A stretch of 61,620 nucleotides of DNA from Kiritimatiellia bacterium (lineage in GTDB: Bacteria > Verrucomicrobiota > Kiritimatiellia > SLOV01): assembly GCA_963578625.1 (NCBI GenBank), contig CAUZEO010000003.1:1-61620 (forward strand), in the 5' to 3' direction. The position numbers were made by a program, and so were the translations under genes. Below, one piece after another: positions 1-61,620 of the stretch. Numbering within the stretch: position 1 is the first letter of the stretch; the number at the start of each line of letters is the position of its first letter. The notes under the pieces were generated by a model. It was given only the letters and a program-made list of their open reading frames with translations. It was not told the DNA's origin and did no database searches.

Positions 1-2574
1 CGGAACTTCGAGCGTGCGATAGACGCCCATCAAGTCCATGGTTTCCGCACTGGAGCAAGTCACCGGAATCTTCCAGTCTTCTTCACCTTCCACCGTCCAT
101 GCCACCAGCATCTGTCTCGCATCCCGGGTCCCGGATCCCGAATCGCGCTCGTCAAACAGATACGCCCGCACGTTCTCCGGAGTGTGCATTGATTTCAACC
201 ACGTCACGCCGGTCAAGCGCTCCGCGATAGAATGCATGGACGCGGCCAGGGGCTTCGGCTGATTCAGGGCAGTGAAAGCGCCCCAGTGGTGGTTCTCCAC
301 CTGTGCGTCTTTGATATAGTGGTAGTGAAACCGCTGGAAATTCTTCATGGTCTTGTATTCCACCGCCGCACGCGCCAGGTAATTGGCCTGCTCCCGGATC
401 GTGAACCCCCACGACACGCCCGGGGTGGAGTCCATACCGATCTCGCTGGCCCAGATCGGTCTCGGTTCGCCCCCGTTGTACCGGCGGATCATGTCGTCGA
501 GCCGCAACATGTTCATCAGGTTCCCCATCCCGTGTACGCGCTCGGGCTTCTTGCTTCCGTGACGCGCGCCCGTGTAGGGATGAACACCGACTCCGTAGAC
601 ATAGTCCAGGGCGCCGCGCCCCCACACGTACTTCTGCCGTCCCCAGTCAAACTTCGAGGTGTTGAGCCCCATGATCTTCGCGTCGGGGTCTCCTTTCAAA
701 ATGCCCCGGTGTGCATACTTCAAAACCTGAACGCACCGTTCGAAGGACGTGCCCGTGTTGTTCGGCTCGCTGAGGATTTTGTAGTAGAGCGGGAGCCCCT
801 TGTGTTTCGCCGCGAAGACCGCAAACGCATCGGCCCACTCCTCCGCCGCCGCTTCCATCTCTTCGTCCGGCAGGTAAGACCAGGGGGGCGCGTGATAAAA
901 CACCACGCCGGTTCGATTGGCGGTGCCGAGGATCCGTCGGTTTTCGTCCGAGATCTCCCACGCCCGAAGTTGCTCGGGGGTGGCGTGTCGCAGATCTCCG
1001 GTTTCTGGGCCGACGTACGCCTCGGTCACGCCGATCTTCTTGCCGAGCCGGTCGAAGCTCCCATAAATGCCGACCGGGTTGTCGGGGGAAAAGATCCGAT
1101 CCGGCAGTGCGCGAAGGACCGCGACGGGCTCGACCGCCGTGGTCACCGTCTTCTCGTCGATGCCGAGAAGAAACCGGGCCTTGAACCAGCCGCTGGGCAG
1201 CGGATCGTCGACACGGATCGCGGCCACGGAGGCGTCCCCCGGCCCGGCAGAAAGCTTCGTATCGCCGCGCCGAACGACGGTTCCCCAGAAGTCCTCCACC
1301 GTGTAGTCGATTGAAAAGTCGCGCTTCGTATCGCCGCCGTTGGCAACGCGGACGCGGAACTCGGCGTACTCGCCGAGCTCCATAACGCCGTCTTCCGCCG
1401 TACTCTCCACATGGAACACGTAGGGGAAATCGCGGTTCAATCGGGACGTGACGTGCACGTCATCGATATAGATGCGAACGGGGGTATTCGGCGGCGGCCG
1501 CAGCCACCAGGACAACAACATGCCGCCTTCGCTGCCCGCGTGCCGGATCACGTGCGGTTTCGCCGGCGGATAGAAACCGGTCGACTGCTTCGTCAGGTCC
1601 AGCTCGAGCTGCTTCCACCCGGCCCAGTCGATCCTTCCCATATCGTAGTTGACGTTGCTGTTGGGAGTAAGGAATTGAATATGAAACTCCGCCCCGGATC
1701 CATCGCCGTGAACCCAGAGGCTCAACCTGCGCGGCAGGCCGGGCAACTCGGGCTTGCGCTGGAAGTGACAGAATCGCCACCGGCTCTCCGGCATAGGCTC
1801 GAGAACGAGCTCGGCCGCGTTCGGCGGCGAGCGTACCTCCGCATCGGTAATGGTGTATGTCGCGTCCTCGTACATCTGTTCCCGCTGGGTGGCCGGTTTC
1901 AAGCCGTGGTCCCAGTCGAGCAGGGGAATCGTGGCCTCGATGGAGTTCTCCTCGGAGAACTCGGCCGCCGCATCGTAGACCACCACTTCGTCCACCAGGC
2001 AGGTTCCGCCGTGTCCTTGGTGGATCCCGAGCTGCAGACGGTCGAACTCCCCGAGCTTCTCGTTCACCAGGATCAATTGGCCGTCGACGTAAAGCCGGGT
2101 GATCGCCCCGCTGAAGTCGTAGGTGAAGGTATGCCAGCCGTCGGTCACCTTCACCCCGCTCTCGATCCACTGCCCGCCCCCCATCTCGCCCTCGGCAAGA
2201 GCCATGAACCGGTCCGAACGGCTTACCCCCAGCGCAAGCGTTTCGTCGCCCAGGCCCACGGCAAACATGCGGGTGGTTACCAGCGGCGAGGGAAACGTTG
2301 CCTGGAATTCAACGATGCCCTTGATCTTCCGGGTCAACGACAGCGCGATCATCCCCTGCTTCCCCGAAAGGAGGAGAACATTGTTCCCCTGGTAGGCGTC
2401 GTCGCGACGAACCAGTTTCGGGGTTTCCTCCTCCGTTTCCCCTTCCTCCGTGACTTCCCATTCGTAGATGTCGGCTTCAAAGTCCTCCGTGAAGAGCGCC
2501 TTCTTGCCGCGGGTCAACTCGGAGCCGTGGGCGGAGAAGAAAGACACAAGAAGCAACAACAGGCTTAACCTCAC
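1..2574 (-). CDS. Secreted LamG-like + clan GH-A-like TIM-barrel protein, 3' end cut by window edge; paralog of 44518..48042
   Basis: Absent from the ORF track because it has no stop inside the window. My own minus-strand translation is open for all 858 codons from GTG at 2574. It starts MRLSLLLLLVSFFSAHG (signal peptide), then KKALFTEDFEADIYEW, GWHTFTYD, ILSEPNNTG and IWASEIGM, colinear with the 1174-aa protein at 44518..48042. GGGAGGGG lies upstream of the GTG, which overlaps the TGA of the PhyH gene (GTGA). Confidence 0.8.
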   Translation of the reverse strand, partial: MRLSLLLLLVSFFSAHGSELTRGKKALFTEDFEADIYEWEVTEEGETEEETPKLVRRDDAYQGNNVLLLSGKQGMIALSLTRKIKGIVEFQATFPSPLVTTRMFAVGLGDETLALGVSRSDRFMALAEGEMGGGQWIESGVKVTDGWHTFTYDFSGAITRLYVDGQLILVNEKLGEFDRLQLGIHQGHGGTCLVDEVVVYDAAAEFSEENSIEATIPLLDWDHGLKPATQREQMYEDATYTITDAEVRSPPNAAELVLEPMPESRWRFCHFQRKPELPGLPRRLSLWVHGDGSGAEFHIQFLTPNSNVNYDMGRIDWAGWKQLELDLTKQSTGFYPPAKPHVIRHAGSEGGMLLSWWLRPPPNTPVRIYIDDVHVTSRLNRDFPYVFHVESTAEDGVMELGEYAEFRVRVANGGDTKRDFSIDYTVEDFWGTVVRRGDTKLSAGPGDASVAAIRVDDPLPSGWFKARFLLGIDEKTVTTAVEPVAVLRALPDRIFSPDNPVGIYGSFDRLGKKIGVTEAYVGPETGDLRHATPEQLRAWEISDENRRILGTANRTGVVFYHAPPWSYLPDEEMEAAAEEWADAFAVFAAKHKGLPLYYKILSEPNNTGTSFERCVQVLKYAHRGILKGDPDAKIMGLNTSKFDWGRQKYVWGRGALDYVYGVGVHPYTGARHGSKKPERVHGMGNLMNMLRLDDMIRRYNGGEPRPIWASEIGMDSTPGVSWGFTIREQANYLARAAVEYKTMKNFQRFHYHYIKDAQVENHHWGAFTALNQPKPLAASMHSIAERLTGVTWLKSMHTPENVRAYLFDERDSGSGTRDARQMLVAWTVEGEEDWKIPVTCSSAETMDLMGVYRTLEVP

Positions 2575-3410
2575 TCCCACCCCTCCCGATATTTCTCCAC
2601 AAACACCCCATGGAACCGACGTGTCTCCTCCGAGACGCCCACCAGATATCCGTCGTTCAGAAACCATGGCTGCCGATTAAAGATGTCGTGCTTCACGGGA
2701 GTGGATATTCCCTCGTACGTCAGCATCAGGGTCCGGCGCAGCTTGTCGGTGTGATACCGTCCGCGATGAATCGCACAGGGATTGAATGCCACCGCGTCGC
2801 CCACCGCGAGATCGGCTCGAAGAGCACCCGGCATGTCGTTGGACTTATTGTGAGCCTTGTTGTCCTTCAATCGAATCGCCCATTCTTCGGGCGTGTCCCA
2901 CCGGAGGTGGGATCCGGGCACGACTTCGGCGTCTGCGCTGGGCACGAGGGCGATCTGCAGCTGAATGCAATTCTGGAACGCATCGCCGGCCAGCCGGGCT
3001 CTCTCGTCTTCTTCATCATAGTCCTGCACAAATTGTGTATCCCGGTGCCAGTGCCCGTCCCGGTGGTCTTCGAGCGGGTTCATGAAAAGGCTGAAAAGGC
3101 GGTACACCGGTTCTTCACGAAGAACCTGCCGCGCGAAGTCGAGGACCCGCGGATCGGCGGCGATCTCCAGGAGCATGGGCAGCCACTCCGGGTGATCCGT
3201 GAAATATCCGGGATGATTGAGATGGCGCATCACGTGGTCAAACTCGCCGGGTCCCGGTTCCGCGCGTCGGTACCACTGCTGGAGTATGTCCTCACAGACG
3301 AGAAGAAGCTGTTTGGCCTCGTCCTTCCCGATCAGCTCACGCACCAGCGCGTCGCCCTGCGTCGCCCACCGATTCGCCAGGTTCCCCAATGTGTCCTTCT
3401 CCGTAACCAC
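2571..3410 (-). CDS. PhyH-family Fe(II)/2-oxoglutarate dioxygenase
   Basis: 279-aa ORF with HxD motif (HWHRD), a distal His (CAIHRGRY) and the typical basic residue downstream (KLRRTLMLTY). No signal peptide. Its stop overlaps the start of the downstream gene. Confidence 0.85.
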   Translation of the reverse strand: MVTEKDTLGNLANRWATQGDALVRELIGKDEAKQLLLVCEDILQQWYRRAEPGPGEFDHVMRHLNHPGYFTDHPEWLPMLLEIAADPRVLDFARQVLREEPVYRLFSLFMNPLEDHRDGHWHRDTQFVQDYDEEDERARLAGDAFQNCIQLQIALVPSADAEVVPGSHLRWDTPEEWAIRLKDNKAHNKSNDMPGALRADLAVGDAVAFNPCAIHRGRYHTDKLRRTLMLTYEGISTPVKHDIFNRQPWFLNDGYLVGVSEETRRFHGVFVEKYREGWE

Positions 3411-3632
3411 GCATTCTCCTTGATGCAGTGCGAATGCGGTCGACTACACATCCGCTGGATCTATCTGAAACCCGACGAAGACCTTAGTTCAATCACGAAA
3501 TTGGCACAAGCGTTTGTGCGGGCGAGGGGCTGGCCTGTCGGTGTCAGGCCCGTTGGACCCGCAGATTCTGCTAAAGACCCTAAAAAAACAAGCTTGTGCA
3601 TCGGCACCCCATCGTGTACCGGATCGATCGTC

Positions 3633-6083
3633 ATGCCATCCAACTCATCAATCGAAATCAGTCTCGCTCTTCTCGCAATCGGTTCATTCCTCGTGCTCCA
3701 AGTGGAAGCCGGGCTCCCGCCCGGCGTACCGGGCCCCGGCGACGTCGTTTGGGAAGAAGACTTCTCCGACCCCGACCTCGGGCCCTGGTCGGTGAACTAC
3801 CACGCCCCGCCCGGTGGGACGAAGGGCAAGCCGGCCATCTCCGTCAAGGACGGCAATCTGCTCTATACCACGACGTTCCTGGCCGCGCCGGACGTGCGCG
3901 GGTACGCCAGCGCATCGCACCACTTCAAGAACGGCGGCGCCGGGTTCAAGCTGGCCGACGCGCCGGTCCTCGAAATCCGGCTGCGCCCGCTGATGGATGC
4001 CGGACACGGCGAGGAAATGTCGCTGACCATCGTTCTGAACTACAAAACGTACGCCGGCGATTCGATGTGGACCATCGTCAAAGCGTGGGAGCGGACGGCG
4101 AAGGCGGACGATTGGGTGATTGTGCGCAAGAATCTGTATGATCATCCGACCGCCTCCGGACCGGCCGGCAAGGAAGTGCTGATCGACATCAACTTTTTCC
4201 TGCAAAGCGAGGTGCCCGGCGAACCCTCGGCCGCGCTGGAAATCGACTGGATGCGGCTACGGCGCATGACCGAGGAGCAGCAGACCCGTTTCTCGGTATT
4301 CGACGACCTGCTGACCCGATTCGAGATGCAGCCGGCGCCCAAGACCGAAGGGTTCTTCGGCCTCGGATTCTATGGCCTCTCCTGCCCGCGCTGGGGTGGA
4401 AGCTGGCCGGCGACACTGGACCGGATCGCGCGGGACTGGGTGAATTTCGTGGGCGCGGCCAGCGGCCGTTTTTACCAGAGCGTCTGGAACGACCACCGGT
4501 CGGTCGTACCCGGATCCGAAGAAGAGGAACTGCCCGAGGGCGATGAAGGGCGCGCAACCGTCTACGTGAAAACGCACCAATACCTGGCCCCCATGCTGCG
4601 CGAGTACGGCATGAATTACATCGGCAGCCTGGTCGGGTTCGCGGGCGGCGTGGAGGACATAGCGCTGACGGACCGGGACCGCGACCAGTTGAATCGATGG
4701 GCGGACGAAATCGCCGTGCTGCGCGACGAACCGAATCTCCTCGGATGGTTCTGCCGCGACGAGGCCAGGCCGGACTACCTGGTGAACTACCTGGTCACCA
4801 AGGCCATGATAGAAACCCGCGTACCCGACAAACCGGCGATGGTGCTGCTCAACAGCACGGAGTTTCTCCGGGTCTACAATGACAGCCACCAGGTCATCTT
4901 TACCGACCGGTACCCCATCCTGCGTCCGACGCGGGACGATCCCTGGAAGATCCTCCGGTGGATGACGGAGATCGATGCGTACACCGGCGGCAAGCCGCAC
5001 TGGTTTACGCTCGAGGCGTTCCGCATTCGCAAGGAGCCCTGGCATGCCCGGCCCAGCGAGATCGACCTGCGGATGATGAGCTGGCTGTCCATCGCGGGCG
5101 GTGCGAAGGTCAACTGCTACTTTCTCCTCAGCGGAGGTCCCTGGTGGGAGGACTATTACATCCGGAAGAAAAAACGAGGGAACCCCTTCCGGTGCATGCT
5201 GGATTGCTACGGAAATGAGACGCCACACTACCGTGCCTTCCGGGAACACGCGGCCAAGGTCGGGCCGCTGGGTCCGCTGCTGGCCCGGGCCCGGCTGAAC
5301 CATCGGCCCTCGGTCACCGCCGTGGCGCCGGACATGGTCCAGAACGGCGTGGGGCCGGAGGCGACACAGACCATTCCGGCGGTTCACGTGTCCACCCTCG
5401 AGCCGGATCGGATCGACGGCCGGATCCTGATCGCCGTCAACATGGACCGCGACAGGCCGCAGCCGCTGAAGATCAAGGTTCCCGACTTGGGCAACGACCG
5501 CTGTTATGACCTGGTGAGCCTGACGGAAGTGCCCGTAAGTGAGTCAGGACTGTTCGAGCCCTTCACCCTTCGCCCGGGCGACGGGCATCCGTTCATCCTG
5601 TGCAGCCCTGAAACGTTCAAAGAGGTGAAGTCGCTGGTAACCGAAGCACACACGCAACAGGTGCTTCGCGTGGCGAGGCTGGATTTGAAGAAGGCGCTCG
5701 CGTGGAAGATCGACGTTTCAAGTGAGGTGGATGCGGCCCAAGCATTGGAATCCGACACGAAGTACCGGGGTTGTAGAGACGCTCTGGCCGCTTGCCGCAA
5801 GATTCTCGGCAGGCTGGAAACGATGATGAACATCGCCGCGCACGGCGACGATGCCATGGAGAGCCCGGCCTTGGACGACGCGGCGACGAAGCTCCTGGCG
5901 GCCAGCGAGACGTATGACCAATGCGCGAAGGACTTTTATGAAGGGAAGAAGGATGGACTGCTGCAGAGGTTGAAAGAGCTGCGCACAACCATCACCGCCC
6001 TGGAGCCGGCGGTCAGCAAGGCAACCGGCGCCAAACCTGGTTCGTGGCCGTTTCCGGAACGGCCGTGGGCATCATCGAACTGA
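3633..6083 (+). CDS. Secreted hypothetical protein, possible clan GH-A (GH42-like) barrel with helical C-terminal tail
   Basis: In-frame ATG at 3633 inside the 1157-aa track ORF; the upstream part is the antisense shadow of the PhyH gene. MPSNSSIEISLALLAIGSFLVLQVEA is a signal peptide. RDEPNLLGWFCRDEA and HWFTLEAF resemble acid/base and nucleophile strands. The function call is weak. Confidence 0.65.
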   Translation: MPSNSSIEISLALLAIGSFLVLQVEAGLPPGVPGPGDVVWEEDFSDPDLGPWSVNYHAPPGGTKGKPAISVKDGNLLYTTTFLAAPDVRGYASASHHFKNGGAGFKLADAPVLEIRLRPLMDAGHGEEMSLTIVLNYKTYAGDSMWTIVKAWERTAKADDWVIVRKNLYDHPTASGPAGKEVLIDINFFLQSEVPGEPSAALEIDWMRLRRMTEEQQTRFSVFDDLLTRFEMQPAPKTEGFFGLGFYGLSCPRWGGSWPATLDRIARDWVNFVGAASGRFYQSVWNDHRSVVPGSEEEELPEGDEGRATVYVKTHQYLAPMLREYGMNYIGSLVGFAGGVEDIALTDRDRDQLNRWADEIAVLRDEPNLLGWFCRDEARPDYLVNYLVTKAMIETRVPDKPAMVLLNSTEFLRVYNDSHQVIFTDRYPILRPTRDDPWKILRWMTEIDAYTGGKPHWFTLEAFRIRKEPWHARPSEIDLRMMSWLSIAGGAKVNCYFLLSGGPWWEDYYIRKKKRGNPFRCMLDCYGNETPHYRAFREHAAKVGPLGPLLARARLNHRPSVTAVAPDMVQNGVGPEATQTIPAVHVSTLEPDRIDGRILIAVNMDRDRPQPLKIKVPDLGNDRCYDLVSLTEVPVSESGLFEPFTLRPGDGHPFILCSPETFKEVKSLVTEAHTQQVLRVARLDLKKALAWKIDVSSEVDAAQALESDTKYRGCRDALAACRKILGRLETMMNIAAHGDDAMESPALDDAATKLLAASETYDQCAKDFYEGKKDGLLQRLKELRTTITALEPAVSKATGAKPGSWPFPERPWASSN

Positions 6084-6084
6084 C

Positions 6085-7113
6085 TTACTTCACCACCCGG
6101 TAATTCTTGGTCGGCGACGTACCTGACGGGTCGAACAGCGTCTGCGGTCCGCCGTCTCCGATGGCAATGGCGCCGGTATCGGAGAAGTTGGACGACACCA
6201 GGTCCGGCGTGCTCTGCAAACGGTGCTCAACGCCCGCTTCGCTCGAGTAACTGACGCCCGAGGTGTCCGCCACCACGACATTCGTGGAGGTCACCACGAC
6301 ATTCGTGGAGGTCACCACGGTATCGGACGGAGGCTGGACAAAGCCATCAATGTACCATTCCGCAAAATTCCCCGATGAAAAAGCGGCGGATCCAATCTGC
6401 CGATCACTGTCCGCGGCCGAGGATATGTTCGAATCACTGAAGGTCTCCTGACCGGTAGCCTGGTTCCAGATCGTGAATTCCCATGTGTCGTTGCCGTGGC
6501 CGGAAACCACGGTGTACTTCAGCTCTACCGAATGCCAGGCGTCCGGTGTGAATGCATTCGCCACATCGCCCGCCTGACTGAGACTGTCCCCGTAAGTCAG
6601 TCTGCCGTTCTCGAAGAAATCCAGATACGCAAGGTCGAATCCGGAACCGGTGGTGCCGAGCTTCAATGCGTGAAGCACGGATTCGTCCGTTCCGCCGCCC
6701 TGAGAGTCGACATAGACACTGAACTGGGACGTGACAACGCCATCCGACGTTGGTGTGATGGTGTTCTGTAAATCCAACACCAAATACACCCGATGGCCAG
6801 AACCCTGGGTCCCGTTTTGCATTCCATAGACATACTGGCCTCCCTGGGCCGCCCCCGGACTGGCATTGGTGACGACTTCGCCGGTTGCACCCCCGCCGCC
6901 ATCGGTGATGGTGGCAAGCCAGCTACCGGGTCCGGGATTCAACGTCGGCAGGGCCCCGGCACCATTGGAAATAGCGCCCAGGGGCTGATTGTCGAAGTTG
7001 TCGTTCCCAGTGTTTAAAAAGGTCGTGTGATGAACTGTGGCGGCGTGGACTGAGGCGACGAGCCCCAGCGTCAGCACCGACGAAACGACCGCTCGAAGCG
7101 GGTGGATTGTCAT
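6085..7113 (-). CDS. Secreted LamG/lectin-like protein with beta-sandwich-like C-terminal tail
   Basis: ATG at 7113 with GGAGAA upstream gives MTIHPLRAVVSSVLTLGLVASVHA. The N-terminal ~230 aa are paralogous to 7208..8038 (HHTTFLNTGNDNFDNQPLG vs SHSTLGLLGADDYEAQPLG). The C-terminus reads LQSTPDLV...NYRVVK. Confidence 0.7.
   Translation of the reverse strand: MTIHPLRAVVSSVLTLGLVASVHAATVHHTTFLNTGNDNFDNQPLGAISNGAGALPTLNPGPGSWLATITDGGGGATGEVVTNASPGAAQGGQYVYGMQNGTQGSGHRVYLVLDLQNTITPTSDGVVTSQFSVYVDSQGGGTDESVLHALKLGTTGSGFDLAYLDFFENGRLTYGDSLSQAGDVANAFTPDAWHSVELKYTVVSGHGNDTWEFTIWNQATGQETFSDSNISSAADSDRQIGSAAFSSGNFAEWYIDGFVQPPSDTVVTSTNVVVTSTNVVVADTSGVSYSSEAGVEHRLQSTPDLVSSNFSDTGAIAIGDGGPQTLFDPSGTSPTKNYRVVK
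6271..6320. repeat. 21-nt in-frame tandem repeat, 2.4 copies
   Basis: The unit caccacgacattcgtggaggt occurs at 6271..6291 and again at 6292..6312, followed by a partial copy. It encodes TSTNVVV twice in the minus-strand protein. Confidence 0.9.
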
Positions 7114-7207
7114 GGTGGATAGTTCTCCGACTTGTTCAATCTGCCTCTGCGTACGGCGGGTCGACGTACGGGCCGACCCACCGGTTTTCAACTCTCCAAG
7201 TATTCAA

Positions 7208-8038
7208 TTACTTTGCTGTCCGCCGGCGAAGTCCGGCGAAAAGCAGTGCGCCGATGCCTAGCATGGCCGCAGTCGAGGGCTCTGGGATGGCGTCGAGGTA
7301 CACGGAACCGTAGTTGTCCGCATAGAAATTCGCGGACTGGATATTGCGAAGGTCATCCCCAGCAACGGCTATACCGGTAGCGGAGAAAAGCACTCCGGCG
7401 CCTTGCATGCTGGAAATCGTGGCGTCGATGGTGTCGTTGAGGGTACCGTCAACAAGATGGTATATGATTTCCGCCGCGAGCCATTCGTCGGTGGGGATCG
7501 TTCCGCTAACCCAAGTGCAATTTCGGCAGCCTACGTTAATACCTCCGTTCCTGTCCCAGCTCGCGGCCAGCATGGCCCAGCCGGCAGTATCCGTGGACGT
7601 GAGTTCAAAGCCGAAGGATCCGGTCTGGGCAGCGGTGGGCGATGAGTCGACGAAAAAGCTAAACGTCGTAGTAATATCGCCGGCATCTCCCGGTCCGACA
7701 TCGTTGATGTCCAATCGCTGATTATAGTAATTGCCGGATCCATAAGTCCCCGCGTTGAACATGGTCACGAACTGGCTGCCTTGGGCCGCTCCAGTGGGGC
7801 CCGCGGATGTAACCACGTTACCGACTCCCGCGCCGCCGGCGTTTACATCCCAAGCCCCCTCTCCACCATAGGTTTCTTCAGACAGTTGCGAAGTAAACGT
7901 AGAGCCCAACGGCTGTGCTTCGTAGTCGTCCGCTCCCAGTAGCCCCAACGTGGAATGTGATATGGATGTCGCCTGTGCTGTGCTGACAATTCCCAGCGTC
8001 AGGGCAACGGCGATAGGCGTGATGAGATTCATCTTCAT
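7208..8038 (-). CDS. PEP-CTERM-anchored secreted LamG/lectin-like protein
   Basis: ATG at 8038 with GGAGAG upstream gives MKMNLITPIAVALTLGIVSTAQA. The C-terminus IPEPSTAAMLGIGALLFAGLRRR has the PEP motif, a TM helix and a basic tail. Confidence 0.85.
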   Translation of the reverse strand: MKMNLITPIAVALTLGIVSTAQATSISHSTLGLLGADDYEAQPLGSTFTSQLSEETYGGEGAWDVNAGGAGVGNVVTSAGPTGAAQGSQFVTMFNAGTYGSGNYYNQRLDINDVGPGDAGDITTTFSFFVDSSPTAAQTGSFGFELTSTDTAGWAMLAASWDRNGGINVGCRNCTWVSGTIPTDEWLAAEIIYHLVDGTLNDTIDATISSMQGAGVLFSATGIAVAGDDLRNIQSANFYADNYGSVYLDAIPEPSTAAMLGIGALLFAGLRRRTAK

Positions 8039-8498
8039 GTGTAGTCTCTCCTCTGCGTTTTGTGAGGACACGACAGGTTGCTCCCAACCCGTTTGTCCAC
8101 ACGGCCTACTAGTCTGATGCAGGCGCCTAAAGACCTAACGCCTGCGACGAATTTGAGATTCTATGGACACCTCAAGGAGAGGCTCCTATCAAAAAACGGG
8201 CCCTTGTACAATCAATTCTCATCCCCAATACTATGGAGTCTCCGTAAAATCTGTGGATCGGCCCGGCTGCGAGGTGAGGCTATAGAGGCCCAGAATTGGG
8301 CTTTTTACCCCGAAACGACCATAAAACATGCTAATACGAAATATTCCCACAGCAGATCTGACGCCATGCCAGTGGCCTGGGAGGCCAAATCGCAGGTGTG
8401 AGAATGGCGGTTTCGGCTTCACCACCGACAGGATGCCGCTCTTTGTCCATGCCCCCTCGCGCGTGAACATTTTTCTGGTATCTTTACAGATACGTTCC

Positions 8499-9296
8499 AT
8501 GCCGAAGCTATCCAGAACGCAGACGCCACCAGCCCGGTGTTTCTCCAGAGCGTTCACGCTCATCGAACTCCTGGTCGTCATCGCGATTATCAGCGTACTG
8601 GCAACACTGCTGACGCCGGCACTGAAACAGGCGCTTGAGCAAAGCCGTTCGGCCGTATGTAAGACGCATCTGCGCGGCCTTCATCACGCATTGATTTTGT
8701 ATGCGCAAGATCATGACGCGACGCTCCCGCAACGCCATCATCATGCCGGAGACGAAAAGCCGGTCCTGGGGGTGTCGAACGGGATCGACCAGTATCGCTC
8801 CCTTGGCAACGCGGGCTGGGTCGCAGGAGCCGCCGACCAGATTCTGGACGACTACGTCGGCCGCGGGTCCATCGATTCGTTTTTTTGCCCGTCCGACCCA
8901 ACCGCGGGCGAACCAGGCGAACCCCCGGCGAACCGTACCAAGTATTCCTATGCGTGGAACACCCACCTGATCGTCGACTTCGGAAACACGTTCACTCCCC
9001 CGGGCGGCGGCCATCACTTCTGGTCGGCGCAGCCGTTTGAGGTGATCCACCCGCGCACCGCCGTCATCAGCGACCGGAACTTTCTGACCACCACGGTTAT
9101 TTCCGAATTCCAGGAACCGCTTTACGAAGACACGATTCACATCGGCTGGTTCAGCAGCCTCCCCTTCAGCCCCCAGGAACCCGGGTACGCACACCTGGGC
9201 AAGGCCAACATCTCCTTCCTGGACGGGCACATTGAGCCGATGGACCGGAGCGACATCCTTCGCGCCGGCAGCGATTTCTGGTACGGAGGACACTGA
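8499..9296 (+). CDS. Prepilin-type N-terminal cleavage/methylation protein, H-X9-DG class
   Basis: ATG at 8499. [21 protein letters not shown] is a prepilin signal. The C-terminal H-LGKANISFL-DG fits H-X9-DG. Confidence 0.85.
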   Translation: MPKLSRTQTPPARCFSRAFTLIELLVVIAIISVLATLLTPALKQALEQSRSAVCKTHLRGLHHALILYAQDHDATLPQRHHHAGDEKPVLGVSNGIDQYRSLGNAGWVAGAADQILDDYVGRGSIDSFFCPSDPTAGEPGEPPANRTKYSYAWNTHLIVDFGNTFTPPGGGHHFWSAQPFEVIHPRTAVISDRNFLTTTVISEFQEPLYEDTIHIGWFSSLPFSPQEPGYAHLGKANISFLDGHIEPMDRSDILRAGSDFWYGGH

Positions 9297-9304
9297 TCGA
9301 ATCT

Positions 9305-11638
9305 TTGCCCTTCAATCACGGCAAAATCTCTCTCGCTGCGTTAGACATATCTCGTGCGCGTGTTGGTATCTGCCGAGAGGAGGAGTGGCGGGCTCCGTTT
9401 GAGGGGGAAGAGCCCGTCCTGTCCGATGTGCCGTGGCGGGATGCGGCAGGGGAGGGGACGTGCTTCACGATGTCCACGCCGGATGCGGTCGACGGGCTTT
9501 CCGCACGGTACCACTGCGTGATCTATCGCGACCGGCCGATGGCGTTGTTGTGGTGCACGATGAAGAACGAGTCCAACGAAGGCATCAGGCTGGATGCGCT
9601 CCATCTGCTCGAGACTGCCGCCGCGGAGGGTGGCGAACTGAAGCTCCCTTGTCCCGCCGAAGACGCCGTGGTCTTCACCGACAGCGGCTCCTGCCATTTT
9701 GCGGGGGTGAGCCGGCTGTCGGGGGAGTCCTATGACTACGACGAGAAGTGGCTCAACTTCTGTCCGGCACAGAGCCGGGAACGAATGCTCTCGCTCACGA
9801 AAAGGCTGGAGCCGATCGCCGGCGACCAGGCATCACCCAGTGGGGTAATGGTTTTCGCGGGAGGGGATTCTGCACTCCTGCTCGGCGTGATGCCGATGCG
9901 GCGCGCGCTGACCACCGTGCTCTGCCGGGGCGATGAGCAGGGCGTGGAGTACCTGGCCGTTTCCTCTGGTCTCTTCGGGTACGAACTGCCGCCGGGCGCC
10001 CAATACGTGTCGGAGGAATTGCTCGTGGCCGCCTGCCCGGACGGACTGACCGCACTTCGCACCTACGCCGAAATCGGGGCGGCGCTGCGCGACATCCACG
10101 TCACCCTGCCGCCGGAGAGCGTCCCGTCCGGCTGGATCTCCTGGTACGGTTACCGGCTGGAGATGACGGAGGAAAATGTCCTGGCCAACGCGCGCGTGAT
10201 GCGGGACCGATTCCTACCCTACGGAGCCGACGTGATCCAGCTCGATAACGGCTGGCAGCGTGATTCCTGCTCGACCGAATGGCGCGAGACCAACGACCAG
10301 TTTCCGCACGGCCTGGAGTGGCTCGCCCAGGAGGTGGAGCAGTTGGGGCTACGGACCGGGTTCTGGGGCAATCCCATCATGGTTTCCTCGCAGGGGACGT
10401 TTTGCAAAGAGCATCCCGAGCACCTGCTCCGCGACGGCAACGGGAAGGTGGTCGAGGCCGGGGAATGGACCTGGGGCGCTCGGGAGATGATGTACCTGCT
10501 GGACGCGACCCACCCCGCAGCGGTGCGGGCGGTGGCCGACGAGATCCGGTGGCTGCGGGAGACCACCCGCTGCCACTACTGGAAGTTCGATTTCGTCGTC
10601 TTCCTGATGTCGTTGCACCGACAACTCGCATTCGCCGACCGGAACCTGGTGCCCGGCATCGAGACCTACCGGCACGCGGCGAACGAGCTGCGCAAGGTCG
10701 TGGGAGACGATTACATCTACTTCTGCAGCAACTTCATCTACGGCGAATTCGGCATCGGCGACACCACCATGACCGCGCCGGACATCGGGAATCCCTGTTT
10801 CCACAAGGCCCATCATGCCGACCGGCGCCTCTACCAGACGCAGCACTTCCGGCAGAACGCGACCACCATCCTGGCGCGGCACTTTCTCCACCGCCGCCTG
10901 GTCCTGCTCAACCCGGACACGGTTAATATCGGCACGGGGACGCTGCAGGAGGCGCGTCTACGGCTCAGCCTCGTGGCTTTCTCCGGCGGACAGTTCTTCC
11001 TGGGCGACCGATTGCCGGACTACACCGAGGAACGGCTGGACCTCGCGGAAAAAGGAGCGCCGATCTACGGCGAGGCGGCCATTCCCCTCGACCTGTTTGA
11101 TCGGCCCTATCCCGACCACCCCCGCATCTGGCACCTGCCGATCTCTACGGAGTGGGATCAGTGGGACGTGGTCTGCCTGGTCAACATCCAGGAGTCCGGA
11201 AGCATCACGATCGACCTGCAGGATGCATTCCCGGACCGCGGCGACGCGCTCCTCTTCGATTTCTGGGACGAAAGGCCGCTGGGCGCGCTCGGCGAGAACC
11301 CGGCCTTCACCCTCGATGCAACCGAATCGAAGATCCTCTGTCTGCGCAAGCCGCGTCCCCACCCGCACCTGCTCGCCACCAACCTCCACGTAACGCAGGG
11401 CGGGGTCGAGGTGACGCGCCAGGATTGGTCGGCCTCGACGCGGATGCTTGAGCTTGCTTTCGCCCGTCGCCCGGGCGCGCAGGGCAGATTCTGGGTTTGC
11501 CTTCCTCCGGGGTTTGACGCCGGCTTCCGCCTGGAATGCGAAGGAGGAGCGGCGGAACGCATTGACTCCGGCGAGACCACCGTTCAGGTTTCGCTCACGT
11601 TCCATAAGAAAGTGGTAACCTGCACACTGAGATTCTGA
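9305..11638 (+). CDS. GH36-like alpha-galactosidase (melibiase family)
   Basis: GWISWYGYRLEMTEENV, ADVIQLDNGWQ and YWKFDFV are typical of GH36/GH27 barrels. There is no signal peptide. The track start is TTG at 9305, 8 nt after the prepilin stop, so the start is uncertain. Confidence 0.7.
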   Translation: MPFNHGKISLAALDISRARVGICREEEWRAPFEGEEPVLSDVPWRDAAGEGTCFTMSTPDAVDGLSARYHCVIYRDRPMALLWCTMKNESNEGIRLDALHLLETAAAEGGELKLPCPAEDAVVFTDSGSCHFAGVSRLSGESYDYDEKWLNFCPAQSRERMLSLTKRLEPIAGDQASPSGVMVFAGGDSALLLGVMPMRRALTTVLCRGDEQGVEYLAVSSGLFGYELPPGAQYVSEELLVAACPDGLTALRTYAEIGAALRDIHVTLPPESVPSGWISWYGYRLEMTEENVLANARVMRDRFLPYGADVIQLDNGWQRDSCSTEWRETNDQFPHGLEWLAQEVEQLGLRTGFWGNPIMVSSQGTFCKEHPEHLLRDGNGKVVEAGEWTWGAREMMYLLDATHPAAVRAVADEIRWLRETTRCHYWKFDFVVFLMSLHRQLAFADRNLVPGIETYRHAANELRKVVGDDYIYFCSNFIYGEFGIGDTTMTAPDIGNPCFHKAHHADRRLYQTQHFRQNATTILARHFLHRRLVLLNPDTVNIGTGTLQEARLRLSLVAFSGGQFFLGDRLPDYTEERLDLAEKGAPIYGEAAIPLDLFDRPYPDHPRIWHLPISTEWDQWDVVCLVNIQESGSITIDLQDAFPDRGDALLFDFWDERPLGALGENPAFTLDATESKILCLRKPRPHPHLLATNLHVTQGGVEVTRQDWSASTRMLELAFARRPGAQGRFWVCLPPGFDAGFRLECEGGAAERIDSGETTVQVSLTFHKKVVTCTLRF

Positions 11639-11694
11639 TGGAGAAGAAAAGGGGCAGCGTGTACCTTTGGCTCCGGACGATACTCTCTGCTCGG

Positions 11695-12214
11695 CATGCG
11701 CGTACGCCGACAGGCGGCCTTTCTTGACGAGCTGAATCCGCTTGTCCGGATCCACCGGAAAATCGAACACCGTTGCGAGTTTAGTTTCCAGGCCGGGAAA
11801 ACATGGGCTCAGCAGCGTGTCTTTTTTCGCGTAGGTCCGCTTCAGCCGGTAGGAATCCCCGTCGAGAAGAAACACTTCGACCGCAGAGGGATATGGGGTG
11901 ACCAGCCAGACCTCTGCACCCCGCTTCTCGCATACAGCTCCAGTTTTCTGCCGCGGTCGTGCAACAACGTGGAGAACGACAGGATCTCTATCAGCAGGAA
12001 AGGTGGTCCCTCAACGTGCGTTTTCTTGATCTGTTTTGGATCGCACACCACCAGAATATCCGGGGCGCTTCATTGCCTTGAAAAACGCGTACAGTTCAGC
12101 AAAGAAGTCCGCCAGGACTCGCCGGTACCGTTCCTGCGGACTTGGCGTCATTGCATATGCCCCCCCATCAATGACTTACCGGCGCGGGTCATCGTGCCAG
12201 ACCTGAATGGTCAT
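11695..12214 (-). pseudogene. Decayed Uma2-family (DUF820) nuclease-fold gene
   Basis: Pieces in different frames align to the intact copy at 18898..19521: VVCDPKQIKKTHVEGPPFLLIEILS.STLLHDRGRKLELYA, then a frame change, then VFLLDGDSYRLKRTYAKKDTL...FDFPVDP. There is an in-frame TAA at 12176..12178 (WHDDPRR*VIDGGAYAMTP) and an internal deletion before VVCDPKQ. The normal stop is lost. Confidence 0.65.
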
Positions 12215-12357
12215 CCCGCTCGCGGGGGAAATCTTTTGATCTCTTTAGACCGCCCCATGTTCGAAACCTGCCGGTCAAGAGAACATCGATCACGGGATCA
12301 TTTACAGCAGGAACTATTTGTTTTTGTATTTCTTGTTGAACACTCTCGTTTTTCGTC

Positions 12358-15039
12358 ATGCTGGTTTTCATGAATCTGCCGCTCCCGCCAGGTATGTGGA
12401 ATGCAGTCGTCGCGACGGGACTCCTCCTCGCGGTCTTCTCCGCTCCCCCGGCGCATGCGTCTCCCGCACCGGCCTACCACATCTCGATCCACGACCTGCC
12501 GTCCCCCGGGACGGCGGACTATGCGGTATTCGCATCGTGGCTTGCCGCCCATCCGCGGGTCCTTCCCGTCAACTTCCGGCAGATGCCGATTCAGACCCTC
12601 TATCGCGGCAACCTGATGATGGCAATGGCGGGCGGCACCGCTCCCGACCTGGTCCGGGTGTATCACCACGAGGCGAAGGCCTGGATCCGGCACGGATTTC
12701 TGGAACCGCTGGATCCGTATATTTACCGGGACGTCGATGGAGACGACCGCTACACGGACGGAGTCGACGAAGTGATCTGGGAACCCCTGTTGCACATGCC
12801 CCCGCAGGTGCGCGCCTTCATGCAGGAGGACGGCCACTTCTACATCGTCCCCCGGTTTCAGTGGATCCAGTTCCTCCTTTACCGCAAAGATCTCTTTCGC
12901 GAAGCGGGGCTCGATCCGGAGAAGCGAATCGAGACGTTCGACGAGTTGCTGCACGCCGCACGCAAACTGACCGACCCCACTGCGAGCGTTCCCGGCGCGC
13001 GCGCGCCGCACGGCCGGAAGGGAATCGGAATCGCCCCGAACGGCTGGCACTTCCAGGGGTGGCTCTATGCGCACGGGGGCCGATCCATGTTCACCAAAAA
13101 GGTCTGCCTGCATTGCGCGACGCGGAACCGGTTCGAACAGGGCGAGTTCCAGTGGAAATGCCGGTCCTGCGAAAAAAGCCTTGGCGACATTCCGGGAGTT
13201 GAACGCGCCGCACTCAACAGTCCGGAGTCCAACCAGGCCCTTGATCTGTGGATGGACATGCTGTGGGCGCCCTTCACCACCTGCCCGGTCTGCGAGGAGC
13301 CGATCGAGTTGGGCAACGCCAACACGCGCATCGACCTGCCGGCAAAACGAGATTGTCCGCACTGTGACGAACCGGTCCACCTCGACCGGGACGACCAGGT
13401 GATCTACGGCTGTGCCCGCCCCCTCATCGACGAAGACCGTCACTGGCACAACCTCTGGCTCGACGGCGAGATCGCCATGATGACCGACCTGTGGACGTAC
13501 TGGATCGGAGCCGGTCATGTCGACCCGGCCGTGGTCGGGACCATGCCGATGCCCGGCACGGGGGGAAGCGCTTCGGGATATCATTTTTACGGAATCTACC
13601 GGGGCACGAAGGAACGGGAAGGCGGCCCGGACCGGTTGCAGGTCTGCGTCGACCTCATTCTTGATTGCTCTGCCCAATACTTCGTCCCGCAAGACCACCC
13701 GGATTATCTGAAATACGATAAGGAGCGGACCCGGGCTTTGGTGCGCAACGGCCTCTTCCACCTCTGCTCCTACGACGAACTGGTTGCAGCGGATCTCGAG
13801 GAATACGCCGCCGAGATCCCGGAGGGCTCCCGCCGCATGCAGCAACTGATTCGCGACCCCGATCGATATACCTGCGTTCCCATGAGCGAAGGGTACACCC
13901 GCGTGCAGACGGAGATCCTCCAGTACAACCTGCTCAGCCGGATACCCGCCGACCGCGATTTCGATGTGGCTGCGAATCTCGAGCGCGCCAACACGCTGGC
14001 CGACACGCAGGTCTTCATGAAGGAGGAGATCGTCGGGGAAATGGCGCAGCGGTTGCGATGGCCCTTCTTCGGCGGACTCTCCCTGTTCCTGCTCGCCCTG
14101 GGCACATTCGTTTACCGCACGATTCGCCGGGCACGAGTACGGCTGCGTTCCGTGCGGGAACGAAAGATCACTCAGGGCAAGCGATCCGCCGCCCTCGCCC
14201 TGCTCCTGCCGGCCATCCTGCTCGTCCTTGTCTGGGCCTATTACCCCCTGGTTCGCGGCTCGCTGATGGCGTTCCAGGAAGTCCGGCTGCTGGGCGGCTC
14301 GCGCTTTGTGGGCGTCGAGAATTTCATCCGGGTGGTCACCAACCCGATGTTTATGAGCATGGTATCGGCCACGGTTCAGTTCGTGGCGGCCACCCTCCTG
14401 CTGGGATTCTTCGCGCCGGTGATCCTGGCCGTCCTGCTGGCGGAGGCGCGCCGGTTTTCCACCCTCTTCCGCGTCATTTACTACGCGCCCCACCTGTTGG
14501 GGGGTGTGGTGGTGTTGTTTGTCTGGCGCATCTTCTACATGCCGACATCGGAGGGCCTGCTGAATCACCTGATCGGTTTCCTGGGCCTGGGCCCGGTCCG
14601 TTGGCTGGAAGATCCACTCATCAACAAATGGATGCTGGTCATTCCCGGGGTCTGGGCCACCACCGGGGCGGCCTGCCTGATCTACCTTGCCGCCCTGAAA
14701 ACCATCGATGACGAACTGTACGAAGCGGCCGACATGGACGGCGCCGGAGCGCTCCGCAAGGTCATGCACATCACCCTGCCGAGCTTAAAGCCCCTGTTAA
14801 TCATCAATTTCGTGGGCGCGTTCATCGCCGCCTTTCACGGTATGGGCAATGTCCTGGTCCTGACCGGCGGCGCCCACGAAACGAACGTGATCGGCCTGCA
14901 GATCTTCCTGGAGGCGTTCGGGTACCTGCGGTTCGGATCGTCCACCGCCCTGGCGTGGATCCTGGCCAGCGTGCTGATCGGGTTCACCGTGTTCCAGCTG
15001 AACTTTCTCCGCAAGGTCGAGTTCCGGAGAGCCGCCTAG
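12358..15039 (+). CDS. Fusion protein: extracytoplasmic sugar-type solute-binding domain (with Cys-knuckle inserts) + MalF/UgpA-type ABC permease
   Basis: 893 aa. N-terminal signal/anchor (VVATGLLLAVFSAPPAHA) and SBP-like blocks (GTAPDLVRVY, LLYRKDLFREAGLDPEKRIETFDELL, GWLYAHGG). A TM helix (FFGGLSLFLLALGTFVY) and a basic loop follow. The 6-TM permease part carries an EAA-type loop (DELYEAADMDGAGALRKVMHITLPSLKP). The start among ATGs at 12358/12370/12394 is uncertain. Confidence 0.85.
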   Translation: MLVFMNLPLPPGMWNAVVATGLLLAVFSAPPAHASPAPAYHISIHDLPSPGTADYAVFASWLAAHPRVLPVNFRQMPIQTLYRGNLMMAMAGGTAPDLVRVYHHEAKAWIRHGFLEPLDPYIYRDVDGDDRYTDGVDEVIWEPLLHMPPQVRAFMQEDGHFYIVPRFQWIQFLLYRKDLFREAGLDPEKRIETFDELLHAARKLTDPTASVPGARAPHGRKGIGIAPNGWHFQGWLYAHGGRSMFTKKVCLHCATRNRFEQGEFQWKCRSCEKSLGDIPGVERAALNSPESNQALDLWMDMLWAPFTTCPVCEEPIELGNANTRIDLPAKRDCPHCDEPVHLDRDDQVIYGCARPLIDEDRHWHNLWLDGEIAMMTDLWTYWIGAGHVDPAVVGTMPMPGTGGSASGYHFYGIYRGTKEREGGPDRLQVCVDLILDCSAQYFVPQDHPDYLKYDKERTRALVRNGLFHLCSYDELVAADLEEYAAEIPEGSRRMQQLIRDPDRYTCVPMSEGYTRVQTEILQYNLLSRIPADRDFDVAANLERANTLADTQVFMKEEIVGEMAQRLRWPFFGGLSLFLLALGTFVYRTIRRARVRLRSVRERKITQGKRSAALALLLPAILLVLVWAYYPLVRGSLMAFQEVRLLGGSRFVGVENFIRVVTNPMFMSMVSATVQFVAATLLLGFFAPVILAVLLAEARRFSTLFRVIYYAPHLLGGVVVLFVWRIFYMPTSEGLLNHLIGFLGLGPVRWLEDPLINKWMLVIPGVWATTGAACLIYLAALKTIDDELYEAADMDGAGALRKVMHITLPSLKPLLIINFVGAFIAAFHGMGNVLVLTGGAHETNVIGLQIFLEAFGYLRFGSSTALAWILASVLIGFTVFQLNFLRKVEFRRAA
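13105..13365 (+). other. Two CxxC...CxxC zinc-ribbon-like knuckles inserted in the solute-binding domain
   Basis: CLHCATRNRFEQGEFQWKCRSC lies at 13105..13170 and CPVCEEPIELGNANTRIDLPAKRDCPHC at 13282..13365. Both are in frame within 12358..15039. Confidence 0.6.
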
Positions 15040-15053
15040 CGCATCGTAGACTT

Positions 15054-17099
15054 ATGCCCATCCTCTCGACCATCGGCGCCCGGCGCCCGGAACAGATCGC
15101 GCTCCGCGCGGGCATCTACCTCCTCTTGCTCCTGGGCGCCCTGGGCATTGTCTATCCGCTCCTCGTGGTGCTTGGGCAGACCTTTAGCGACCGCTTCGAC
15201 CTGCGGGAGAACGCGGTCGTTCCACGCTATCTCCGGAGTCGAAACGACCTCGCTCTCAAGCGGGTCTTCTCCTCGACCGCGCGCCTCGACCTGCTCGCCA
15301 GCCGTCACCGTCGGAACCAGTGGACCAGCCCGGCCGCGATGCGCTCTGACGCGGACTTTTACGAGTCAAGACCCGGCTTCCTGGAAGCGCTTGGCTACCC
15401 GCAAGAAAGCTGGGAAGCGGTTCTGGCGGACTTTAGTGCGTTCAAGTCCACCGTCGATCCCGCGAACCTGGTGGCCCGGGCGTTCCGGATCGAGGACTAC
15501 TACCGTCCGTTCCTGCGGGATTCGTTCGCCCGGCAGGCGGATCAGTTCATCGCCGAGCGCGCGCAGGGCCGGCCGGACCCGGAGTGGTTTCAGCGGTACG
15601 CGCCGGATGCGGATCGCCGACAGGAGGCCCTGGCGGACCGGGAGGAGCTGGCCCGCATTCTCATGAACCACGAGCTGCGCGGCTTTTATCGAAGCGTCTA
15701 TCACGTGGAACTCATCCAGCCGGGAAACCTGACCGTCCCTTTCTGGCGGCCGGCCCCGCTCCCCAAGGAGCGGATGTGGATCCGGTTCAAGGGAACCCTT
15801 CCGCCCGGGCAGCTCATGATCGTTCCGTCAGACACCTATTGGCATGCGTTTCTCAAGACGAGGTACCGGGAGATCGGCGAGTTGAATACGGCGTGGGGAA
15901 CGGACCACGAAAGATTCTACAGCCTGCGGCTTGCGCTGACGGCGCCCGAAGACCCGCGGATACGCGACGATTGGGATCTGTTCATCGTCACCCGCTGGCC
16001 CCGCAGGCTCCTTGAGGTGCCCCCGGAATTCGCCCCTGCCTGGCGCGCGTTCGTCTCCGGCAGGCTGAACGCTCGCGCCCGGGAGATGGGGATGCCGCCT
16101 TCGTGGGCACTGGAGGAGGCTGCGCAACTTTCGGGGACGGACCTCACGGCCTGGGAGCAGCTCGAACTGCCCCGCCGGATGCCGGAGAACGACGATCTCA
16201 TGCGCTACTGGTGCGAATTCACCGCCTCCGGACAAATCCCGGCCGTGAAGCTGATCCTCGACGCTCCCGAGTTGAACTTCCGTCGCTTCCTACAGCGCAA
16301 GTACGGGGATGTCGCCGGGCTCAACCAATCCTGGGGCACTGCTTTCTCGCGATTCAAAGACGTGTCGCTGCCGCACGTACTCGCCGACTACCTTCCCGTG
16401 CGGAATGAACCGGGACGGTTGCGATGGAGCTTTGCCACCGAGTCGTATCGGCGTGTGATCGAATACCTGTTCGGCAAGGGGCGGGCGGTATGGAACACGT
16501 TCGTCCTGGTCGTGCTTTCGTTGATCTCGGCGCTGACCATCAATCCCATGGCGGCGTACTCCCTGTCGCGCTTTCCCATGAAGAGCTCGCACCGGGTGCT
16601 CATCTTCTTCCTGGTCACCATCGCGTTCCCGGTGGAGGTGGCCATGATTCCAAACTTCCTGCTGCTCCGGGACCTCGGCCTCCTCAACACCTTTGCGGCC
16701 CTGGTGCTGCCCGGGATGGCCAACGGATTTTCCATCTTCCTCCTGAAGGGATTTTTCGATTCGCTCCCCGCGGAGTTGTACGAAGCGGGAGAAATGGACG
16801 GCGCCTCGGAATTCCAGATCTTTCGGATCGTGGCCCTGCCCCTGCTGAAGCCGATCCTGGCCTATATCGGGCTCGGCGCCTTCGTGGCCGCCTACGGGGG
16901 ATTCATGTGGGCGATGATCATCTGTACCGACCCGGAGATGTGGACGCTGATGGTCTGGATATACGATTTCCAGATGTTCCGGCCGGGCAACAACTACATC
17001 CTGGCCGCCACCGTCCTGGTCAGCATCCCACCGCTCCTCGTCTTTCTCATTGCCAACCGGATTATCATGAAAGGCATCGTGATCCCCACCATGGCGTAA
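15054..17099 (+). CDS. MalG/UgpE-type ABC permease with very large TM1-TM2 extracytoplasmic insertion
   Basis: ATG at 15054, 681 aa. TM1 is IALRAGIYLLLLLGALGIVYPLLVV. About 430 non-hydrophobic residues follow. The last 203 aa form a normal permease core (VWNTFVLVVLSLISAL..., EAA loop AELYEAGEMDGASEFQIFRIVALPLLKP). Confidence 0.85.
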   Translation: MPILSTIGARRPEQIALRAGIYLLLLLGALGIVYPLLVVLGQTFSDRFDLRENAVVPRYLRSRNDLALKRVFSSTARLDLLASRHRRNQWTSPAAMRSDADFYESRPGFLEALGYPQESWEAVLADFSAFKSTVDPANLVARAFRIEDYYRPFLRDSFARQADQFIAERAQGRPDPEWFQRYAPDADRRQEALADREELARILMNHELRGFYRSVYHVELIQPGNLTVPFWRPAPLPKERMWIRFKGTLPPGQLMIVPSDTYWHAFLKTRYREIGELNTAWGTDHERFYSLRLALTAPEDPRIRDDWDLFIVTRWPRRLLEVPPEFAPAWRAFVSGRLNARAREMGMPPSWALEEAAQLSGTDLTAWEQLELPRRMPENDDLMRYWCEFTASGQIPAVKLILDAPELNFRRFLQRKYGDVAGLNQSWGTAFSRFKDVSLPHVLADYLPVRNEPGRLRWSFATESYRRVIEYLFGKGRAVWNTFVLVVLSLISALTINPMAAYSLSRFPMKSSHRVLIFFLVTIAFPVEVAMIPNFLLLRDLGLLNTFAALVLPGMANGFSIFLLKGFFDSLPAELYEAGEMDGASEFQIFRIVALPLLKPILAYIGLGAFVAAYGGFMWAMIICTDPEMWTLMVWIYDFQMFRPGNNYILAATVLVSIPPLLVFLIANRIIMKGIVIPTMA

Positions 17100-17104
17100 A
17101 AGAA

Positions 17105-17140
17105 CAGTTTTCCTGTAAAAGAATTTTTGTCGTATAATGG
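17105..17140 (+). promoter_or_regulatory. Candidate sigma70-like promoter (TATAAT at 17133..17138)
   Basis: AT-rich 67-nt spacer between the permease stop and ATG at 17167. It has a perfect TATAAT, but only a weak -35 candidate (TTCCTG) 17 nt upstream. Confidence 0.2.
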
Positions 17141-17166
17141 GAATGTTGAATTGACCACGTACCGAT

Positions 17167-18021
17167 ATGCACGCCAATCATCAATCAGGCCGGGGCTTTA
17201 CGCTCATCGAACTGCTGGTGGTCATCGCGATTATCGCCGTTCTGGCAGCGCTTCTGTTCCCTGCAGTTCGGGAGGCGGTGGAGCGCGGTCGCCAAGCGCT
17301 CTGCATGAGCAACCAACGGCAGATCCTCATCGCACTCCGATCCTACAGCAACGACCACGACACGGGTATCCCATACGACGCGCTGCGGAAAGACGGCGGC
17401 CCTGGCGGCAACGGCAGCGTCCTGTTCAAGTTCTCGTGGTGGACCTCGTTGGGCATGCTCTACGCCGGCGGAGCCATCCAGCAGGCACAGGCCGACGCAG
17501 AGGCCTCCGGCCCGGGCACCGGAGGGTACACCGGGGGCAATCACGACGTCTTTTATTGTCCCAGCGCCCGGTGGGCCGGCGGGTTGGACCAGTGGAGTCC
17601 GACGATCAGCCGGCGCATGTACGGCACCGACTACTGGACCTACTGGCACGACCCGTCCAGCAACGTTCCAGGATGGGCCCTGCACAGCAGTTACGGGTAC
17701 CGTTACACCCACGATTCCCATTGGCCCAAGTTCGGAACCTCCAAGTCCAGTGCCTGGGGCGGCTACACCATGGATACGATCGATTCCATCGGGGATACCG
17801 CGATCATCAGCGACAGCTGGATCTGGTGGAACCCCTATTCCGGCACCTTTGCCGCGCACCAGGCCGTCGAAGGAGAACTCGAGACGGTCTTCCAGGTGGG
17901 ATTCACCGACGGCCACGTCATTCGCGCCAACATCGCGGACCAGCTCCACCCGTGGGTCAAGAACGGACTCGACTGGGCCCAATTCTGGTACCGGGACGAA
18001 GCCTGGCAGCTGTTCGAGTAA
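17167..18021 (+). CDS. Prepilin-type N-terminal cleavage/methylation protein (pseudopilin-like)
   Basis: [24 protein letters not shown] is a prepilin signal directly after MHANHQSGR. The C-terminus reads ...VGFTDGHV...[14 protein letters not shown]. Confidence 0.85.
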
Positions 18022-18031
18022 CCCCGACAGC

Positions 18032-18901
18032 TCACGAAGGCACGACAACCTGCTTCCTCTCAAACGCTTCCTTGGACAACTTCACCCGGACAAATTCGGC
18101 CGCATCATCCCCGTCGTAGGATGGCTTCATCGCGGCAAGCTGGTCATCCAGCTCCACGCTCCACCCCCTCTCGTAACCGGACGTACCCAGGATATAGCCC
18201 TGAATCGGCCCCGGCAGGGCGCTGAAGTCGGGATGATACCAGAGCGTGATCACCGTGCGCCGCTGATCGTTGTCGTTCGCATGTGCCGCGTGAAGAAGCC
18301 GCGCGTCCCCCATGACCAGGTCGCCCGCCCTCACCGGCACCTCGACCTCGTCGTCGCGGTCCTGGTATTCCGGAAGCGTGAGATCCTCTCCGGTCAAAAA
18401 TCCGCCGGTATGGGCGGGGGACAGCTCGTCATGAAGCGGATTGTGCTCGATGTGCGATCGGGGAAGGACCCGGAGGCAGCCGTTTTCCCGGTTGGTGTCG
18501 ACCAGGTAGTACATCAGGAAGATCTGGGGAGGAACCTTCTCGAAACTGAACGGATGCGACCATGCCGCCCAGTCGAAATGCCAGAACAACCGGGGACTGT
18601 GCGGCGGCTTGCTGATCACGAACCCGGAGGAAAACCGGATATCGGAAAATCCCATCTTCTCCAGAACACCGAGAGCCGGCGGATAGGTGACGAGCCGGGC
18701 GAAGATCTCGTCGTCCTTTACTGGAATCATGCTTCCGGTCGTCACGTTCGCCCGCGCATGTTCCTCGCTCATCTCCGCCGTCTTGCGATCGGTGAACCGG
18801 CGCAACTCATCCAGAAATCCCGCGTCGAGCACATTTCCAACAACGCAGAATCCGTCCTCGATCAACTCCTCCCGCTTTGCCTTGAATTCCGTTGCCGTCA
18901 T
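18032..18901 (-). CDS. PhyH-family Fe(II)/2-oxoglutarate dioxygenase
   Basis: 289 aa with WHFD (HxD), GCLRVLPRSH and a distal His in ARLLHAAHAN. Its ATG overlaps the upstream Uma2 stop (ATGA at 18898..18901). Confidence 0.85.
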   Translation of the reverse strand: MTATEFKAKREELIEDGFCVVGNVLDAGFLDELRRFTDRKTAEMSEEHARANVTTGSMIPVKDDEIFARLVTYPPALGVLEKMGFSDIRFSSGFVISKPPHSPRLFWHFDWAAWSHPFSFEKVPPQIFLMYYLVDTNRENGCLRVLPRSHIEHNPLHDELSPAHTGGFLTGEDLTLPEYQDRDDEVEVPVRAGDLVMGDARLLHAAHANDNDQRRTVITLWYHPDFSALPGPIQGYILGTSGYERGWSVELDDQLAAMKPSYDGDDAAEFVRVKLSKEAFERKQVVVPS

Positions 18902-19521
18902 GTCGAAGAGGCGTACGCAGGAGGCCGGCCTTCCCTGACCAGCGGGATCTGCTCACCCGGATCCACCGGGAAATTGAATACATCCGCCAAGGCGATTTCC
19001 CGATCGGGGAATGTCGGACTCCGGAGAGCATCCTCCTTGGCATACGTGCGATTGAGCCGATACGAATCGCCGTCGAGCAGGAACACCTCGATTGCGGAGG
19101 GAGAGGGCGTGACAAGCCAAACCTCTCCAACCCCGTAACGCGCATACAACTCCAGCTTTCGACCTCGATCGTGCAGCGCCGTAGATGGCAAGAGGACTTC
19201 AACAATCAGTGAGGGCGCTCCCTCAATATGGGTACTCCTGATTTGCTTCGGATCGCACACCACCAGAAGATCCGGCTGCACGACGTCCTTATCAGACAAT
19301 TTCAGATCGATGGGTGAAATAAGAGGTATGCAGGTTTTCTCTTCGAAATGCTCGAAGGTCCGTCGATACAGGTTGCCGACGACCTGCTGATGCCGGGGTG
19401 TCGGCGCGGGAGTCATTGCGAACGCCTCACCGCCCACGATCTCCCAGCGCTGATCGTCGTTCCAACGACAATAGTCGGTCCACGTATATCGCGAACTATC
19501 GGGTTTCCGTAAGCCTACCAT
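18898..19521 (-). CDS. Uma2-family (DUF820) putative restriction-endonuclease-fold protein
   Basis: 207 aa with family-typical blocks: WEIVGGEAFAMTPAPTPRHQ, VVQPDLLVVCDPKQ, APSLIVEVLLPST...DRGRKLELYARYGVGEVWLV. Confidence 0.8.
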   Translation of the reverse strand: MVGLRKPDSSRYTWTDYCRWNDDQRWEIVGGEAFAMTPAPTPRHQQVVGNLYRRTFEHFEEKTCIPLISPIDLKLSDKDVVQPDLLVVCDPKQIRSTHIEGAPSLIVEVLLPSTALHDRGRKLELYARYGVGEVWLVTPSPSAIEVFLLDGDSYRLNRTYAKEDALRSPTFPDREIALADVFNFPVDPGEQIPLVREGRPPAYASST

Positions 19522-19581
19522 GTCTGCATCCTTGCAGTTACTTTAGCATCCTGCAACCATTTGAGGAAGCAAGAAAGGATA

Positions 19582-20010
19582 ATGATCATGCCGTCCAGAT
19601 CTCGCCCCAGTCTCATTTTTGACAAGGATGACATCGCCCGTATTCGTAACAACATCGAAACGTACGACTGGGCGCGGACGCTTTTTGAGGAGGTCAAGGG
19701 CGCCGTTGATGGAGGGGCGGATTTCGGAACCCAGCCAACCGCATGGAGCGGCTACACCCTGCGGCAACTCGGTACCATTGGGGACACCGCTATCATCGGT
19801 GACAGCTGGATCTGGTGGAACCCGTTTTTTGGAACCTACGCCGCCCATCAGACCATGGAGGGCGAGCCCCGCGCGGTATTCCAGGTCGGGTTCACCGATG
19901 GCCATGTCACGCGATCCAACAACGGCCACGAGGTCCATCGCCTAGTGAAAAACGGAACCGAGTACGCCCAATTCTGGTACCGGGACGAAGCCTGGCGACT
20001 CTTCGAGTAG
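19582..20010 (+). CDS. Chimeric ORF: heparinase-like N-terminal segment fused to prepilin-protein C-terminal segment (possible pseudogene)
   Basis: Residues PSLIFDKDDIARIRNNIETYDWARTLFEEVKGAVDGGADFGTQ match the N-terminus of 21593..24082. Residues [25 protein letters not shown]...VGFTDGHV...[14 protein letters not shown] match the C-terminus of 17167..18021. The prepilin signal is absent. Confidence 0.5.
   Translation: MIMPSRSRPSLIFDKDDIARIRNNIETYDWARTLFEEVKGAVDGGADFGTQPTAWSGYTLRQLGTIGDTAIIGDSWIWWNPFFGTYAAHQTMEGEPRAVFQVGFTDGHVTRSNNGHEVHRLVKNGTEYAQFWYRDEAWRLFE
19663..19735. repeat. 73-nt exact direct repeat, copy 1
   Basis: tacgactgggcgcggacgctttttgaggaggtcaagggcgccgttgatggaggggcggatttcggaacccagc is identical to 21668..21740. 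The flanks are clearly diverged. Confidence 0.95.
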
Positions 20011-20078
20011 GGATTGAAAAACGTTTTCATCATCCTTCAGGGAATTGATCCGCATGCGTCATATCGAAGAGGGCAATC

Positions 20079-21353
20079 ATGAAAAACATACGGACTAACA
20101 AAAAGCCTTGCCTGGTGGCGTTGGTCTTCCTCATGGGGGGGAGCATTCCACTGCTTGCATTGGAAGGAACCGAAGCCGTCACGGCCGCACGGGCAGTCTA
20201 CGGCGGGAATGAAAATTTCGAGGGCGGAAAAATCATCGGCCATTACGACGGCCGAGACCTGAACGACGAACTCTTTACCCTGCGAGGAATGGCGGTCGAC
20301 TACCAACAGAAAAATACCGGGCCGTTTGTCGTCCGCATCGAGGGCGGAAAGGGAAAGGGATCCGTCATGGCGGACGAACGGATAACCTTCGGGAACTATC
20401 CGAGCATCCTGCTGAACTTCACAGACAGGGAACGCGAGACCTCTATCCTCACGTGGAAAAGGACCCCGATACTTGAGCCCAACCGGATATACGAGGTGCG
20501 CGCAATGGTGCGGGCTCGGAACATCAAGCTCACCCAGAATTTTTTTTACCTGGAGTTCCGAGACGGAAGCAAGAAGAAGAATTTCGGAACCCGGTTGATC
20601 ACTTGGGAGAATGCCGGCGCATTCCATATGGCGCGCATCTATATTCACTCCTTCCCGGATGCCGGGAAGAGCGAAGCGATTAAGTTCCGCGCGAAAGGTC
20701 GACCGGTGAGTGACGGGTTGGTCCTCGGCCCATCGCAAATCTGGATCAGTTCGATCACCATCATTGATCACGGAAAAACCCTGGAACTGACCCCCGAAAC
20801 CATGATCGACGACTTCGACGGGCCAGGGATCAGACGGTGGTGGTACAATGTCAACCCGATGGATTGGTCGGCAAAATACAGGGACTTCGAGAAACTGAGA
20901 GCTGCTATCGTGGAAGACGGCGAGCGCAAGTGCATCCGCCTGCAAGGCACCTGGGGACAGTTGATGCGTCCCTTCAGGGAATCGATTACCAATGTCGATG
21001 TCACCTTTGACTTCAAGGAGGTCGGACGCAAACCCAGCCAAAAAACCGGCCGACTTCTCGTCCTGTGCAATAAAGATTGGCAACAACTGGGACTGGGCTC
21101 GTTCTGGGCATCCACGTCACACTTCTGCCATTTTTACAGGGGCGAATTTGGCCCAACAAGCATCATGCTAGACGCGGAGTGGCATACGGGAACATTCTCA
21201 GTGCGTCCCGGCGGAACGACCATCTACCTCGACGGAGTTGAGGTAGCCAGGAAGAAAGAGTTCACCTCATTCCTGAGGGTAGAACTCGGCGAAACGCAGT
21301 GGCATGGAGGCGAATACTATTTCGATAACTTCAAGATTACCAAGGCTGAATAG
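20079..21353 (+). CDS. Secreted two-domain carbohydrate-binding-like protein (CBM-like + LamG-like), family member 1
   Basis: Signal peptide KKPCLVALVFLMGGSIPLLALEG. The C-terminal block IYLDGVEVARKKEFTSFLRVELGETQWHGGEYYFDNFKI parallels the C-termini of 31023..32366 and 43290..44504. G+C is visibly lower than in the neighbours. Confidence 0.75.
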   Translation: MKNIRTNKKPCLVALVFLMGGSIPLLALEGTEAVTAARAVYGGNENFEGGKIIGHYDGRDLNDELFTLRGMAVDYQQKNTGPFVVRIEGGKGKGSVMADERITFGNYPSILLNFTDRERETSILTWKRTPILEPNRIYEVRAMVRARNIKLTQNFFYLEFRDGSKKKNFGTRLITWENAGAFHMARIYIHSFPDAGKSEAIKFRAKGRPVSDGLVLGPSQIWISSITIIDHGKTLELTPETMIDDFDGPGIRRWWYNVNPMDWSAKYRDFEKLRAAIVEDGERKCIRLQGTWGQLMRPFRESITNVDVTFDFKEVGRKPSQKTGRLLVLCNKDWQQLGLGSFWASTSHFCHFYRGEFGPTSIMLDAEWHTGTFSVRPGGTTIYLDGVEVARKKEFTSFLRVELGETQWHGGEYYFDNFKITKAE

Positions 21354-21592
21354 AACGCTCTTTCGCGGGAAGCAGGGATGAGCCGGAAGTGATAGCACTT
21401 GGTGAAGGGGCTTCTCCGCCAAAACCTTACTTGCCCCGCAACAGCCCCTCCCGGAAGGGAAGATACGGAATGGATTCCATCCCCTGCATGGATGAAAATC
21501 GTCGCTTGCAATGCAATCAGCCAGGCTCCATAATCTGTTTACGTGCTGACAGACCCCCCAATTGCTCCAAGCGTTTGGCAAAGAACTGCGTC

Positions 21593-24082
21593 ATGACCAC
21601 GAATCAACACCCCAACCTGATCTTCGGGGCCGAGGATGTCGCCCGCATCAAGAAGAACATCGAGACTTACGACTGGGCGCGGACGCTTTTTGAGGAGGTC
21701 AAGGGCGCCGTTGATGGAGGGGCGGATTTCGGAACCCAGCACCCCGACTCTCCCCGGTACACCATGACCTATCCGGACTTCGACATCACGGTGGAGGACC
21801 CGGATCTCATGTGGACCGCCCAGCATGTACATATGCGGCGGTTCATGGAGTTTGCGATGGTCGCGGTGCTCACCGGCGAGGAGAAGTACAGCCACCGGAT
21901 GGTCCGGCTGTTGCCCGACATTGCCGAAGTACTGGCGCGCGGAAGCGATCCCAACAAGCAGGCACAGGTGGTCAACTGGACGACCGGTCAGGATGCGGCT
22001 GACGCGCTCATCGCGTACGATCTCCTGTACAACGATCCCTCCTGGACGGAGGCAGCCCGCGAAAAAGTGGAGGGACACTTCCAGTCCATCGGCAAGCAAA
22101 TCGAGGCAGAGCCGTCCTCATACCATCTCTGCAACACCAGCTTCTACTACCAGGTGTACCGGGTGCTCGCGGGATGCTTTTTCGACAATCGGGAGTGGAT
22201 CGACACCGGGCTGGATAACCCGGGCGGATTCAAGAGCCTCCTGACGACACCGTCGCGGCGGGGCGGAACATTCGACATGCGCTGGTACCTCTTCGGAGAC
22301 AGCGACTCCCCGCATCGCCGCCTCCAGCGGTTTCGCGGCGGAACAGTGGACGACGGGATCTGGAACGAGACCGGCAGCTACGGTCTGGATGCGGTGCTGA
22401 GCCAGATGTGCTTTATCGCCGAGGCCATGCTTCACTACGACGGCACCAACCTCTACGAATACGAGGCGCCGGGCGGCGGATGCCTGCGGAATGTTTTCCG
22501 CCGCGGGATGGAGCGGTCATTCAGCGACGGCCAGCCCATCCGGTTCGGCGCCAACGGCGAGGTCATGCAACGCTACGTGCCGGATGTGCCCGGCTCCGAC
22601 GGCACGGCGCTTCGGGTTCCCCTGCCCGGCGACAAGTGGGACCTCGCCTATCTGCGCTGCGGCGATCCCGAGTTCGCATGGGCGGCCTTGCAGGTTCCGG
22701 GGCGGCGCGGCTGCGCCAACAAATGGGGGTACTGCGCGTTGTGGCACGGCCTCGACGCCTCCGAAATGGAGGTACGGACTCCCGATATGCGAAGCATTAC
22801 CTTTCCGGGTTTCGGTGTCGCGGTGGTTCGCAGCACGGAAGGCCCCGAATTCTGGAACTCCGACACCCCCACCGTGGCCGTCCGATGGGGCGAGGCCATC
22901 TACCGCGCGCACCCCGATCAGTTCGGTTTTCAACTCCACGCCTTCGGCCGGGGCATCGAACCGGACATCAACTATCCCTGGGACTACGGGGTCCCCCAGG
23001 GCGGACGCAACCCGACGCCGTTCGGGTACTCCACCTACGCCCACAACTGCCTGGTAGTGGACCGGCGCAACTACAGCCAGGAGGCGGCAAATCTCGTGGT
23101 CGATGACCACGGGGAGCACGCCAAGGTGATCGGCCTGGCAAGCAGCAACGTGACGCAGAGCGATGCGGTGCAGAGCGTCGACCTCGCCCGGTGGCTGGTT
23201 CTGTGCAAGGAGTACCTGCTCGACGTCAGCTACATCGGCGATCTGCATCTCGAGCACACGTTCGACCTGTCCGTCCCCACCTTCGGCACCGACATCGAAA
23301 TCGACGGGGCACAGTGGGAAGACTACGACGTGGGCGCGGACATCGGCTACGGGAAGATCGACACCATCCACGATCTCGATGAAGACCTGGAAGCGGCGGT
23401 GATGCGGACATCACACCCCCCGCCGGCAATCGACAGCGATGAGAACGTGTGGCTCAAGGACGGCCGGCGCTGCAAGCTACGGGAACCGTTCACCGTGCGC
23501 TGCAAACACCCGGACGGCATCCACCTCGCCCTCCACTATGGAGGCTGGAGCGAATGCGAGATGATGACCGCGAAAGCGCCGCTGCGATGGCTTGCGCGGG
23601 AAGGCGTCGACAGCATTCCCGGCCGGTTCGGCCTGGTCATCAATCGAAAAGTGATTTCGCCGGACATCAGCGGCACCGGCACGATGGACTGCAGCATTTT
23701 CACCCACAGCGAGGACCACTGCCACTACTTCGTGGTTCACGAACCGTACCGGGAGCAGAACGGCACGAAGATCCGGGGCGTCCGCCGGCTGCCCCTGAAG
23801 GAGCGGACGGTGGAGATGTGGGACCCCAACGGGTATCCCATGGCAAAAGGCAACCACCGGTGGACCACGCCGCGCGTCGTGGAGGTCCAGGGCGAAGACT
23901 TCATCGACTACTTCATCTACATCGATCACTTCATCGCCCTGCGCGGCGGCGAACCCGGCCGCGTCATCCTCACCACCCCCGCCTTCCGCGTCGAGTTCAG
24001 CGGGCCGTATGTGTGGTTGCGATTGGTCGATGGCAAAATCTCAGCCACCCAAGGCAAGATCACCGAAGTGGATGTGATCTGA
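21593..24082 (+). CDS. Heparinase II/III-like polysaccharide lyase family protein
   Basis: ATG at 21593, codon 69 of the track ORF, 829 aa. N-terminal HPNLIFGAEDVARIKKNIETYDW, then HPDQFGFQLHAFGRGIEPD and STYAHNCLVVDRRN, resemble the heparinase II/III His/Asn blocks. No signal peptide is possible in the open frame. Confidence 0.7.
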   Translation: MTTNQHPNLIFGAEDVARIKKNIETYDWARTLFEEVKGAVDGGADFGTQHPDSPRYTMTYPDFDITVEDPDLMWTAQHVHMRRFMEFAMVAVLTGEEKYSHRMVRLLPDIAEVLARGSDPNKQAQVVNWTTGQDAADALIAYDLLYNDPSWTEAAREKVEGHFQSIGKQIEAEPSSYHLCNTSFYYQVYRVLAGCFFDNREWIDTGLDNPGGFKSLLTTPSRRGGTFDMRWYLFGDSDSPHRRLQRFRGGTVDDGIWNETGSYGLDAVLSQMCFIAEAMLHYDGTNLYEYEAPGGGCLRNVFRRGMERSFSDGQPIRFGANGEVMQRYVPDVPGSDGTALRVPLPGDKWDLAYLRCGDPEFAWAALQVPGRRGCANKWGYCALWHGLDASEMEVRTPDMRSITFPGFGVAVVRSTEGPEFWNSDTPTVAVRWGEAIYRAHPDQFGFQLHAFGRGIEPDINYPWDYGVPQGGRNPTPFGYSTYAHNCLVVDRRNYSQEAANLVVDDHGEHAKVIGLASSNVTQSDAVQSVDLARWLVLCKEYLLDVSYIGDLHLEHTFDLSVPTFGTDIEIDGAQWEDYDVGADIGYGKIDTIHDLDEDLEAAVMRTSHPPPAIDSDENVWLKDGRRCKLREPFTVRCKHPDGIHLALHYGGWSECEMMTAKAPLRWLAREGVDSIPGRFGLVINRKVISPDISGTGTMDCSIFTHSEDHCHYFVVHEPYREQNGTKIRGVRRLPLKERTVEMWDPNGYPMAKGNHRWTTPRVVEVQGEDFIDYFIYIDHFIALRGGEPGRVILTTPAFRVEFSGPYVWLRLVDGKISATQGKITEVDVI
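21668..21740. repeat. 73-nt exact direct repeat, copy 2
   Basis: Identical to 19663..19735. It lies in the 5' part of the lyase-like gene. Confidence 0.95.
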
Positions 24083-24110
24083 GAGAATCATGCATCTATC
24101 CTGGACTCAT

Positions 24111-24170
24111 CCATAAATCCCATACTTCCTATGACTCCCATGGGACCTATGGGAAGTATGGGATTTATGG
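24111..24170. terminator. Bidirectional hairpin between convergent genes (19-bp perfect stem, 22-nt loop)
   Basis: ccataaatcccatacttcc (24111..24129) is the exact reverse complement of ggaagtatgggatttatgg (24152..24170). The loop contains the palindrome tcccatggga. It sits between the stops at 24082 (+) and 24179 (-). Confidence 0.6.
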
Positions 24171-24178
24171 TACCGTTG

Positions 24179-25138
24179 TCAGGACTCGCGCTCTTCCTTC
24201 AGCGTCCGCAAAACAGCCATGTACATCCGGTTTCGCTCTTCGATGCCCTGTTCGACGTCCCCCTCCGCGTAATCGTAGAGCCCCTTCCCCGCCTTCGCGC
24301 CGTAGTGGCCGTTCCGGACCAGCTCCTGCACCGACGGCGGGAACTCCACGTCATCGGCCAGATCCGGAGCCAGTACCTTCATGACTTCGTCGTTCGTATC
24401 CAACCCCGCGTAATCGAGGACGGCAAGCGGCCCCAGCGCCGCAAGCCGGATTCCGACGCTCTCTCGGATCGCGAGATCGATCTGCTCCGTCGTCGCGATT
24501 CCCTGTTCCCGCATCGACAACAGCTCCCGATACATGGCCATCTGCACGCGATTGACGAGAAAGCCGGGAATCTCCTTCTTCAGCGGAACCGCGAGCTTGC
24601 CGGCTCCCTCCAGGAGTTGAACCGTCCGGTCCACCGTTTCCTGCGCCGTTTTTTCCCCCGGCACGACTTCCACCAGCGGAATAATGTGCGGCGGATTAAA
24701 CCAATGTGTATTCAACGCCCGTTCCGGATGCTTCATGCGAATCGACATCTGCGACATTGGGTAACTGGACGTGTTGCTCGCGACAACGCATTCCGTCGAA
24801 ATCGACGCCTCGATGCGTTCAAACACCGTCTGCTTCAGCACCAGATTCTCGCGAATCACCTCGGTCAAAAAGTCCGCATCCTGTAACGCGTCCTCTTCCG
24901 AATCGCAAACGGTGATCCGCTCCAGCGTGCCGGCGACATCCCCCGCGTCGAACAGACCCGCCGCGACCATCTTCTCCAGGTTGGATCGGACTCTCGGCAA
25001 GGTAGTCGCCCTGGCCTCCGCCACATCGTCGTATCCGCAAACCCGGCAGCCCGCCGCGGCAAAGATCTGGGCAATCCCGTGCCCCATGGTGCCGAGACCA
25101 AGGACCGCAACGTTTCGAATGGAATCGGGATCCGCCAT
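24179..25138 (-). CDS. 3-hydroxyacyl-CoA dehydrogenase family NAD-binding protein
   Basis: VAVLGLGTMGHGIAQIFAAAG is a Rossmann motif. SNTSS, HWFNPPHIIPLVEVV, GFLVNRV and the C-terminal GAKAGKGLYDY are family-typical. Confidence 0.8.
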   Translation of the reverse strand: MADPDSIRNVAVLGLGTMGHGIAQIFAAAGCRVCGYDDVAEARATTLPRVRSNLEKMVAAGLFDAGDVAGTLERITVCDSEEDALQDADFLTEVIRENLVLKQTVFERIEASISTECVVASNTSSYPMSQMSIRMKHPERALNTHWFNPPHIIPLVEVVPGEKTAQETVDRTVQLLEGAGKLAVPLKKEIPGFLVNRVQMAMYRELLSMREQGIATTEQIDLAIRESVGIRLAALGPLAVLDYAGLDTNDEVMKVLAPDLADDVEFPPSVQELVRNGHYGAKAGKGLYDYAEGDVEQGIEERNRMYMAVLRTLKEERES

Positions 25139-25145
25139 GAATCGA

Positions 25146-25592
25146 CTACGCCGGGGTTTTCCGGCTGGCCAACAGGAGGTGTTCGCAGGCCATCACGACC
25201 TCATCCTTCTGATTGAACACCTCGACCTGCTCCACCACCGTTCCGAGCTCCGGTTTCTTGAAATCCCGCTTGTCGCTGATGGTCACCTTGCACCGGATGG
25301 TGTCCCCGATGTAGACCGGTTTGATGAATCGCAACCGGTCATAGCCGTACGTGAATGCCTCGGGATTGATCTCCCCCGCCGTCATGCCGATCGCGACGCT
25401 GAAGATCAGCGTTCCGTGCGCGATCCGGGCGCCGAACGGCTGCGTTTTGCACCACTCGGCATCCATGTGATGCGGATAGAAGTCCCCGGCCTGCCCCGCG
25501 TGAATCACGATGTCCGTTTCCGTGATCGTGCGGCCGATCGTTTCGCGTTCGTGACCGAGTTCGTAGTCTTCGAAAAGTTGGGATTTGAACAT
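25146..25592 (-). CDS. MaoC-like (R-specific enoyl-CoA hydratase fold) dehydratase
   Basis: ATG at 25592 with AAGGAAA upstream. The hot-dog motif is [25 protein letters not shown]. Confidence 0.8.
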
Positions 25593-25625
25593 GGCTATTG
25601 TTTCCTTTTCTGAATGCCGGATCAC

Positions 25626-27827
25626 TCACAGACAAACGGTCACATCCCCCCGCCGGCTCTCGGGCGTCACCTTCAACTCAACCAGCTTCTGATCCCGATA
25701 CGTTCCCTCGATGATTGTTCCCAGGGGCGCGTGCAGCTTGAATTCCACATCCCAGTCTTTCGGCCAGGCCGGGAACAGGAGAACGTTGTCGGCGTCACGC
25801 TGAAACAACATGGATTGCAGTACAATCATGACCATCCCCCCATGGCACTGATCCGGCGTCCAGTCGAAATTGGGTCCCCAGAAGGCCGGAAATTTCATGT
25901 CGGTCTGCGCCCGCTCCCCGTCAACGAACCATTCCTCCTTCTGACTCCGGATCCGGACCAGGAGATTCTCGCGCGCTTCGTCCGTCAGTCCGAGGTAGGC
26001 CATGAAGGCCTCGTCCTGGTGCCACCCGACGTTGTTCGCGTCGTCCCGATGTCGCAGCGCCTCGATCGCCAGTTCGATATCCGGCTTGCCGACCCCATAC
26101 AGGCGGAATGGAAAAACTCCGTACAGTTCGGGATGTTCTTCGTTCTTCTTGTTCTCGAAACGCTCGGCAGGGGCAAGCATGGAGACTCCGTCCATGGTCC
26201 GCGTCGGAATCGGCGGCAGTTTGTCTCTGAGCGCCGACCAGAATGCCCGATCCTCCTCCGACGTCCGGTCGGCGGGCAGAGCCAGCAGTCGCTCGGTTAC
26301 CGCATACAATCCCGCGATCTCCGGCATCGGGTTCGTGCAGTCCCACCACGTTTCGCACGCCTGGGACGGTTCCATATTCATCTTTTGTCCGGGTTCCGCC
26401 GGATACTGCAGATCGAAGAATCTCAGTGCGTCGTTGGCAAAGGGCAGCAGGGTCTCCCGCAGCAACGTCTCATCGCCGGTGTGGGCATACGTATCCAGCA
26501 GCAGCCCCGCCAGTTCGAGACTACCCGTCCATTCGTACTTGTGCCACCCCGCCGGTTGCAGTTTCTCCTCGCGCTCCTCCCAGGGCGTCCATCCGTAGGT
26601 GTTGCCGACGGTGTCGCCCCAGAAGTAGATGGTCTCGGGAATGAAAATTCCTTCGTGTCCCACGTAGGCCTTTGTCCGGTATCGATTCAACTCGTGGAGG
26701 TCGCGGCAATACATTCGGAACAGGGGCTCCATACACTCGAAGTCGCCCGCCGGGCACATCGCGTAGTAGGGCAGCCGCGTGTTCTGCCACCAGTAGCCCG
26801 GTCCCCAGCGTCGCCAGTCCGCATCCCCGGGCTGTCCTTCGAACGGCACGTTGAAAATCGAGCCGTTGAACTTGATGGGAAACGCGCCTCGTCCCGCGCA
26901 GGCCTGAACGAACCGTTGCAGCGCGTAAGCCCGACCTGCCTCTGCCGCGTCCGTGCCGTCGCCACCGGAAATATGAATCCAGCTCCGGTCCCAGAACGAA
27001 TCCCACCAGGCTTCATGTTCCGACCGCCGAGCCCCGGCCGAGGTTTCGCCCACCGACCGGATGATCCCGTCCATTTCCGCAAGCCATGCCTCCGGCGATG
27101 ACGGATGCCGGGTCAACACCGCAATGGAAAACCGGTGGTTGCTCGCAGCCGGAGATTCCAGGGTGGTGTCATTCACGCACCGTCCTTCATCCGCCCACGC
27201 TATGGCGCCGAACGTCCGATGCAGCAGGGGATCCTCGCGCTCGAAACCGTCCAACCCCTGGATCTTCGCGTGCACTTCGGGGCCGACGGATTTCACATTG
27301 TGGTGGTACCACCCGATCCGGCGGTCCAGGCCGGTGATCAGCGTGTCGGGTTCCACAATCGTTTCACCCTGGGCCTCGTACGTTCCGTCGAATCCGGCGC
27401 CGGTCCATACGTCGCTAAGGGTGATCGAAGGAAGCTCTTCCCGTTCCGTGCGCCACAATTCGATAGATAGGGTCGCGGTCACGGGATCCGGCGAATTCGC
27501 TTCCAGTTGGATCAACGGGCGATTCGCGTCGACCCACAGCCGGAACCGGGCCTCTCCCCACTGGACTTCCAGGGTCGCGTCCTTGACCGTCAATGTCTGG
27601 GAGAAGGCGCCGGACGGGGCCGGATCCAGCGACACGCGAATCCGGCCGACTTTCAGCAGGCGGCCGTACTCATCCCAGCTGTCCGTCTTCCCGATATAGA
27701 AGACAAGATCGCCGTTCGCCTCGGTCCAGGCGTTCAGCCCGATGTCGCCGTTCCCCAACGGCATCGAATCATCGGCGCTGCGGCCCGGCTCGTCCCAGGT
27801 TACGAAGTAGGTTTCGACAGAATCCAT
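25626..27827 (-). CDS. DUF5703/GH95-like putative glycoside hydrolase
   Basis: N-terminus VTWDEPGRSADDSMPLGNGDIGLNAWTEANGDLVFYIGKTDSWDEYGRLLKVGRIRV matches my recollection of the DUF5703 N-domain. An (alpha/alpha)-type C-terminal part follows. There is no signal peptide. Confidence 0.6.
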   Translation of the reverse strand: MDSVETYFVTWDEPGRSADDSMPLGNGDIGLNAWTEANGDLVFYIGKTDSWDEYGRLLKVGRIRVSLDPAPSGAFSQTLTVKDATLEVQWGEARFRLWVDANRPLIQLEANSPDPVTATLSIELWRTEREELPSITLSDVWTGAGFDGTYEAQGETIVEPDTLITGLDRRIGWYHHNVKSVGPEVHAKIQGLDGFEREDPLLHRTFGAIAWADEGRCVNDTTLESPAASNHRFSIAVLTRHPSSPEAWLAEMDGIIRSVGETSAGARRSEHEAWWDSFWDRSWIHISGGDGTDAAEAGRAYALQRFVQACAGRGAFPIKFNGSIFNVPFEGQPGDADWRRWGPGYWWQNTRLPYYAMCPAGDFECMEPLFRMYCRDLHELNRYRTKAYVGHEGIFIPETIYFWGDTVGNTYGWTPWEEREEKLQPAGWHKYEWTGSLELAGLLLDTYAHTGDETLLRETLLPFANDALRFFDLQYPAEPGQKMNMEPSQACETWWDCTNPMPEIAGLYAVTERLLALPADRTSEEDRAFWSALRDKLPPIPTRTMDGVSMLAPAERFENKKNEEHPELYGVFPFRLYGVGKPDIELAIEALRHRDDANNVGWHQDEAFMAYLGLTDEARENLLVRIRSQKEEWFVDGERAQTDMKFPAFWGPNFDWTPDQCHGGMVMIVLQSMLFQRDADNVLLFPAWPKDWDVEFKLHAPLGTIIEGTYRDQKLVELKVTPESRRGDVTVCL

Positions 27828-27991
27828 CCAATTCAGCCCGCTTGTAGATGTTCGCGCTTCACCACGGCGACAACGGAGTAGGTGTCGTTGTATCCGCCCT
27901 GCTGTTCGATCTCGCTGACGCTCATGTCACTGTGCTCCCTCTGGGATGGCAATGCCTCCCTTATGGTGCGGGCAGAGGAGGAATGCAACCT

Positions 27992-29470
27992 TCAATCGGT
28001 GGTATTCAGGCGCCGCTGGAAGTATGGATTACCCTTGCCGCGATCGGGCAGCGCCGAAGCCTCCAACAGATGCCGCGGCATCCGGTTGCGGAGGTCCCGT
28101 ACGACGCTTTGAGTTTTTTCCTCCCCGAACCGGTTCATGCGCTCGAGCGGATCCGCCGCCAGGTCGTACAGCTCCCCCGGCTCGCCGTGGTAGTGCATAT
28201 ACTTCCACTGGTCCGTGCGTACGCTCGTCACACACGGGTCCACGCAGGCTTCCCGGACCTGCTTTCCATTCTCGTTCACGCAGTGCGTAACCCACTCACT
28301 CAGTACGTGCTCCCGATGCACGCGCGCGGGATTCTCCAGGACCGGAACCAGGCTCCGCCCGGAACCCGGAGAAGGATCCGGCACCCCCGCCAATTCGAGA
28401 ACCGTGGGCATTACGTCGATCGTCTCCACCAACCCGGCGTACCGCATCGGTCTCCGGCGACCCGGTTCCGCAATGACCAGGGGCACATGCAATGCCCCGT
28501 CGTAGAGATGCTCCTTGTATAGAAGTCCATGCTCTCCGATGAAGTCCCCGTGGTCGCTCATGAAGACAACCAGCGTGCTGTCTGCGAGCCCGGTGGCTTC
28601 CAAGGTCTGGAGGATTTTCCCTACCCCCGCATCCACCTGGCTGCAGAGAGCCGCGTAGTGCCGGCGAACCTCTTGGAAGTCTTTCGGCTTCAATTCGTCC
28701 CATCCCCACGACTCCGCGGTTGCGCGAACCCGTGGAGGCACCTGCTCCCATTCCCCCGTTGAAAACGGTGGTGCATCAACCGCCGCGCCGCGGTAGAGAT
28801 CCAGGAACTCGGGTAGCGGATTGTACGGACTGTGAGGCCGGACGAAAGATGCGTAATGGAAAAACGGATCGTCGCCCGCCTCCTCCAGCAGCGCGCAGGT
28901 ATTGTCCGCAACCCAAAATGTTTCCTCCAGGCCGGCGTCCATGCCGCAGACGCCGACACCGCTGGTCGTGCTGAACCACTCCGTTGACTCCTCGGGACCG
29001 GCGCGGCCGGCGAGAAAGTTCTCGTAGGCGTCGAGATCGAGCTCATCGAGCAGGAGTTCCTCGTGAAGCTCCCGATGCTCAAATCCGAAGCTCCGCTGCG
29101 CGGGGGCAAGGTGAAGCTTGCCAGCCATGGTGGTCCGGTACCCGGCATCGCGAAAAATCTCCGGTAGAAGCGGCTCATCCTTGCGAATGGGAACCCCGTT
29201 CCACCAGACGCCGTGTTCATGAACATACCGCCCGCTGAAAATGCACGCCCGGCTGGGTCCGCAGATTGGCGCCTGCGCGAAGACCTGCTCGAAAACGGCG
29301 CCGCGGCTTGCAAGCCGGTCGAGATGCGGCGTCTGCACGTACGAATGGCCGGCAAATCCGGCATGGTCGCCACGCATCTGATCGGCCATGAGCCAGAGGA
29401 TATTTTTGATTTTTGGGTTTTGATTTTTGATTGGGGGGACTCGTCTGGGATTCAAGCGTAGAGGCGGCAC
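27992..29470 (-). CDS. Cys-type (formylglycine) sulfatase, no signal peptide
   Basis: ILWLMADQMRGD and PICGPSRACIFSGRY (C-x-P-x-R) are present, with DHGDFIGEHG later. The GTG start at 29470 is the longest possible start. The N-terminus is polar (MPPLRLNPRRVPPIKNQNPKIKN). Confidence 0.85.
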   Translation of the reverse strand: MPPLRLNPRRVPPIKNQNPKIKNILWLMADQMRGDHAGFAGHSYVQTPHLDRLASRGAVFEQVFAQAPICGPSRACIFSGRYVHEHGVWWNGVPIRKDEPLLPEIFRDAGYRTTMAGKLHLAPAQRSFGFEHRELHEELLLDELDLDAYENFLAGRAGPEESTEWFSTTSGVGVCGMDAGLEETFWVADNTCALLEEAGDDPFFHYASFVRPHSPYNPLPEFLDLYRGAAVDAPPFSTGEWEQVPPRVRATAESWGWDELKPKDFQEVRRHYAALCSQVDAGVGKILQTLEATGLADSTLVVFMSDHGDFIGEHGLLYKEHLYDGALHVPLVIAEPGRRRPMRYAGLVETIDVMPTVLELAGVPDPSPGSGRSLVPVLENPARVHREHVLSEWVTHCVNENGKQVREACVDPCVTSVRTDQWKYMHYHGEPGELYDLAADPLERMNRFGEEKTQSVVRDLRNRMPRHLLEASALPDRGKGNPYFQRRLNTTD

Positions 29471-31026
29471 GGGTCATCGTAGGGAATCACGGAGACGGGA
29501 CGGTCGCCACGCCAGGATAACGTGTACTCGTGCCCGCTGACGGGCATGGTCTCGACGGTGGTGCGTTCCGGGAGCTCGAACGACAACCGGGCTTCGGCGC
29601 CCGGGGGGAGCTGGGTCCGCGAAATCAGGACGTACGGATCCCTTTCACTCCATTCGCACGCCTCGCCGTCCACCGTCACGGTGACGGATTGTTCGGGCGC
29701 CCATCCCGGCAGACGCAATTGCAAGTCGCCTTCGTGTTTTGGACGGCACCGAACGGAGGCCGTGCCGCTGCGCGCGACGGAGAGGCTGCACTCGGGCCCG
29801 TCGTAGTCAAAGTGCAGGTTCACGCGAAGACCGTTTTCATTCCGCTCGACAATATGATCATACGCGTCGAGCTCCGTATGCAGCACGGCGGCCAGAATAT
29901 CTAAGACCACGCCGCCCCGCGAATAGGGTGGCGAGTAGGGACCCCAGCCGCCAACCAACTTCGGCAGGGACGACGGGGTTCGTTCACCGGGGAACTCCTG
30001 GTCTTCGGAAACGATCTGGCAGGGGAGGATGCGGGCGCGCATCAGGCGCTCCACGTCGTCGAAAAGTCTCGGCTGGTCATCGTGCAGGGCGAGCCAGAGC
30101 GCAATCTGGAGGGCATCCCCGCAACTGGCCGGCTCCGCAAACGGGTCGCCGTTATCGTCCGGGTACCGGACCATTCCAAGGTCGTGTGGAGTCCATCCGG
30201 ACTCTGACATGATCGATTTCGGAATTCCCACATGGTACGTCGCGGCCACGCGGTCGACATATTCCCGCTGCCCCGTCTCCAGCCCGAACAGAAGAAGCCC
30301 CCGCAGCGTGCCCAGGTAGGAGTGACAGTGGCCGATGTTCGTAGGTTCGAGGATTTCCGATCGAACCGATCCATCCGGCGACGTGCTGTTCTCCAGATGG
30401 TGCGCGGCGATCCGTTCGGCCACCTGTATCGCCAGGGGATCACCGGTTGCCTGGTAGTACCAAACGATGCCCTCGAGACAACGGCCGGTCGTCTCCGTGC
30501 TGTCGGACCAACCGTCCTGCGCTGGAATGCCGGCGCCCACATCCGCGGTCCCCCGTTTCGGCACCCGCATGGGAATCTGTCCCCAACATACCAAGCGCTC
30601 TACGTCGAGCGCGCCGTCCGGGCGGAGGCATCGATCCAGCGTTTCGAGAAGACGACGGGCGGCCTCACGGGCCCATTCACTCTCCCGGTAGCGAACCAGG
30701 GCATGGAAGGCGATCATCGCCTCGCGCAGGTTGTGCAACGTAATCTGCACGATGAGCCCCTTGAATTCCTGGCTGTTGAGAAGCAACCCGTCGGGGTTGT
30801 CCGTCATGCGCTGCAGGTTGTGCAGCATCGCCGCCTCGAGTTCCGAGGGGATCTCGAAATCGGTGGAGGCTTCCAGCCGGAGCACGGCGTCCCACCAGCG
30901 CCCCACATCGTGGGCGACCTCCCACCCGCCCGTCGGCAGAAAGTGAAAGTCTCGGTCCAGCCAGTTCAGGCAGCATTGTCCGGCGAGCAGCATGGATTCA
31001 TGCAGAGAGATTTGACGTTCGCTCAT
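29452..31026 (-). CDS. Hypothetical (alpha/alpha)-toroid-like protein, possible glycosidase
   Basis: ATG at 31026 overlaps the TGA of the upstream gene (ATGA). Helix-rich repeats include GRCLEGIVWYYQATGDPLAIQVAERI and a beta-rich C-terminal domain follows. The family is not recognised with confidence. Confidence 0.5.
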   Translation of the reverse strand: MSERQISLHESMLLAGQCCLNWLDRDFHFLPTGGWEVAHDVGRWWDAVLRLEASTDFEIPSELEAAMLHNLQRMTDNPDGLLLNSQEFKGLIVQITLHNLREAMIAFHALVRYRESEWAREAARRLLETLDRCLRPDGALDVERLVCWGQIPMRVPKRGTADVGAGIPAQDGWSDSTETTGRCLEGIVWYYQATGDPLAIQVAERIAAHHLENSTSPDGSVRSEILEPTNIGHCHSYLGTLRGLLLFGLETGQREYVDRVAATYHVGIPKSIMSESGWTPHDLGMVRYPDDNGDPFAEPASCGDALQIALWLALHDDQPRLFDDVERLMRARILPCQIVSEDQEFPGERTPSSLPKLVGGWGPYSPPYSRGGVVLDILAAVLHTELDAYDHIVERNENGLRVNLHFDYDGPECSLSVARSGTASVRCRPKHEGDLQLRLPGWAPEQSVTVTVDGEACEWSERDPYVLISRTQLPPGAEARLSFELPERTTVETMPVSGHEYTLSWRGDRPVSVIPYDDPCRLYA

Positions 31027-32366
31027 TGTTTGAACCGTATCTGAATATCGTCCACGTAGCATGTATAGCCGTTCCAGTAGTTCTCTCCAAGCTGCAGAAT
31101 CCTGAATCCATCCTGGGCATCTGTCCGGCCAACTTCCCGGCCGTCAATGTAGAAGACGATCCCCTCCCCTTTCGTGACATCCCACTTGAGCTCGTGCCAT
31201 TCCCGGGATCGCTCGATGGAAGTCGTCGGCGACGTCTCTGCCCCCTTCGATCCCGCACCGAAGTCACGGCTGCAATAGGGACAAGGCATACGCGGGCCAC
31301 CAAAACAACTGTAATGATTCGCCGCTTCGCGATAGGCACCGAGCGCGACGGCCCGGTTTCCGCCAGAATGCGGGAACACCGCGCCGCGCTCATCCACCAG
31401 GGAAAACATTCGGGTATGCCCGTGGCCTTCCATGCCGTCGAAAAACTGAAGCGACACGATGCAATCGGTCAGTCGCTCGGCGAACGGCAGTTCCACGATG
31501 CCCCACTCCCCGGTGAACTTGAGGCTTTGCCGTCCGCTGTACGCCTGCTCGGTCGTGAGACGCGGATTGACATCCGTATCGGCCTCCTGCCAGGAGCCCC
31601 CGAGCTGTGTCACCAACCCATGCTGCAAGCCCTGATCCTCAAAATCAAACGTGTCCGGAATTTCATCCCGTGGTATTGCCTTGCCGGACCGTTGCAATCG
31701 TAGTTTTCCGAGCCACACGAGGCTGGGCTGGCGTACAATGCCTTCGACCTTCGGCACACCGACGAAATGAAAGAGTACGTTCAACCGGGAGGCGCGTGGT
31801 CCGGTGGTGTACGGGAGCGAGAACGGCATGAGGTCGGCGGAATTCGGGGTGTTTACCATTTGACGGTGATCACTGTCCACTGAGTGGAGTTCCGAAATCC
31901 CGGTTTCCTCGAACCGGCAGTGCGACTCCAGCCAGTTGATGTTTCGGGTCTTGATCTCCCCGGTCAGCCGGTAGGTCGTACCCGGCTCCACGGGAAGGTC
32001 GAGTTGTCCAAGGGTAGCGTGGTTGTCCACGTCCGTGTCCGTGAATTCGAACTTCAGATGCGTGCCCGGGCCTGGTTCGGAAGCTACACGGACCGTCCCG
32101 GCGAAGGCCTTGAGATGCCATGGCCCCAGAACGCGGTGCTCGCCGACGCGTATTTCCTTGTCGTGCTCAACGTATGTCAGGTCGGATGGCTCGCCGCCAC
32201 CGGAGAGGACGATGGGCACCCCACCGGACGCGGCCTGGAACTCCTGCAACAACTCGTCCTGCAGGATGTTCCCGGAATGCGACGGGGCGGCCGCCGCGGA
32301 GGACATGCACGTAAACCATGCGATCGCAACGAGAATGTATCTCTCGACTCTGCTATGTTTCATCAT
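31023..32366 (-). CDS. Secreted CBM-like + LamG-like protein, family member 2
   Basis: Signal peptide RYILVAIAWFTCMSSAAAAP. The C-terminus VFYIDGREVGRTDAQDGFRILQLGENYWNGYTCYVDDIQI parallels 20079..21353 and 43290..44504. Confidence 0.7.
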   Translation of the reverse strand: MMKHSRVERYILVAIAWFTCMSSAAAAPSHSGNILQDELLQEFQAASGGVPIVLSGGGEPSDLTYVEHDKEIRVGEHRVLGPWHLKAFAGTVRVASEPGPGTHLKFEFTDTDVDNHATLGQLDLPVEPGTTYRLTGEIKTRNINWLESHCRFEETGISELHSVDSDHRQMVNTPNSADLMPFSLPYTTGPRASRLNVLFHFVGVPKVEGIVRQPSLVWLGKLRLQRSGKAIPRDEIPDTFDFEDQGLQHGLVTQLGGSWQEADTDVNPRLTTEQAYSGRQSLKFTGEWGIVELPFAERLTDCIVSLQFFDGMEGHGHTRMFSLVDERGAVFPHSGGNRAVALGAYREAANHYSCFGGPRMPCPYCSRDFGAGSKGAETSPTTSIERSREWHELKWDVTKGEGIVFYIDGREVGRTDAQDGFRILQLGENYWNGYTCYVDDIQIRFKQ

Positions 32367-32438
32367 CGTCCAGACGGATGTGCCGACCCAGTTTCTTCTC
32401 GGCTCTCTTGTCCAATCGTCCCTCCCGTCACAGACACC

Positions 32439-34214
32439 CTACCAGGGCGGCGCATTCGCCGGGAACACGATCCGCCCCAACGGAAAGCGTTCATGAGACT
32501 CCGGATACCGGAATTCGCACCGCCGCCGCGGATCGACGCGGTCGACCATCTCGAGGTCCTTCGCCAACTCCTCGGTCGTGGCGAGGGCGCGGTTGTCTCT
32601 CCGGAAATAGAAATGGCCGAAGGAGGCATCAACAGGAATCCATCCCCGGTGGCACCGGACGGTGGTGATGATGTGTCCCAGCACCAGGGTCGGATAGGCC
32701 TCGAAGGCGCCGCCGTCGCCGGCCGGCATCTTCGACAACAGGCCCGCCAGAACGTTCGCCCGCGCATAGCAGTCGCCCGCCCCGAGGCGAAGCGTGGACA
32801 GGGGAGTCAGCAGGTATTCCAGCGACGTGGATTCGGGCGAATGATTCGTGAACGCCGGACCACTCCCCACCATCGTTGCGGCGATCAGGCGATCCTCCCG
32901 GATTTTAAACTTTTCCGAAATCCATGTCGCGATCCGCTCCATCGCTCCCTCTTCCAGAAGCGGAAATTCCATCGAGCCGTCGACGGCAGCGATGACCATG
33001 CCGTTTCGCCGCGTAAATGCGGGCAACCGGCTGGCGATGAAGTCCCGCTTTTTCGCCACGAAGTCGGGATCGTTCGGCGACGGATCCGGGGTCGGTTCGT
33101 TGTATTGATCGGCAAACCGATGCTCATAGACGTATCCCGCGTTACGGGTGTTCGGATACGCCGCTTCATAGCAGGCCCGGCCGCTGCGCCGGGCGGTAAT
33201 CCGGAATCGTCCGTCGCAGGCGCGGGATGGAACCTCGATCTCCAGGCTCACCCCCGACTCCGAATCCGGAGACAGGGTGACCTGCCGCACGTTGCTTTCC
33301 GTCGGGTCCGCCCGTGGGCCGGGCTCGGGTTTGTCATCGTCGGACTCGTAGCGGCAGACAAGATCGAAACATCCAACGCCGGGCGGGAAACGGAACTCCA
33401 GCCGGTTCGAACCAAAGTAGGGGGACGTGAAATGTACCATGGTCGGCGCAACGGCCTCGTCCGTCATCAGCAGATGCCCGAACTGGCGCGGATCCCTCGC
33501 CGTAGACCCGATGCTGGAGCCCCAGGTGGACTCTTCCCCAAAGTCGCGGTGGCGGTGGCGGCTGAGGTTCAATCCCATCACGACCGATTCCGATGCGTCC
33601 AGCTCATCCAGTGCGATCAAGAGCGCAGTTCGCCACTCGTCATTACTCCGCCACGCCGCGGTCCTGTATTCCGGCGACCACTCCAACCGCTCGCGCGGCA
33701 CGATCGGATGATTGTTGCTCGGACAGAACCACCGCCGGTGTTCACGTGCATTGGCGGCAGTGATGATGACTTCGGACATGAACTCATGGCCGCAGGGCCC
33801 GTCAAAGAAGAATCCGATATGATCGTCCTTGTCCGGCGAGTAGTCCATGCAGGTTCCCGGCAGGCGCACCGCCGATTCGCCCTCCGGTATCAGCGTGCGA
33901 ACCCCGTCCATGTGGGGTTCCACCGCGCGGGCAACGGCCAGTAGATGATCCCCGTCGGTATAAAACACCGCTTCGGTTGCGGGTTTCGACGGCTCGCCGT
34001 TGTGCGAAAAAAAGAGGTCACGAATCTTGTGGGGCGTATCGAAGAGGGCCTCGGTGGCGCACGCCGACTCCGGATCCGGCAAACCGTTTACCCGATGCAC
34101 TCGAACTTGTGACAGGAGCAACCGGTTCAGATCACGTTGCAGATATCGGAGTCTCTGGAAATAACGCTCCGGGCTTTCAGGCCCACGAAATGATTGATGG
34201 TCTGCGGCGTTCAT
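32439..34214 (-). CDS. Hypothetical protein: CBM9/DOMON-like N-domain + transglutaminase-like Cys-His-Asp C-domain
   Basis: DDHIGFFFDGPCGHEFMSEVIITAAN resembles the CBM9-type block. In the C-terminal part, GAGDCYARANVLAGLL, then LVLGHIITTV, then WIPVDASFG fit a transglutaminase-core C/H/D arrangement. Confidence 0.6.
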   Translation of the reverse strand: MNAADHQSFRGPESPERYFQRLRYLQRDLNRLLLSQVRVHRVNGLPDPESACATEALFDTPHKIRDLFFSHNGEPSKPATEAVFYTDGDHLLAVARAVEPHMDGVRTLIPEGESAVRLPGTCMDYSPDKDDHIGFFFDGPCGHEFMSEVIITAANAREHRRWFCPSNNHPIVPRERLEWSPEYRTAAWRSNDEWRTALLIALDELDASESVVMGLNLSRHRHRDFGEESTWGSSIGSTARDPRQFGHLLMTDEAVAPTMVHFTSPYFGSNRLEFRFPPGVGCFDLVCRYESDDDKPEPGPRADPTESNVRQVTLSPDSESGVSLEIEVPSRACDGRFRITARRSGRACYEAAYPNTRNAGYVYEHRFADQYNEPTPDPSPNDPDFVAKKRDFIASRLPAFTRRNGMVIAAVDGSMEFPLLEEGAMERIATWISEKFKIREDRLIAATMVGSGPAFTNHSPESTSLEYLLTPLSTLRLGAGDCYARANVLAGLLSKMPAGDGGAFEAYPTLVLGHIITTVRCHRGWIPVDASFGHFYFRRDNRALATTEELAKDLEMVDRVDPRRRCEFRYPESHERFPLGRIVFPANAPPW

Positions 34215-34257
34215 CTGTGTAAACCTAATAAACTAGCAGGAATGGAGCAAGAAAAGC

Positions 34258-37200
34258 ATGGATTCACGTATCGTTCAAAGTAAGCTGGAGTTGCTCCACG
34301 GCGTGGTCGCCACACCCATCGCCGCCATCGAGGCATGGGAAGCACGTACGGCCGATCACGTCGGTCCCGGCGAGTATCAGGAGCTTGGCGATTGGGCGGC
34401 GCTGCCGCTGCCGGCGGACTGGCCCGGGCTGACCACCGTTTTCCTGCGCGCGCGTTTTGAGCCGCGTCCGGTTCCAGCAGGAGCCACGCTGTGTCTCGAG
34501 ATCGATCATCACGACCTGGAAGCACTGCTGTCCGTGGAGGGTCGCCCCTATGCCGGGATTGACGACCATCACCGGCGCGTGCCGGCCCCGTCAACCCCGG
34601 CGATTCTGGAGATCGAGGCCGTCGCGGCACCGTCCGTGCGTTGGGAGCCCCGGGATGCGGGCAACCGTGGCAGCTTTCGCGGGGCCCGACTCGTCGCCCT
34701 CGACGAGGCCGCGGAACGGGCCTGGCTCGAACTCGACTATGCGCGCCAGACCCTCGACGTCCTTCCGCCGGGCCGGCGCCGGTCCCGATTGGAACGGGCC
34801 CTCGAAGACGCCCTGCTGAAGACCGACACGACACGCGAACAGGAAGAGCAACGCCGGCAGTTGCACGCGGCGGCCGGCGCCCTGCGCAAGCAGATCGCGG
34901 CCATCGGCCGCGATGATGAAGGCGGCGCGCTGTACATGGTCGGCCACACGCACATCGATACCGCCTGGCTCTGGCCCGTGCGCGAGACCATCCGCAAATG
35001 CGCTCGCACGTTCGCCACCGCCTGCCGCCTGATGGAGCGATTTCCACAGTTTCATTTTTCCTGCTCACAGGCGCAGCTCTACGCCTACACGAAGGCGCAT
35101 TACCCGGCCCTCTACGACGAAATGCGCCGTTGGATCGAAGCGGGGCGATGGCACACCACCGGGGCCATGTGGATCGAGGCCGACTGCAATGTCACCTCCG
35201 GCGAGTCGTTGGTTCGACAACTGCTCCACGGCATCCGTTTCTTCCAGGAGGAGTTCGGCACGCGGCCACGCTGCTGCTGGCTTCCCGATGTCTTCGGCTA
35301 CCCGGCGTCTCTGCCGCAAATACTCTCGGGAGCCGGCGTGCCCTACTTCTTCACGTACAAGCTGCATTGGCAGTCTCGCAACCCGTTTCCAGCTCATCTG
35401 TTCCAGTGGGAAGGCATCGACGGCTCACGCGTGTTGGGACACATTCCGCTGCTCGTACATGGTTACAACGGCACGCCCACCCCGCGGCAACTGCAATTCG
35501 CCTGGGACGAGTTTCGGCAGAAGGACAGTTACCCCGAGCTCATGTTTCCCTATGGCTACGGCGATGGCGGCGGCGGGCCGACGGCGGAGATGGTGCAGCA
35601 ACTGGAGATCGCCACGGATTACCCGGGTCTGCCACGGTGCCGCACCGGCGGCGAGGAGACGTTTTTTGAGGAAGCCGCGGCCAGCGGCGCTGTCACCCGC
35701 GTGTGGCGGGGCGAGCTGTACCTCGAGACCCATCGCGGCACCTACACGACGCACGGCGACACCAAGCTCGGCAATCGCCTCTGCGAGATCGATCTGCGTG
35801 ATGCCGAGCTGCTCGGCTGTGCTGCGGCGTGGGCGGCCGCACCGGTGGATCTGGAGCCGCTGCGCGACGCCTGGAAGCTGACCCTGCTGAACCAGTTCCA
35901 CGACATCCTGCCCGGCACCTCGGTCAAAGATGTATATGTCGACACCCGCGCGGAGCATGCCCGGGCGCGGGCCGCCGCCGCCGGGGTCACGACCAGCGCC
36001 ATCGACGCGCTGACCGACCCCGCAGATGATGCAGAGATCACGGTCGTCAACACGCTCGGCTGGGATCGGTGCGATCCCGTCGAACTGTCGGCGCCGGCCG
36101 GACCGGCGACCGTCATGGACGCCGCAGGCAACTCGTGTCCGACACAGGCGGTGACGGCGGCCGACGGCCGGACCGCACTTCTTTTCGCGCCCGGTCCGGT
36201 AGCCGGCTTCTCGGCCGCGGGTTTCCGTGTCTCGACCGGAGCCGCCGAGGCAGCGTCGCCCTTCCGGATCGAAGCTCGACGCATCGAAACCCCGTTCTTC
36301 CGGGCCGAACTGGCGGACGACGGTACCATCACCCGTCTCATGGACAAGTCGTGCGACCGGGAGATCGCGGTGCCGGGGACGTCACTTAATGAGCTGCAGT
36401 TCTTTCAGGATGGCCCCGAGCGCGAGGCCGCCTGGAACGTGCATGCGACCTATGAGCGCTGCCGGTACGACGCCGACCCCGACGTCGGGATCGAAGTCGT
36501 CGAGACCGGGCCGGTGCGGGCCGTCATTCGAATCGATCGTCGTTTCCGCGATTCGACGTTCGTGCAACGTATCGTACTCTACAGCAACCTTCGCCGGATC
36601 GACTTCGAGACCGAGGCGATGTGGCGCGAGCGGCACGTGATGCTGAAGGCAGCCTTCCCCGTGGCCGTTCGGTCGCCGCGGGCCACGTTTGAGATTCAGT
36701 TCGGGGCGGTCGAGCGCCCGACCCATCGCAATACGTCCTGGGACGAAGAAAAATTCGAAGTGTGCGGCCGGCGCTGGGCAGACCTCTCCGAGCCGGGCTA
36801 CGGCGTCAGCCTGCTCAACGACTGCAAGTACGGCCACGACGTCCATGACAATTGTTTGCGCCTGACCTTGTTGCGCGGCAGCGACTGGCCGGACCCGGAG
36901 GCCGATCTCGGTGAGCACCGCTTCACGTACTCGCTGCTGCCGCATGACGGCGACTGGACAAGCGGCGGGACCGTGCGCCGCGCCGCCGAGCTCAATACGC
37001 CGTGGCGTCTGGCCGCCGGCCGGAAGCCCCGCGCCACGACACCGTGGCTATCGTTGTCCGGCATCGAGGTCGTCGCGGATACCTTGAAGCCCGCCGAGGA
37101 CGGGCGTGGCGAAATCCTCCGCGTCTACGAACCGCACGGCGGCCGTGGCCGGGTCGAGATCACGCCGGCCTGTGACCTGCGGCACGTAATCGAGACCAAC

Positions 37201-37305
37201 CTGGTCGAAGAGGACCTGGCCGCGGTCGCGGTCGCGGCCGACGGGAAATTCGCATTCGAGTTGCAGCCGTTCCAGGTTCGCACGTTCCGGCTGCAACGCA
37301 GCTGA
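34258..37305 (+). CDS. GH38 alpha-mannosidase
   Basis: GHTHIDTAWLWPVRETIRKCARTF, WIEADCNVTSGESLVRQLLHG and CWLPDVFGYPASLPQIL are GH38 signature blocks. 1015 aa, no signal peptide. Confidence 0.9.
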   Translation: MDSRIVQSKLELLHGVVATPIAAIEAWEARTADHVGPGEYQELGDWAALPLPADWPGLTTVFLRARFEPRPVPAGATLCLEIDHHDLEALLSVEGRPYAGIDDHHRRVPAPSTPAILEIEAVAAPSVRWEPRDAGNRGSFRGARLVALDEAAERAWLELDYARQTLDVLPPGRRRSRLERALEDALLKTDTTREQEEQRRQLHAAAGALRKQIAAIGRDDEGGALYMVGHTHIDTAWLWPVRETIRKCARTFATACRLMERFPQFHFSCSQAQLYAYTKAHYPALYDEMRRWIEAGRWHTTGAMWIEADCNVTSGESLVRQLLHGIRFFQEEFGTRPRCCWLPDVFGYPASLPQILSGAGVPYFFTYKLHWQSRNPFPAHLFQWEGIDGSRVLGHIPLLVHGYNGTPTPRQLQFAWDEFRQKDSYPELMFPYGYGDGGGGPTAEMVQQLEIATDYPGLPRCRTGGEETFFEEAAASGAVTRVWRGELYLETHRGTYTTHGDTKLGNRLCEIDLRDAELLGCAAAWAAAPVDLEPLRDAWKLTLLNQFHDILPGTSVKDVYVDTRAEHARARAAAAGVTTSAIDALTDPADDAEITVVNTLGWDRCDPVELSAPAGPATVMDAAGNSCPTQAVTAADGRTALLFAPGPVAGFSAAGFRVSTGAAEAASPFRIEARRIETPFFRAELADDGTITRLMDKSCDREIAVPGTSLNELQFFQDGPEREAAWNVHATYERCRYDADPDVGIEVVETGPVRAVIRIDRRFRDSTFVQRIVLYSNLRRIDFETEAMWRERHVMLKAAFPVAVRSPRATFEIQFGAVERPTHRNTSWDEEKFEVCGRRWADLSEPGYGVSLLNDCKYGHDVHDNCLRLTLLRGSDWPDPEADLGEHRFTYSLLPHDGDWTSGGTVRRAAELNTPWRLAAGRKPRATTPWLSLSGIEVVADTLKPAEDGRGEILRVYEPHGGRGRVEITPACDLRHVIETNLVEEDLAAVAVAADGKFAFELQPFQVRTFRLQRS

Positions 37306-37873
37306 GTCGTGAGAACCCGCTACCATCCGCCCAATGGGTTGACCCGTTCCCGTCCCTCGCGGTGTCGAGGAGCCGGGGGGGCATCGTAGAAGCCCCACCG
37401 GACCGAGGGACATGTGGTTCCCGCCCGAACATCCATCCGGCGGGGGAGCACTGCGCGCCGCCCTCGGCGGACCAGGTGTCGGCCAGGACGTAAATCGTGC
37501 TCCAAAATCTCTTGTGCCCCTCTGGAGCCGCGAACCCCGGATTGCGGAGCCCGATCGAGAAGCGTACACTGGGTCAACTGATGAAATTCCCCCATCCCGA
37601 CCGGAAAGCCTTTACTTTCATCAGGCGACTCGCCGTCGTCTCCACCATCTCCATCCCGGCGTCACCGGCCCGTGATGAGCACATGAAGGCAACGGCCGAG
37701 CGCGTGCAGGAGATCTCGGAGCGCTTCACTGCCCTGAAACAACGTCTCTACCTCGGCCAGGCCGGAGGGCTGGTGGAGAACGCGCTGGCCGACGTGCGCG
37801 AGGCGACCGGGTTGACCGTACCCGAACCACTGTTTTCCCAAGCGCCGTGGCTAAATTCGAGGAGGTGAGGTCT

Positions 37874-40654
37874 ATGCGGAAAAGGCCGATCAGCGCCTCG
37901 CCGATTGGAAAGACGGCCTTGATCACCGTTCTGCTCGCCGCTTTGCTATCGTCGTCCGCCTCCGGCGTTGCCGCCGAGCAGAAGGTCCGGCTCCGTGTCC
38001 CCGGACTGCCGCGGCGAGGGGACACGAGTCTGGTGGCCCTGGTCCGACTGGCCCAGTACGAAACCTTTCTGCGCCGCAATCCGGACATCGAGGTGGTGTC
38101 TCCCACCAAGCTTCATATGCCGGGGAAGCTGCACGAGGGGCTGGAGCTGATGTCCATTGCCGGCGACTCGGCCCCGGACGTCCTCAATCTCTACGTCCGC
38201 AAGGTCCAGAACTTCATCGACCAGGGATTCATTTATGACCTCGAGCCCCTGATCGAGCAGGAACTGAAGGCTGATCCCGATTTCGTGGCCCGTCTGGGAA
38301 CGCCGGAATTCCTCTGGCCCGTGGTGACGAAAGACGGCCGGCGGTATGCCCTGATCAAAGACTATTACCTCCGCAACATGATCTACCGGAAGGACCTGAT
38401 GAGGGAGGCGGGGATCGACCCGCCCCGCGCGCCAAAGGATTGGGATGAGCTCTACGACTTCGCCCGGCGAATGACCCGGCCGGACCGGGAGATTCCCCAG
38501 GCCGAGAAGGTGGACGGGCAGTGGGGGCTGCGCCTGATGTGGGGCAGTTTCGCCGGTTGGCTCTTTACCGATTTTGTCTGGCAAGCGGGCGGCGACATGA
38601 TCCGTCAGTTCAAGACGTGCCCCCGGTGCGGTGCCGAGCACGAAGCGGTCAAGGAGAAGGAACTGCTTCGTTGCGGGGACTGCGGAGGGGAACTCGCCTC
38701 GATGGCCCCGGAATGGCGATTGACGTACGGGGACGAAGCGGGAGCCGAGGCCCTGCGCTTCTACAAGAAGCTGCGCTGGTCGAAGTGGGCCCGCTGTCCT
38801 CACGACGACGAGCCCGTCGACGTCCCCACCGTGGTCTGCCCCACCTGCCGCGAGCCCAACCCGGTCCTGCCCGATCCCGGCGCCGGCAAAAAGCCCGACC
38901 GGATGGCCTGCCGGGTGGACGGGACCTCCCTGGAAGTCCCGGCAGCGAAGAAACGCTTCGTCTGCCCGCTCGACGGGACGTTTCTGGACGGGGAAAAGAT
39001 CCATACCGGCGTGGTGGAGATGCAGGAACAGGGGTTGACGGATTTCGAAGCGGGCAGCGTGGGCATGGCGGGTCACACCAGCATTCACGACGCAGTACGG
39101 CACTTAGAGACGGTAGGCCTGCGGGGCGCGGACATCGGGTTTGCCCCCTGGCCGGCCGGGCCGGGGGGCCGGGCCAGTTTCGTGGGCGGCAACGCACTGG
39201 GCATCAACCGAAACGTAAAGGACCCCCGCGTGATGGACGCGGCCTGGCGTCTGATCAAGTTCATGTGCAGCGAAAATGCCCGTCGCATCGAGACGCGGGT
39301 GAAAGTGGAAAACGGGTTCGCCCTCTACAGCGATCCGCGCGACCTGAAGCGATTCGGCTACGACGAGTATTACGAGCAGTTCTCGCCCGAGCTGGTCCGG
39401 GTCTACGATGAGATCGACCGGATCGGGCGGGTGGAACCTTTCGTGGCCAACTACCAGATCGTCCAGGCCGTCCAGCTCACCGAACCGGTGGATACGATCC
39501 TGAAGCTGGCCGACGGCTACCGTTACGACCCGGCCGTCCTGATGCGGGAGAACGAGCGGAAGAGCAACACGGCGGTCATGAAGGTGCGGGAGGAGTCCCT
39601 CCACGGGAAAAGGCAGCGGGTCGCTTGGTTCTTCTTCGTCCTTGCCGTTCCGCTGGGGGCCCTGCTCATCCGGGCCGTGCTGCGCGGCCATGCCGAAAAG
39701 CTGGCCAAGGAAGAAGTCGTGCCGCCCGCGCGCCGGCGACTTCGCGTTCGGCTGCGGATCTGGTGTTTCCTGGGGCCGGCGGTGGTCCTGGTGCTGGTGT
39801 GGCAATACCTCCCGCTGTTCCGGGGATCGGTGATGGCCTTCTTCGATTACCGGATCATGGCCCAGAGTCTCTACCTGGGTCTCGACAACTTCATCGAGGC
39901 CGCGACGTCGGGTCTCTTCTGGCGGGTGATGGGGAACACCGTGATCTACGTGGCCATGACCCTCGGGTTCGGGTTTCTCGTCCCGATCATCCTCGCCGTC
40001 ATGCTCAGCGAGACCCCGGTGGGAAAGATGTTCTTCCGCACCGTCTTCTATCTCCCCACCGTCATCTCCGGCATCGTGATCATGCTGCTGTGGAAAGTGA
40101 TCTACCAGGCCAGCGACGACGGCCTGCTGAATCGCCTCCTGGCGGCGCTCAACGAGATCACCATGCGGGTGGGCTGGCAGATCTACGATCGGCCCATCGA
40201 CTGGCTCGGCGAAAACGCCTTCCTCGCCATGGCCTGCGTGGTGATTCCAGGCGTCTGGTCGGGAGCGGGAGCGGGCAGCATTCTCTACCTGGCCGCCCTG
40301 AAGACGGTGCCGGAGGATCTCTACGAATCGGTGGCCCTGGACGGCGGCGGGGTGGTGCAACGCATCCGCCACATCATGATCCCGTTTCTCCTACCCCTGA
40401 TTGTGATCAACTTCATCGGCGCCCTCATCGGGAGCTTTCACGCCATGGCCAACATCTTCGTCATGACCGGCGGCGGTCCCGTGAACGGGACGCGGGTGAT
40501 CGGGCTGGAGATCTGGGCCAACGCCTTCGTCTTCCTGAAGATAGGATACGCCACCGCCCAGGCGTGGATCCTGGGGGCCATGTTAATCGGGTTGACCCTG
40601 ATGCAAATGCAGATCCTGAAGCGGGTCGAGTTCAGGGCGGGGGAGGCCAATTAA
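37874..40654 (+). CDS. Fusion protein 2: solute-binding domain with Cys-knuckle inserts + MalF/UgpA-type ABC permease
   Basis: ATG at 37874 is preceded by GGAGGTGAGG. Signal/anchor KTALITVLLAALLSSSASGVAA, then SBP blocks (DSAPDVLNLYV, MIYRKDLMREAGIDPPRAPKDWDELYDF, FVWQAGGD). A TM helix (VAWFFFVLAVPLGALLI) and a basic loop follow. The permease part has the EAA loop EDLYESVALDGGGVVQRIRHIMIPFLLP. The architecture matches 12358..15039. Confidence 0.85.
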   Translation: MRKRPISASPIGKTALITVLLAALLSSSASGVAAEQKVRLRVPGLPRRGDTSLVALVRLAQYETFLRRNPDIEVVSPTKLHMPGKLHEGLELMSIAGDSAPDVLNLYVRKVQNFIDQGFIYDLEPLIEQELKADPDFVARLGTPEFLWPVVTKDGRRYALIKDYYLRNMIYRKDLMREAGIDPPRAPKDWDELYDFARRMTRPDREIPQAEKVDGQWGLRLMWGSFAGWLFTDFVWQAGGDMIRQFKTCPRCGAEHEAVKEKELLRCGDCGGELASMAPEWRLTYGDEAGAEALRFYKKLRWSKWARCPHDDEPVDVPTVVCPTCREPNPVLPDPGAGKKPDRMACRVDGTSLEVPAAKKRFVCPLDGTFLDGEKIHTGVVEMQEQGLTDFEAGSVGMAGHTSIHDAVRHLETVGLRGADIGFAPWPAGPGGRASFVGGNALGINRNVKDPRVMDAAWRLIKFMCSENARRIETRVKVENGFALYSDPRDLKRFGYDEYYEQFSPELVRVYDEIDRIGRVEPFVANYQIVQAVQLTEPVDTILKLADGYRYDPAVLMRENERKSNTAVMKVREESLHGKRQRVAWFFFVLAVPLGALLIRAVLRGHAEKLAKEEVVPPARRRLRVRLRIWCFLGPAVVLVLVWQYLPLFRGSVMAFFDYRIMAQSLYLGLDNFIEAATSGLFWRVMGNTVIYVAMTLGFGFLVPIILAVMLSETPVGKMFFRTVFYLPTVISGIVIMLLWKVIYQASDDGLLNRLLAALNEITMRVGWQIYDRPIDWLGENAFLAMACVVIPGVWSGAGAGSILYLAALKTVPEDLYESVALDGGGVVQRIRHIMIPFLLPLIVINFIGALIGSFHAMANIFVMTGGGPVNGTRVIGLEIWANAFVFLKIGYATAQAWILGAMLIGLTLMQMQILKRVEFRAGEAN
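38618..38965 (+). other. Cys-knuckle insert region of fusion protein 2
   Basis: CPRCGAEHEAVKEKELLRCGDC lies at 38618..38683. A second Cys cluster follows: RCPHDDEPVDVPTVVCPTC...MACRVDG...FVCPLDG. Confidence 0.55.
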
Positions 40655-42565
40655 ATGCCCCTGATCCTTCCGGCTGAGCGACGTTCGTTGCGTGCGATCC
40701 TGTTTCACGGCCTGATCGTGGTGCTGCTGGCCCTGGGCTCGGTGACCATGCTCTACCCGTTTGCCATTACGGTGGCGACCTCGTTCACGAGCAACGTCGA
40801 CTACCGCGATTGGCGGTTGATCCCCCGGTATTTTCACGACGACGTGGCCCTGTACCGCAAGTACCTGGAGGCACGGTACGGAAAGGACCGGCCTTTCTTT
40901 CTCGAATTCCAGAGCAAGCACAGGCTCGAGGAGATTTCACAGTACACACAGATCGAAGCGATCCCCGAGGTCGATCTCGACGATCCCCACCTGCAGTGCC
41001 GGGTCGAGGACTGGGACCGGTTTCGGAGGGAATTGCCCGAGCGGTTTATGCGCACCTATTTCTTTGACGCCAACTACCTGGAGGGACGGTCGCAGAAGGT
41101 GTTCCAGCGGTATCTGCGGAACCGGTTCGACCATGATCTCGCGGCCTTCAATGCCCATCTGGGTCTCGGAATTCCCTTCAAATCGTTCCACGAAGTCAAC
41201 GTGCCGGACGTCAACCTGGAGGGACACGGGTTGCGCATTCGCCGGGACCCGCTGCGGGATCTCTTCCTGTCCTACCGGGAGGAGATGCCCCTGGATCTGA
41301 TCAATCCCCTCAACTTCGACCAAATCTACCAGGCCCGAATCCGCGGCCGGTACGCCGACATCGGCGCGGTCAACCGGGCTTGGGGGCGGGCCTTTCCCGG
41401 TTTTCTGTCGATCCGGTTTCCGACCGTTCGACCGGAGGGGGAGGAGGGTGCGTTCTGGGCCGAATTCATGCGCAAGCGCTTTCCCATCCGCTTCGTGAAG
41501 GTAAGGAGCAATCACGCCGAGGCCTACCGGGGCTTTCTGGCCGAGCGCTACCAGGGGGAGGCTCGATACAATCGGGTGGTGGACAAGTTCAACGCGGAAT
41601 CGGGTCTGGCTATCCCCGCCCTGGCGGACACGGTCTTTCCCTCCATGCCTCCGGAGACCGATTTCGAGTTTCAGAACTGGAAGCGTTTCATCGACGAGAA
41701 GGTTCCGTTGGAGCAGCTCATCATCGAGACGACGCACACCCGCTATCACGATTGGCTTGGAAGAAACTACGGGACCGTCGAGGCGCTGAACGGAACGTAT
41801 GGAGCCGGCTACGCCGCAGTCGAGGAGGCGGAGCTCCCGTGGGTCCTCGCGGACGCAGCCTGGTTCAAGGCCAACCGCAACCAGATCAAGCGCGAGTTCA
41901 TCACGGCGAACTATCGCATGGTCTGGAGCTTCATGTCGCAGCGGGGAAGAGCCTTCTGGAACACGATCGTGCTCGTGGTGCTGTCGGTGATCGGGGCTCT
42001 TACCATCCAGCCCATGGCGGCCTTTGCCCTGAGCCGCTATCGCTTCTCCTACAAGCACAAGGTGCTCATCTTCCTCATCGCCACCATGTCGTTCCCGGCC
42101 GAAGTGACCATGATCCCGAATTTCCTGCTGTTGCGGGAGTTCCACCTGTTGAACACCTACGCGGCGCTGATCCTGCCGGGGCTGGTGAGCGGGATCAGCA
42201 TCTTCTACCTGAAGGGGTTTTTCGATTCGCTTCCGCGTGAGCTCTACGAGGCGGGGATGATCGACGGGGCCTCGGAGCCGCGGATGTTCTGGGAGATCAC
42301 CATGCCGCTCTCCAAGCCGATTCTGGCCGTCATCGGGCTCAACGCCTTTACCGCGGCCTACGGCGGCTTCATGTGGGCGCTGCTGATCTGCCAGGAAGAG
42401 AAGATGTGGACCCTGATGGTCTTCCTCTACCAGTTTTCTTCGCAGAACAAACCCCCGCCGGCCCAGATGGCCGCTTTTGTCCTGGCGGGGATACCGACGC
42501 TGCTGGTCTTCATCTTCGCCCAGAAGACCATCATGCGCGGGATCATCGTGCCGACAATGAAGTAA
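40655..42565 (+). CDS. MalG/UgpE-type ABC permease 2 with large TM1-TM2 insertion
   Basis: The ATG directly follows the TAA of the upstream gene. TM1 is ILFHGLIVVLLALGSVTMLYPFAI. About 385 non-hydrophobic residues follow. The last 203 aa are a permease core colinear with 15054..17099 (FWNTIVLVVLSVIGAL..., RELYEAGMIDGASEPRMFWEITMPLSKP). Confidence 0.85.
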   Translation: MPLILPAERRSLRAILFHGLIVVLLALGSVTMLYPFAITVATSFTSNVDYRDWRLIPRYFHDDVALYRKYLEARYGKDRPFFLEFQSKHRLEEISQYTQIEAIPEVDLDDPHLQCRVEDWDRFRRELPERFMRTYFFDANYLEGRSQKVFQRYLRNRFDHDLAAFNAHLGLGIPFKSFHEVNVPDVNLEGHGLRIRRDPLRDLFLSYREEMPLDLINPLNFDQIYQARIRGRYADIGAVNRAWGRAFPGFLSIRFPTVRPEGEEGAFWAEFMRKRFPIRFVKVRSNHAEAYRGFLAERYQGEARYNRVVDKFNAESGLAIPALADTVFPSMPPETDFEFQNWKRFIDEKVPLEQLIIETTHTRYHDWLGRNYGTVEALNGTYGAGYAAVEEAELPWVLADAAWFKANRNQIKREFITANYRMVWSFMSQRGRAFWNTIVLVVLSVIGALTIQPMAAFALSRYRFSYKHKVLIFLIATMSFPAEVTMIPNFLLLREFHLLNTYAALILPGLVSGISIFYLKGFFDSLPRELYEAGMIDGASEPRMFWEITMPLSKPILAVIGLNAFTAAYGGFMWALLICQEEKMWTLMVFLYQFSSQNKPPPAQMAAFVLAGIPTLLVFIFAQKTIMRGIIVPTMK

Positions 42566-42626
42566 CGCGTCCCTTGCTCACCTCTTCGCCTCCAGGCTCT
42601 CAATCGTTCCCTGCCGCGCCACGATC

Positions 42627-43220
42627 TCACCGTTCACCCAGCGTAGCCAGGCTGAAATCGACGTTGAAAAACGGCGTTTCCATCTTCACCCGGCCCGGTT
42701 CCCCTCCGCGCAGTCGGGCCAGATGATCAACACATACGAAGTAGTCCGAAAAGCCCTCGCTCCTGACTTCAATCACCCGTGGCATCGCCCATCCGTGCAG
42801 TTCTTTGCCGATCTCGTAGCCATTCGGGTCCCTCAGCGTGCACTGCCGCTCCTCGAGACGCAATCGCCGTACGCTCCGGATTCTGTATCCGTCTTCCGCC
42901 CTGTAGGGTTCGTGCGCGACGACGAAGTGGCAGTTCTCTTCGCTGTGCGGGTAGGTGCCGCCGAGCCATCGGCCGGTGCCGGGCATGTTCGATTCGTAGA
43001 CCTTGCGGTTGATGACGATCCCGTAGCGTCCCTCGATGCTTTGGACGCCCTCCCGCGCCCGCCAGCTGCGCGGCGCCTTCCCGGTGAGGATCTCGCTCTC
43101 GTCTTCGGCGCCGTAATGGAGGGCAAGGTGAATGCCGCCCTCATGCTTGCAGAGAACCGTATCTGACGCGCCCGGTGCTTGCGTACAGACGCGTATCGTG
43201 TCTGCTGAAGGTACCGGCAC
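42627..43220 (-). pseudogene. Stand-alone C-terminal fragment of a heparinase II/III-like gene
   Basis: 197-aa ORF colinear with roughly the last 190 aa of 21593..24082: CKHEGGIHLALHYG, GRYGIVINRKV, HFVVAHEPYR, RSVRRLRLEER, DYFVCVDHLARLRGGEPGRV. It lacks all catalytic N-terminal and central parts and the last ~25 aa. Confidence 0.55.
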
Positions 43221-43289
43221 CTCTGCTGGCGGATCAACGATTCAGATAGAGTTTCTTATTGCGATTCAGATTTCGAAGAGGAAGGGTGT

Positions 43290-44504
43290 GTGGTTGTGAG
43301 CTTTAAATCTGCATTTGTGATATGCGCGTACGTGGGCGCATCCGCAGCCCAGGCCCAAGAACCACCCCCGAACCTCCTCCCCAATCCCGGCTTCGAAGAG
43401 ACGCCCGACGCGCTGCTCGGCGAAGGACGAACGATAGGGGAAGGGAAGGACACGTTTTCCTGCCCCGGCTGGTGGGGGGGGCGGAGCAAGGGGACGGTGC
43501 GGGTGTCGGGCGATACACGCGACAAGGCCGGCGGGAAGACCAGTCTTCGGTTCGATTTCCTCGATCCCGATACCGACAACGAGGTCTTCGTTCAAGGCCG
43601 GGTCCACGGGGTCAAGCCACGCACCATCTATCGCCTCGGGGGCAAATTCAAAGTGCTCAACGTCAACTGGGTCTTCTCGTTCAGCCACACGTATGAGTAT
43701 GTGGGAGACGAACGCGTCGGCGGCACCGGGAGGCGGACGATTAATTACCCGACCTCAAGCGGATTCGAAGACCGCGAGGTCTGGATCATCACCGGGCCGA
43801 AGGTTTCCTGGATCGAAGTACGAATCCAGTGGCGGGGCCGGCCGACCATCGAGGGGATCGTCCGGCAGCCGTCGATTGTCTGGATGGACGACCTGGTGCT
43901 GGAGGAAATCGGCCCGGTGTTTCCGCCAGAAGGCGACTACCTGGCCGAGGATTTCGAGGGCAAGGAGCTGGACGGGTGGGTGCTCACCGAGATCGGGGCG
44001 CATTGGGAACCGACCGATCCCGGGTACGGGGACGCACGCAGCCCGCAGATCTCCGATGAGCAGGCCCACAGCGGGAAGCAGAGCCTCAAGATGGTCCCCA
44101 CCTGGGGCGTAGTCACCCGGCCCTTCGACCGGGAGGTCAGCAATTGCATCGTGACGGGGTGGTTCTACGAGGTACCCAGTACCCCCAACGACAAGTGCCG
44201 CGGCATCGTGCTGCTCGCTGACGACGGCAAGCGGGTGGGGTTGGGCACGCACCGCGAATCGCTGTCGAACTACATCTGCTACCTCGATACCGGAGTGAAG
44301 GTGACCGATGTGCCCAAAAGCCAGGCGTGGCACGAGTTCAAGTTCGATGTCACCGAGGGGGAGGGAGTGGTCTGCTTCATCGACGGAGTCGAAGTGGGAC
44401 GGACCGACAAGATCGACCGCTTCAGCAGCGTGCAGATCGGCGAACACGCCTGGCGCGGCAGCACCGCGTTCGTGGACGATCTCTCCATCGTGATGAAACC
44501 GTAG
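43290..44504 (+). CDS. Secreted CBM4_9-like + LamG-like protein, family member 3
   Basis: GTG start with GAGGAAGGG upstream. Signal peptide SFKSAFVICAYVGASAAQA. PPNLLPNPGFEE is a CBM-type opening. The C-terminus is VCFIDGVEVGRTDKIDRFSSVQIGEHAWRGSTAFVDDLSI. Confidence 0.75.
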   Translation: MVVSFKSAFVICAYVGASAAQAQEPPPNLLPNPGFEETPDALLGEGRTIGEGKDTFSCPGWWGGRSKGTVRVSGDTRDKAGGKTSLRFDFLDPDTDNEVFVQGRVHGVKPRTIYRLGGKFKVLNVNWVFSFSHTYEYVGDERVGGTGRRTINYPTSSGFEDREVWIITGPKVSWIEVRIQWRGRPTIEGIVRQPSIVWMDDLVLEEIGPVFPPEGDYLAEDFEGKELDGWVLTEIGAHWEPTDPGYGDARSPQISDEQAHSGKQSLKMVPTWGVVTRPFDREVSNCIVTGWFYEVPSTPNDKCRGIVLLADDGKRVGLGTHRESLSNYICYLDTGVKVTDVPKSQAWHEFKFDVTEGEGVVCFIDGVEVGRTDKIDRFSSVQIGEHAWRGSTAFVDDLSIVMKP

Positions 44505-44517
44505 CCCAAAGCGCACC

Positions 44518-47500
44518 ATGGAGATCGAGAATATGAAAGCCCACGCGACACTGGTTATTTTCGCTTTCGTCCTTCTTTTCGGCGACGCCTTCGCCTCCGA
44601 CCTGACCGTGGGCAAGAAAGCAATGTTCAGCGAGGATTTTGAGCTGGACGTGTACGAGTGGCGGATGGAGGAGGAGGGGGCAACCGAAGAGGAACTCCCG
44701 CAACTGATCCGAACCGACCTCGCCGATGAGGGCCACAACGCGCTGGCCCTGCGCGGGAAGCGGGGGATCCTGGCGCTGGACCTGGTCACGGAAATCAAGG
44801 GGATCGTCGAGTTCCGCGTCCGGTTCGATCCGCCCTTCGACTACACCCGCATGTTTGCCGTGGGGCTCGACGACGAGGAGGTGCTGCTGGGCCTGAACGG
44901 GTCCGGGACCTTCACTCTTGTCGCGAAGGACGGCTGGAAGCTGACACCAATGGAGGCCGGCGGCGGGTGGCACACCTTTACCTACGATCTGAGTGGGGTT
45001 TTTGCGCGCATCTACATCGACGGGCGGAAGGTGGCCGAGCTGGAGCACCTGCGCGAACTGAACCGGGTGCGTCTCGGGATCAACCATGGCAAAGGGGGGA
45101 ATTGCCTGGTCGACGCCTTTGTGATCTATAGCGCCGAGGCGGGGATCGCCGAGGACGAGGCCGTGGAGGTCGAGATTCCCCTGCTGGGCTGGGACGACGG
45201 GTTCAAGTCGTGCCGCGCGGCCTCGGAGACGCCGGAACCCGGCCGGCTCGGCATGACGGACGCAGTGGCCCGGACCGGGCGGCACTCCCTGGAGGTGGAG
45301 TTCGGACCGTATCCCTCCGGCGGCGGGCGGGGTTTCAATTTCCATCGCCGGATGCCGCTCCCCGGGGTGCCGCAGAAGATCGGACTCTGGGTACGCGGCG
45401 ACGGGTCCGGGAGCGAGATCGGCCTGGGATTCGACACCCCGAACAGCCACTTGAAATACCGGATCCCGAAGGTGACCTGGACCGGGTGGAAGAAGGTCGA
45501 GATCGACCTGACCCGGGAATGCGACCAGCTCTATGGCCGGGAGTGGGCGCTGAAGGAGGCGGCGCACGAAGGCGCATCGATCGTCCAGTTCGTCATCCCC
45601 AATCAACCTGCCGGAGCGAAGGGACATGTCTATCTCGACGACCTGACGGTGACCACGCGGCTGAGCCGCCATGCGCCGTACGTGCTCTACGCCGAGAACA
45701 CGGCGGAGGACAACATCGTGGAACTGGGCGACCCGGCGGAGTTCATCCTGCGCGTGGGGAATTACGGTGAGCAGGACGCTATGTTCACCATCGACTACCA
45801 GTTGCGGGACTACGAGGGACGCACCGTGCATAACGCCTCGACGTCGATCGAGGTGCCGGCGGGGCAGAACGCGCATGCCCGGCTCCAGGTCGACGACCTG
45901 TTCAACGGCTGGTACCAGGCGCTTTTTATCCTGACGCGCGACGGGCGTACCCTGATGACGGAGGAGGAGTCGATCGCGGTGTTGGCGCCGCTGGACCCGG
46001 CGGTTTTTTCCGACGCCAATCCGTTGGGGAATTACTCCGGGCCCAGTCGGGTGCTTCCGCGCATCGGGATGGCCGAATGCTACGTGAACAATCCGCCCTC
46101 GCCGAAAGAGTTGGCCTTTCTGGAAGAACACAATTTCACCGGGATTGTTTTCTACCAGGCTCCGAAGTGGGCCTATCTCCCGGACGAGGAGATGCACGTC
46201 GCGGCCGAAGCCTGGGCCGAAGAGATCGCGGAGACCTCGGCCTCGCTGAAGGGCAAGCCGATCTACTACAAGGTCCTGACCGAACCGAACAACAGCGGCA
46301 TCTCCCCACCGCGGTGCTACGAGGTAATCAAGTACGCCCACCGGGGACTGACGAAGGGCGACCCGGAGGCGAAGATCATCGGCCTCAACACCTCCAAGTT
46401 CGACTGGGGCCGGCAGAAGGTGGTGTGGGGCCTGGGCGGGGTCCGGTATATTCACGCCGCCGGCGTGCATCCCTACGTGGGCGCCCACATGGGGGGCATC
46501 CGGCCCGAGCGGGTTCACGGCATCGGCAACCTGATGAGCATGCTCCGGCTCGACGACATGTTGCGCCGCCACAACCAAGGCCGGCCGAAGAAGATCTGGG
46601 CCAGCGAGTTCGGGATGACCTCGTCGCTCACGGATCCGAACGAAGGCAGCTACGAACGGCAGGCCGACCTCACCGCCCGGACCGTCATCGTGTTCAAGAC
46701 CATGGAGAACTTCGGCAAGATTCACTACCACCTCCCGCGCGACTCCTCGGTGTGGGGGAAGTTCGGGCTTTTCACGGTGACCGGCGAACCCAAGCCGGCG
46801 GCGGCGGCGTTTCACACCTTGGCGAGGCGGTTGACCGGGGTGAAGTGGCTGAAGACGATCGAAGCAGAGAACAACGTCCGCGCGTACCTGTTCGAGACGC
46901 CGGAGGCGGGCCGGCAGATGATTGCGGCGTGGGCGATCGAGGGAGGGGAGGCTTTATCCTTGCCGGTTGCCTGTGAGGCGGTCGAGGTGATGAATCTGAT
47001 GGGAGGGGTTCGCATGGAGACATGCGCGGATGGACGGTTGAAGCTGGGTCTGACCGAGTCGCCGGTCTTCGTGTCATCTGTCGGAGGGACCCGCCTGGTC
47101 GATCAATGGGTCCAGGTGGAGCGGCGGTATCGCGAGCTGCGCACCGGATCGGTACAGACTCCCTACGTAGTTCGAGTCGCGAACCTGGGGTCGGAGTTAC
47201 TGGCGGGCACACTGACATGCGATCCGCCGGACGGAATCACGGCCGCGGAAGCGAAACAGGGGTTCGAGGTGCCGCCCGGCGAAACAAGAAATTTCACGGT
47301 CGCGATCGATGTCGCCGCTGATTGTGAACCCGGATTGCGCGATCTGGTCTTTGCCTTGGAGTCCCACCCGCTCTATTCAAGCCGGAGCATGATCAGCGTC
47401 GTGCGGCCGGAGACCGCGCTGGCCCCGGCCCGCGTTGCCGAAGCGCCGGTGATCGATGGAAAACTCGACGAGGAAGCCTGGCAGGATACGAAGGCTTTCA

Positions 47501-48042
47501 CCCCGTTTCTCGACGACACCACCGGTTTCGTCCCGCTTGTGAACCAGGAAGTCCGCCTGGTCTACGATGCGAAGGGGCTGTACGTCGGCATGACGTGCCG
47601 GACGCGGGCGGGAGAGGCGTTGCGTGCCGATCACCAGGAGCGTGACGACCCGCTTCTATGGCAGGACGAGTGCGTCGAGCTCTTCCTTGACCCCGACCTT
47701 GACCGGAACAACTACTACCAGTTCATCGTCAACGTCGAGGGCGTTGAGGGAGACCGAAAATACGTTGACACGAAGACGCAGAAGCCGGACTGGGAGGGAG
47801 CCGGGGATTGGGACGGATCCATGACGTCCGCCACCTCGCGCACGGAAGACAGGTGGGCCGTGGAAATCCACATCCCGTGGGAGGACGTCGAGGTCGAGCC
47901 GGGCCGCGTGCATCGGATGGGCATCAATCTCTGCCGCAAGTACGCCCCGGTGGGCGATGCCACCATCCGCTCCTACACCCCGAGCGGCATCCAGGTCCAC
48001 GGGGTGGAATCCTACCCGGTGGTCGAGGTTGACCTGCGATGA
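44518..48042 (+). CDS. Secreted LamG-like + clan GH-A-like TIM-barrel + CBM9-like protein
   Basis: 1174 aa. Signal peptide ATLVIFAFVLLFGDAFA. VLTEPNNSG is an NEP-type acid/base motif. IWASEFGM, about 100 aa later, is nucleophile-type. The C-terminal ECVELFLDPDLDRNNYYQFIVN is a CBM9-type block. Confidence 0.8.
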   Translation: MEIENMKAHATLVIFAFVLLFGDAFASDLTVGKKAMFSEDFELDVYEWRMEEEGATEEELPQLIRTDLADEGHNALALRGKRGILALDLVTEIKGIVEFRVRFDPPFDYTRMFAVGLDDEEVLLGLNGSGTFTLVAKDGWKLTPMEAGGGWHTFTYDLSGVFARIYIDGRKVAELEHLRELNRVRLGINHGKGGNCLVDAFVIYSAEAGIAEDEAVEVEIPLLGWDDGFKSCRAASETPEPGRLGMTDAVARTGRHSLEVEFGPYPSGGGRGFNFHRRMPLPGVPQKIGLWVRGDGSGSEIGLGFDTPNSHLKYRIPKVTWTGWKKVEIDLTRECDQLYGREWALKEAAHEGASIVQFVIPNQPAGAKGHVYLDDLTVTTRLSRHAPYVLYAENTAEDNIVELGDPAEFILRVGNYGEQDAMFTIDYQLRDYEGRTVHNASTSIEVPAGQNAHARLQVDDLFNGWYQALFILTRDGRTLMTEEESIAVLAPLDPAVFSDANPLGNYSGPSRVLPRIGMAECYVNNPPSPKELAFLEEHNFTGIVFYQAPKWAYLPDEEMHVAAEAWAEEIAETSASLKGKPIYYKVLTEPNNSGISPPRCYEVIKYAHRGLTKGDPEAKIIGLNTSKFDWGRQKVVWGLGGVRYIHAAGVHPYVGAHMGGIRPERVHGIGNLMSMLRLDDMLRRHNQGRPKKIWASEFGMTSSLTDPNEGSYERQADLTARTVIVFKTMENFGKIHYHLPRDSSVWGKFGLFTVTGEPKPAAAAFHTLARRLTGVKWLKTIEAENNVRAYLFETPEAGRQMIAAWAIEGGEALSLPVACEAVEVMNLMGGVRMETCADGRLKLGLTESPVFVSSVGGTRLVDQWVQVERRYRELRTGSVQTPYVVRVANLGSELLAGTLTCDPPDGITAAEAKQGFEVPPGETRNFTVAIDVAADCEPGLRDLVFALESHPLYSSRSMISVVRPETALAPARVAEAPVIDGKLDEEAWQDTKAFTPFLDDTTGFVPLVNQEVRLVYDAKGLYVGMTCRTRAGEALRADHQERDDPLLWQDECVELFLDPDLDRNNYYQFIVNVEGVEGDRKYVDTKTQKPDWEGAGDWDGSMTSATSRTEDRWAVEIHIPWEDVEVEPGRVHRMGINLCRKYAPVGDATIRSYTPSGIQVHGVESYPVVEVDLR

Positions 48043-48290
48043 GCGCGGGTCGTTCAAGTTGCCACGCGATGAATCCGATCCTATGCTTTCACGAATGACA
48101 GGGTCCAACCACGACTTCTTTCGTCGAAACGGCTAACGGAGCTACGGGCCCCCGCCGCCCATGAAAGGACAAAGAAGTCGTTGGCCGGGCCGATCGACAA
48201 AGCTTACGACAAAGTGAAATCACATATGCGGCGCCCGAGACCTTCTGAACCCTGAACCATTCCTGAGCCGACTGGCAAGCCCCCGAGCCT

Positions 48291-49766
48291 TTGAACCCTC
48301 CCCCCAACATCCTCTGGATCGGCACCGACGAGCAGCACCGCGGCTCGATCGGGTGCTACGGTTCCGTAAACTGCCGCACGCCGCATGTCGATGCGCTGGC
48401 AGCGGAGTCGATGGTCTTCGACCAGGCTTTTTCTCCCATGGCGGTCTGCGCACCGACCCGTGCCTCGATCCTCACCGGCAAACTGCCCAGCGAGGGGAGC
48501 GTGATCGGGAACGGCGACATGGAGTTCACCATGCCGTTTCGGGAGATCACGAAGAAGGAGGTCCCGCTTCCCACCTGGGTCCCCGCCCTGAAGGAGGCGG
48601 GCTACCGGTGCGTGCATGTCGGCAAGTGGCATGTTCTTCCTGAATGGGAAGACCGTCCCAGCCACTTTGGATTCGAGGGGCCGGATTGGCCGGGGTTCGG
48701 ACAGATCTGGGACGAGGAGGACTACCGGGATTATCGCGTCTCGATCGGTCTTCCCCGTGAGCTGGAGTTCAGCGAGGAGATCAATGCACTGCACCCCATG
48801 GGCGGTTCGCCCTTCGAGCCCAAGTCCGCGCGGCTGGCGGGGCCTGTGGAGGGGAGCCTACCCTACTTCGTGGCGGAGAAGACCATCGAGTCGATGCGCG
48901 AGGTAGCGTCCGCGGCAAGGGCCGGCGAGCGGCCGTTCTTCCTGCGCTGCGAGTTCTGGGGCCCGCACATTCCCTGCATCGTCACCGAACCCTACTACTC
49001 GATGTACGATCCGGCAGCGCTGCAGTTGCCGGAGAACTTCGGCGTGCTGGGCGAGAACAAGCCGGAGATCCACGCCAACATGTCGGGCGGATGGGGGATC
49101 GCCACCCATCCGGAGGATGTCCAGCGTCGATTCATCGCCTCCTACCTCGGCTACGTGAGCTGCATTGACGCCCAGGTGGGACGGATGCTGGCCGCACTCG
49201 ACGAGCTGGGACTGGCGGAGAACACCATCGTGGTCTACACGTCCGACCACGGCGACAGCCTGGGAGCACACGGGATCTACGACAAGGGGCCGTTCATGTA
49301 CGACGACATTTATCGCGTGCCCCTCATCGTGCGCTGGCCGGGCACGGTCCGGCCCGGCCGAAGCGACGCCCTGGTCTATAACATGGACATGGGCGCCACG
49401 ATGTGGGAGGTGGCCGGGGCGCCCGTCCCGCCGGGCGGCTCCGCCCGCAGCCTGCTCCCGGTCCTGCGCGGCGAGGCTGCGAATCTCGGCCGCGAGGCGA
49501 TCATCTGCGAACTGTGGCTGCAGTGGGACTTCTATCCCCAGGCCATGGCACACTCGGGTCGGGAAAAGTTCGTCTACAATTTCGGCGGCACCGACGAGTA
49601 CTACGACCTGGCCACCGATCCCGGGGAACTCCGCAACCGGATCCGCGACCCGGCGGTCCGCGATCGCGCCCAGACCCTGAAGACCCACCTGCACAACTGG
49701 ATGAAACAGGTGAAGTCGCCCATGCTGGAAGGCTTCGAGCGGACACAGGCAGCCAAGGCTCTTTGA
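48291..49766 (+). CDS. Cys-type (formylglycine) sulfatase 2, no signal peptide
   Basis: ILWIGTDEQHRG and AVCAPTRASILTGKLPS (C-x-P-x-R) are present, with YTSDHGDSLGAHG later. TTG at 48291 is the longest possible start, leaving no room for a signal peptide. Confidence 0.85.
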   Translation: MNPPPNILWIGTDEQHRGSIGCYGSVNCRTPHVDALAAESMVFDQAFSPMAVCAPTRASILTGKLPSEGSVIGNGDMEFTMPFREITKKEVPLPTWVPALKEAGYRCVHVGKWHVLPEWEDRPSHFGFEGPDWPGFGQIWDEEDYRDYRVSIGLPRELEFSEEINALHPMGGSPFEPKSARLAGPVEGSLPYFVAEKTIESMREVASAARAGERPFFLRCEFWGPHIPCIVTEPYYSMYDPAALQLPENFGVLGENKPEIHANMSGGWGIATHPEDVQRRFIASYLGYVSCIDAQVGRMLAALDELGLAENTIVVYTSDHGDSLGAHGIYDKGPFMYDDIYRVPLIVRWPGTVRPGRSDALVYNMDMGATMWEVAGAPVPPGGSARSLLPVLRGEAANLGREAIICELWLQWDFYPQAMAHSGREKFVYNFGGTDEYYDLATDPGELRNRIRDPAVRDRAQTLKTHLHNWMKQVKSPMLEGFERTQAAKAL

Positions 49767-50124
49767 GGAGCGTAGGACAAACCGGGGGCAAACCGGCAGT
49801 ATTCTCCCGCAAGTTACCACACGCAGAGGTATCAACCGTAGCGGAAGCTCCTTGAGTATCGGTAACGAGACATCGACCGAGCTCTCAAGAGGGTGCGGGC
49901 GAACCTGTGGAATTTCCGTGCCTACGAAGAGCGGGCCCTGCTCCAGAAGAACATTCTCAAGGTCATCGAGGGACAGGGGCTGTCGTTAGAGGCTTCGGGA
50001 TCGGATCCCCATTCCAATTGCGACTTCGTCTGAGTCCTGGGTTTTCGTGGATCAGAGCCTTGGCAATCCCGGGGAGCGTGTGGCATGATCCTTCCTGAAT
50101 CGAAAGGTCTCAAGGTGCGTGAGC

Positions 50125-51306
50125 ATGACGGAAACAACCGATGTCGTGATCGTCGGCGGAGGGTCGACCGGAACGAGTACAGCGCTTCACCTGGCTCGAC
50201 TTGGCGTCCGGGTTGTCCTCGTCGAGAAAAATCTCATCGGAAGTGGACAGTCGGGACACGCGGCAGGAATCGCGCGCACGCATACGCCGGTGATCGAAGC
50301 AGCACGGGCGGCCAAGGAGTCGCTTGATTTTTTTCAGAACTTCAAGGAGACGGTAGGCGAGGACATTCCGTTCCACAGAGTTGGCTACCTCGTGATCTTT
50401 CCGCGGGAGGTCAAAGACCTCGTTACCGAACACGCCGCCCGCTTGGAGAGCATCGGTAGCTATAGTCACGTCATCGGGGAGGACGAGGCTCGGGCGATCT
50501 TCCCGCCGATGGAGTGTCGGGAACCGGCGACGTATCTGTTCGAAGCAGCGGCGGGATATATCGACCCCATGGCCGTCACCCGGGCGCTCGCCGATGCGGC
50601 GATCCGGGAAGGGGTTCAGGTATGCGAGGGCGTTCAGGTCAACTCGTTGAACGTGACGAATGGACAAGTTTCCGGAGTTGTGACAACGGGCGGCGTCATC
50701 AATTCGGCGAAAGTTTTCCTGGCGACCGGTGTGTGGACGAATACGCTCTTGCGAGATCTCCACGCCCAGATCGCCGTCTATCCTCACCGGACGGAGGCGA
50801 TTTTCCTGAGGCGACCGCCGGCGGAGCACGGTGATCATCCGGTGATCGACGACAAGCACAACCTCGTTTATTACAGGCCCCAGGGTCGGGATCAATCGTA
50901 CGTCGGATATCTGGAAGCGATGAGGCACCCGGATCGCGATAGCCTGGACCGGGGCGACCCTGACAACCTCCGTCAGGGAAACACTCTCGAGACCGTGCGC
51001 GACCTGCACGAGAGAGTATCCCGGAGAGTCCCGGCCTACCGAAAGGGCTACTGGAAGAGCGGCTTTGCGTGCGTTTACGACGTTACGGAAGATTGGTTGC
51101 CCACGTTCGATGAAATCGAGAGCGCCGGAGGTCTGTTCGTCGCCTCCGGCTTCAGCGGTGGAGGATTTCATCTGGCGCCCTGGATCGGCAGAACGATGGC
51201 GGAGTACATCTCGAGCGGTGAGAAGCCGAAGGAACTCGAGCCGTTCGCGAATGGACGGTTTCGGGACCGTACGTTGATCACGGGTGTTTACCCGTTTGCC
51301 AGATAG
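50125..51306 (+). CDS. FAD-dependent oxidoreductase (DAO family)
   Basis: MTETTDVVIVGGGSTGTSTALHLARLGVRVVLVEK is a dinucleotide-binding motif. The C-terminal GFSGGGFHLAPWIG is typical of the DAO family. Confidence 0.8.
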   Translation: MTETTDVVIVGGGSTGTSTALHLARLGVRVVLVEKNLIGSGQSGHAAGIARTHTPVIEAARAAKESLDFFQNFKETVGEDIPFHRVGYLVIFPREVKDLVTEHAARLESIGSYSHVIGEDEARAIFPPMECREPATYLFEAAAGYIDPMAVTRALADAAIREGVQVCEGVQVNSLNVTNGQVSGVVTTGGVINSAKVFLATGVWTNTLLRDLHAQIAVYPHRTEAIFLRRPPAEHGDHPVIDDKHNLVYYRPQGRDQSYVGYLEAMRHPDRDSLDRGDPDNLRQGNTLETVRDLHERVSRRVPAYRKGYWKSGFACVYDVTEDWLPTFDEIESAGGLFVASGFSGGGFHLAPWIGRTMAEYISSGEKPKELEPFANGRFRDRTLITGVYPFAR

Positions 51307-51491
51307 GAAATTCCCCCGCCACGCACCGTCAATCCGAATGACGTGAACACATCACGAATCCTTCAACCCTTTCACCGATATCCTCGCCAACCCTTGGTTC
51401 TGCCACACGATGGTGGCATGCCCGGTGGGTAGAAGGCGTGTGGACAGCTTGCTACTTTGGGGTGGATTCCGACTGATTTCTCCACGACACT

Positions 51492-51851
51492 ATGCGCATG
51501 GAGCACGGAGAGCCACATCATCACCCCAACCTGGTCTTCACGTTGGCCGACGTTGAGGCCATCCGCGAGAAGGTTGCCCGGTATGACTGGGCCCGGAATC
51601 TCTACCGGCGCATCAAGACCGCCGTCGACGGCGGAACGGAGGCCTACTATCCGCCGGGGCGGCGTTTCTCCATGGCCAATCCGGATCCGGGCATGGCGGC
51701 CTTTCCCGACGAGGGCCCCGGGCGGCGGGCGGTACTGGAAACGCCGGCGTTCCGTATCGATTTCCGCGGGGCATATGTGTACCTGCGCATGGTGGAAGGA
51801 AAGGTCGCGGCAGTACAGGGGAAGGTGGAAGAGGCCGTGGCAGTGGCCTGA
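51492..51851 (+). pseudogene. Internally deleted mini-copy of a heparinase II/III-like gene (N-terminal ~55 aa joined in frame to C-terminal ~45 aa)
   Basis: HPNLVFTLADVEAIREKVARYDWARNLYRRIKTAVDGG matches the N-terminus of 21593..24082. GRRAVLETPAFRIDFRGAYVYLRMVEGKVAAVQGKVEE matches its extreme C-terminus (GRVILTTPAFRVEFSGPYVWLRLVDGKISATQGKITE). Confidence 0.55.
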
Positions 51852-51866
51852 CCTGACTTCGCTTCG

Positions 51867-52952
51867 ATGATCTCCAGCGCGACCATCCGGGAACTGCAGC
51901 AGCGTTGGCCGTTGCCGTCGGCGCCGCGGCCGATCGTGGTGATCGGGGCGGGCGGCATCGTCAATGACGCCCATCTTCCGGCGTATGCCGCCTGCGGCTT
52001 TGAGGTCGCCTCGGTATTCGACGTGGATCGCGGGCGCAGCGTGAAGACGGCGGAGGCCCACGGCATTCCCCGCGTCTGCGACTCGCTGGACGAAGCCGTG
52101 GAGCGGGAGGGCATCGTCTTCGACATTGCCGTGCCGCCCGATCGACTGGCTTCCGTCGTCGAGCGTCTGCCGGTGGGCGCCACCGTATTGATGCAAAAAC
52201 CAATGGGTGCCAACCTGGAAGATGCCCGGCGCATCCGGCAACTCTGTCGGGAACGGGAGTTGATCGCCGCGGTAAACTTCCAGCTTCGATTCGCCCCCAT
52301 GATGCTGGCGCTGCGGGACCTGATTCGTCGCGGCGTCCTGGGCGATATCGTGGACGTAGATGTTCACCTGAACTACCTCGAGCCCTGGGACTTGTTCCCC
52401 TTTCTCAAGTCGCAGGCCCGGGTGGAGATGATGATCGCCTCGATCCACTATTTCGACTGGATCCGCAGCCTGCTCGGCGAACCCGAAGGGGTCTACGCGC
52501 GGTCAATTCCCCACCCGGAATACCCGGGCATCGAAACGACGCGCACCAGCGCGATCCTGGATTACGGCGGGGCCACGCGTTGCTGCCTGTCACTGAACAA
52601 CACATGGGCCTATGGGGCGCGGCATGAGGCCACCGCCGTGCGCGTTGAGGGATTGAAGGCCGCGGCGGTTGTGCGCATCGGCGCCCTCATCAACTACCCC
52701 CAGGGGGAAAAGGACACGTTGGAAATCGCACGGCGTCCGGCGGGCGATGCGCCCGTTTCCTGGCAGCCGGTGCCGTTGGTGGGCGGCTGGTTCCCGGATG
52801 CCTTCCGGGGTACGATGTCGAACCTGCAGCGCTACGCCGCGGGGGAGGACGAGATCCTGGTCACCCATTTCGAAGATGCCTACCGGACCATGGCCATGAT
52901 CGAGGCGGGTTACGCGTCCAATGATCACGGGCGGACACCAATTCCGGAGTAG
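51867..52952 (+). CDS. Gfo/Idh/MocA-family NAD(P)-dependent sugar oxidoreductase
   Basis: PIVVIGAGGIVNDAHLPAYAACGFEVASVFDVD is the N-terminal Rossmann motif. MQKPMGANLEDARRI is the EKP-type block. Confidence 0.8.
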   Translation: MISSATIRELQQRWPLPSAPRPIVVIGAGGIVNDAHLPAYAACGFEVASVFDVDRGRSVKTAEAHGIPRVCDSLDEAVEREGIVFDIAVPPDRLASVVERLPVGATVLMQKPMGANLEDARRIRQLCRERELIAAVNFQLRFAPMMLALRDLIRRGVLGDIVDVDVHLNYLEPWDLFPFLKSQARVEMMIASIHYFDWIRSLLGEPEGVYARSIPHPEYPGIETTRTSAILDYGGATRCCLSLNNTWAYGARHEATAVRVEGLKAAAVVRIGALINYPQGEKDTLEIARRPAGDAPVSWQPVPLVGGWFPDAFRGTMSNLQRYAAGEDEILVTHFEDAYRTMAMIEAGYASNDHGRTPIPE

Positions 52953-52960
52953 GAGGAACC

Positions 52961-54271
52961 GTGCGAATCACCATCACCGACATGACCGTGCGGGATATTC
53001 GCTTTCCCACGTCGGAGGAGCTTCACGGCTCGGATGCCATTCACACGGCCCCCGATTACTCGTGCGCCTACGTTGAACTGCGGACGGCAACCGAAGGCCT
53101 GACGGGTACCGGCCTCGCGTTCACGTTGGGCCGCGGCAACGACGTCTGCGTGGCCATGATCGAGGCGTTCAGGGATCTCGTGATCGGCCGCGAACTGGCG
53201 GACATCTACGCCGACATGCGTGCCTTCTGGTTCAGCCTCACCAATGACGGACAGCTGCGCTGGCTGGGTCCGGAAAAGGGAGTGGTGCACTTCGGCGCGG
53301 CCGCTCTGGTCAACGCCGTCTGGGACCTCCGGGCGAAGGCGGAGGGTAAGCCCCTGTGGCGACTCCTGGCGGACATGTCCCCGCAAGCCCTCATCGATTG
53401 CATTGACTTCCAGCATATCGACGACGCGCTCACCGAGGCCGAGGCACGAGAGATCCTGGAGGCGCACGTGGCGGGCCGGCGCGGCCGGGCTGCGGAGCTG
53501 GTGGAAACCGGACTGCCGTCGTACACCTCAAGTGCCGGCTGGCTCGGTTACAGCGATGCGCAGGTCGGCGACCGGGTGAGGAAATACATGGCGGATGGGT
53601 GGACCTCCTTCAAGATGAAGGTCGGGGTGGACATTGAGGCCGAGGTGCGCCGGGCGGCGCTGATACGGGATGTGATGGGAGCCGAGGGGCGCCTCATGGT
53701 CGATGCCAACCAGGTGTGGAGCGCCGACCAGGCGATCGAGTGCATGGCCCGGCTGGCGCCCTGCGATCCACTCTGGATCGAGGAGCCGACGCATCCCGAT
53801 GACATTCTTGCGCATGCGAGGATTGCCAAGGCTGTGGCGCCCATCGGCGTGGCGGCGGGGGAGTGCATCAGCAACGCGGTGCTCTATAAGCAATTCATGC
53901 AGGCCGGCGCCATGAGTTTCTGCCAGATTGACAGTTGCCGGCTGGGGGGCGTCAACGAAGTGCTCGCCGTCCTGCTGATGGCGGCGAAGTTCGACATTCC
54001 CGTATGTCCGCATGCCGGTGGTGTTGGCCTGGGCGAGCAGGTTCAGCACCTGGCGGCGTTCAACTATCTGGCGGTGGCGCCATCGTTAGAGAATGTCGTG
54101 ATCGAGCACACGGATCATTTGCATGAGCATTTCGTGCATGCCGTGTTGATGAAAAATGGCCGCTACCAACTCCCGGATGCCCCGGGGTACAGCAACACCA
54201 TGAAGCCGGCGTCGCTCCATGCCTACGAATTCCCGGGCGGTCGGGTTTGGCGAAGTAGCGCGGCGCATTAG
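52961..54271 (+). CDS. fucD: L-fuconate dehydratase (enolase superfamily)
   Basis: GTG start with AGGAGG upstream. It is colinear from end to end with my recollection of Xanthomonas FucD: VRDIRFPTSEELHGSDA, QLRWLGPEKGV, GWLGYSD, VDANQVWS, WIEEPTHPDD, QIDSCRLGGVNE, CPHAGGVGL, IEHTDHLHEHF. Confidence 0.9.
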   Translation: MRITITDMTVRDIRFPTSEELHGSDAIHTAPDYSCAYVELRTATEGLTGTGLAFTLGRGNDVCVAMIEAFRDLVIGRELADIYADMRAFWFSLTNDGQLRWLGPEKGVVHFGAAALVNAVWDLRAKAEGKPLWRLLADMSPQALIDCIDFQHIDDALTEAEAREILEAHVAGRRGRAAELVETGLPSYTSSAGWLGYSDAQVGDRVRKYMADGWTSFKMKVGVDIEAEVRRAALIRDVMGAEGRLMVDANQVWSADQAIECMARLAPCDPLWIEEPTHPDDILAHARIAKAVAPIGVAAGECISNAVLYKQFMQAGAMSFCQIDSCRLGGVNEVLAVLLMAAKFDIPVCPHAGGVGLGEQVQHLAAFNYLAVAPSLENVVIEHTDHLHEHFVHAVLMKNGRYQLPDAPGYSNTMKPASLHAYEFPGGRVWRSSAAH

Positions 54272-54504
54272 CCGCTCGTGACCGCGCACCGGGAACCACC
54301 CGCCCATTCCACACCTGTACTCGATCCGCTTTGCGGTCAATGGTGAACGCGCAGACTGTGTGGAGGATTCTGATTCCCTGGTCGTATCCAATGCAGTACC
54401 GATGACTCGATGCCGCTGGGCAACGGGTCCGTCGGGTTGAATGTATGTACCGAGGTCAACGGCGAAGTGAAAAGACCCACGGTTCCCCCGGCCGCTGCCC
54501 GAGG

Positions 54505-55422
54505 CTATCGCTTTGTGCCCGACGTCGGGAGGACGCGGGCGGGATCCCAGTATCCGTGTTCGGTGTAGATATGCGAGACATCGGGTCCGTCCAGGGTCGC
54601 GCCCGGGACCTCGGCGCGGTATTCGAAGGGCACTTCACCCGCCGTGTAAGGAGATTTCTTTCGCGCCTCGATACACTGGTGCAGGGCTCGCCTGCGCTTC
54701 GCCTGGTAGCCCGGCGTGCCGTCGAAGGGCTCCAGCGCCTTCAAGGAATAGAACCAGCAATAGAACGTGCGGCGAATCGACTCGGAAGAGGTCCGTGGCG
54801 ATCCGTGGATCAGCCGCGCGTCATGCAGGATGACGTCGCCCGCCTTCATCAGCATAGGCACCGCCTCCGGTACCTCGGACGGTACACAATCCTTTCGTTG
54901 AAACGGCGCGGCCTTTTCGTCGGGCCAAAGGTTGCTGCCCGGGATCGCCCACAGGCAGGTCTCCTCCGGCGCGTCGTCCAGGTAGATGTCGACGTTGTAG
55001 TTCTGCGGCGTCCCGGCCCAGGCGGAGCCGTGGTCCCGATGCCAGGTCACCTGCGCTCCCTCGCCGGGGACCTTCACGACCATGGCGTCGCCGATCGACA
55101 GGAAATCCTTTCCGCTGATCCGCTCCACCATCCGCAGCAGGTCGGGGTGCCCGATCAGCCACTTGCAGGAGTCGCAGCGGCCCGTAATGAAATCGATACG
55201 GGAAAGGACGACGCCCTCCCCCGTCTCCGACGGGGCGTAATAATAGCCGGGTTCGTCACGGAATTCCGCCAGCCCATAGTCGACCAGGGCCATCGTTTCT
55301 TCCTGCAGGCGATTCAACTCTTCGTCCGACACGAAACCCTCGACCTTGAGGTAGCCATTCTGACGGAAAAACTCGACCTGCTCGTCGTCGACGATCGGCG
55401 GAACGGTTCGGCCCCAACTCAT
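54505..55422 (-). CDS. PhyH-family Fe(II)/2-oxoglutarate dioxygenase
   Basis: The ATG at 55422 overlaps the TGA of the FGGY kinase gene (ATGA). Motifs are FFRQNGYLKV, TWHRD (HxD) and ARLIHGSP (distal His). Confidence 0.8.
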   Translation of the reverse strand: MSWGRTVPPIVDDEQVEFFRQNGYLKVEGFVSDEELNRLQEETMALVDYGLAEFRDEPGYYYAPSETGEGVVLSRIDFITGRCDSCKWLIGHPDLLRMVERISGKDFLSIGDAMVVKVPGEGAQVTWHRDHGSAWAGTPQNYNVDIYLDDAPEETCLWAIPGSNLWPDEKAAPFQRKDCVPSEVPEAVPMLMKAGDVILHDARLIHGSPRTSSESIRRTFYCWFYSLKALEPFDGTPGYQAKRRRALHQCIEARKKSPYTAGEVPFEYRAEVPGATLDGPDVSHIYTEHGYWDPARVLPTSGTKR

Positions 55423-56804
55423 AGCGCTGCTTCCCACGTTTTTCGGTACCGGTCAAGTTCAGCGTGCGCGAAGGGCTCGATCTCGCGCAATTGCAGCGGC
55501 CAATCCACTTCAGCCAGGTCCCACGACGCGAGCATTCCCGCGCCGATGGCGGTCCCCTGCGAATCGGGATTGACGAGGCAGCGTTCATGCCCCGTGAGGG
55601 CGGCAACCAGCCGGCAATACCACTCGTTGTTGGCGAACCCGCCGTCAATGATCAACTCGCCGTCCGTCCGCATCAGCCGGCAACTGGCCGCGGTCATGAG
55701 GGCCACGTAGAGCGTGGCGCGCGCCGCCGCCTCGGCCGGCTTGCCCGGCTCCGACCCACGCATTTCCCTTTTCCTTCCCATGAACGGCCCGCCGGGCGTG
55801 AGAGAGGGGAGCACAAAGCTGCCCTGCTCGATCACGTGGAGAAGATCGGCCTCGGTAAACAGAATGCCGGCGCCCTCCCCTTTTGTAAGAAGCTCAAAAT
55901 CCCGCCCGCCCATGTAGCGTGCCGTGGGAAGCGGGTTTCCTTCCACGTCGACGATCGCCATCGTGTCGCGGTTCGGATCGAGTGAATCCAGCGGCATGCG
56001 CGGGCTCATGATGACGACCCACGTGCCCGCGGAGATCAGGCTGAACGGTGTTCGATGACCGCGCAGGTAGAGCGCGAAGTTCGCATTGGAGTCATGCACG
56101 CCGGGATAGACCATGCAATCTGCGGGCAGACCCGTCTCCCGGGCCACCTCGGGCACGACCGGGCCCAGCGGCTCGAAGGCCGGGCGCATCGGCGGAAAGA
56201 GCTCACGCCACCCCTGCGTATCGACTAACTCGGTGAAGTCCCGCCGGCCGGGATGCCAAAGGTGGGTGTGGCAGCCGACGGATGTCAGTTCGCCGGCGGC
56301 AACACCGCTCAGCCGCCAGCCGAAATACTGCGGGTACATCAGGATATTTTTCACCCGACTGAACTCATCGGGAAACGCACACTGTTGCCAGAAGAGTTGC
56401 CGGGCAAGGTTAAGCCCCTGCGGCAGGTCCGGTGTCTGCGTCTGTCTGAAAGGCGGAATCAGCGGCTCGAACGCCCGGTTCACCTCCTCCGGAACCTCCA
56501 CTTCGTAATCCATCACCGGCAACACCAGGTCATTCTCGTCGACCAGGGCTGCCGTGCAGCCGTGCGTGCTGGTGACGATGGCATCGATGCGGTGCGACTT
56601 CACCGACTCGGCAATCGCCTCCAGCAGCCACGACCAGACCCGCCCGGTGTCAAGATGAAGATATGGGAGCCCTTTCAGAGCAGAACTGTCGGTCTTGAGA
56701 ACCCCGAGGACCTCGCCCCGCTTCGACATCACGAGGAGCTTCGAATTGGTTTTCCCGATATCAAGGACCAGCGTGGCGGCGCCGTTTTCTGTGGTTGCGG
56801 TCAT
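55419..56804 (-). CDS. FGGY-family sugar (ketose) kinase
   Basis: LVLDIGKTNSKLLV is the N-terminal ATPase motif. HDSNANF, GTWVVIM and IIDGGFANN are FGGY/actin-fold blocks. Confidence 0.8.
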   Translation of the reverse strand: MTATTENGAATLVLDIGKTNSKLLVMSKRGEVLGVLKTDSSALKGLPYLHLDTGRVWSWLLEAIAESVKSHRIDAIVTSTHGCTAALVDENDLVLPVMDYEVEVPEEVNRAFEPLIPPFRQTQTPDLPQGLNLARQLFWQQCAFPDEFSRVKNILMYPQYFGWRLSGVAAGELTSVGCHTHLWHPGRRDFTELVDTQGWRELFPPMRPAFEPLGPVVPEVARETGLPADCMVYPGVHDSNANFALYLRGHRTPFSLISAGTWVVIMSPRMPLDSLDPNRDTMAIVDVEGNPLPTARYMGGRDFELLTKGEGAGILFTEADLLHVIEQGSFVLPSLTPGGPFMGRKREMRGSEPGKPAEAAARATLYVALMTAASCRLMRTDGELIIDGGFANNEWYCRLVAALTGHERCLVNPDSQGTAIGAGMLASWDLAEVDWPLQLREIEPFAHAELDRYRKTWEAAL

Positions 56805-56955
56805 CTGGAAACAGAACCATTCGTGTAGGTGTAGGAATTGCGTCGCACTGCCGGAGCTTTCTGTAATTCAGCAGGTATAGCTAGAATTTCCGACCTCGTC
56901 CAGACGCACCGCCACCGATTCGAGGACCAGCATATGACCAGTACTCCGCGCAGGC

Positions 56956-57060
56956 GTGAGAGGACTCGGCATGGGTCGAAACCACGCAGTGAGTTACCAC
57001 CGGAACGAAAGCGTCGACCTCATCGCTCTGGCGGAACTAAATGAAAACCGCCTCGCCGTC
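56956..57060 (+). pseudogene. Possible N-terminal remnant of a Gfo/Idh/MocA oxidoreductase
   Basis: RGLGMGRNHAVSYHRNESVDLIALAELNENRLA looks like the first Rossmann beta-alpha-beta of this family. The frame then degenerates into low-complexity sequence. Confidence 0.3.
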
Positions 57061-57139
57061 CACGATGGGGGACCGAACCGCAATGACCGGGGAGTGACTG
57101 GCCCATTGTACCGCCTGCCCGGTTCCGGAAATTGCAAAC

Positions 57140-57892
57140 GTGTTCTCCCGCTGCGGCATCGACTTTCACCAGATCACCGGGGTGTTGGAGGACGGAGATC
57201 CTTGCTGGAAGGAAATTGATGCGTGGGTGGATGCCGCGCGGACATCGGTGGCGTTGGACCGGATGGTTGAAAAACACGGTCTCAATTCACTGGCCTATTT
57301 CTACGCCGGGACGGGAAACCCGGCCAACGAGGAAACCATGTGTTCCATCATTCTCGGGAACTCCCTGCTTACGGCGCGCGGGGTGCCGGTGGCCGGCGAG
57401 TACGAGGTGAAGAACGCGCTCGCCATGAAGATCATGGACAGCTTCGGCGGCGGCGGTTCGTTTACCGAGTTCTACCTGATGGATTTCAAGGATGACGTGG
57501 TGCTGATGGGCCACGACGGGCCGGGACACATCGCGATCGCGGAGGGGCGGACACGGGTGAAGCCGCTGGAAGTCTACCACGGCAAGGTCGGCAAGGGATT
57601 GTCCGTGGAAATGTCCGTGCGAAACGGACCGGTGACGCTGCTGTCGGTGGTTCAGGCGGGGGACGCCAGGGTGCAGTTCCTGGTGGCCGAGGGCGAATCG
57701 GTGCCGGGTCCGATCATGGAAATCGGCAACACCAACAGCCGGTACAGATTCCCGCTCGGCGTTCGCGAGTTTGTCGGCGCCTGGAGCAGCCACGGCCCCG
57801 CCCATCATTGCGCGGTGGGCGTCGGGCATGTTGCGGACCGGATTCGCAAGCTGGGGGCCTTACTGGAGGTTGAGACGATCCGGATTTGCTAG
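57140..57892 (+). pseudogene. L-arabinose/L-fucose isomerase family, C-terminal part only
   Basis: GVPVAGEYEVKNALAMKIM, SFTEFYLMDF, VLMGHDGPGH, GNTNSRYRF and GPAHHCAVGVGH are C-terminal-domain blocks. Only ~335 nt separate it from the divergent kinase gene, so the ~200-aa N-terminal domain cannot be encoded here. Confidence 0.6.
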
Positions 57893-57920
57893 CAATCGAA
57901 GTACAGACTGAATTATCGAT

Positions 57921-58688
57921 ATGATCAAGTCTCCCCTCACCGGCGAGCAGCTAAGGCACTACTTCCTGAACGGATACCTCGTTGTGCCCGGCTTGGCGCG
58001 GGATGCCGTCATCGATGACGTGCTCGCGCATGCGGGCGTTACCGATGAGGACCTGGCTGCGGGTACCTGGCATCCCATCATTTTTGACTTTGCCAACCCC
58101 ACGCAGCATGCACATGTCCATCAACTTCTGATTGAGCCATCGATCCTTTCGGCCATCGAACAGATTTTTGAAGTCCCTGCCCGCGTCTACTTCGGCATGC
58201 TGGCGGTGGTCCCGGCCGGAGGCGGCACCGGACTCCCCTGGCATCAGGATAACCAGTACGACCAGGTGATCGGCGCGGCCTTGAACGTATTTGTGGCCCT
58301 CTGCGACATCACACCCGACAAGGCGATCCTGTGGGTCGCACCCGGAAGCCATCTTCTCGGGACGCAGCCGTCGAAAGAGTCCGAGACGGTTCCCGGTCAC
58401 CGTGAGGCCGTGGTCGAACCGGACAACGGCATCCCTCTCCCGGCCATGAAGGAGGGAGACGTCTGCATTTTCGACCGAAGCACCTACCTCCGGTCATTTA
58501 CGAACGAAACAAACGAGCATCGCTATGCCTACGCGGCCCAGTACCAGGCCGACTACGCCCGCCTGGCTAAGACAGGAGAAAAGGACCCGAGGAAATTACG
58601 TGCAGCCGAACCCGTGACCCGGCGTGGCTACCAGCGCCGGCTGTGGATCGTTGCGGTGTACACCATCCGGCAAACACAGCCAGCATAG
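57921..58688 (+). CDS. PhyH-family protein with substituted distal metal ligand
   Basis: LRHYFLNGYLVV, WHQDNQY (HxD) and WVAPGSH are present. The position aligned with the distal His of the four paralogs reads STYLRS, so Leu replaces His. The last ~31 codons overlap a convergent ORF. Confidence 0.7.
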   Translation: MIKSPLTGEQLRHYFLNGYLVVPGLARDAVIDDVLAHAGVTDEDLAAGTWHPIIFDFANPTQHAHVHQLLIEPSILSAIEQIFEVPARVYFGMLAVVPAGGGTGLPWHQDNQYDQVIGAALNVFVALCDITPDKAILWVAPGSHLLGTQPSKESETVPGHREAVVEPDNGIPLPAMKEGDVCIFDRSTYLRSFTNETNEHRYAYAAQYQADYARLAKTGEKDPRKLRAAEPVTRRGYQRRLWIVAVYTIRQTQPA

Positions 58689-58967
58689 CGCCTTCAGTTT
58701 CGGCGCGGTGGTCAGCGTGAACCTCGTGCGCGTGTATCCGTCCATGCGCCTCGACTCCAGAACCTGGCGTCGAAGGGCCACCCGTGGCGGCGGCGGGCCC
58801 AGAATCTCCAGAAACCGGGCCCGCGCCTTTCGCTGCCAAGCGCGCGCGGCCCGCAGGGTCTGGGACTCGAAGGCCAGGCGCGGGCGGCGGCGTGTCCAGG
58901 CGTCGAGGCTTTCCCGTATGGCCAAGCCGGGATCAAGCGGTTCGAGGTATTGTGTCATTTGCTGCAA
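58596..58967 (-). pseudogene. N-terminal fragment of an alpha/beta-hydrolase (esterase-like) gene
   Basis: WQRKARARFLEILGPPP...ESRRMDGYTRTRFTLTTAPKLKALCWLCLPDG...PALVATPGHG resembles the leader of acetyl-xylan-esterase/dienelactone-hydrolase-like proteins. It stops right after GHG, before any nucleophile elbow. Confidence 0.4.
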
Positions 58968-59117
58968 AAATTATTTTACGTGCGGTAGTTCGTGAAGTCA
59001 TGGTACGGTTGCGAACGTCTAAGTGGGATCATCAGCTTTGACGACCAAAAGAGTGAACAGAATTCCGCGAATATCGCCTGTCAATACAGGGCGTATGCAG
59101 ACCCGCGCGTTGATTCA

Positions 59118-59519
59118 ATGAAAATTCCCGTTTCGGTCCACGAAAACGAGGCTGCCACGGTCGCAGAGTCATCCGACGAAATCGACGCGTTGATCGAAAG
59201 CGCTGCCGACGAAGCGTCCAGCCTGGATCGCCTGAATATTATCTCCTTCACCGCACCGAACGGCAACTACGTGAGCCTGGTGGTGGGTTCAGACGAAACC
59301 GTCGTTATTTTCACCTACAGTCACCACAGTCCGCCCTATTACGCTAGCAAAGGATCCAGCGAGGACGAGACTCCGGTGCTGACGGCGTTCGTCGCCTTGA
59401 AGCACAAGACCGAGTTTCCCCGGAAATGGGTCATTCCGCTCGAACAAGGCATCGCGGCGGTCCATGGGTTTACCGAAATCGGTGAGCTTCCGGAGACAAT
59501 CGAGTGGGTTGAGCAGTAG
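59118..59519 (+). CDS. Imm1-like polymorphic-toxin immunity protein (orphan)
   Basis: ATG at 59118, 133 aa, acidic. EIDALIESAA, VSLVVGSDETVVIFTY, PPYYASKGS, TEFPRKWVIPLEQGIAAVHGFTEIGELPETIEWVEQ fit my recollection of the Imm1 pattern, including the conserved C-terminal Trp. G+C is visibly lower than in the surroundings. Confidence 0.55.
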   Translation: MKIPVSVHENEAATVAESSDEIDALIESAADEASSLDRLNIISFTAPNGNYVSLVVGSDETVVIFTYSHHSPPYYASKGSSEDETPVLTAFVALKHKTEFPRKWVIPLEQGIAAVHGFTEIGELPETIEWVEQ

Positions 59520-59548
59520 GACTCAACAGGCGAAGCGCAAAGGATTCC

Positions 59549-60505
59549 GTGTATTCCCTGGGCAAACACCGGGCACTGCAGGGGTTGAAGGAGGTCCAGG
59601 ACATCCGAATCAGGGATCCGTTCATCTACCCGGATGCAAAGGCGGGAACGTACTATCGCTATGCTCAATCAGGCAACCGCCGGCACAGCAACTTTCTGGG
59701 AGTCGAAGCCTACACGAGCAAGGACCTGATCCACTAGCAGGATCCTCAACCGGTTCTGACATTGCCGGAAGATGCCGGCATTCAATCCGTCTGGGCGCCC
59801 GAGGTGCACGAATACGGCGGCAGATTTTATCTCTTCGTAACCCTCACCTTCAAGAGACCGATTACGAATCAGAAGCCCGTTGAATCCGCCGACTGGCCGG
59901 ACTTGCACGAACGCGGGACGTACATCTATTCTGCGGGCACTCCTGCAGGCCCCTTCCATCCGCTCAAGGGCGCATCGCACACGCCACCGGGCTGGATGGC
60001 GCTGGACGGAACGCTGTTCGTCGAGGACGACACGCCCTACATGGTCTTCTGCCACGAATGGGTGCAACAAATCGACGGCACGATTAATGTCGTCCAACTG
60101 AAGGACGACCTTTCCGGCACCATCGGGACGCCCGCCGTTCTGTTCAAGGCTTCCGATGCGCCGGGCGCCTCTTCCGCTCCCGGTGAAGGCAAGATCACAG
60201 ATGGGTGCTTTCTATATCGAAGCGCAAAGAGCGGCAGGCTGTTCATGATCTGGTCTACGTTTATTCCCGGCCGCGACTACTGCGTCGTCCTGTCCAGATC
60301 CCAGTCGGAAAAAATCAACGGGCCATGGGCGGACCACAAATTGATCTACGCGAAAAACGGCGGACACGGCATGATCTTCGAGTCGTTTGGTGGACAGCTG
60401 CTGATGGCACTCCACCAGCCAAACACCGAAGGAGCAGAATGGTTGCGACTGTATCGCGTGACCGACAGCGGTGATATCCTTAGGATTGGAGAGGGACTCG
60501 GTTGA
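59549..60505 (+). pseudogene. GH43-family glycoside hydrolase interrupted by one in-frame TAG
   Basis: Track ORFs 59549..59737 and 59762..60505 are in the same frame. IRIRDPFIYPDAKAGTYY, VWAPEVHEYGGRFYLFVT and ALDGTLFVEDDTPYMVF are GH43 blocks. The TAG at 59735..59737 sits in SKDLIH*QDP, where GH43 proteins have DLxxW (TGG). Confidence 0.7.
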
Positions 60506-60656
60506 CGAGTACGACTACGATTCCGAGACTCTTCCGTCGTCATCCGTACTCGTCGCGCGTACTCGTCAACCGGAGAAACCGCCCCTCCTCAGGACAGAAC
60601 GCCGAATCCCCTTGCAGTAGCGTGTCAAAATGCCTCATATTTCAGCAGATACCGCC

Positions 60657-61620
60657 ATGCCAGCGCTGACTCAAGACCAACTCAATCACTTCGCCACCGA
60701 GGGGTACCTCGTTGCCAAGGCCGTGATGGACCCGGTCAGAACCCTGGACCCGGTCATTGAGGAATACGCTTCCGTCCTGGATCGCCTCGCGGACGAGCTG
60801 TACCGGAGCGGCGAGATCCGCTCGCGCTACGAAGAGCTCAATTTCAGCGACCGCTACATCCAGATCTGCATCGACACCGGCCAGATTCACAGCCAGTTCT
60901 TCGATTTCTCGCTGCCCTTCCAGGGCGTCCATCTCGACACCCCGTTCTGGGCCGGTCCGGCCGTCTTCGGCGCCTTGACCGACCCCGACCTGCTCGACGC
61001 TGTCGAATCGCTCATCGGCCCCAAGATCTATTCCAATCCCGCCCAGCACGTGCGCATCAAACCGCCCGAGCACCACCTGCCCAAAAACGAGTACGGAAAC
61101 CCCATCCTCGGCCCCACGGAGTGGCACCAGGACTACGGCGTGCTCACCGCGGAGGCCGACGACACCAATGTGGTGACGGTCTGGTTTTCCCTCGAGGACA
61201 CGCCCATCGAAAAAGGCCCGCTGATGGTCGTGCCCCGCTCGCACCAAAACGGCTTGTTGCCCCACTGCAATCACTACATGGACAACCGCCCCGAGTTTGC
61301 CGGCGGCTCGCAGATCCCCGAAAAGCTCTTCGCCGACGACCAGGCCATCCCGCTGCCGGTCGAACGCGGCGACGTGGTCTTTCTACACCGGGAGACCGTC
61401 CACGGCTCCTATTCTAACGTAAGCGACGAGGTCCGCTGGAGCCTGGACTTGCGCTACAACCCCACCGATCAGCCTACCGGCCGAAGCGCCTTCCCCGGCT
61501 TCGTCGCCCGCAGCCGCAAAGACCCGGCAAGCGAACTGCGCGACCCCGCCGAATGGCATCGCCTCTGGCTCGACGCCCGCACCCGGATGTCGACCGTCAA
61601 CCGGGAAAGACAGACCGAAG
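60657..61620 (+). CDS. PhyH-family Fe(II)/2-oxoglutarate dioxygenase, 3' end beyond window
   Basis: Absent from the ORF track because it has no stop in the window. My translation is open from ATG 60657 (or 60630) to 61620. Motifs are MPALTQDQLNHFATEGYLVAKAV, TEWHQDYG (HxD), LMVVPRSH, RETVHGSYSN (distal His) and RWSLDLRY. Confidence 0.8.
   Translation, partial: MPALTQDQLNHFATEGYLVAKAVMDPVRTLDPVIEEYASVLDRLADELYRSGEIRSRYEELNFSDRYIQICIDTGQIHSQFFDFSLPFQGVHLDTPFWAGPAVFGALTDPDLLDAVESLIGPKIYSNPAQHVRIKPPEHHLPKNEYGNPILGPTEWHQDYGVLTAEADDTNVVTVWFSLEDTPIEKGPLMVVPRSHQNGLLPHCNHYMDNRPEFAGGSQIPEKLFADDQAIPLPVERGDVVFLHRETVHGSYSNVSDEVRWSLDLRYNPTDQPTGRSAFPGFVARSRKDPASELRDPAEWHRLWLDARTRMSTVNRERQTE

Follow-up and report, generated by a model that had tools for sequence, protein, structure and literature searches.

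The window, that is, the whole stretch of 61,620 nucleotides analysed here, carries on its forward strand a transporter gene (12358..15039, 893 aa), hereafter gene A, in which a signal peptide, a CUT1-type solute-binding domain, an extra transmembrane helix and a MalG-type ABC permease are joined in one open reading frame, as judged from the ORF itself, Pfam, the AF2 model and Foldseek. Directly downstream lies its partner permease (15054..17099, +), a protein of about 680 aa if translation begins at the ATG at 15054, for which a large periplasmic region is predicted; its maximal ORF starts at 14955 and comprises 714 aa, BPD_transp_1 being matched at residues 545-706 of that ORF. Pfam thus identifies two permeases, one as the BPD_transp_1 part of the fusion and one in a gene of its own. 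A GH36-like gene is located upstream of gene A, and GH38 and sulfatase genes are found nearby. A second fusion of the same architecture (ORF, Pfam and topology), paralog B, is encoded at 37847..40654 (+, 935 aa; SBP_bac_1 at 80.9 bits) and is followed by its own 636-aa partner permease at 40655..42565 (+, Pfam). The order of fusion gene and partner permease is retained in orthologous loci and in loci whose fusion lacks the cysteines discussed below, and a specific co-occurrence of cysteine modules with the large partner permease was dropped for the reason that the partner also accompanies the Cys-free relatives. Neither a Walker A nor an LSGGQ motif of an ABC ATPase was detected anywhere in the window; in CUT1 systems the ATPase is often encoded elsewhere in the genome. 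In a taxonomic survey, this type of fusion, with an N-terminal solute-binding protein (SBP) of the CUT1 family joined to a permease, occurred in MAGs of the PVC superphylum and Armatimonadota.

The binding domain of gene A matches SBP_bac_1 at 59.4 bits (gathering score 26), with SBP_bac_8 and BPD_transp_1 matched in the same protein. The AF2 model (pTM 0.71) shows a two-lobed periplasmic-binding-protein fold with pLDDT mostly 85-95 in the SBP part, and Foldseek against the PDB returned solved CUT1 SBPs with E values of about 1e-13 and TMt of 0.70-0.76 among the top matches, which backs the original prediction of an SBP-like domain. A sugar is the predicted ligand in the inter-lobe cleft, for which the neighbouring GH36-like, GH38 and sulfatase genes provide context. 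Gene A has the bilobal fold and the Pfam family in common with MalE-like CUT1 SBPs such as Streptomyces scabiei MalE (8art), Listeria Lmo0181 (5f7v) and GacH (3jzj), where the Foldseek matches have TMt of 0.72-0.76; CUT1 systems likewise employ MalF/MalG-type permeases with an EAA loop, and the genomic context of gene A consists of glycoside hydrolases and sulfatases. Unlike these SBPs, however, the domain is fused to a permease via an extra transmembrane helix and carries about 100 or more extra residues, including two Cys4 modules. In fact, Foldseek aligns the whole binding domain to CUT1 SBPs of about 380-415 residues over 520-550 columns, as would be expected if some 100 residues or more of the modelled domain were absent from those proteins. 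Tethering of a binding domain to its translocator is also found in OpuA and GlnPQ of Lactococcus, where the tethered domain works at high local concentration. Their SBPs and permeases are nevertheless of different families, whereas the fusion in gene A is N-terminal, of CUT1 type and made through the added helix; moreover, we know of no Cys4 inserts in OpuA or GlnPQ.

The side of the membrane on which the cysteines lie is central to any interpretation. Gene A begins with a signal sequence (12358..12459, +) with the hydrophobic core WNAVVATGLLLAVF and an AHA/S-type cleavage motif, both read from the sequence, and its orthologs possess classical KK/R-type signal peptides, e.g. MKKAIVCLAFLACALSALPAAAA in P0003. 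The signal is of Sec type without a twin-arginine motif; thus the domain would be exported in an unfolded state. At its C-terminal end the domain is tethered to the permease by the extra helix TM0 (residues 568-586; 14059..14115, +), running out-to-in, which is supported by the sequence and by an AF2 helix at 555-598 and is conserved in the ortholog consensus. TM0 is followed by an Arg/Lys-rich loop, RTIRRARVRLRSVRERKITQGKR (14116..14184, +), with 11 Arg/Lys in 23 residues, which according to the positive-inside rule is cytoplasmic and separates TM0 from TM1. As an anchor for the topology count we used the EAA loop EAADMDGAG (14722..14748, +), the cytoplasmic ATPase-docking site between the fourth and fifth core transmembrane helices. 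Sequence and AF2 model place five transmembrane helices between this loop and the SBP domain, so counting back from the cytoplasm puts the binding domain, which spans residues 36-567, with its cysteines on the predicted periplasmic side. On the strength of the count and the Arg/Lys-rich loop we rejected a cytoplasmic location of the knuckles, and the extracytoplasmic placement originally proposed withstood the topology check on all four grounds (signal sequence, TM0, basic loop and five-helix count).

Translation of gene A locates two pairs of CxxC knuckles within this domain, C250-L-H-C253 and C268-R-S-C271 (13105..13170, +) and C309-P-V-C312 and C333-P-H-C336 (13282..13365, +), exactly at the positions first reported. 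The first spacer, initially given as 13 residues, is in fact 14 residues long (CLHC-x14-CRSC); the second is of 20. None of 20000 shuffles of the gene A protein gave four CxxC motifs, and in a set of 38 full-length orthologs from Planctomycetota, Kiritimatiellota, Victivallales and Verrucomicrobia MAGs each of the eight knuckle cysteines is kept in 37, so that chance clustering is ruled out and the conservation check across homologs left the prediction standing. Two orthologs depart from this, each lacking one complete set of four cysteines: in P0039 those of module 1 are gone together with a deletion, and in P0034 those of module 2 are all replaced (by A, T, D and N) with the hairpin length retained. 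Conservation of the remaining insert residues (0.56) is below that of the SBP core (0.72-0.76), in line with a surface scaffold, and K308, E314, P315, G319, P328, W266 and F259 are near-invariant among them.

Both pairs sit at the tips of predicted beta-hairpins of the C-lobe. Hairpin 1 (residues 244-284; 13087..13209, +) carries module 1 between AF2 strands 244-249, 256-260 and 281-284 (pLDDT 87-93), and hairpin 2 (residues 305-355; 13270..13422, +) carries module 2 among strands 305-308, 315-317, 329-332, 339-342 and 353-355 (pLDDT 91-95). In both AF2 models DSSP strands flank every CxxC, and the predicted strand-turn-strand elements around them have pLDDT values of 87-95. When aligned with Cys-free relatives and with E. 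coli MalE, the inserts fall at the two hairpin tips: hairpin 1 corresponds to a short hairpin after the GG motif and to MalE 167-183, whereas hairpin 2 matches a short PWTD-xxGK-WKGVA hairpin and, in MalE, the 201-210 loop. Each module thus adds about 30-40 residues at a tip where most relatives are short and Cys-free; P0042 and P0045 are examples with short hairpins. Together with the SBP_bac_1 match, which is confined to residues 70-218, and with the extra length in the Foldseek alignments, this alignment bears out the view that the motifs interrupt the SBP domain. Sequence-level PDB matches to gene A cover only residues 71-246 and none of them reaches the modules.

The description of the knuckles as zinc-ribbon-like is supported from several directions. 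The ortholog consensus reads K-x-C-P-x-C-G ... C-x-x-C-G for the first module and K-C-P-H-C-x-E-P ... C-P-x-C for the second, which is of the CPxCG type, and the spacers x14 and x20 between the two CxxC knuckles of each module fall within the separation of about 10-25 residues seen in zinc ribbons. Several ortholog inserts score above the Pfam gathering thresholds of Zn_ribbon_3 (37.1 vs 27), DZR (39.6 vs 27.3) and Zn_ribbon_IS1595 (33.2 vs 25.4), and one reaches 33.3 with Zn_Ribbon_1, also above threshold. The insert of gene A itself does not reach the threshold of any Pfam zinc-ribbon family (21.6 vs 27 at best; Zn_ribbon_IS1595 19.7 vs 25.4), and its knuckles CLHC-A and CRSC-E are without the Pro/Gly signature. 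With the isolated insert as query, Foldseek gave a non-significant best E of 0.4, its local matches being the zinc ribbons of LysW, S27e and MCM; the weak match to LysW has an rmsd of 2.1-2.2 A over 43-44 columns. Some orthologs bear JGI automatic names that include ‘ribosomal protein S27E/S27AE’.

As anticipated, paralog B has a CPRC-x14-CGDC pair (C258/261 and C276/279, codons 258-279; 38618..38683, +) as well as a second cysteine cluster, CPHD...CPTC and CRVD...CPLD (38795..38977, +; C317, C331/C334, C355 and C373). The latter motifs are two degenerate ribbons in which three second-position cysteines are now Asp; at the same place the relatives P0081 and P0090 hold complete CPAC...CPKC and CRVC...CREC motifs. 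Among relatives made non-redundant at 50%, half-sites that lack the second cysteine have Asp there in 17 of 51 cases (background 7%, p=3e-8) and His one residue later in 10 of 51, counts taken over relatives that are not phylogenetically independent. Sites with three cysteines occur about as often as sites with four (11 vs 10 representatives at site 2), and the relatives form a complete gradation in which Cys4 gives way to Cys3Asp or Cys3His, then to Cys2Asp2 and finally to the absence of any cysteine. In some three-Cys variants the missing cysteine is replaced by Ala, Arg or Thr, without an obvious fourth ligand, and in P0081, P0090 and P0119 a lost cysteine (CPxD) is offset by an extra one (CxCxxC), keeping the number at four.

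From the motifs, their conservation, the periplasmic side, the hairpin-tip position and the zinc-ribbon sequence signature, which we regard as established, we infer metal occupancy. The two CxxC pairs would then be zinc-ribbon-type modules grafted on the tips of C-lobe beta-hairpins of a periplasmic, membrane-tethered CUT1 domain, each binding one structural metal ion, probably Zn2+, via four cysteine thiolates, and the metal would keep an otherwise floppy excursion rigid. Such sites would act as staples, neither catalytic nor in contact with the ligand; hairpins are retained even where the cysteines have gone, and relatives grade from Cys4 to no cysteine. The stiffened excursions may enlarge a C-lobe surface that either accommodates an extended glycan or meets the membrane subunits of the transporter. 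We assign these predicted structural zinc sites a probability of about 0.5 and favour them over disulfide staples.

In the latter explanation the four cysteines of each module would form two disulfides after Sec export (one in the Cys2 variants), tying the arms together without metal. The segment is periplasmic, where DsbA-type oxidation would tend to make disulfides of Sec-exported cysteines, which counts against metal. Moreover, the all-or-none loss of four cysteines fits disulfides as well as metal, the CxCxxC compensation in P0081, P0090 and P0119 keeps four cysteines, and CxxD...CxxD variants retain one cysteine per half-site for a possible single cross-link. However, the replacement of lost cysteines by Asp or His far above background is not predicted by disulfides; it is what is expected for metal ligands and tilts the balance toward a metal site, even if some of the excess of Asp may have a structural cause, Asp-Gly being a favoured turn sequence. 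That three-Cys sites are about as frequent as four-Cys sites is also easier to reconcile with metal sites of the Cys3+X kind than with disulfide pairs, and the CPxCG signature with its Pfam matches is typical of metal knuckles. In addition, the periplasmic domains of the orthologs contain 4-9 further cysteines with no bias toward even numbers (22 even vs 16 odd), which speaks against general pairing and hints at a weakly oxidising envelope. Disulfide staples are thus possible, though on the unlikely side.

Perhaps the hairpins matter for what they touch. They could offer a specific surface for the periplasmic region of the partner permease or for an extended oligosaccharide, the cysteines serving as scaffold only. 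The near-invariant non-Cys positions of the inserts point this way, as does the replacement by site 2 of the loop matching MalE 201-210, a loop that presumably adjoins a MalE residue implicated in membrane-subunit contact; a review of the maltose importer gave no residue-level support for the idea that site 2 falls on the docking face of MalE. On the other hand, the large partner permease also stands beside Cys-free relatives with short hairpins, and the inserts are on average less conserved than the core. We therefore see this as an improbable account when taken alone, although it is compatible with the structural-metal explanation.

Bolder versions fare worse. We hold out little expectation that the modules are extracytoplasmic Zn(Cys)4/Cys3Asp sensors of envelope redox state or zinc, switching glycan import on oxidants or zinc limitation in mostly anaerobic PVC bacteria, or else docking pegs coupling the tethered domain to the periplasmic region of the partner permease. 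A redox/metal switch proper, in which Cys4 would hold zinc under reducing conditions and oxidation would release it with formation of disulfides, the change in the C-lobe tuning sugar import to oxygen or oxidants, appears slighter still. Indirectly in its favour, Cys4 zinc sites are chemically redox-labile, Hsp33 and RsrA being established cases, the modules lie on the envelope side, many anaerobes are found among the host clades and one ortholog locus has a glycyl-radical enzyme gene. Nevertheless, P0034 and P0039 lose a whole module yet retain the gene, the sites seem dispensable as many relatives are degenerate or site-free, and the window shows no evident regulatory partner. Electron transfer through rubredoxin-like Fe(Cys)4 sites or through another redox cofactor, suggested by the CxxC...CxxC pattern common to rubredoxins, is highly implausible given Sec-type export in an unfolded state, the free decay of the sites to Asp or no cysteine and the lack of a redox partner encoded nearby. 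A rubredoxin- or thioredoxin-type protein was likewise rejected, the modules being stretches of about 30 residues inside an SBP and no such family appearing in the lists of the 25 best Pfam families for each of seven inserts (E<=10).

Returning to structural zinc, the modules resemble known zinc ribbons (Zn_ribbon_3, DZR, Zn_Ribbon_1 and Zn_ribbon_IS1595; LysW and S27e) in having two CxxC motifs 14-20 residues apart on beta-hairpins and, in the orthologs, the CPxCG consensus. They differ in being inserted within an exported binding domain and, for the copy in gene A, in scoring below the Pfam thresholds. To our knowledge, zinc ribbons are overwhelmingly cytoplasmic modules for nucleic-acid or protein binding, and very few extracytoplasmic tetrathiolate zinc sites are known. 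Full-text literature searching brought up no relevant account of a zinc ribbon in a solute-binding or periplasmic domain, nor of SBP-permease fusions in Planctomycetes; the one match combining zinc ribbon and periplasm, LetA, is an unrelated lipid transporter. A conserved pair of Cys4 zinc-ribbon-type modules in a Sec-exported binding domain is unusual. If the modules hold zinc, they would add one more extracytoplasmic tetrathiolate site and could give a clue to the envelope redox state in Planctomycetota, Kiritimatiellota and Victivallales, which are mostly uncultured. Even so, these modules, conserved within one group of PVC-superphylum bacteria, amount to a small if curious modification of a familiar kind of transporter, and their practical impact would be modest since they look like dispensable decorations. 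The host protein, a CUT1 domain-permease fusion in loci degrading sulfated or mannose-rich glycans, is itself little studied, and its natural series of Cys4, Cys3Asp/His, Cys2Asp2 and Cys-free variants on one scaffold may be useful for following the gain and loss of structural metal sites.

In the fused solute-binding protein (SBP)-permease encoded by gene A (12358..15039, + strand; 893 residues), we have identified two modules of four cysteines each, at which paired CxxC knuckles would form, with a probability of roughly 0.5, structural zinc sites. Module 1 (13105..13170, +) reads C250-L-H-C253, x14, C268-R-S-C271, and module 2 (13282..13365, +) reads C309-P-V-C312, x20, C333-P-H-C336; the translation agrees exactly with the coordinates originally predicted for both pairs, and corrects the first spacer from x13 to x14. 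Not one of 20000 shuffled versions of protein A reached four CxxC motifs, and among the long ORFs of the window only A and its paralog B (37847..40654, +; 935 aa) carry at least three. The CPRC-x14-CGDC motif and the second Cys cluster that had been claimed for the paralog were both found, the former at codons 258-279 and the latter comprising C317, C331/C334, C355 and C373. This cluster consists of two degenerate ribbons, CPHD...CPTC and CRVD...CPLD, at the same places where the relatives of B P0081 and P0090 possess complete CPAC...CPKC and CRVC...CREC.

By profile, fold and partner, A is a CUT1-type binding domain, set apart from characterised CUT1 members by its fusion to the permease and by its two Cys4 modules. 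Pfam assigns SBP_bac_1 to the N-terminal part and BPD_transp_1 to the C-terminal part of A and B alike. AF2 used 38 orthologs to model A (pTM 0.71). The SBP part of this model is confident (pLDDT 87-95 over residues 240-360), and the model's top Foldseek hits in the PDB are CUT1 sugar-binding proteins (E ~1e-13, target TM-score 0.70-0.76), Streptomyces scabiei MalE, Listeria Lmo0181, GacH, T. litoralis TMBP and M. tuberculosis UgpB being among the matches. The alignments with these targets, of ~380-415 residues each, run to 520-550 columns, consistent with a domain that would have about 100 or more residues absent from the matched proteins; PDB matches by sequence end before residue 250 of A. 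The protein begins with a hydrophobic signal sequence, which is of classical form in orthologs (for example MKKAIVCLAFLACALSALPAAAA). The SBP domain is followed by an extra helix, TM0 (residues 568-586), a loop with 11 Arg/Lys in 23 residues (587-609) and six core helices, the fourth and fifth of which are separated by the EAA motif EAADMDGAG (789-797). The EAA loop of type I ABC importers is cytoplasmic and docks the ATPase; with five membrane crossings between this loop and the SBP domain, the domain and its cysteines are predicted to be periplasmic, in line with the extracytoplasmic placement originally proposed. The layout of paralog B is the same.

Alignment of A with Cys-free fused relatives and E. 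coli MalE (the latter sequence agreeing at 11/11 ligand-contact and 3/3 landmark residues checked) bears out that the knuckles interrupt the SBP-like domain. Module 1 adds ~31 residues to the tip of the hairpin after the conserved GG motif (MalE 167-183), and module 2 ~36-40 residues to the next hairpin or loop past the following helix (MalE 201-210); both positions lie in the C-lobe.

Searching 5.8 billion clustered proteins brought up 39 close relatives (P0002-P0040; 47-59% identity; 37 near full length) and ~40 distant fused SBP-permeases. The orthologs of A (45-58% identity) belong to MAGs of Planctomycetota, Kiritimatiellota, Victivallales and Verrucomicrobia, and the Cys-free fused relatives mostly to Armatimonadota. 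Cysteine conservation, on which the original prediction could have failed, is high, each of the eight knuckle cysteines being kept in 37/38 aligned sequences. The ortholog P0039 has lost all four cysteines of module 1 with a deletion, while in the ortholog P0034 those of module 2 are replaced by A, T, D and N at unchanged hairpin length; loss is thus all-or-none per module. Conservation of the inserts is 0.56 versus 0.72-0.76 for the SBP core, except at the cysteines and at a small number of Pro, Gly and aromatic residues. Three further cysteines of the periplasmic domain, C352 (13411..13413), C430 (13645..13647) and C470 (13765..13767), are kept in 36/38, 37/38 and 34/38 sequences and, unlike those of the knuckles, are lost one at a time; many orthologs also have a GCARxC motif with an extra Cys four residues past C352, which the window protein lacks.

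The zinc-ribbon-like character that had been proposed stands in pattern, in predicted local fold and, for orthologs only, in profile score. Several ortholog inserts exceed Pfam gathering scores (Zn_ribbon_3, 37.1 vs 27; DZR, 39.6 vs 27.3; Zn_Ribbon_1, 33.3 vs 25; Zn_ribbon_IS1595, 33.2 vs 25.4), whereas the window's own insert falls under every Pfam zinc-ribbon threshold (best 21.6 vs 27). The ortholog consensus, K-T-C-P-x-C-G...W-x-C-x-x-C-G for module 1 and K-C-P-H-C-x-E-P-V-x-L-G...C-P-x-C for module 2, resembles the canonical knuckle more closely than do CLHC-A and CRSC-E of the window protein, and automatic JGI names of some orthologs already contain "ribosomal protein S27E/S27AE". In an insert-only AF2 model (pLDDT 88) each CxxC is flanked by two strands. 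Foldseek gave no significant match for this model (best E 0.4); many of its local matches are known carriers of zinc-ribbon or zinc-finger modules, such as LysW (43-44 columns at rmsd 2.1-2.2 A), archaeal S27e, MCM N-terminal domains and Tim15.

A metal site is favoured by the residues at lost cysteines, by the frequency of Cys3 sites and by the lack of an even-Cys bias. Where a half-site retains one Cys, Asp occupies the lost position in 17/51 cases (background 7%, binomial p=3e-8) and His follows one residue later in 10/51, counts that are not phylogenetically independent; these two residues commonly stand in for Cys as zinc ligands. Against a metal site are the periplasmic location, the dependence of these counts on phylogeny, the suitability of Asp-Gly for turns as well, and variants that lack any plausible fourth ligand. 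Disulfide staples, a less probable alternative, predict no Asp/His preference at lost cysteines. Exported proteins of bacteria forming envelope disulfides are reportedly biased to even Cys numbers, as Dutton and colleagues are said to have found in 2008, and the ortholog periplasmic domains, with 4-9 further cysteines, have no such bias (22 even vs 16 odd). The probability left by zinc and disulfides is shared among a switch role, docking as the main role and a site of the rubredoxin type.

In the wider family, the SBP-domain profile retrieved 12938 relatives at E<=1e-3 (193 at E<=1e-30) from 1.84 billion representatives, and 117 representatives (50% clustering) covering the region were used for a site census, in which Cys3 sites are about as frequent as Cys4. 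Site 1 is short and Cys-free in 76 (median 18.5 aa) and extended to ~45 aa with 3-4 Cys in 15; site 2 is short and Cys-free in 81 (median 22 aa) and extended to ~50 aa with 3-5 Cys in 25. The sequences form a graded series, from full Cys4 through Cys3 with Asp or His (CPDDG...CxxC, CPxGH) and Cys2Asp2 (CPVDG...CPNDG in the relative P0082) to an excursion kept without cysteines (P0041 and P0092); in P0081, P0090 and P0119, CPxD is coupled with CxCxxC and four cysteines are kept. At about residues 440-480, the relative of B P0086 has a zinc-ribbon-like insert (CPRC...CRVD) at a third distinct position of the SBP domain, and site 1 of P0130 has eight cysteines; modules of this kind seem to have been acquired repeatedly in the family. 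Gene A has an identical copy in the 5.8-billion-protein collection, in which B has no identical or >40%-identity relative; B belongs to a much rarer branch.

Full-text literature searches turned up no account of a zinc ribbon within a solute-binding or periplasmic binding domain. The modules occupy an unusual location, are well conserved in one clade and are demonstrably dispensable in relatives; stabilising a surface excursion would be the extent of function supported here.

Nearly every locus has a partner permease of 600-800 residues 3' of the fused gene, with modules or without, Cys-free Armatimonadota loci included, so the modules do not track the partner, and a tie between the two was rejected. 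The partner of A (14955..17099, +) has 714 aa from the maximal ORF, which begins with GTG and overlaps gene A by 85 nt; in the junction at 15036..15056, the ATG at 15054, 15 nt past the stop codon of A and beginning MPILST, is the more likely start. That of B (40655..42565, +; 636 aa) begins with ATG immediately after the stop. In both, the BPD_transp_1 core is confined to the last ~170 residues, leaving a large predicted periplasmic region with short, weak Glyco_hydro_42 matches (34.4 and 27.7 bits, ~30-40 residues). A GH36-like enzyme gene lies directly upstream of A and a GH38 alpha-mannosidase gene directly upstream of B, and the window also codes for two sulfatases, a GH127-like protein and a CBM9 protein. 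Across the whole window, all frames lack the Walker A and LSGGQ motifs of an ABC ATPase, which indicates that the ATPase of either import system is encoded elsewhere. The ~720 nt between the GH36-like gene and A (11639..12357) hold no convincing ORF and may have a promoter or other regulatory role. Adjoining the glycan-utilisation genes are a PEP-CTERM-tailed protein (7208..8071, -) and one with a prepilin-type N-terminal methylation motif (8328..9296, +), a combination typical of PVC-superphylum genomes.

What the first reader, a model, noticed from the sequence alone, without database searches (positions are those of the whole stretch)
19582..20010. Chimeric ORF made from the 5' end of the lyase gene and the 3' end of a prepilin-protein gene
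The first ~50 residues match the N-terminus of the lyase-like protein at 21593..24082, including a 24-residue identical run. The junction lies after ...DFGTQ, about nt 19736. The remaining ~90 residues are colinear with the C-terminus of 17167..18021. The product has neither a prepilin signal nor lyase catalytic parts. It is a clear recombination scar that nevertheless keeps an open frame and a plausible RBS (AGGAAGCAAGAAAGGA).
Basis: seen in the sequence. Interest (0 to 1): 0.65.

Follow-up and report, generated by a model that had tools for sequence, protein, structure and literature searches.

The report
Young lyase–pilin gene-fusion remnant
A small open reading frame in an uncultured marine bacterium really is a fusion of the first 49 codons of a lyase-like gene to the last 91 codons of a pilin-like gene; it is a recent, probably functionless scar of DNA rearrangement, and the unbroken pilin gene still exists in a sister strain.

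Summary
It is not an assembly error. A single-copy-depth unitig spans the joint, and more than 10 independent contigs show the same gene order.

The parentage needs correcting.
- The 3' donor is not 17167..18021, which is an old paralogue (dS about 1). The donor is a lost paralogue, "pilin2". Pilin2 is still intact in a co-occurring strain, followed by the same spacer and downstream gene, and is 98.5% identical over the shared coding part.
- The 5' part is a mosaic. Codons 1-25 are anciently diverged from the lyase. Nucleotides 19663-19735 are 100% identical to 21668-21740.
- The crossover lies in a 3-nt microhomology, AGC (19733-19735).

The product has no prepilin leader and none of the lyase beyond two predicted helices. 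The fusion is too young for its open frame to indicate function, and the polymorphism data have no power. The "lyase" label rests only on remote homology to PL17 alginate lyases.

Verdict: a real but ordinary illegitimate-recombination scar in a rearrangement-prone locus.

The parts
19588..20010 (+). Chimeric ORF, 140 aa. Other possible starts: ATG 19582 (142 aa) and TTG 19561 (149 aa).
   Evidence: Called as a 140-aa gene in independent assemblies. Nine protein variants, all with the same joint.
19575..19579 (+). AAGGA, a Shine-Dalgarno-like site 8 nt upstream of ATG 19588. It lies in the 66-nt spacer shared with the divergently oriented Uma2 gene.
   Evidence: Sequence read. Function is inferred. 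No sigma-70-like promoter was found in this spacer.
19588..19662 (+). 'A-type' lyase-like codons 1-25 (MPSRSRPSLIFDKDDIARIRNNIET), anciently diverged from the neighbouring lyase-like gene.
   Evidence: 44 of 75 nt identical to 21593-21667. pS 0.80, pN 0.31.
19663..19735 (+). R1: a 73-nt tract 100% identical to 21668-21740 of the lyase-like gene (codons 26-49 plus 1 nt).
   Evidence: Zero of 16.7 synonymous sites differ. The R1 unitig has about 2x depth (99 versus 46-56) in run X1.
19733..19735 (+). Crossover point: AGC microhomology shared by the lyase-like gene and intact pilin2. It sits within an imperfect 7-of-8 match, AACCnAGC.
   Evidence: Four-way alignment. SNP table shows L021 differs at 19732 and matches from 19733.
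19736..20010 (+). Pilin2-derived 3' part (residues 50-140), equivalent to the last third of a DUF1559-type pilin-like protein.
   Evidence: Near-identical to the C-terminus of P0030 (two residue differences beyond the joint). 4 nt differences in 272 against L021. 75% nt identity to 17752-18020.
20011..21353 (+). Spacer plus the 424-aa gene of unknown function (20079..21353). In the sister strain it follows intact pilin2, so it is the original downstream neighbour of the 3' parent.
   Evidence: L021 continues colinearly to window 20104. The L021-type spacer haplotype is seen in run X5. A paralogue lies at 43290..44504.
21593..24082 (+). Full-length lyase-like gene (829 aa), a remote relative of PL17 alginate lyases. 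It carries the second copy of R1 at 21668-21740.
17167..18021 (+). Pilin-like gene 'pilin1' (N_methyl + DUF1559). It is an old paralogue of the chimera's 3' part, not its direct parent.
18032..19521 (-). PhyH dioxygenase-like gene (18032..18901) and Uma2 endonuclease-like gene (18898..19521), immediately upstream of the chimera on the other strand.
   Evidence: The same order is seen in L001, L007, L008, L009 and L015.

Best explanation
The ORF is a young, in-frame fusion remnant made by one illegitimate (microhomology) joint.

The joint links codon 49 of a lyase-like gene's 5' end to about codon 196 of a second pilin-like gene. That 5' end kept its own start codon and ribosome-binding site, next to the Uma2 gene. 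The second pilin-like gene, pilin2, stood directly upstream of the 424-aa gene and the present lyase-like gene. The event removed the prepilin leader, the transmembrane helix and the first two thirds of pilin2. It also removed everything of the lyase-like donor beyond its first 49 codons.

The simplest route (inferred) is a deletion between two neighbouring pilin...lyase modules: pilin1-PhyH-Uma2-lyaseA and pilin2-unk424-lyaseB. The 73-nt tract identical to lyaseB then reflects gene conversion between the two lyase 5' ends, before or after the deletion.

If made, the product is a 140-aa cytoplasmic protein that can work neither as a pilin nor as a lyase. It is most likely a neutral passenger. 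It may still be transcribed and translated, because it inherited an intact 5' end.

Shown: chimerism, the position of the joint, that the joint is real, the intact pilin2 allele, and the mosaic 5' part. Inferred: the order of events, the existence of a full-length lyaseA, and the lack of function.
For: - Both halves are significantly similar to their gene families.
- The joint sits inside a single-copy-depth unitig and in more than 10 independent contigs. A 212-nt contig in run X15 links the A-type 5' end to the joint.
- Intact pilin2 (P0030 on L021) matches the chimera from nt 19733 through the stop codon, the spacer and the start of the next gene: 96.3% over 380 nt, with 4 differences in 272 coding nt.
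- Run X5 holds both alleles side by side. The chimera-joint unitig is at 8.4x. Intact pilin2 running into 19728 is at 11.9x, with the L021-type spacer haplotype at 15.5x versus 11.1x.
- The 5' part is a mosaic: pS 0.80 in codons 1-25, then 73 identical nt.
- A relative with an 87%-identical lyase-like protein (L017) has pilin followed after 104 nt by the lyase-like gene. A pilin-lyase pair is therefore a natural module.
- The window holds other remnants of the same families: a lyase C-terminal fragment at 42627..43220, an N-terminus-plus-C-terminus mini-ORF at 51492..51851, and a degraded Uma2 copy near 11700-12100. Related strains carry other rearrangements at the lyase 5' end (L018/L019).
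- The product has no Pfam or NCBIfam match and no prepilin motif.
- An HMMER scan of 1.84 billion representative proteins found the chimeric architecture only in this one cluster.
Against: - No full-length lyase gene with the A-type N-terminus was found. The only contig suggesting one (run X16) is at low depth and can be explained by collapse of the R1 repeat.
- What lies upstream of pilin2 in the sister strain is unknown. Deletion within one genome therefore cannot be told apart from replacement by imported DNA.
- All 9 protein variants keep the frame open, and pN/pS is 0.58, based on only 3 SNPs. Some constraint cannot be excluded.
- Expression could not be tested, because no RNA run holds the region.
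Confidence: 0.72

Rival explanations
1. Homology-facilitated illegitimate recombination. A DNA segment from a related strain, carrying pilin1-PhyH-Uma2 and the 5' end of its lyase gene, replaced the 5' two thirds of pilin2. The left end was anchored by homology, for example in the ABC-permease genes. The right end joined at the AGC microhomology.
For: - In run X5, pilin1 (12.6x), PhyH and Uma2 (11.2x) each show a single haplotype at about the depth of the chimera strain. The intact-pilin2 haplotype is at 12-15x. The sister strain may therefore lack pilin1-PhyH-Uma2.
- A 3-nt joint is typical of such events (my own knowledge of de Vries and Wackernagel 2002, not checked here).
- Codons 1-25 are very diverged from the resident lyase gene.
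Against: - Only 43% of run X5's contigs were read, so the absence of a second haplotype is weak evidence.
- This route still needs a later conversion to explain the 73-nt identity with the resident gene.
- A degraded Uma2 copy and PhyH-lyase linkage in relatives suggest these genes are native to the locus.
Confidence: 0.18
2. Tandem-duplication joint. A 2,005-nt unit was duplicated head to tail: the pilin2 3' part, the 424-aa gene, and the lyase upstream region with codons 1-49. This created the chimera directly from the present lyase gene. A later recombination with an upstream lyase paralogue replaced codons 1-25 and removed the first copy.
For: - It explains directly why R1 and the 12 nt before the joint are identical to the resident lyase haplotype.
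- Contig L005 and a contig in run X8 read: unk424 3' end, lyase 5' end, joint, pilin2 3' part, unk424 5' end. That is exactly such a joint.
Against: - L005 and L016 carry the chimera-strain SNPs downstream and differ only by the swap at 19625-19662. L016 contains Ns, and the X8 contig is at 3.8x. All are what repeat collapse through R1 would produce.
- In run X1 every unitig except R1 and the 31-nt R2 (19966-19996) is at single-copy depth, so no duplication exists in the chimera strain today.
- This route needs two further steps.
Confidence: 0.07
3. A newly born functional gene. The chimera is expressed and selected. It might act as a small soluble protein, or as a translated leader that couples the downstream 424-aa and lyase-like genes to the promoter of the lost lyase paralogue.
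For: - It has an intact start codon and an AAGGA site.
- The frame is open in all 9 variants from about 23 contigs across several ocean surveys.
- The next gene starts only 68 nt downstream.
Against: - The fusion is very young: 1.5% divergence from intact pilin2. An open frame is expected by chance.
- Polymorphism is 1 synonymous to 2 non-synonymous in DNA. At least six residue positions vary among the cluster's protein variants, four of them in variants without DNA here.
- The AlphaFold model is of low confidence (pLDDT 38.8).
- The sister strain keeps the unfused gene.
Confidence: 0.1
4. Assembly chimera: the joint at about 19736 does not exist in any real molecule.
For: The locus holds two short repeats (R1 of 73 nt, R2 of 31 nt). 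These break k=31 graphs and do produce wrong contigs elsewhere (L005, L016, X16, X8).
Against: - The joint lies 30 nt inside a unitig of single-copy depth, not at a repeat edge.
- Assemblies from different samples and studies agree with it, including two MEGAHIT k141 contigs, whose word length exceeds both repeats.
- Even the alternative path through R1 would still fuse a lyase 5' end to the pilin 3' part.
Confidence: 0.02

Closest known systems
Fusion or chimeric pseudogenes left by deletion between neighbouring paralogous genes, through microhomology-mediated illegitimate recombination (a general class; my own knowledge)
   Same: There are two gene fragments from different families, a 3-nt microhomology at the joint, loss of the intervening DNA, and a remnant that keeps the upstream gene's start signals.
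   Different: Here the unfused allele of one parent still co-occurs in the same water samples, so the event is caught while still polymorphic. The 5' half is itself a mosaic with a 73-nt converted tract.
Homology-facilitated illegitimate recombination in naturally transformable bacteria (my own knowledge; not checked in the paper library)
   Same: The right-hand joint is illegitimate and uses a few shared bases, next to a long block that the sister strain may lack.
   Different: No left-hand homologous anchor was identified. Competence of this organism is unknown.
Silent pilin cassettes (pilS) of Neisseria, which donate 3' pilin sequence to the expressed gene by gene conversion (my own knowledge)
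   Same: It is a 5'-truncated pilin copy, lacking the leader, that lies 1.7 kb from a full-length paralogue and shares short identical blocks with it (31 nt).
   Different: It is fused to a start codon of another gene. It is only 75% identical to the full-length gene. No mosaic pilin1 allele was seen in 5 contigs. The full-length gene is a DUF1559-type pseudopilin-like protein, not a surface antigen known to vary.
PL17 alginate/oligoalginate lyases (PDB 9irq, 8bdd, 7bjt, 4nei) as relatives of the 5' parent family
   Same: The family profile aligns from about its 4th position to the N-terminus of PL17 chains over about 210 residues (E 7e-18 to 8e-9). Two of 12 family members reach Pfam Alginate_lyase and Hepar_II_III_C.
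   Different: The window protein itself passes no Pfam or NCBIfam threshold. Its substrate and activity are unknown. The chimera keeps only 49 residues of it.

Membership tests
Type IV pilin-like / pseudopilin proteins (N_methyl PF07963 + DUF1559 PF07596) | Prepilin leader with the cleavage/methylation motif (G|FTLIE...) and the hydrophobic N-terminal helix | tested here: not met
   The chimera has no Pfam or NCBIfam hit, and its N-terminus is lyase-like. The motif is present in 17167..18021 and in P0010.
Type IV pilin-like / pseudopilin proteins (N_methyl PF07963 + DUF1559 PF07596) | C-terminal globular part homologous to the family | tested here: met
   Residues 46-140 match pilin1 at 66% (E 5e-44). 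They differ from intact pilin2 (P0030) at two residues beyond the joint. This subfamily's C-terminus is rare: only about 6 full-length relatives were found.
PL17-like polysaccharide lyase (Alginate_lyase PF05426 + Hepar_II_III_C PF07940) | Complete alpha-helical N-terminal domain and beta-sheet C-terminal domain that carry the active site | tested here: not met
   The chimera holds only residues 1-49 of 829, equal to two predicted helices. For the parent gene, membership is remote only: profile hit to PL17 chains at E 7e-18, with no direct Pfam hit.
Chimeric gene made by illegitimate recombination | Two adjoining segments, each significantly similar to a different gene family, with a sharp switch point | tested here: met
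Chimeric gene made by illegitimate recombination | Short microhomology at the switch point | tested here: met
   AGC at 19733-19735 is shared by the lyase-like gene and intact pilin2, within a 7-of-8 match AACCnAGC.
Chimeric gene made by illegitimate recombination | Unfused parental state observed | tested here: inconclusive
   The 3' parent is seen intact (L021, run X5). A full-length 5' parent with the A-type N-terminus was not found.
Chimeric gene made by illegitimate recombination | Joint present in real molecules and not only in one assembly | tested here: met
   Unitig 19706-19995 at single-copy depth, more than 10 independent contigs, and contig 19534-19745 in run X15. No long reads were available.
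Silent pilin cassette system (pilS-like) | Mosaic alleles of the expressed pilin that carry tracts copied from the cassette | tested here: not met
   Across the public contigs that cover it (mean 5 per codon), pilin1 differs from the window at only 4 sites, 2 synonymous and 2 non-synonymous, with no chimera-type tract. The sample is small.

The most novel reading that the evidence does not exclude
The fusion is a gene caught at birth. It would be transcribed from the promoter of the lost lyase paralogue and translated from its start site. Its product would be either a soluble, leaderless pilin-domain protein with a new role, or a translated leader that now drives the downstream 424-aa and lyase-like genes. 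The fused and unfused alleles would be kept in different strains of one marine population by selection.
Probability: 0.08. Interest if true: 0.55.

Novelty: new member of a known kind. Interest (0 to 1): 0.28.

Why it matters
On its own it is an ordinary rearrangement scar. Its modest value is as a well-documented natural case. The joint can be placed to within 3 nt. One parental allele is still present in the same samples. The 5' half also shows a sharply bounded 73-nt conversion tract.

The case also shows how quickly carbohydrate-utilisation loci of uncultured marine bacteria are reshuffled. The 62-kb window holds at least four other gene remnants. Short intragenic repeats of 31-73 nt in such loci also mislead metagenome assemblers.

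For annotation: this ORF should be flagged as a fusion remnant, not as a pilin or a lyase.

Tried and rejected
- **Genome scan.** A scan of GTDB representative genomes with the lyase-like protein gave only a 23%-identity hit.
- **JGI metagenome scans.** Two scans, one with chimera peptides and one with an intact-pilin2 DNA word, found nothing.
- **RNA evidence.** No RNA run holds the region, so expression is untested.
- **Run search with L021.** Co-occurrence was shown instead from loose ends and haplotypes in run X5.
- **Structure prediction.** AlphaFold2 gave pLDDT 32.8 for the lyase-like protein (single sequence) and 38.8 for the chimera (composite 14-row alignment). Both are too poor to use, so no fold search was run. 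One composite alignment (A7) was misaligned and discarded.
- **Polymorphism test.** The first count (5 synonymous, 4 non-synonymous) looked like purifying selection. It was inflated by two suspect contigs. Without them the count is 1 to 2, which has no power (Fisher p 0.56).
- **Contigs L005 and L016.** I first read them as a tandem-duplication intermediate or a second context. I rejected them as evidence after the SNP table showed they are chimera-strain sequence with only the R1-adjacent swap, and that L016 contains Ns.
- **Low-depth Logan contigs.** The X16 and X8 contigs were set aside for the same reason.
- **Conversion from the chimera into the lyase gene.** I considered that the lyase's FGTQ motif came from the chimera. 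I dropped the idea because intact pilin2 reads FGATK, so FGTQ is the lyase's own sequence.
- **Other scans.** Rfam gave only sub-threshold miRNA-like hits on a palindrome at 24111-24170. The promoter and terminator scan found no more than chance.

Full report
**1. The observation**

The + strand holds an ORF ending at 20010, with possible starts at TTG 19561, ATG 19582 and ATG 19588.

blastn of 19400-20100 against the window gives two hits besides itself. One is 19625-19735 to 21633-21740 (90%, E 5e-38). The other is 19741-20009 to 17752-18020 (75%, E 9e-48).

At protein level, the C-terminal 95 residues match the end of the pilin-like protein 17167..18021 (66%, E 5e-44). The first 58 or so residues match the start of the 829-aa protein 21593..24082 (67%, E 6e-23), including 24 identical residues.

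Public gene calls use ATG 19588 (140 aa). That start has AAGGA 8 nt upstream, whereas 19582 has only 2 nt of spacing.

**2. The families involved**

- 17167..18021 carries the prepilin N-terminal methylation motif and DUF1559.
- 18032..18901 (-) is PhyH-like and 18898..19521 (-) is Uma2-like.
- The '829-aa lyase' has no Pfam, NCBIfam or single-sequence PDB match. A profile of its 11 homologues hits PL17 alginate lyases from the very N-terminus (9irq E 7e-18, 4nei E 8e-9). Two distant members reach Pfam Alginate_lyase and Hepar_II_III_C. 'Lyase-like' is acceptable as remote homology only.
- The chimera itself matches no family model.

**3. Is the joint real?**

The Uma2 protein is found on contigs from independent assemblies. 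The chimera belongs to a cluster of 9 protein variants on about 23 contigs from several marine surveys.

L001, L002, L007, L008, L009 and L015 are colinear with the window across pilin1, PhyH, Uma2, the chimera, the 424-aa gene and the lyase-like gene. Identity is 98.4-100%. L001 and L015 are MEGAHIT k141 contigs, and k=141 is longer than any repeat here.

In the k=31 contigs of runs X1 and X2, the graph breaks at two short repeats:
- R1, 19663-19735, equal to 21668-21740, at about 2x depth;
- R2, 31 nt, 19966-19996, equal to 17977-18007.

The joint itself lies 30 nt inside a 290-nt unitig (19706-19995) of single-copy depth. A 212-nt contig in run X15 links the chimera-specific upstream sequence to the joint.

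Even the other path through R1 would fuse a lyase 5' end to the pilin 3' part. I put assembly artefact at about 2%.

**4. The 3' parent**

Against 17167..18021, the pilin part has pS 0.55 (dS about 1) and omega 0.2. Homology stops at the stop codon. These are old paralogues.

A search with pilin1 found P0030, whose C-terminus is almost identical to the chimera. Its contig L021 matches window 19728-20104 at 96.3%. The match runs through the stop codon, the 68-nt spacer and the start of the 424-aa gene. Upstream it continues as a pilin gene (72% to pilin1). Within the shared coding part there are only 4 differences in 272 nt.

Run X5 holds both states. One is a unitig with the chimera joint (19700-19762, 8.4x). 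The other is a contig in which intact pilin2 runs into 19728 (11.9x), with the L021-type spacer haplotype at 15.5x beside the window type at 11.1x.

The fusion is therefore recent, and the unfused allele co-occurs with it in nature.

**5. The joint**

- Lyase-like gene: ...GGAACCCAGC|ACCCC
- Intact pilin2: ...GCAACCAAGC|CAACCGC
- Chimera: ...GGAACCCAGC|CAACCGC

The crossover is in AGC (19733-19735), within an imperfect 7-of-8 match. The 9-nt TTCGGAACC shared with pilin1 is incidental, because pilin1 is not the parent.

**6. The 5' part is a mosaic**

Codons 1-25 (19588-19662) share 44 of 75 nt with the lyase-like gene (pS 0.80, pN 0.31). The next 73 nt are identical, with none of 16.7 synonymous sites changed.

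A relative's lyase gene (L017) is only 76% identical across this tract. The identity is therefore homogenisation within the genome, not constraint on the sequence.

The 5' donor was a different lyase-like paralogue or allele ('A-type'). It was combined with a gene-conversion-like exchange with the neighbouring gene 2,005 nt downstream. No full-length A-type lyase was found.

**7. Context and route**

L017, whose lyase-like protein is 87% identical, has the order pilin, 104-nt spacer, lyase-like gene. A pilin-lyase pair is therefore a natural module. A more distant homologue (L022) sits with PhyH and ABC permeases.

The window order is pilin1, then the chimera, then the lyase-like gene. This fits two adjacent modules merged by a deletion from lyaseA codon 49 to pilin2 codon ~196. 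I rank that first.

Replacement by imported DNA, anchored upstream and joined illegitimately at AGC, is a serious rival. In run X5, pilin1, PhyH and Uma2 show only one haplotype.

The tandem-duplication route would make the chimera directly from the resident lyase gene. It rests on L005 and an X8 contig. Both are chimera-strain sequence with only the R1-adjacent swap, and are best explained by repeat collapse.

**8. Function**

The product lacks the prepilin leader and helix, so it cannot enter a pilus or pseudopilus. It has only two predicted helices of the lyase-like protein.

An HMMER scan of 1.84 billion representative proteins found this architecture only in its own cluster.

Clean polymorphism counts are 1 synonymous and 2 non-synonymous, against 58 and 37 in the neighbouring genes (Fisher p 0.56). 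Among the protein variants, at least six residue positions vary.

With only 1.5% divergence from the intact allele, an open frame is expected by chance. The AlphaFold model is of low confidence. No RNA data exist.

I conclude that it is most likely a neutral remnant, possibly still expressed because its 5' end is intact.

**9. A rearrangement-prone locus**

- The window holds a lyase C-terminal fragment (42627..43220, -) and a mini-ORF made of a lyase N-terminus plus C-terminus (51492..51851).
- It holds a degraded Uma2 copy about 7.2 kb upstream of the intact one.
- It holds two paralogous transporter clusters.
- Related strains truncate the lyase gene at window 21866 and join it to other DNA (L018/L019).
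- In run X2 a divergent haplotype begins right after R1.

**10. Verdict**

The feature is real, correctly located, and correctly read as a recombination scar. It is a new member of a known kind and of low to moderate interest.

Noticed in passing
window 51492..51851 (+): A 119-aa ORF made of a lyase-like N-terminus (matching residues 4-62 of the 829-aa protein, 42%) joined in frame to its C-terminus (residues 788-829, 53%). It looks like an internal-deletion remnant of another paralogue.
   Followed up: partly
window 42627..43220 (-): A 197-aa ORF equal to the C-terminal part (residues 634-803, 56%) of a lyase-like paralogue. It lies in reverse orientation between a permease gene and a paralogue of the 424-aa gene. 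It is another gene fragment.
   Followed up: partly
window about 11690..12100 (- strand): A degraded, frame-broken copy of the Uma2 gene (70-76% nt). It forms a direct repeat 7.2 kb upstream of the intact Uma2 at 18898..19521. Gene callers instead call a 225-aa + strand ORF there with no family.
   Followed up: partly
window 12358..24082 and 37847..48042: Two paralogous clusters. Each has a fused solute-binding-protein/permease gene (893 and 935 aa), a second permease with a GH42-like insert, and a 404-424-aa protein of unknown family, followed by a large enzyme-like gene.
   Followed up: partly
L018 and L019 (JGI), against window 21866..26273 and 60159..61620: In a 96.7%-identical strain the lyase-like gene lacks its first 91 or so codons (the match starts at window 21866). 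It is preceded by PhyH-like genes and by sequence that lies about 36 kb away in the window. This is a large structural difference between strains.
   Followed up: partly
window 21702..22060, run X2: Two haplotypes of the lyase 5' region occur at about equal depth (17.5x versus 15.4x), 5-10% apart. The divergence begins at about 21731, just inside the 3' end of the R1 copy, while flanking DNA shows only one haplotype.
   Followed up: no
L005, L016; Logan contigs in runs X16 and X8: Short or low-depth public contigs that join the wrong flanks across the 73-nt repeat R1. These are probably assembler artefacts. L016 also has unrelated sequence upstream of window-equivalent 21629, and a run of Ns.
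   Followed up: yes
window 17166..17276: The prepilin leader and N-terminal-helix coding stretch reaches 750-3,200x depth in four seawater runs where the rest of the gene is at 5-13x. It is shared at nucleotide level by very many genes in these communities.
   Followed up: no
window 24111..24170: A 30+30-nt palindrome (87% complementary, no loop spacer) between the convergent lyase-like and 3-hydroxyacyl-CoA dehydrogenase genes. It is probably a two-way terminator. The weak Rfam miRNA hits there are spurious.
   Followed up: no
L022 (2.6-Mb ENA contig), L018: PhyH-family dioxygenase genes sit next to lyase-like homologues in distant relatives too. In L022 ABC permease genes follow as well. This suggests a conserved functional association.
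   Followed up: no

Follow-up and report, generated by a model that had tools for sequence, protein, structure and literature searches.

ABC sugar importers determine which glycans a bacterium consumes, and only a few model systems, whose binding proteins are free, have revealed their mechanism. In the window (the whole 61.6-kb stretch of Kiritimatiellia DNA analysed here), two gene pairs encode a binding domain fused to a permease, which raises the question of what these pairs are and how they are related. The first-pass annotation had described the module at 37874..42565 as a diverged second copy of the one at 12358..17099 that reproduced all of its unusual features. We read each locus as the membrane half of a non-standard CUT1-type (maltose-family, type I) ABC sugar importer, and assign this overall explanation a probability of roughly 0.78. 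The fusion subunits are named F1 and F2 and their partners G1 and G2.

37874..40654, + strand: F2, binding-domain/permease fusion, 926 aa (Pfam SBP_bac_1 and BPD_transp_1)
F2 aa 1-34: signal peptide
F2 about aa 35-575: binding domain
38618..38683, + strand: F2 knuckle 1, CPRC-14-CGDC (C249xxC252-14-C267xxC270), inserted in the binding domain
38795..38965, + strand: F2 second Cys-rich insert (C308/H310...C322xxC325, C346, C364)
39626..39682, + strand: F2 extra helix TM0, aa 585-603, hydropathy 2.24
39683..39757, + strand: F2 Arg-rich basic cytoplasmic loop, aa 604-628
F2 aa 629-926: MalF/SugA-like 6-TM core, EAA motif ESVALDGGG...IP
40655..42565, + strand: G2, MalG-like permease, 636 aa, start codon directly abutting the F2 stop
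G2 aa 12-42: TM1
G2 about aa 43-430: outer loop P1, about 400 residues
40952..41830, + strand: four tandem homologous repeats of the G2 loop (aa 100-175, 188-250, 251-322 and 325-392)
G2 aa 431-636: MalG core, EAA motif EAGMIDGAS...MP (Pfam BPD_transp_1 at aa 460-628)
12358..15039, + strand: F1, paralogous fusion, 893 aa
13105..13170, + strand: F1 knuckle 1 (C250xxC253-14-C268xxC271)
13282..13365, + strand: F1 knuckle 2 (C309xxC312-20-C333xxC336)
14059..14115, + strand: F1 TM0
14116..14187, + strand: F1 basic loop
15054..17099, + strand: G1, paralog of G2, MalG-like permease of 681 aa with the giant loop (TM1 aa 23-41; loop aa 42-477, about 436 residues; core aa 478-681)

The Cys residues of F2 are numbered from the ATG at 37874, its start codon, which has a GAGGAGG SD sequence 8 nt before it. 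For G1 the ATG at 15054 was taken as the start, on the basis of an MPI... N-terminus that is conserved among homologs.

Each F protein begins with a signal peptide and a complete binding domain of the oligosaccharide type; TM0, a basic loop on the cytoplasmic side and a core like that of MalF/SugA follow. In Pfam both carried SBP_bac_1 in the N-terminal part and BPD_transp_1 in the C-terminal part, which bore out the fusion claimed for the two copies. A PDB sequence search matched aa 622-898 of F2 to AlgM1, SugA and MalF, and aa 60-245 to MalE3; the matches listed for F2 named T. maritima MalE3 and generic sugar-binding proteins. In fold searches, the AF2 binding domain of F2 resembled MalE3, CbpB and beta-glycoside binding proteins with TM scores of 0.73-0.77, and the binding-domain model resembled MalE3, CbpB, GacH and UgpB with scores of 0.69-0.77. 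Hence F holds the SBP_bac_1/8 fold of a sugar-type binding protein, with the domain fused instead of free. The linker region of the F2 model is formed by helices 574-613 and 623-657, and the model was poor in the transmembrane part (pLDDT 40-70). The TM0 helix of F2 reads WFFFVLAVPLGALLIRAVL and is followed by the basic loop RGHAEKLAKEEVVPPARRRLRVRLR; in F1 the helix reads WPFFGGLSLFLLALGTFVY and the loop RTIRRARVRLRSVRERKITQGKR. The additional helix and basic loop were therefore found in both copies by hydropathy and sequence, as had been claimed, and the proposed topology of F fits both the hydropathy and the basic loops.

The first outer loop (P1) of G is about 400 residues long and is built of four tandem homologous repeats. 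The repeats of G2 were mutually homologous in pairwise hhalign comparisons (probability 98.0-99.5%, E 3e-13 to 3e-23), and a helix-strand-helix-helix unit occurs four times in the loop of its AF2 model (pLDDT 90.7, pTM 0.87). G2 matched MalG, AlgM2 and SugB among PDB sequences and the structures of the same three proteins in the fold search of its model. Since the whole-model search gave only permease cores among the 50 matches listed, with OpuA as a weak permease-core match at rank 50, no relative was identified for the fold of the G2 loop. A GH42 beta-galactosidase identity of the G loop was rejected: PF02449 passed the cut-off but covered just 29-39 residues instead of a whole catalytic TIM barrel, and the match (profile positions 146-194 of 376) corresponds to one repeat motif, at aa 356-384 in G2. 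A protein identical to G2 (P0018) is encoded on an ENA metagenome contig.

All four window proteins contain an EAA motif, located at aa 789 in F1, 577 in G1 and 532 in G2, and by its sequence this motif is the predicted ATPase-docking site. Its D-G and closing P are invariant across 17 F proteins (D823, G824, P837). Across 50 G proteins the G and P are invariant (G538, P555), and E532 and A539 are at least 90% conserved. The best NCBIfam matches were UgpA, MalF and GlcT for F and UgpE, MalG and GlcU for G. Both subunits thus combine BPD_transp_1, MalF/UgpA- or MalG/UgpE-type best matches and the EAA motif, as CUT1 membrane subunits do.

Pairwise alignment showed the copies to be strongly diverged, as the first-pass annotation had judged by eye. 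F2 and F1 were 29% identical over about 906-948 columns (E 4e-107), and G2 and G1 were 36% identical over 652 columns (E 3e-108), similarities far beyond chance and far from near-identity. Residues 404-635 of G2 aligned with residues 449-680 of G1, and because these last 232 residues aligned without a gap, the description of a giant-loop partner with a core of identical length was upheld. Both modules are uninterrupted ORFs at the coordinates listed above, and every family-invariant column is retained in both. These alignments confirmed F2/G2 and F1/G1 as intact paralogs that diverged long ago. The Cys knuckles gave a mixed result. The first knuckles of F1 and F2 occupy the same alignment columns with identical spacing, and in the F2 model knuckle 1 forms beta hairpins (pLDDT about 75-78); the second Cys-rich insert was modelled with low confidence (pLDDT 44-52). 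However, they are not a family trait, as the strict CxxC...CxxC pattern was present in 10 of 81 relatives, confined to the two clades to which the window copies belong.

Species-representative genomes yielded at least 80 near-full-length fusions, from Armatimonadota, Planctomycetota, Kiritimatiellia, Lentisphaerota, Verrucomicrobiota, Hydrogenedentota and Cloacimonadales. The family is large: 500 cluster representatives scored E<1e-30, and among the best 150 about 114 reached 700 aa or more. A giant-loop G adjoins F in 47 of 82 loci, and the same arrangement was seen in each of three contexts that were approached from the G gene. Some 25 relatives, most of them from Kiritimatiellia and Lentisphaeraceae, encode F with no G within 6 kb, and one F has a G of ordinary size (284 aa) as its partner, so a working fusion does not depend on the giant loop. 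In the Kiritimatiellae locus L023, a 611-aa gene upstream of F was considered as a divergent G and rejected: it had no G similarity and no Pfam domain, and its single N-terminal hydrophobic stretch consists of two overlapping hydropathy peaks at aa 19-47. Multiple modules per genome are common. One Armatimonadota metagenome-assembled genome (MAG) carries L019 and L051, another carries L030 and L070, and in L084 one module directly adjoins another.

The trees built for F and for G were congruent (mirror-tree r = 0.95), which supports co-evolution of F and G as a unit. In both trees the window copies fall in separate deep clades. Orthologs of module 1 in L054, L075 and L073, from Planctomycetota and Victivallales MAGs, were 57-63% identical for F1 and 54-58% for G1. 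The nearest relatives of F2 and G2 (43-45%) were Armatimonadota, Planctomycetales and Hydrogenedentota proteins. The best identities to metagenome bins were 63% for F1 and 45% for F2. The DUF1559/prepilin and PEP-CTERM genes in the window suggest a place in the PVC group. Because each copy is much closer to proteins from other phyla than to the other copy, a lineage-specific duplication does not explain the pair, and the trees place the modules as ancient paralogs, each belonging to a subfamily of its own within one family. Instead of vertical inheritance after an ancient duplication, horizontal transfer of F and G together may have brought in one or both modules. Such transfer is a serious possibility at a little under even odds: the module 1 clade mixes Planctomycetota with Victivallales, the module 2 clade mixes Armatimonadota, Planctomycetales and Hydrogenedentota, and F and G move together. 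On the other hand, the GC content of both modules (0.61-0.64) is the same as that of the window, no mobile-element genes were seen beside either module, and the taxon labels of metagenome bins are approximate.

The first-pass annotation had further proposed that both modules are followed by heparinase-like sequence and a CBM+LamG gene, as parts of a duplicated multi-gene block. The genes concerned are listed here.

34258..37305, + strand: GH38 alpha-mannosidase (Pfam GH38 N, middle, C and C2, E 1e-81)
42627..43220, - strand: 197-aa ORF, convergent with G2, a copy of the g21389 C-terminal domain
43290..44504, + strand: g43290, 404 aa, of one family with g20079 (20079..21353) and g31023c (31023..32366, - strand)
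44518..48042, + strand: g44518, 1174 aa, CBM9 and Ig-like domain (Pfam CBM9_1 E 3e-8, FixG_C, NPCBM_assoc)
20079..21353, + strand: g20079, 424 aa, module 1 counterpart
21389..24082, + strand: g21389, 897 aa, 'hypothetical', module 1 counterpart

A duplication, within this lineage, of a block made up of F and G with heparinase-like and CBM+LamG genes, whose copies later diverged, is improbable and already largely refuted. It would account for the homology of g20079 and g43290 (blastp, 25% identity, E 1e-33), for their shared position on the same strand downstream of G, each followed by a large secreted-type protein, and for the recurrence of a g21389 domain directly after G2. However, g43290 is closer to g31023c (blastp, 34% identity), its closest paralog, which adjoins no ABC module. 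The ORF at 42627..43220, either a fragment or a stand-alone domain, is 56% identical to aa 702-871 of g21389 (170 aa, E 1e-64), far younger than the F/G split, and lies on the opposite strand in a different order. Apart from this domain g21389 and g44518 share no similarity, orthologous modules elsewhere are without any of these genes, and the separate deep clades of the modules, with closer relatives in other phyla, also speak against a common block. Searches of Pfam (E<=5), NCBIfam, PDB sequences and homologs gave no heparinase signal for g21389 or the downstream genes, and these sequence-based searches left the heparinase claim unconfirmed; the homologs of g21389 are 801-840 aa long, annotated 'hypothetical' and without a Pfam domain. 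The CBM+LamG claim stood in part: the CBM9 of g44518 is real, and LamG amounts to faint Laminin_G_3 matches in g20079 and g31023c (E 0.03 and 0.17; Pfam, E up to 5). No match to g43290 was found in Pfam, NCBIfam or PDB sequences; blastp related an N-terminal stretch of g44518 to the C-terminus of the g43290 family (g20079, g31023c and g43290). What repeats between the neighbourhoods is one family of genes of ~400 residues and one 170-residue domain, with different order and strand and nothing else shared.

The GH38 gene lies on the same strand as F2, about 570 nt upstream, and in the Cloacimonadales loci L045 and L078 a GH38 gene lies within 0.2 kb downstream of G. Glycan-degradation genes (GH38, GH36-like, GH95-like, sulfatases and GH43) flank both window modules. 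A scan of 37200..44600 for promoters and terminators gave nothing above shuffled expectation.

The absence of an ATPase was confirmed in the window, where no LSGGQ signature occurs in six frames of the 61.6 kb and a MalK-type ATPase query had no tblastn match with E below 1; an energising partner is therefore assumed. This absence is less unusual than had been thought, as the passages of PMC7658222 on CUT1 systems describe the common use of a shared 'multitask' ATPase encoded elsewhere, such as MsmX or MsiK. Importer-size NBD ORFs (244-368 aa) were present in the flanks of just 4 of 82 loci, L029, L040, L075 and L001/L081 (flanks of 6 kb, or 10 kb for L001 and L002; L001/L081 is one Armatimonadota contig counted once). 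L029 has a 368-aa NBD directly before F. In L075, the Victivallales ortholog of module 1, an MsmX/MalK-type ATPase directly follows G (E 1e-126 to 7x0q and 1e-118 to MsmX), and a shared ATPase encoded elsewhere is therefore the likely engine of the window modules. We also considered the modules as ATPase-less sensors or 'transceptors', in which the tethered binding domain reports glycan availability and nothing is transported. The unusually large outer domains, and the lack of an ATPase in the window and beside almost all relatives, would suit such a role, but we regard it as very improbable: all four proteins, like the family at large, conserve the EAA docking motifs, MalK-type ATPases adjoin the modules in L075 and L029, Pfam and NCBIfam showed no cytoplasmic signalling domain in F or G, and CUT1 systems normally share an ATPase encoded at a distance from them (PMC7658222).

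In the preferred reading, the loci resemble CUT1 systems served by MsmX or MsiK, in which the permease genes have no linked ATPase. With E. coli MalFGK2-MalE, Sphingomonas AlgM1M2SS-AlgQ2 and mycobacterial LpqY-SugABC they share homologous transmembrane cores and EAA motifs, and the binding domain of F has the fold of the sugar binding proteins of solved CUT1 importers. The binding protein of those importers is a separate polypeptide, whereas it is fused in F; their MalG P1 is short, whereas that of G has about 400-436 residues in four repeats; and unlike these three systems, the F/G loci of the window contain no ATPase gene. F has a 6-helix core plus TM0, compared with the 8 helices and P2 Ig-like loop of MalF. 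In 2002, van der Heide and Poolman reportedly described the binding domains of OpuA (Lactococcus) and GlnPQ as tethered to the permease polypeptide. As in those proteins, an extra anchor helix or signal sequence satisfies the topology of a tethered binding domain. However, OpuA and GlnPQ belong to the betaine/OTCN and polar amino acid ABC families with other classes of binding protein, form homodimers with two or four binding domains where an F/G heterodimer would carry one, and are not known to pair with a subunit that bears a large outer domain. An OpuA/GlnPQ-type identity was rejected, since F carries an SBP_bac_1 binding domain of the sugar class and has in G a partner distinct from itself. 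According to PMC11065425, OpuA uses two substrate-binding domains.

The sole precedent found in the literature search was the maltose/maltodextrin transporter of Bdellovibrio bacteriovorus, in which MalE is fused to MalF (Licht et al. 2019, Res Microbiol 170:1-12, as presented in PMC6906923). By description alone, it resembles F as a CUT1-type importer whose MalF-type subunit carries one covalently joined sugar-binding domain. The part of PMC6906923 describing it states that the fusion fixes the ratio of binding domain to transporter at 1:1 and that a MalK-type ATPase powers it; unlike for F and G, that description mentions no giant four-repeat MalG loop or Cys knuckles. The words "fused" and "fusion" are absent from a 2026 review of glycoside transporters, and the search found no paper on the giant MalG loop or on the F/G family in PVC/Armatimonadota. 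A MalE-MalF fusion is hence already known, and no published study was found for the giant four-repeat G loop.

From these comparisons we infer the subunit assembly, the ATPase partner, the roles of the loop and the Cys knuckles, and the substrates. F would be exported through its cleavable signal peptide, which would place the complete two-lobed oligosaccharide-binding domain on the outer face; TM0 would return the chain through the membrane to the positive cytoplasmic loop and the six-helix MalF/SugA-like core. G would be a MalG-like core whose P1 grew into the four-repeat domain of about 400 residues, and F and G would form a heterodimer with exactly one tethered binding domain. Their EAA motifs would dock two copies of an MsmX/MsiK/MalK-type ATPase encoded outside the window and probably common to several importers. 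The P1 repeat domain may hold or guide the tethered binding domain, as the MalF P2 loop does in E. coli, or pre-bind glycan. Judging from the gene neighbourhood, the two modules are most likely specific for different oligosaccharides and work together with the glycan-degradation genes around them. In E. coli, according to the text of PMC6906923 on these contacts, MalG P1 and MalF P2 touch MalE. We tentatively suggest, at less than even odds, that the F/G pair forms an undescribed subclass of maltose-family importers, spread through the PVC group, Armatimonadota, Hydrogenedentota and Cloacimonadota, in which the four-repeat domain of P1 replaces MalF-P2 docking or captures glycans. As part of the same suggestion, P1 may have expanded as an adaptation to a diet of large glycans within an enlarged periplasm, and the zinc-ribbon-like Cys knuckles may add a further function in two clades.

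The family is common in abundant, mostly uncultured glycan degraders of the Planctomycetota, Kiritimatiellia, Lentisphaerota, Verrucomicrobiota and Armatimonadota. Its 1:1 tethered domain and large partner repeat domain offer a natural system for the control of binding-protein docking and stoichiometry, and for oligosaccharide import in bacteria with unusual cell envelopes. Family database labels are merely generic, e.g. "permease" or "extracellular solute-binding protein"; recognising the F/G pair would prevent miscalls as separate or chimeric genes and would flag glycan-utilisation loci in these five groups. An artefactual fusion, in which a frameshift or misassembly joined a separate binding-protein gene to a permease gene, was already refuted by the family-wide conservation seen in sequence and has practically no probability left: no point in its favour was found, two independent intact, diverged copies stand in one window, both have the dedicated TM0 and basic loop that the topology requires, and the architecture recurs in at least 80 species-representative genomes from independent assemblies and is conserved across a very old split, as the first-pass annotation had argued.

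The first-pass annotation had read the second of two fused ABC modules in the window as a diverged copy of the first, and this was confirmed by significant pairwise alignments. Each module consists of a fusion protein, with a sugar-binding domain and a MalF/SugA-like permease core (F1 and F2), and a MalG-like partner with a giant first outer loop, P1 (G1 and G2). All four are uninterrupted ORFs.

Genes of the two modules
12358..15039, + strand: F1, 893 aa
15054..17099, + strand: G1, 681 aa when begun at the conserved MPI... N-terminus; GTG at 14955 opens the ORF
37874..40654, + strand: F2, 926 aa; GAGGAGG, then ATG 8 nt on
40655..42565, + strand: G2, 636 aa; its first codon directly follows the stop codon of F2

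Over their full length F1 and F2 share 29% identity (E = 4e-107), and G1 and G2 share 36% (E = 3e-108), so the copies represent neither near-identical repeats nor chance similarities. An alignment of 17 F proteins has 59 invariant columns and one of 50 G proteins has 28; F1 and F2 retain all of the former, and G1 and G2 all of the latter. The strong divergence claimed earlier was thus borne out by alignment, and no disabling mutation was found in either copy. These results supported selection on the architecture and no artefact.

In both F1 and F2, Pfam identified an N-terminal SBP_bac_1 domain and a C-terminal BPD_transp_1 domain, which established the proposed fusion of binding protein and permease in each. 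The N-termini resemble Sec signal peptides (MRKRP..LITVLLAALLSSSASGVA/AEQ and ..VVATGLLLAVFSAPPAHA/SP), and a lipobox cysteine was found in neither. In the AlphaFold model of F2 the mean pLDDT was 69.6, with values mostly of 80-93 for the binding domain and poor values for the membrane part. The modelled binding domain superposed on complete oligosaccharide binding proteins with TM-scores of 0.69-0.77 (target-normalised), the matches being T. maritima MalE3, C. thermocellum CbpB, a beta-glycoside-binding protein, GacH and UgpB. The best solved relatives of the F2 core were AlgM1, SugA and MalF. Between the binding domain and the six-helix core, both proteins carry the extra element noticed before, a single hydrophobic helix (TM0; aa 585-603 in F2 and aa 568-586 in F1) followed by an Arg/Lys-rich loop (RGHAEKLAKEEVVPPARRRLRVRLR in F2 and RTIRRARVRLRSVRERKITQGKR in F1). 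Since an outside domain is attached here to the N-terminus of an N-in permease core, this arrangement of TM0 and loop is exactly as required.

The G proteins have one N-terminal helix, an outer loop that spans about 400 residues in G2 and about 436 in G1, and then a MalG/AlgM2/SugB-like core. The last 232 residues (404-635 of G2 and 449-680 of G1) align gap-free, in agreement with the identical core length proposed for these giant-loop partners. The G2 model was confident (pLDDT 90.7, pTM 0.87), and a helix-strand-helix-helix unit occurs four times in its loop. Four loop segments of G2 (aa 100-175, 188-250, 251-322 and 325-392) resembled each other in profile-profile comparison with probabilities of 98.0-99.5% and E values of 3e-13 to 3e-23, and therefore the giant loop consists of four tandem homologous repeats. 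A fold search with the G2 model yielded no relative of the repeat fold, only permease cores being among the matches listed. A Pfam match to GH42 glycosidases was rejected because it is limited to 29-39 residues that correspond to the Yxx[FW]LxxxYGxxxxLNxxWG motif of the last repeat; no glycosidase domain was found in G.

When 1.84 billion cluster representatives were searched exhaustively, 500 relatives of F were obtained at E < 1e-30, and about 114 of the best 150 of these are at least 700 aa long and cover both query halves. A scan of one genome per species gave at least 578 related stretches. The best 80 are all near-full-length fusions, nearly all from metagenome bins, with labels of Armatimonadota/Chthonomonadia, Planctomycetota, Hydrogenedentota, Kiritimatiellia, Lentisphaerota/Victivallales, Verrucomicrobiota, Cloacimonadales and a few others. 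Database names are generic, such as "carbohydrate ABC transporter permease" and "extracellular solute-binding protein". A giant-loop G adjoins F in 47 of 82 loci (45 directly downstream and 2 upstream), and sampling from the G side found the fusion F directly upstream in 3 of 3 contexts. About 25 loci, mostly from Kiritimatiellia and Lentisphaeraceae, carry F without any G within 6 kb; such F proteins may have a partner encoded elsewhere or act as homodimers. The G-less subclade includes the loci L022, L023, L028, L031-L033 and about 20 other Kiritimatiellia/Lentisphaeraceae loci; the neighbors of F in L023 are a GH2 gene and the gene of a 611-aa protein that matches no Pfam domain and whose only hydrophobic stretch is N-terminal.

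Multiple modules per genome are common in the family, as one Armatimonadota MAG supplies L019 and L051 and another supplies L030 and L070. In L084/L085, two fusion modules lie back to back at 3000..11300; the first has a giant-loop G of 629 aa and a 153-aa Avd-like ORF (PF22296 bAvd / 23S_rRNA_IVP) between F and G, and in the second module of L084 F is paired with an ordinary 284-aa G. Our literature search turned up no paper on a MalG loop of this size with repeats, nor any on the F/G family in these phyla, and the words "fused" and "fusion" are absent from a 2026 review of glycoside transporters. The F/G pair represents a version of the maltose-family importer that is widespread and apparently uncharacterised. 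It clearly invites study of its structure and transport activity, but does not challenge current understanding.

Neighbor-joining trees of F and of G were built from 46 loci and the window. The two trees are congruent (pairwise-distance correlation 0.95, 1128 pairs), so the two-gene F-G pair evolves as a unit. The window modules fall in separate deep clades in both trees, and hence their split is older than those clades. Orthologs of F1/G1 were found in L054 and L073 (Planctomycetota) and L075 (Victivallales), F being 57-63% and G 54-58% identical, and the nearest relatives of F2/G2 were in L003-L008 (Chthonomonadia, HR16, Planctomycetales, Hydrogenedentota, Armatimonadota) with 43-45%. Each copy may have come by vertical descent or by transfer: the clades of both copies mix phyla, but both modules have the GC content of the window.

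The paired CxxC inserts, or knuckles, are insertions within the F binding domain, and had been described as occupying the same relative position in both copies. F1 has CxxC-14-CxxC and CxxC-20-CxxC. The shared position held for the first knuckle, which in F2 is a CxxC-14-CxxC in the same alignment columns, whereas the second is a looser Cys/His cluster in F2. Of 81 relatives, only 10 have the strict CxxC...CxxC pattern, and these make up precisely the two clades to which the window copies belong, which rules out a family trait. The knuckles are clade-specific structural inserts that may hold either zinc or disulfides.

Neither module has an ATPase, as had been claimed: the LSGGQ signature is absent from all six frames of the window, and tblastn of the window with a MalK-type ATPase gave zero matches at E < 1. 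The ATPase-docking EAA motif is kept in F1, F2, G1 and G2. In a census of 82 loci with flanks of 6 kb (10 kb for L001/L002), an NBD ORF of importer size (244-368 aa) was present in only 4 distinct loci, namely L029, where it sits directly before F, L040, L075 and L001/L081, one Armatimonadota contig fetched twice. L013 and L014 were discarded, their sole motif carrier being an unrelated 984-aa ORF. In L075, the Victivallales ortholog of module 1 (F 62% and G 54% identical), a 365-aa gene convergent with G matches CUT1 ATPases (7x0q, E = 1e-126; MsmX, E = 1e-118; AlgS, MalK and SugC). Since a shared ATPase encoded elsewhere is described as often serving CUT1 systems (PMC7658222), the missing ATPase is expected, not strange. 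In L001/L081, a short 229-aa ABC ATPase (9308..9997) precedes a fusion F (801 aa) without G at a gap of 3 nt, and it is unlike the MalK-type ATPases (about 365-368 aa) beside L075 and L029.

The analysis established the domain architecture and topology signals of the modules, their homology, the family-wide conservation and the co-evolution of F and G. In the proposed mechanism, the two subunits would pair as a heterodimeric type I importer that carries a single tethered binding domain, probably powered by two copies of an unlinked MsmX/MsiK-type ATPase. In E. coli, P1 of MalG and P2 of MalF both touch the binding protein MalE (PMC6906923). F is without a P2-type loop and P1 of G is hugely expanded; in the simplest reading, the repeat domain of G would dock or guide the tethered binding domain of F. 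Alternatively, the repeat domain may bind glycan directly. The fusion principle of F is not new, since a characterised CUT1 importer of Bdellovibrio bacteriovorus is described with MalE fused to MalF (Licht et al. 2019, as summarised in PMC6906923), a binding domain on a MalF-type subunit as in F. OpuA and GlnPQ, of other ABC families, have the tethering principle in common with F.

The first-pass annotation had further suggested that the modules belong to a duplicated multi-gene block. A translated dot-plot of 12000..24100 against 37800..48100 and all-against-all blastp found two elements common to both sides besides F and G. One is the gene pair 20079..21353 and 43290..44504 (25% identity, E = 1e-33), and the other is a domain of g21389 (21389..24082, 897 aa) shared with the following ORF.

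42627..43220, - strand: 197-aa ORF, convergent with G2, 56% identical to residues 702-871 of g21389

This ORF represents either a gene fragment or the C-terminal domain of g21389 copied as a unit of its own, and ORF 42723..43166 on the + strand probably only shadows it. However, the order and strand of the common pieces differ between the sides, the 43290 gene is closer (34%) to 31023..32366 (- strand), which is near neither module, the F/G split is far older than the 56% domain, no other similarity links g21389 to the gene at 44518 (g44518), and orthologous modules elsewhere occur without any of these genes. Block duplication was therefore not supported. As for the CBM+LamG gene reported near the modules, g44518 has CBM9 and an Ig-like domain, and LamG-like signals were only faint, in the 20079 and 31023 genes; the heparinase-like sequence reported after the modules had no supporting signal.

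GH38 is a more conserved neighbor than the block genes.

About 570 nt upstream of F2, + strand (that of F2): GH38 alpha-mannosidase

In two Cloacimonadales loci, too, a GH38 gene follows G at a distance of at most 0.2 kb, a weak hint of mannoside uptake by that module type. The window is rich in glycan degradation, with GH36-like, GH95-like, GH127-like and GH43 genes, two sulfatase genes, and genes for sugar isomerase and sugar kinase. A small ORF (37579..37870) in the interval between GH38 and F2 begins MKFPHPDRKAFTFIRRLAVV...; it matched no family and resembles a degraded prepilin N-terminal motif.

Homologs of g21389 are 801-840 aa 'hypothetical' proteins covering 92-93% of it, so its true start may be tens of codons downstream of the GTG at 21389; a partial copy, P0242, is 93% identical and lies on a JGI contig. 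Two direct DNA repeats (17780-18020 / 19769-20009, 76%, spacing 1989 nt; 19605-19761 / 21610-21766, 79%, 2005 nt) cause ORF 19561..20010 to combine the 3' end of 17167..18021 (DUF1559/prepilin) with the 5' part of g21389, a mosaic that looks like a scar left by local rearrangement. A PhyH-family dioxygenase gene lies at 18032..18901 (- strand, E = 2e-21), and therefore the overlapping + strand ORF 17750..19138 is probably no gene; a second PhyH gene is at 57921..58688. Proteins with prepilin-type N-terminal methylation and DUF1559 are encoded at 17167..18021, directly downstream of G1, and at 8328..9296, and a PEP-CTERM protein at 7208..8071 (- strand). Families of this kind typify the PVC group, and their genes hint at a PVC-group affiliation of the organism.
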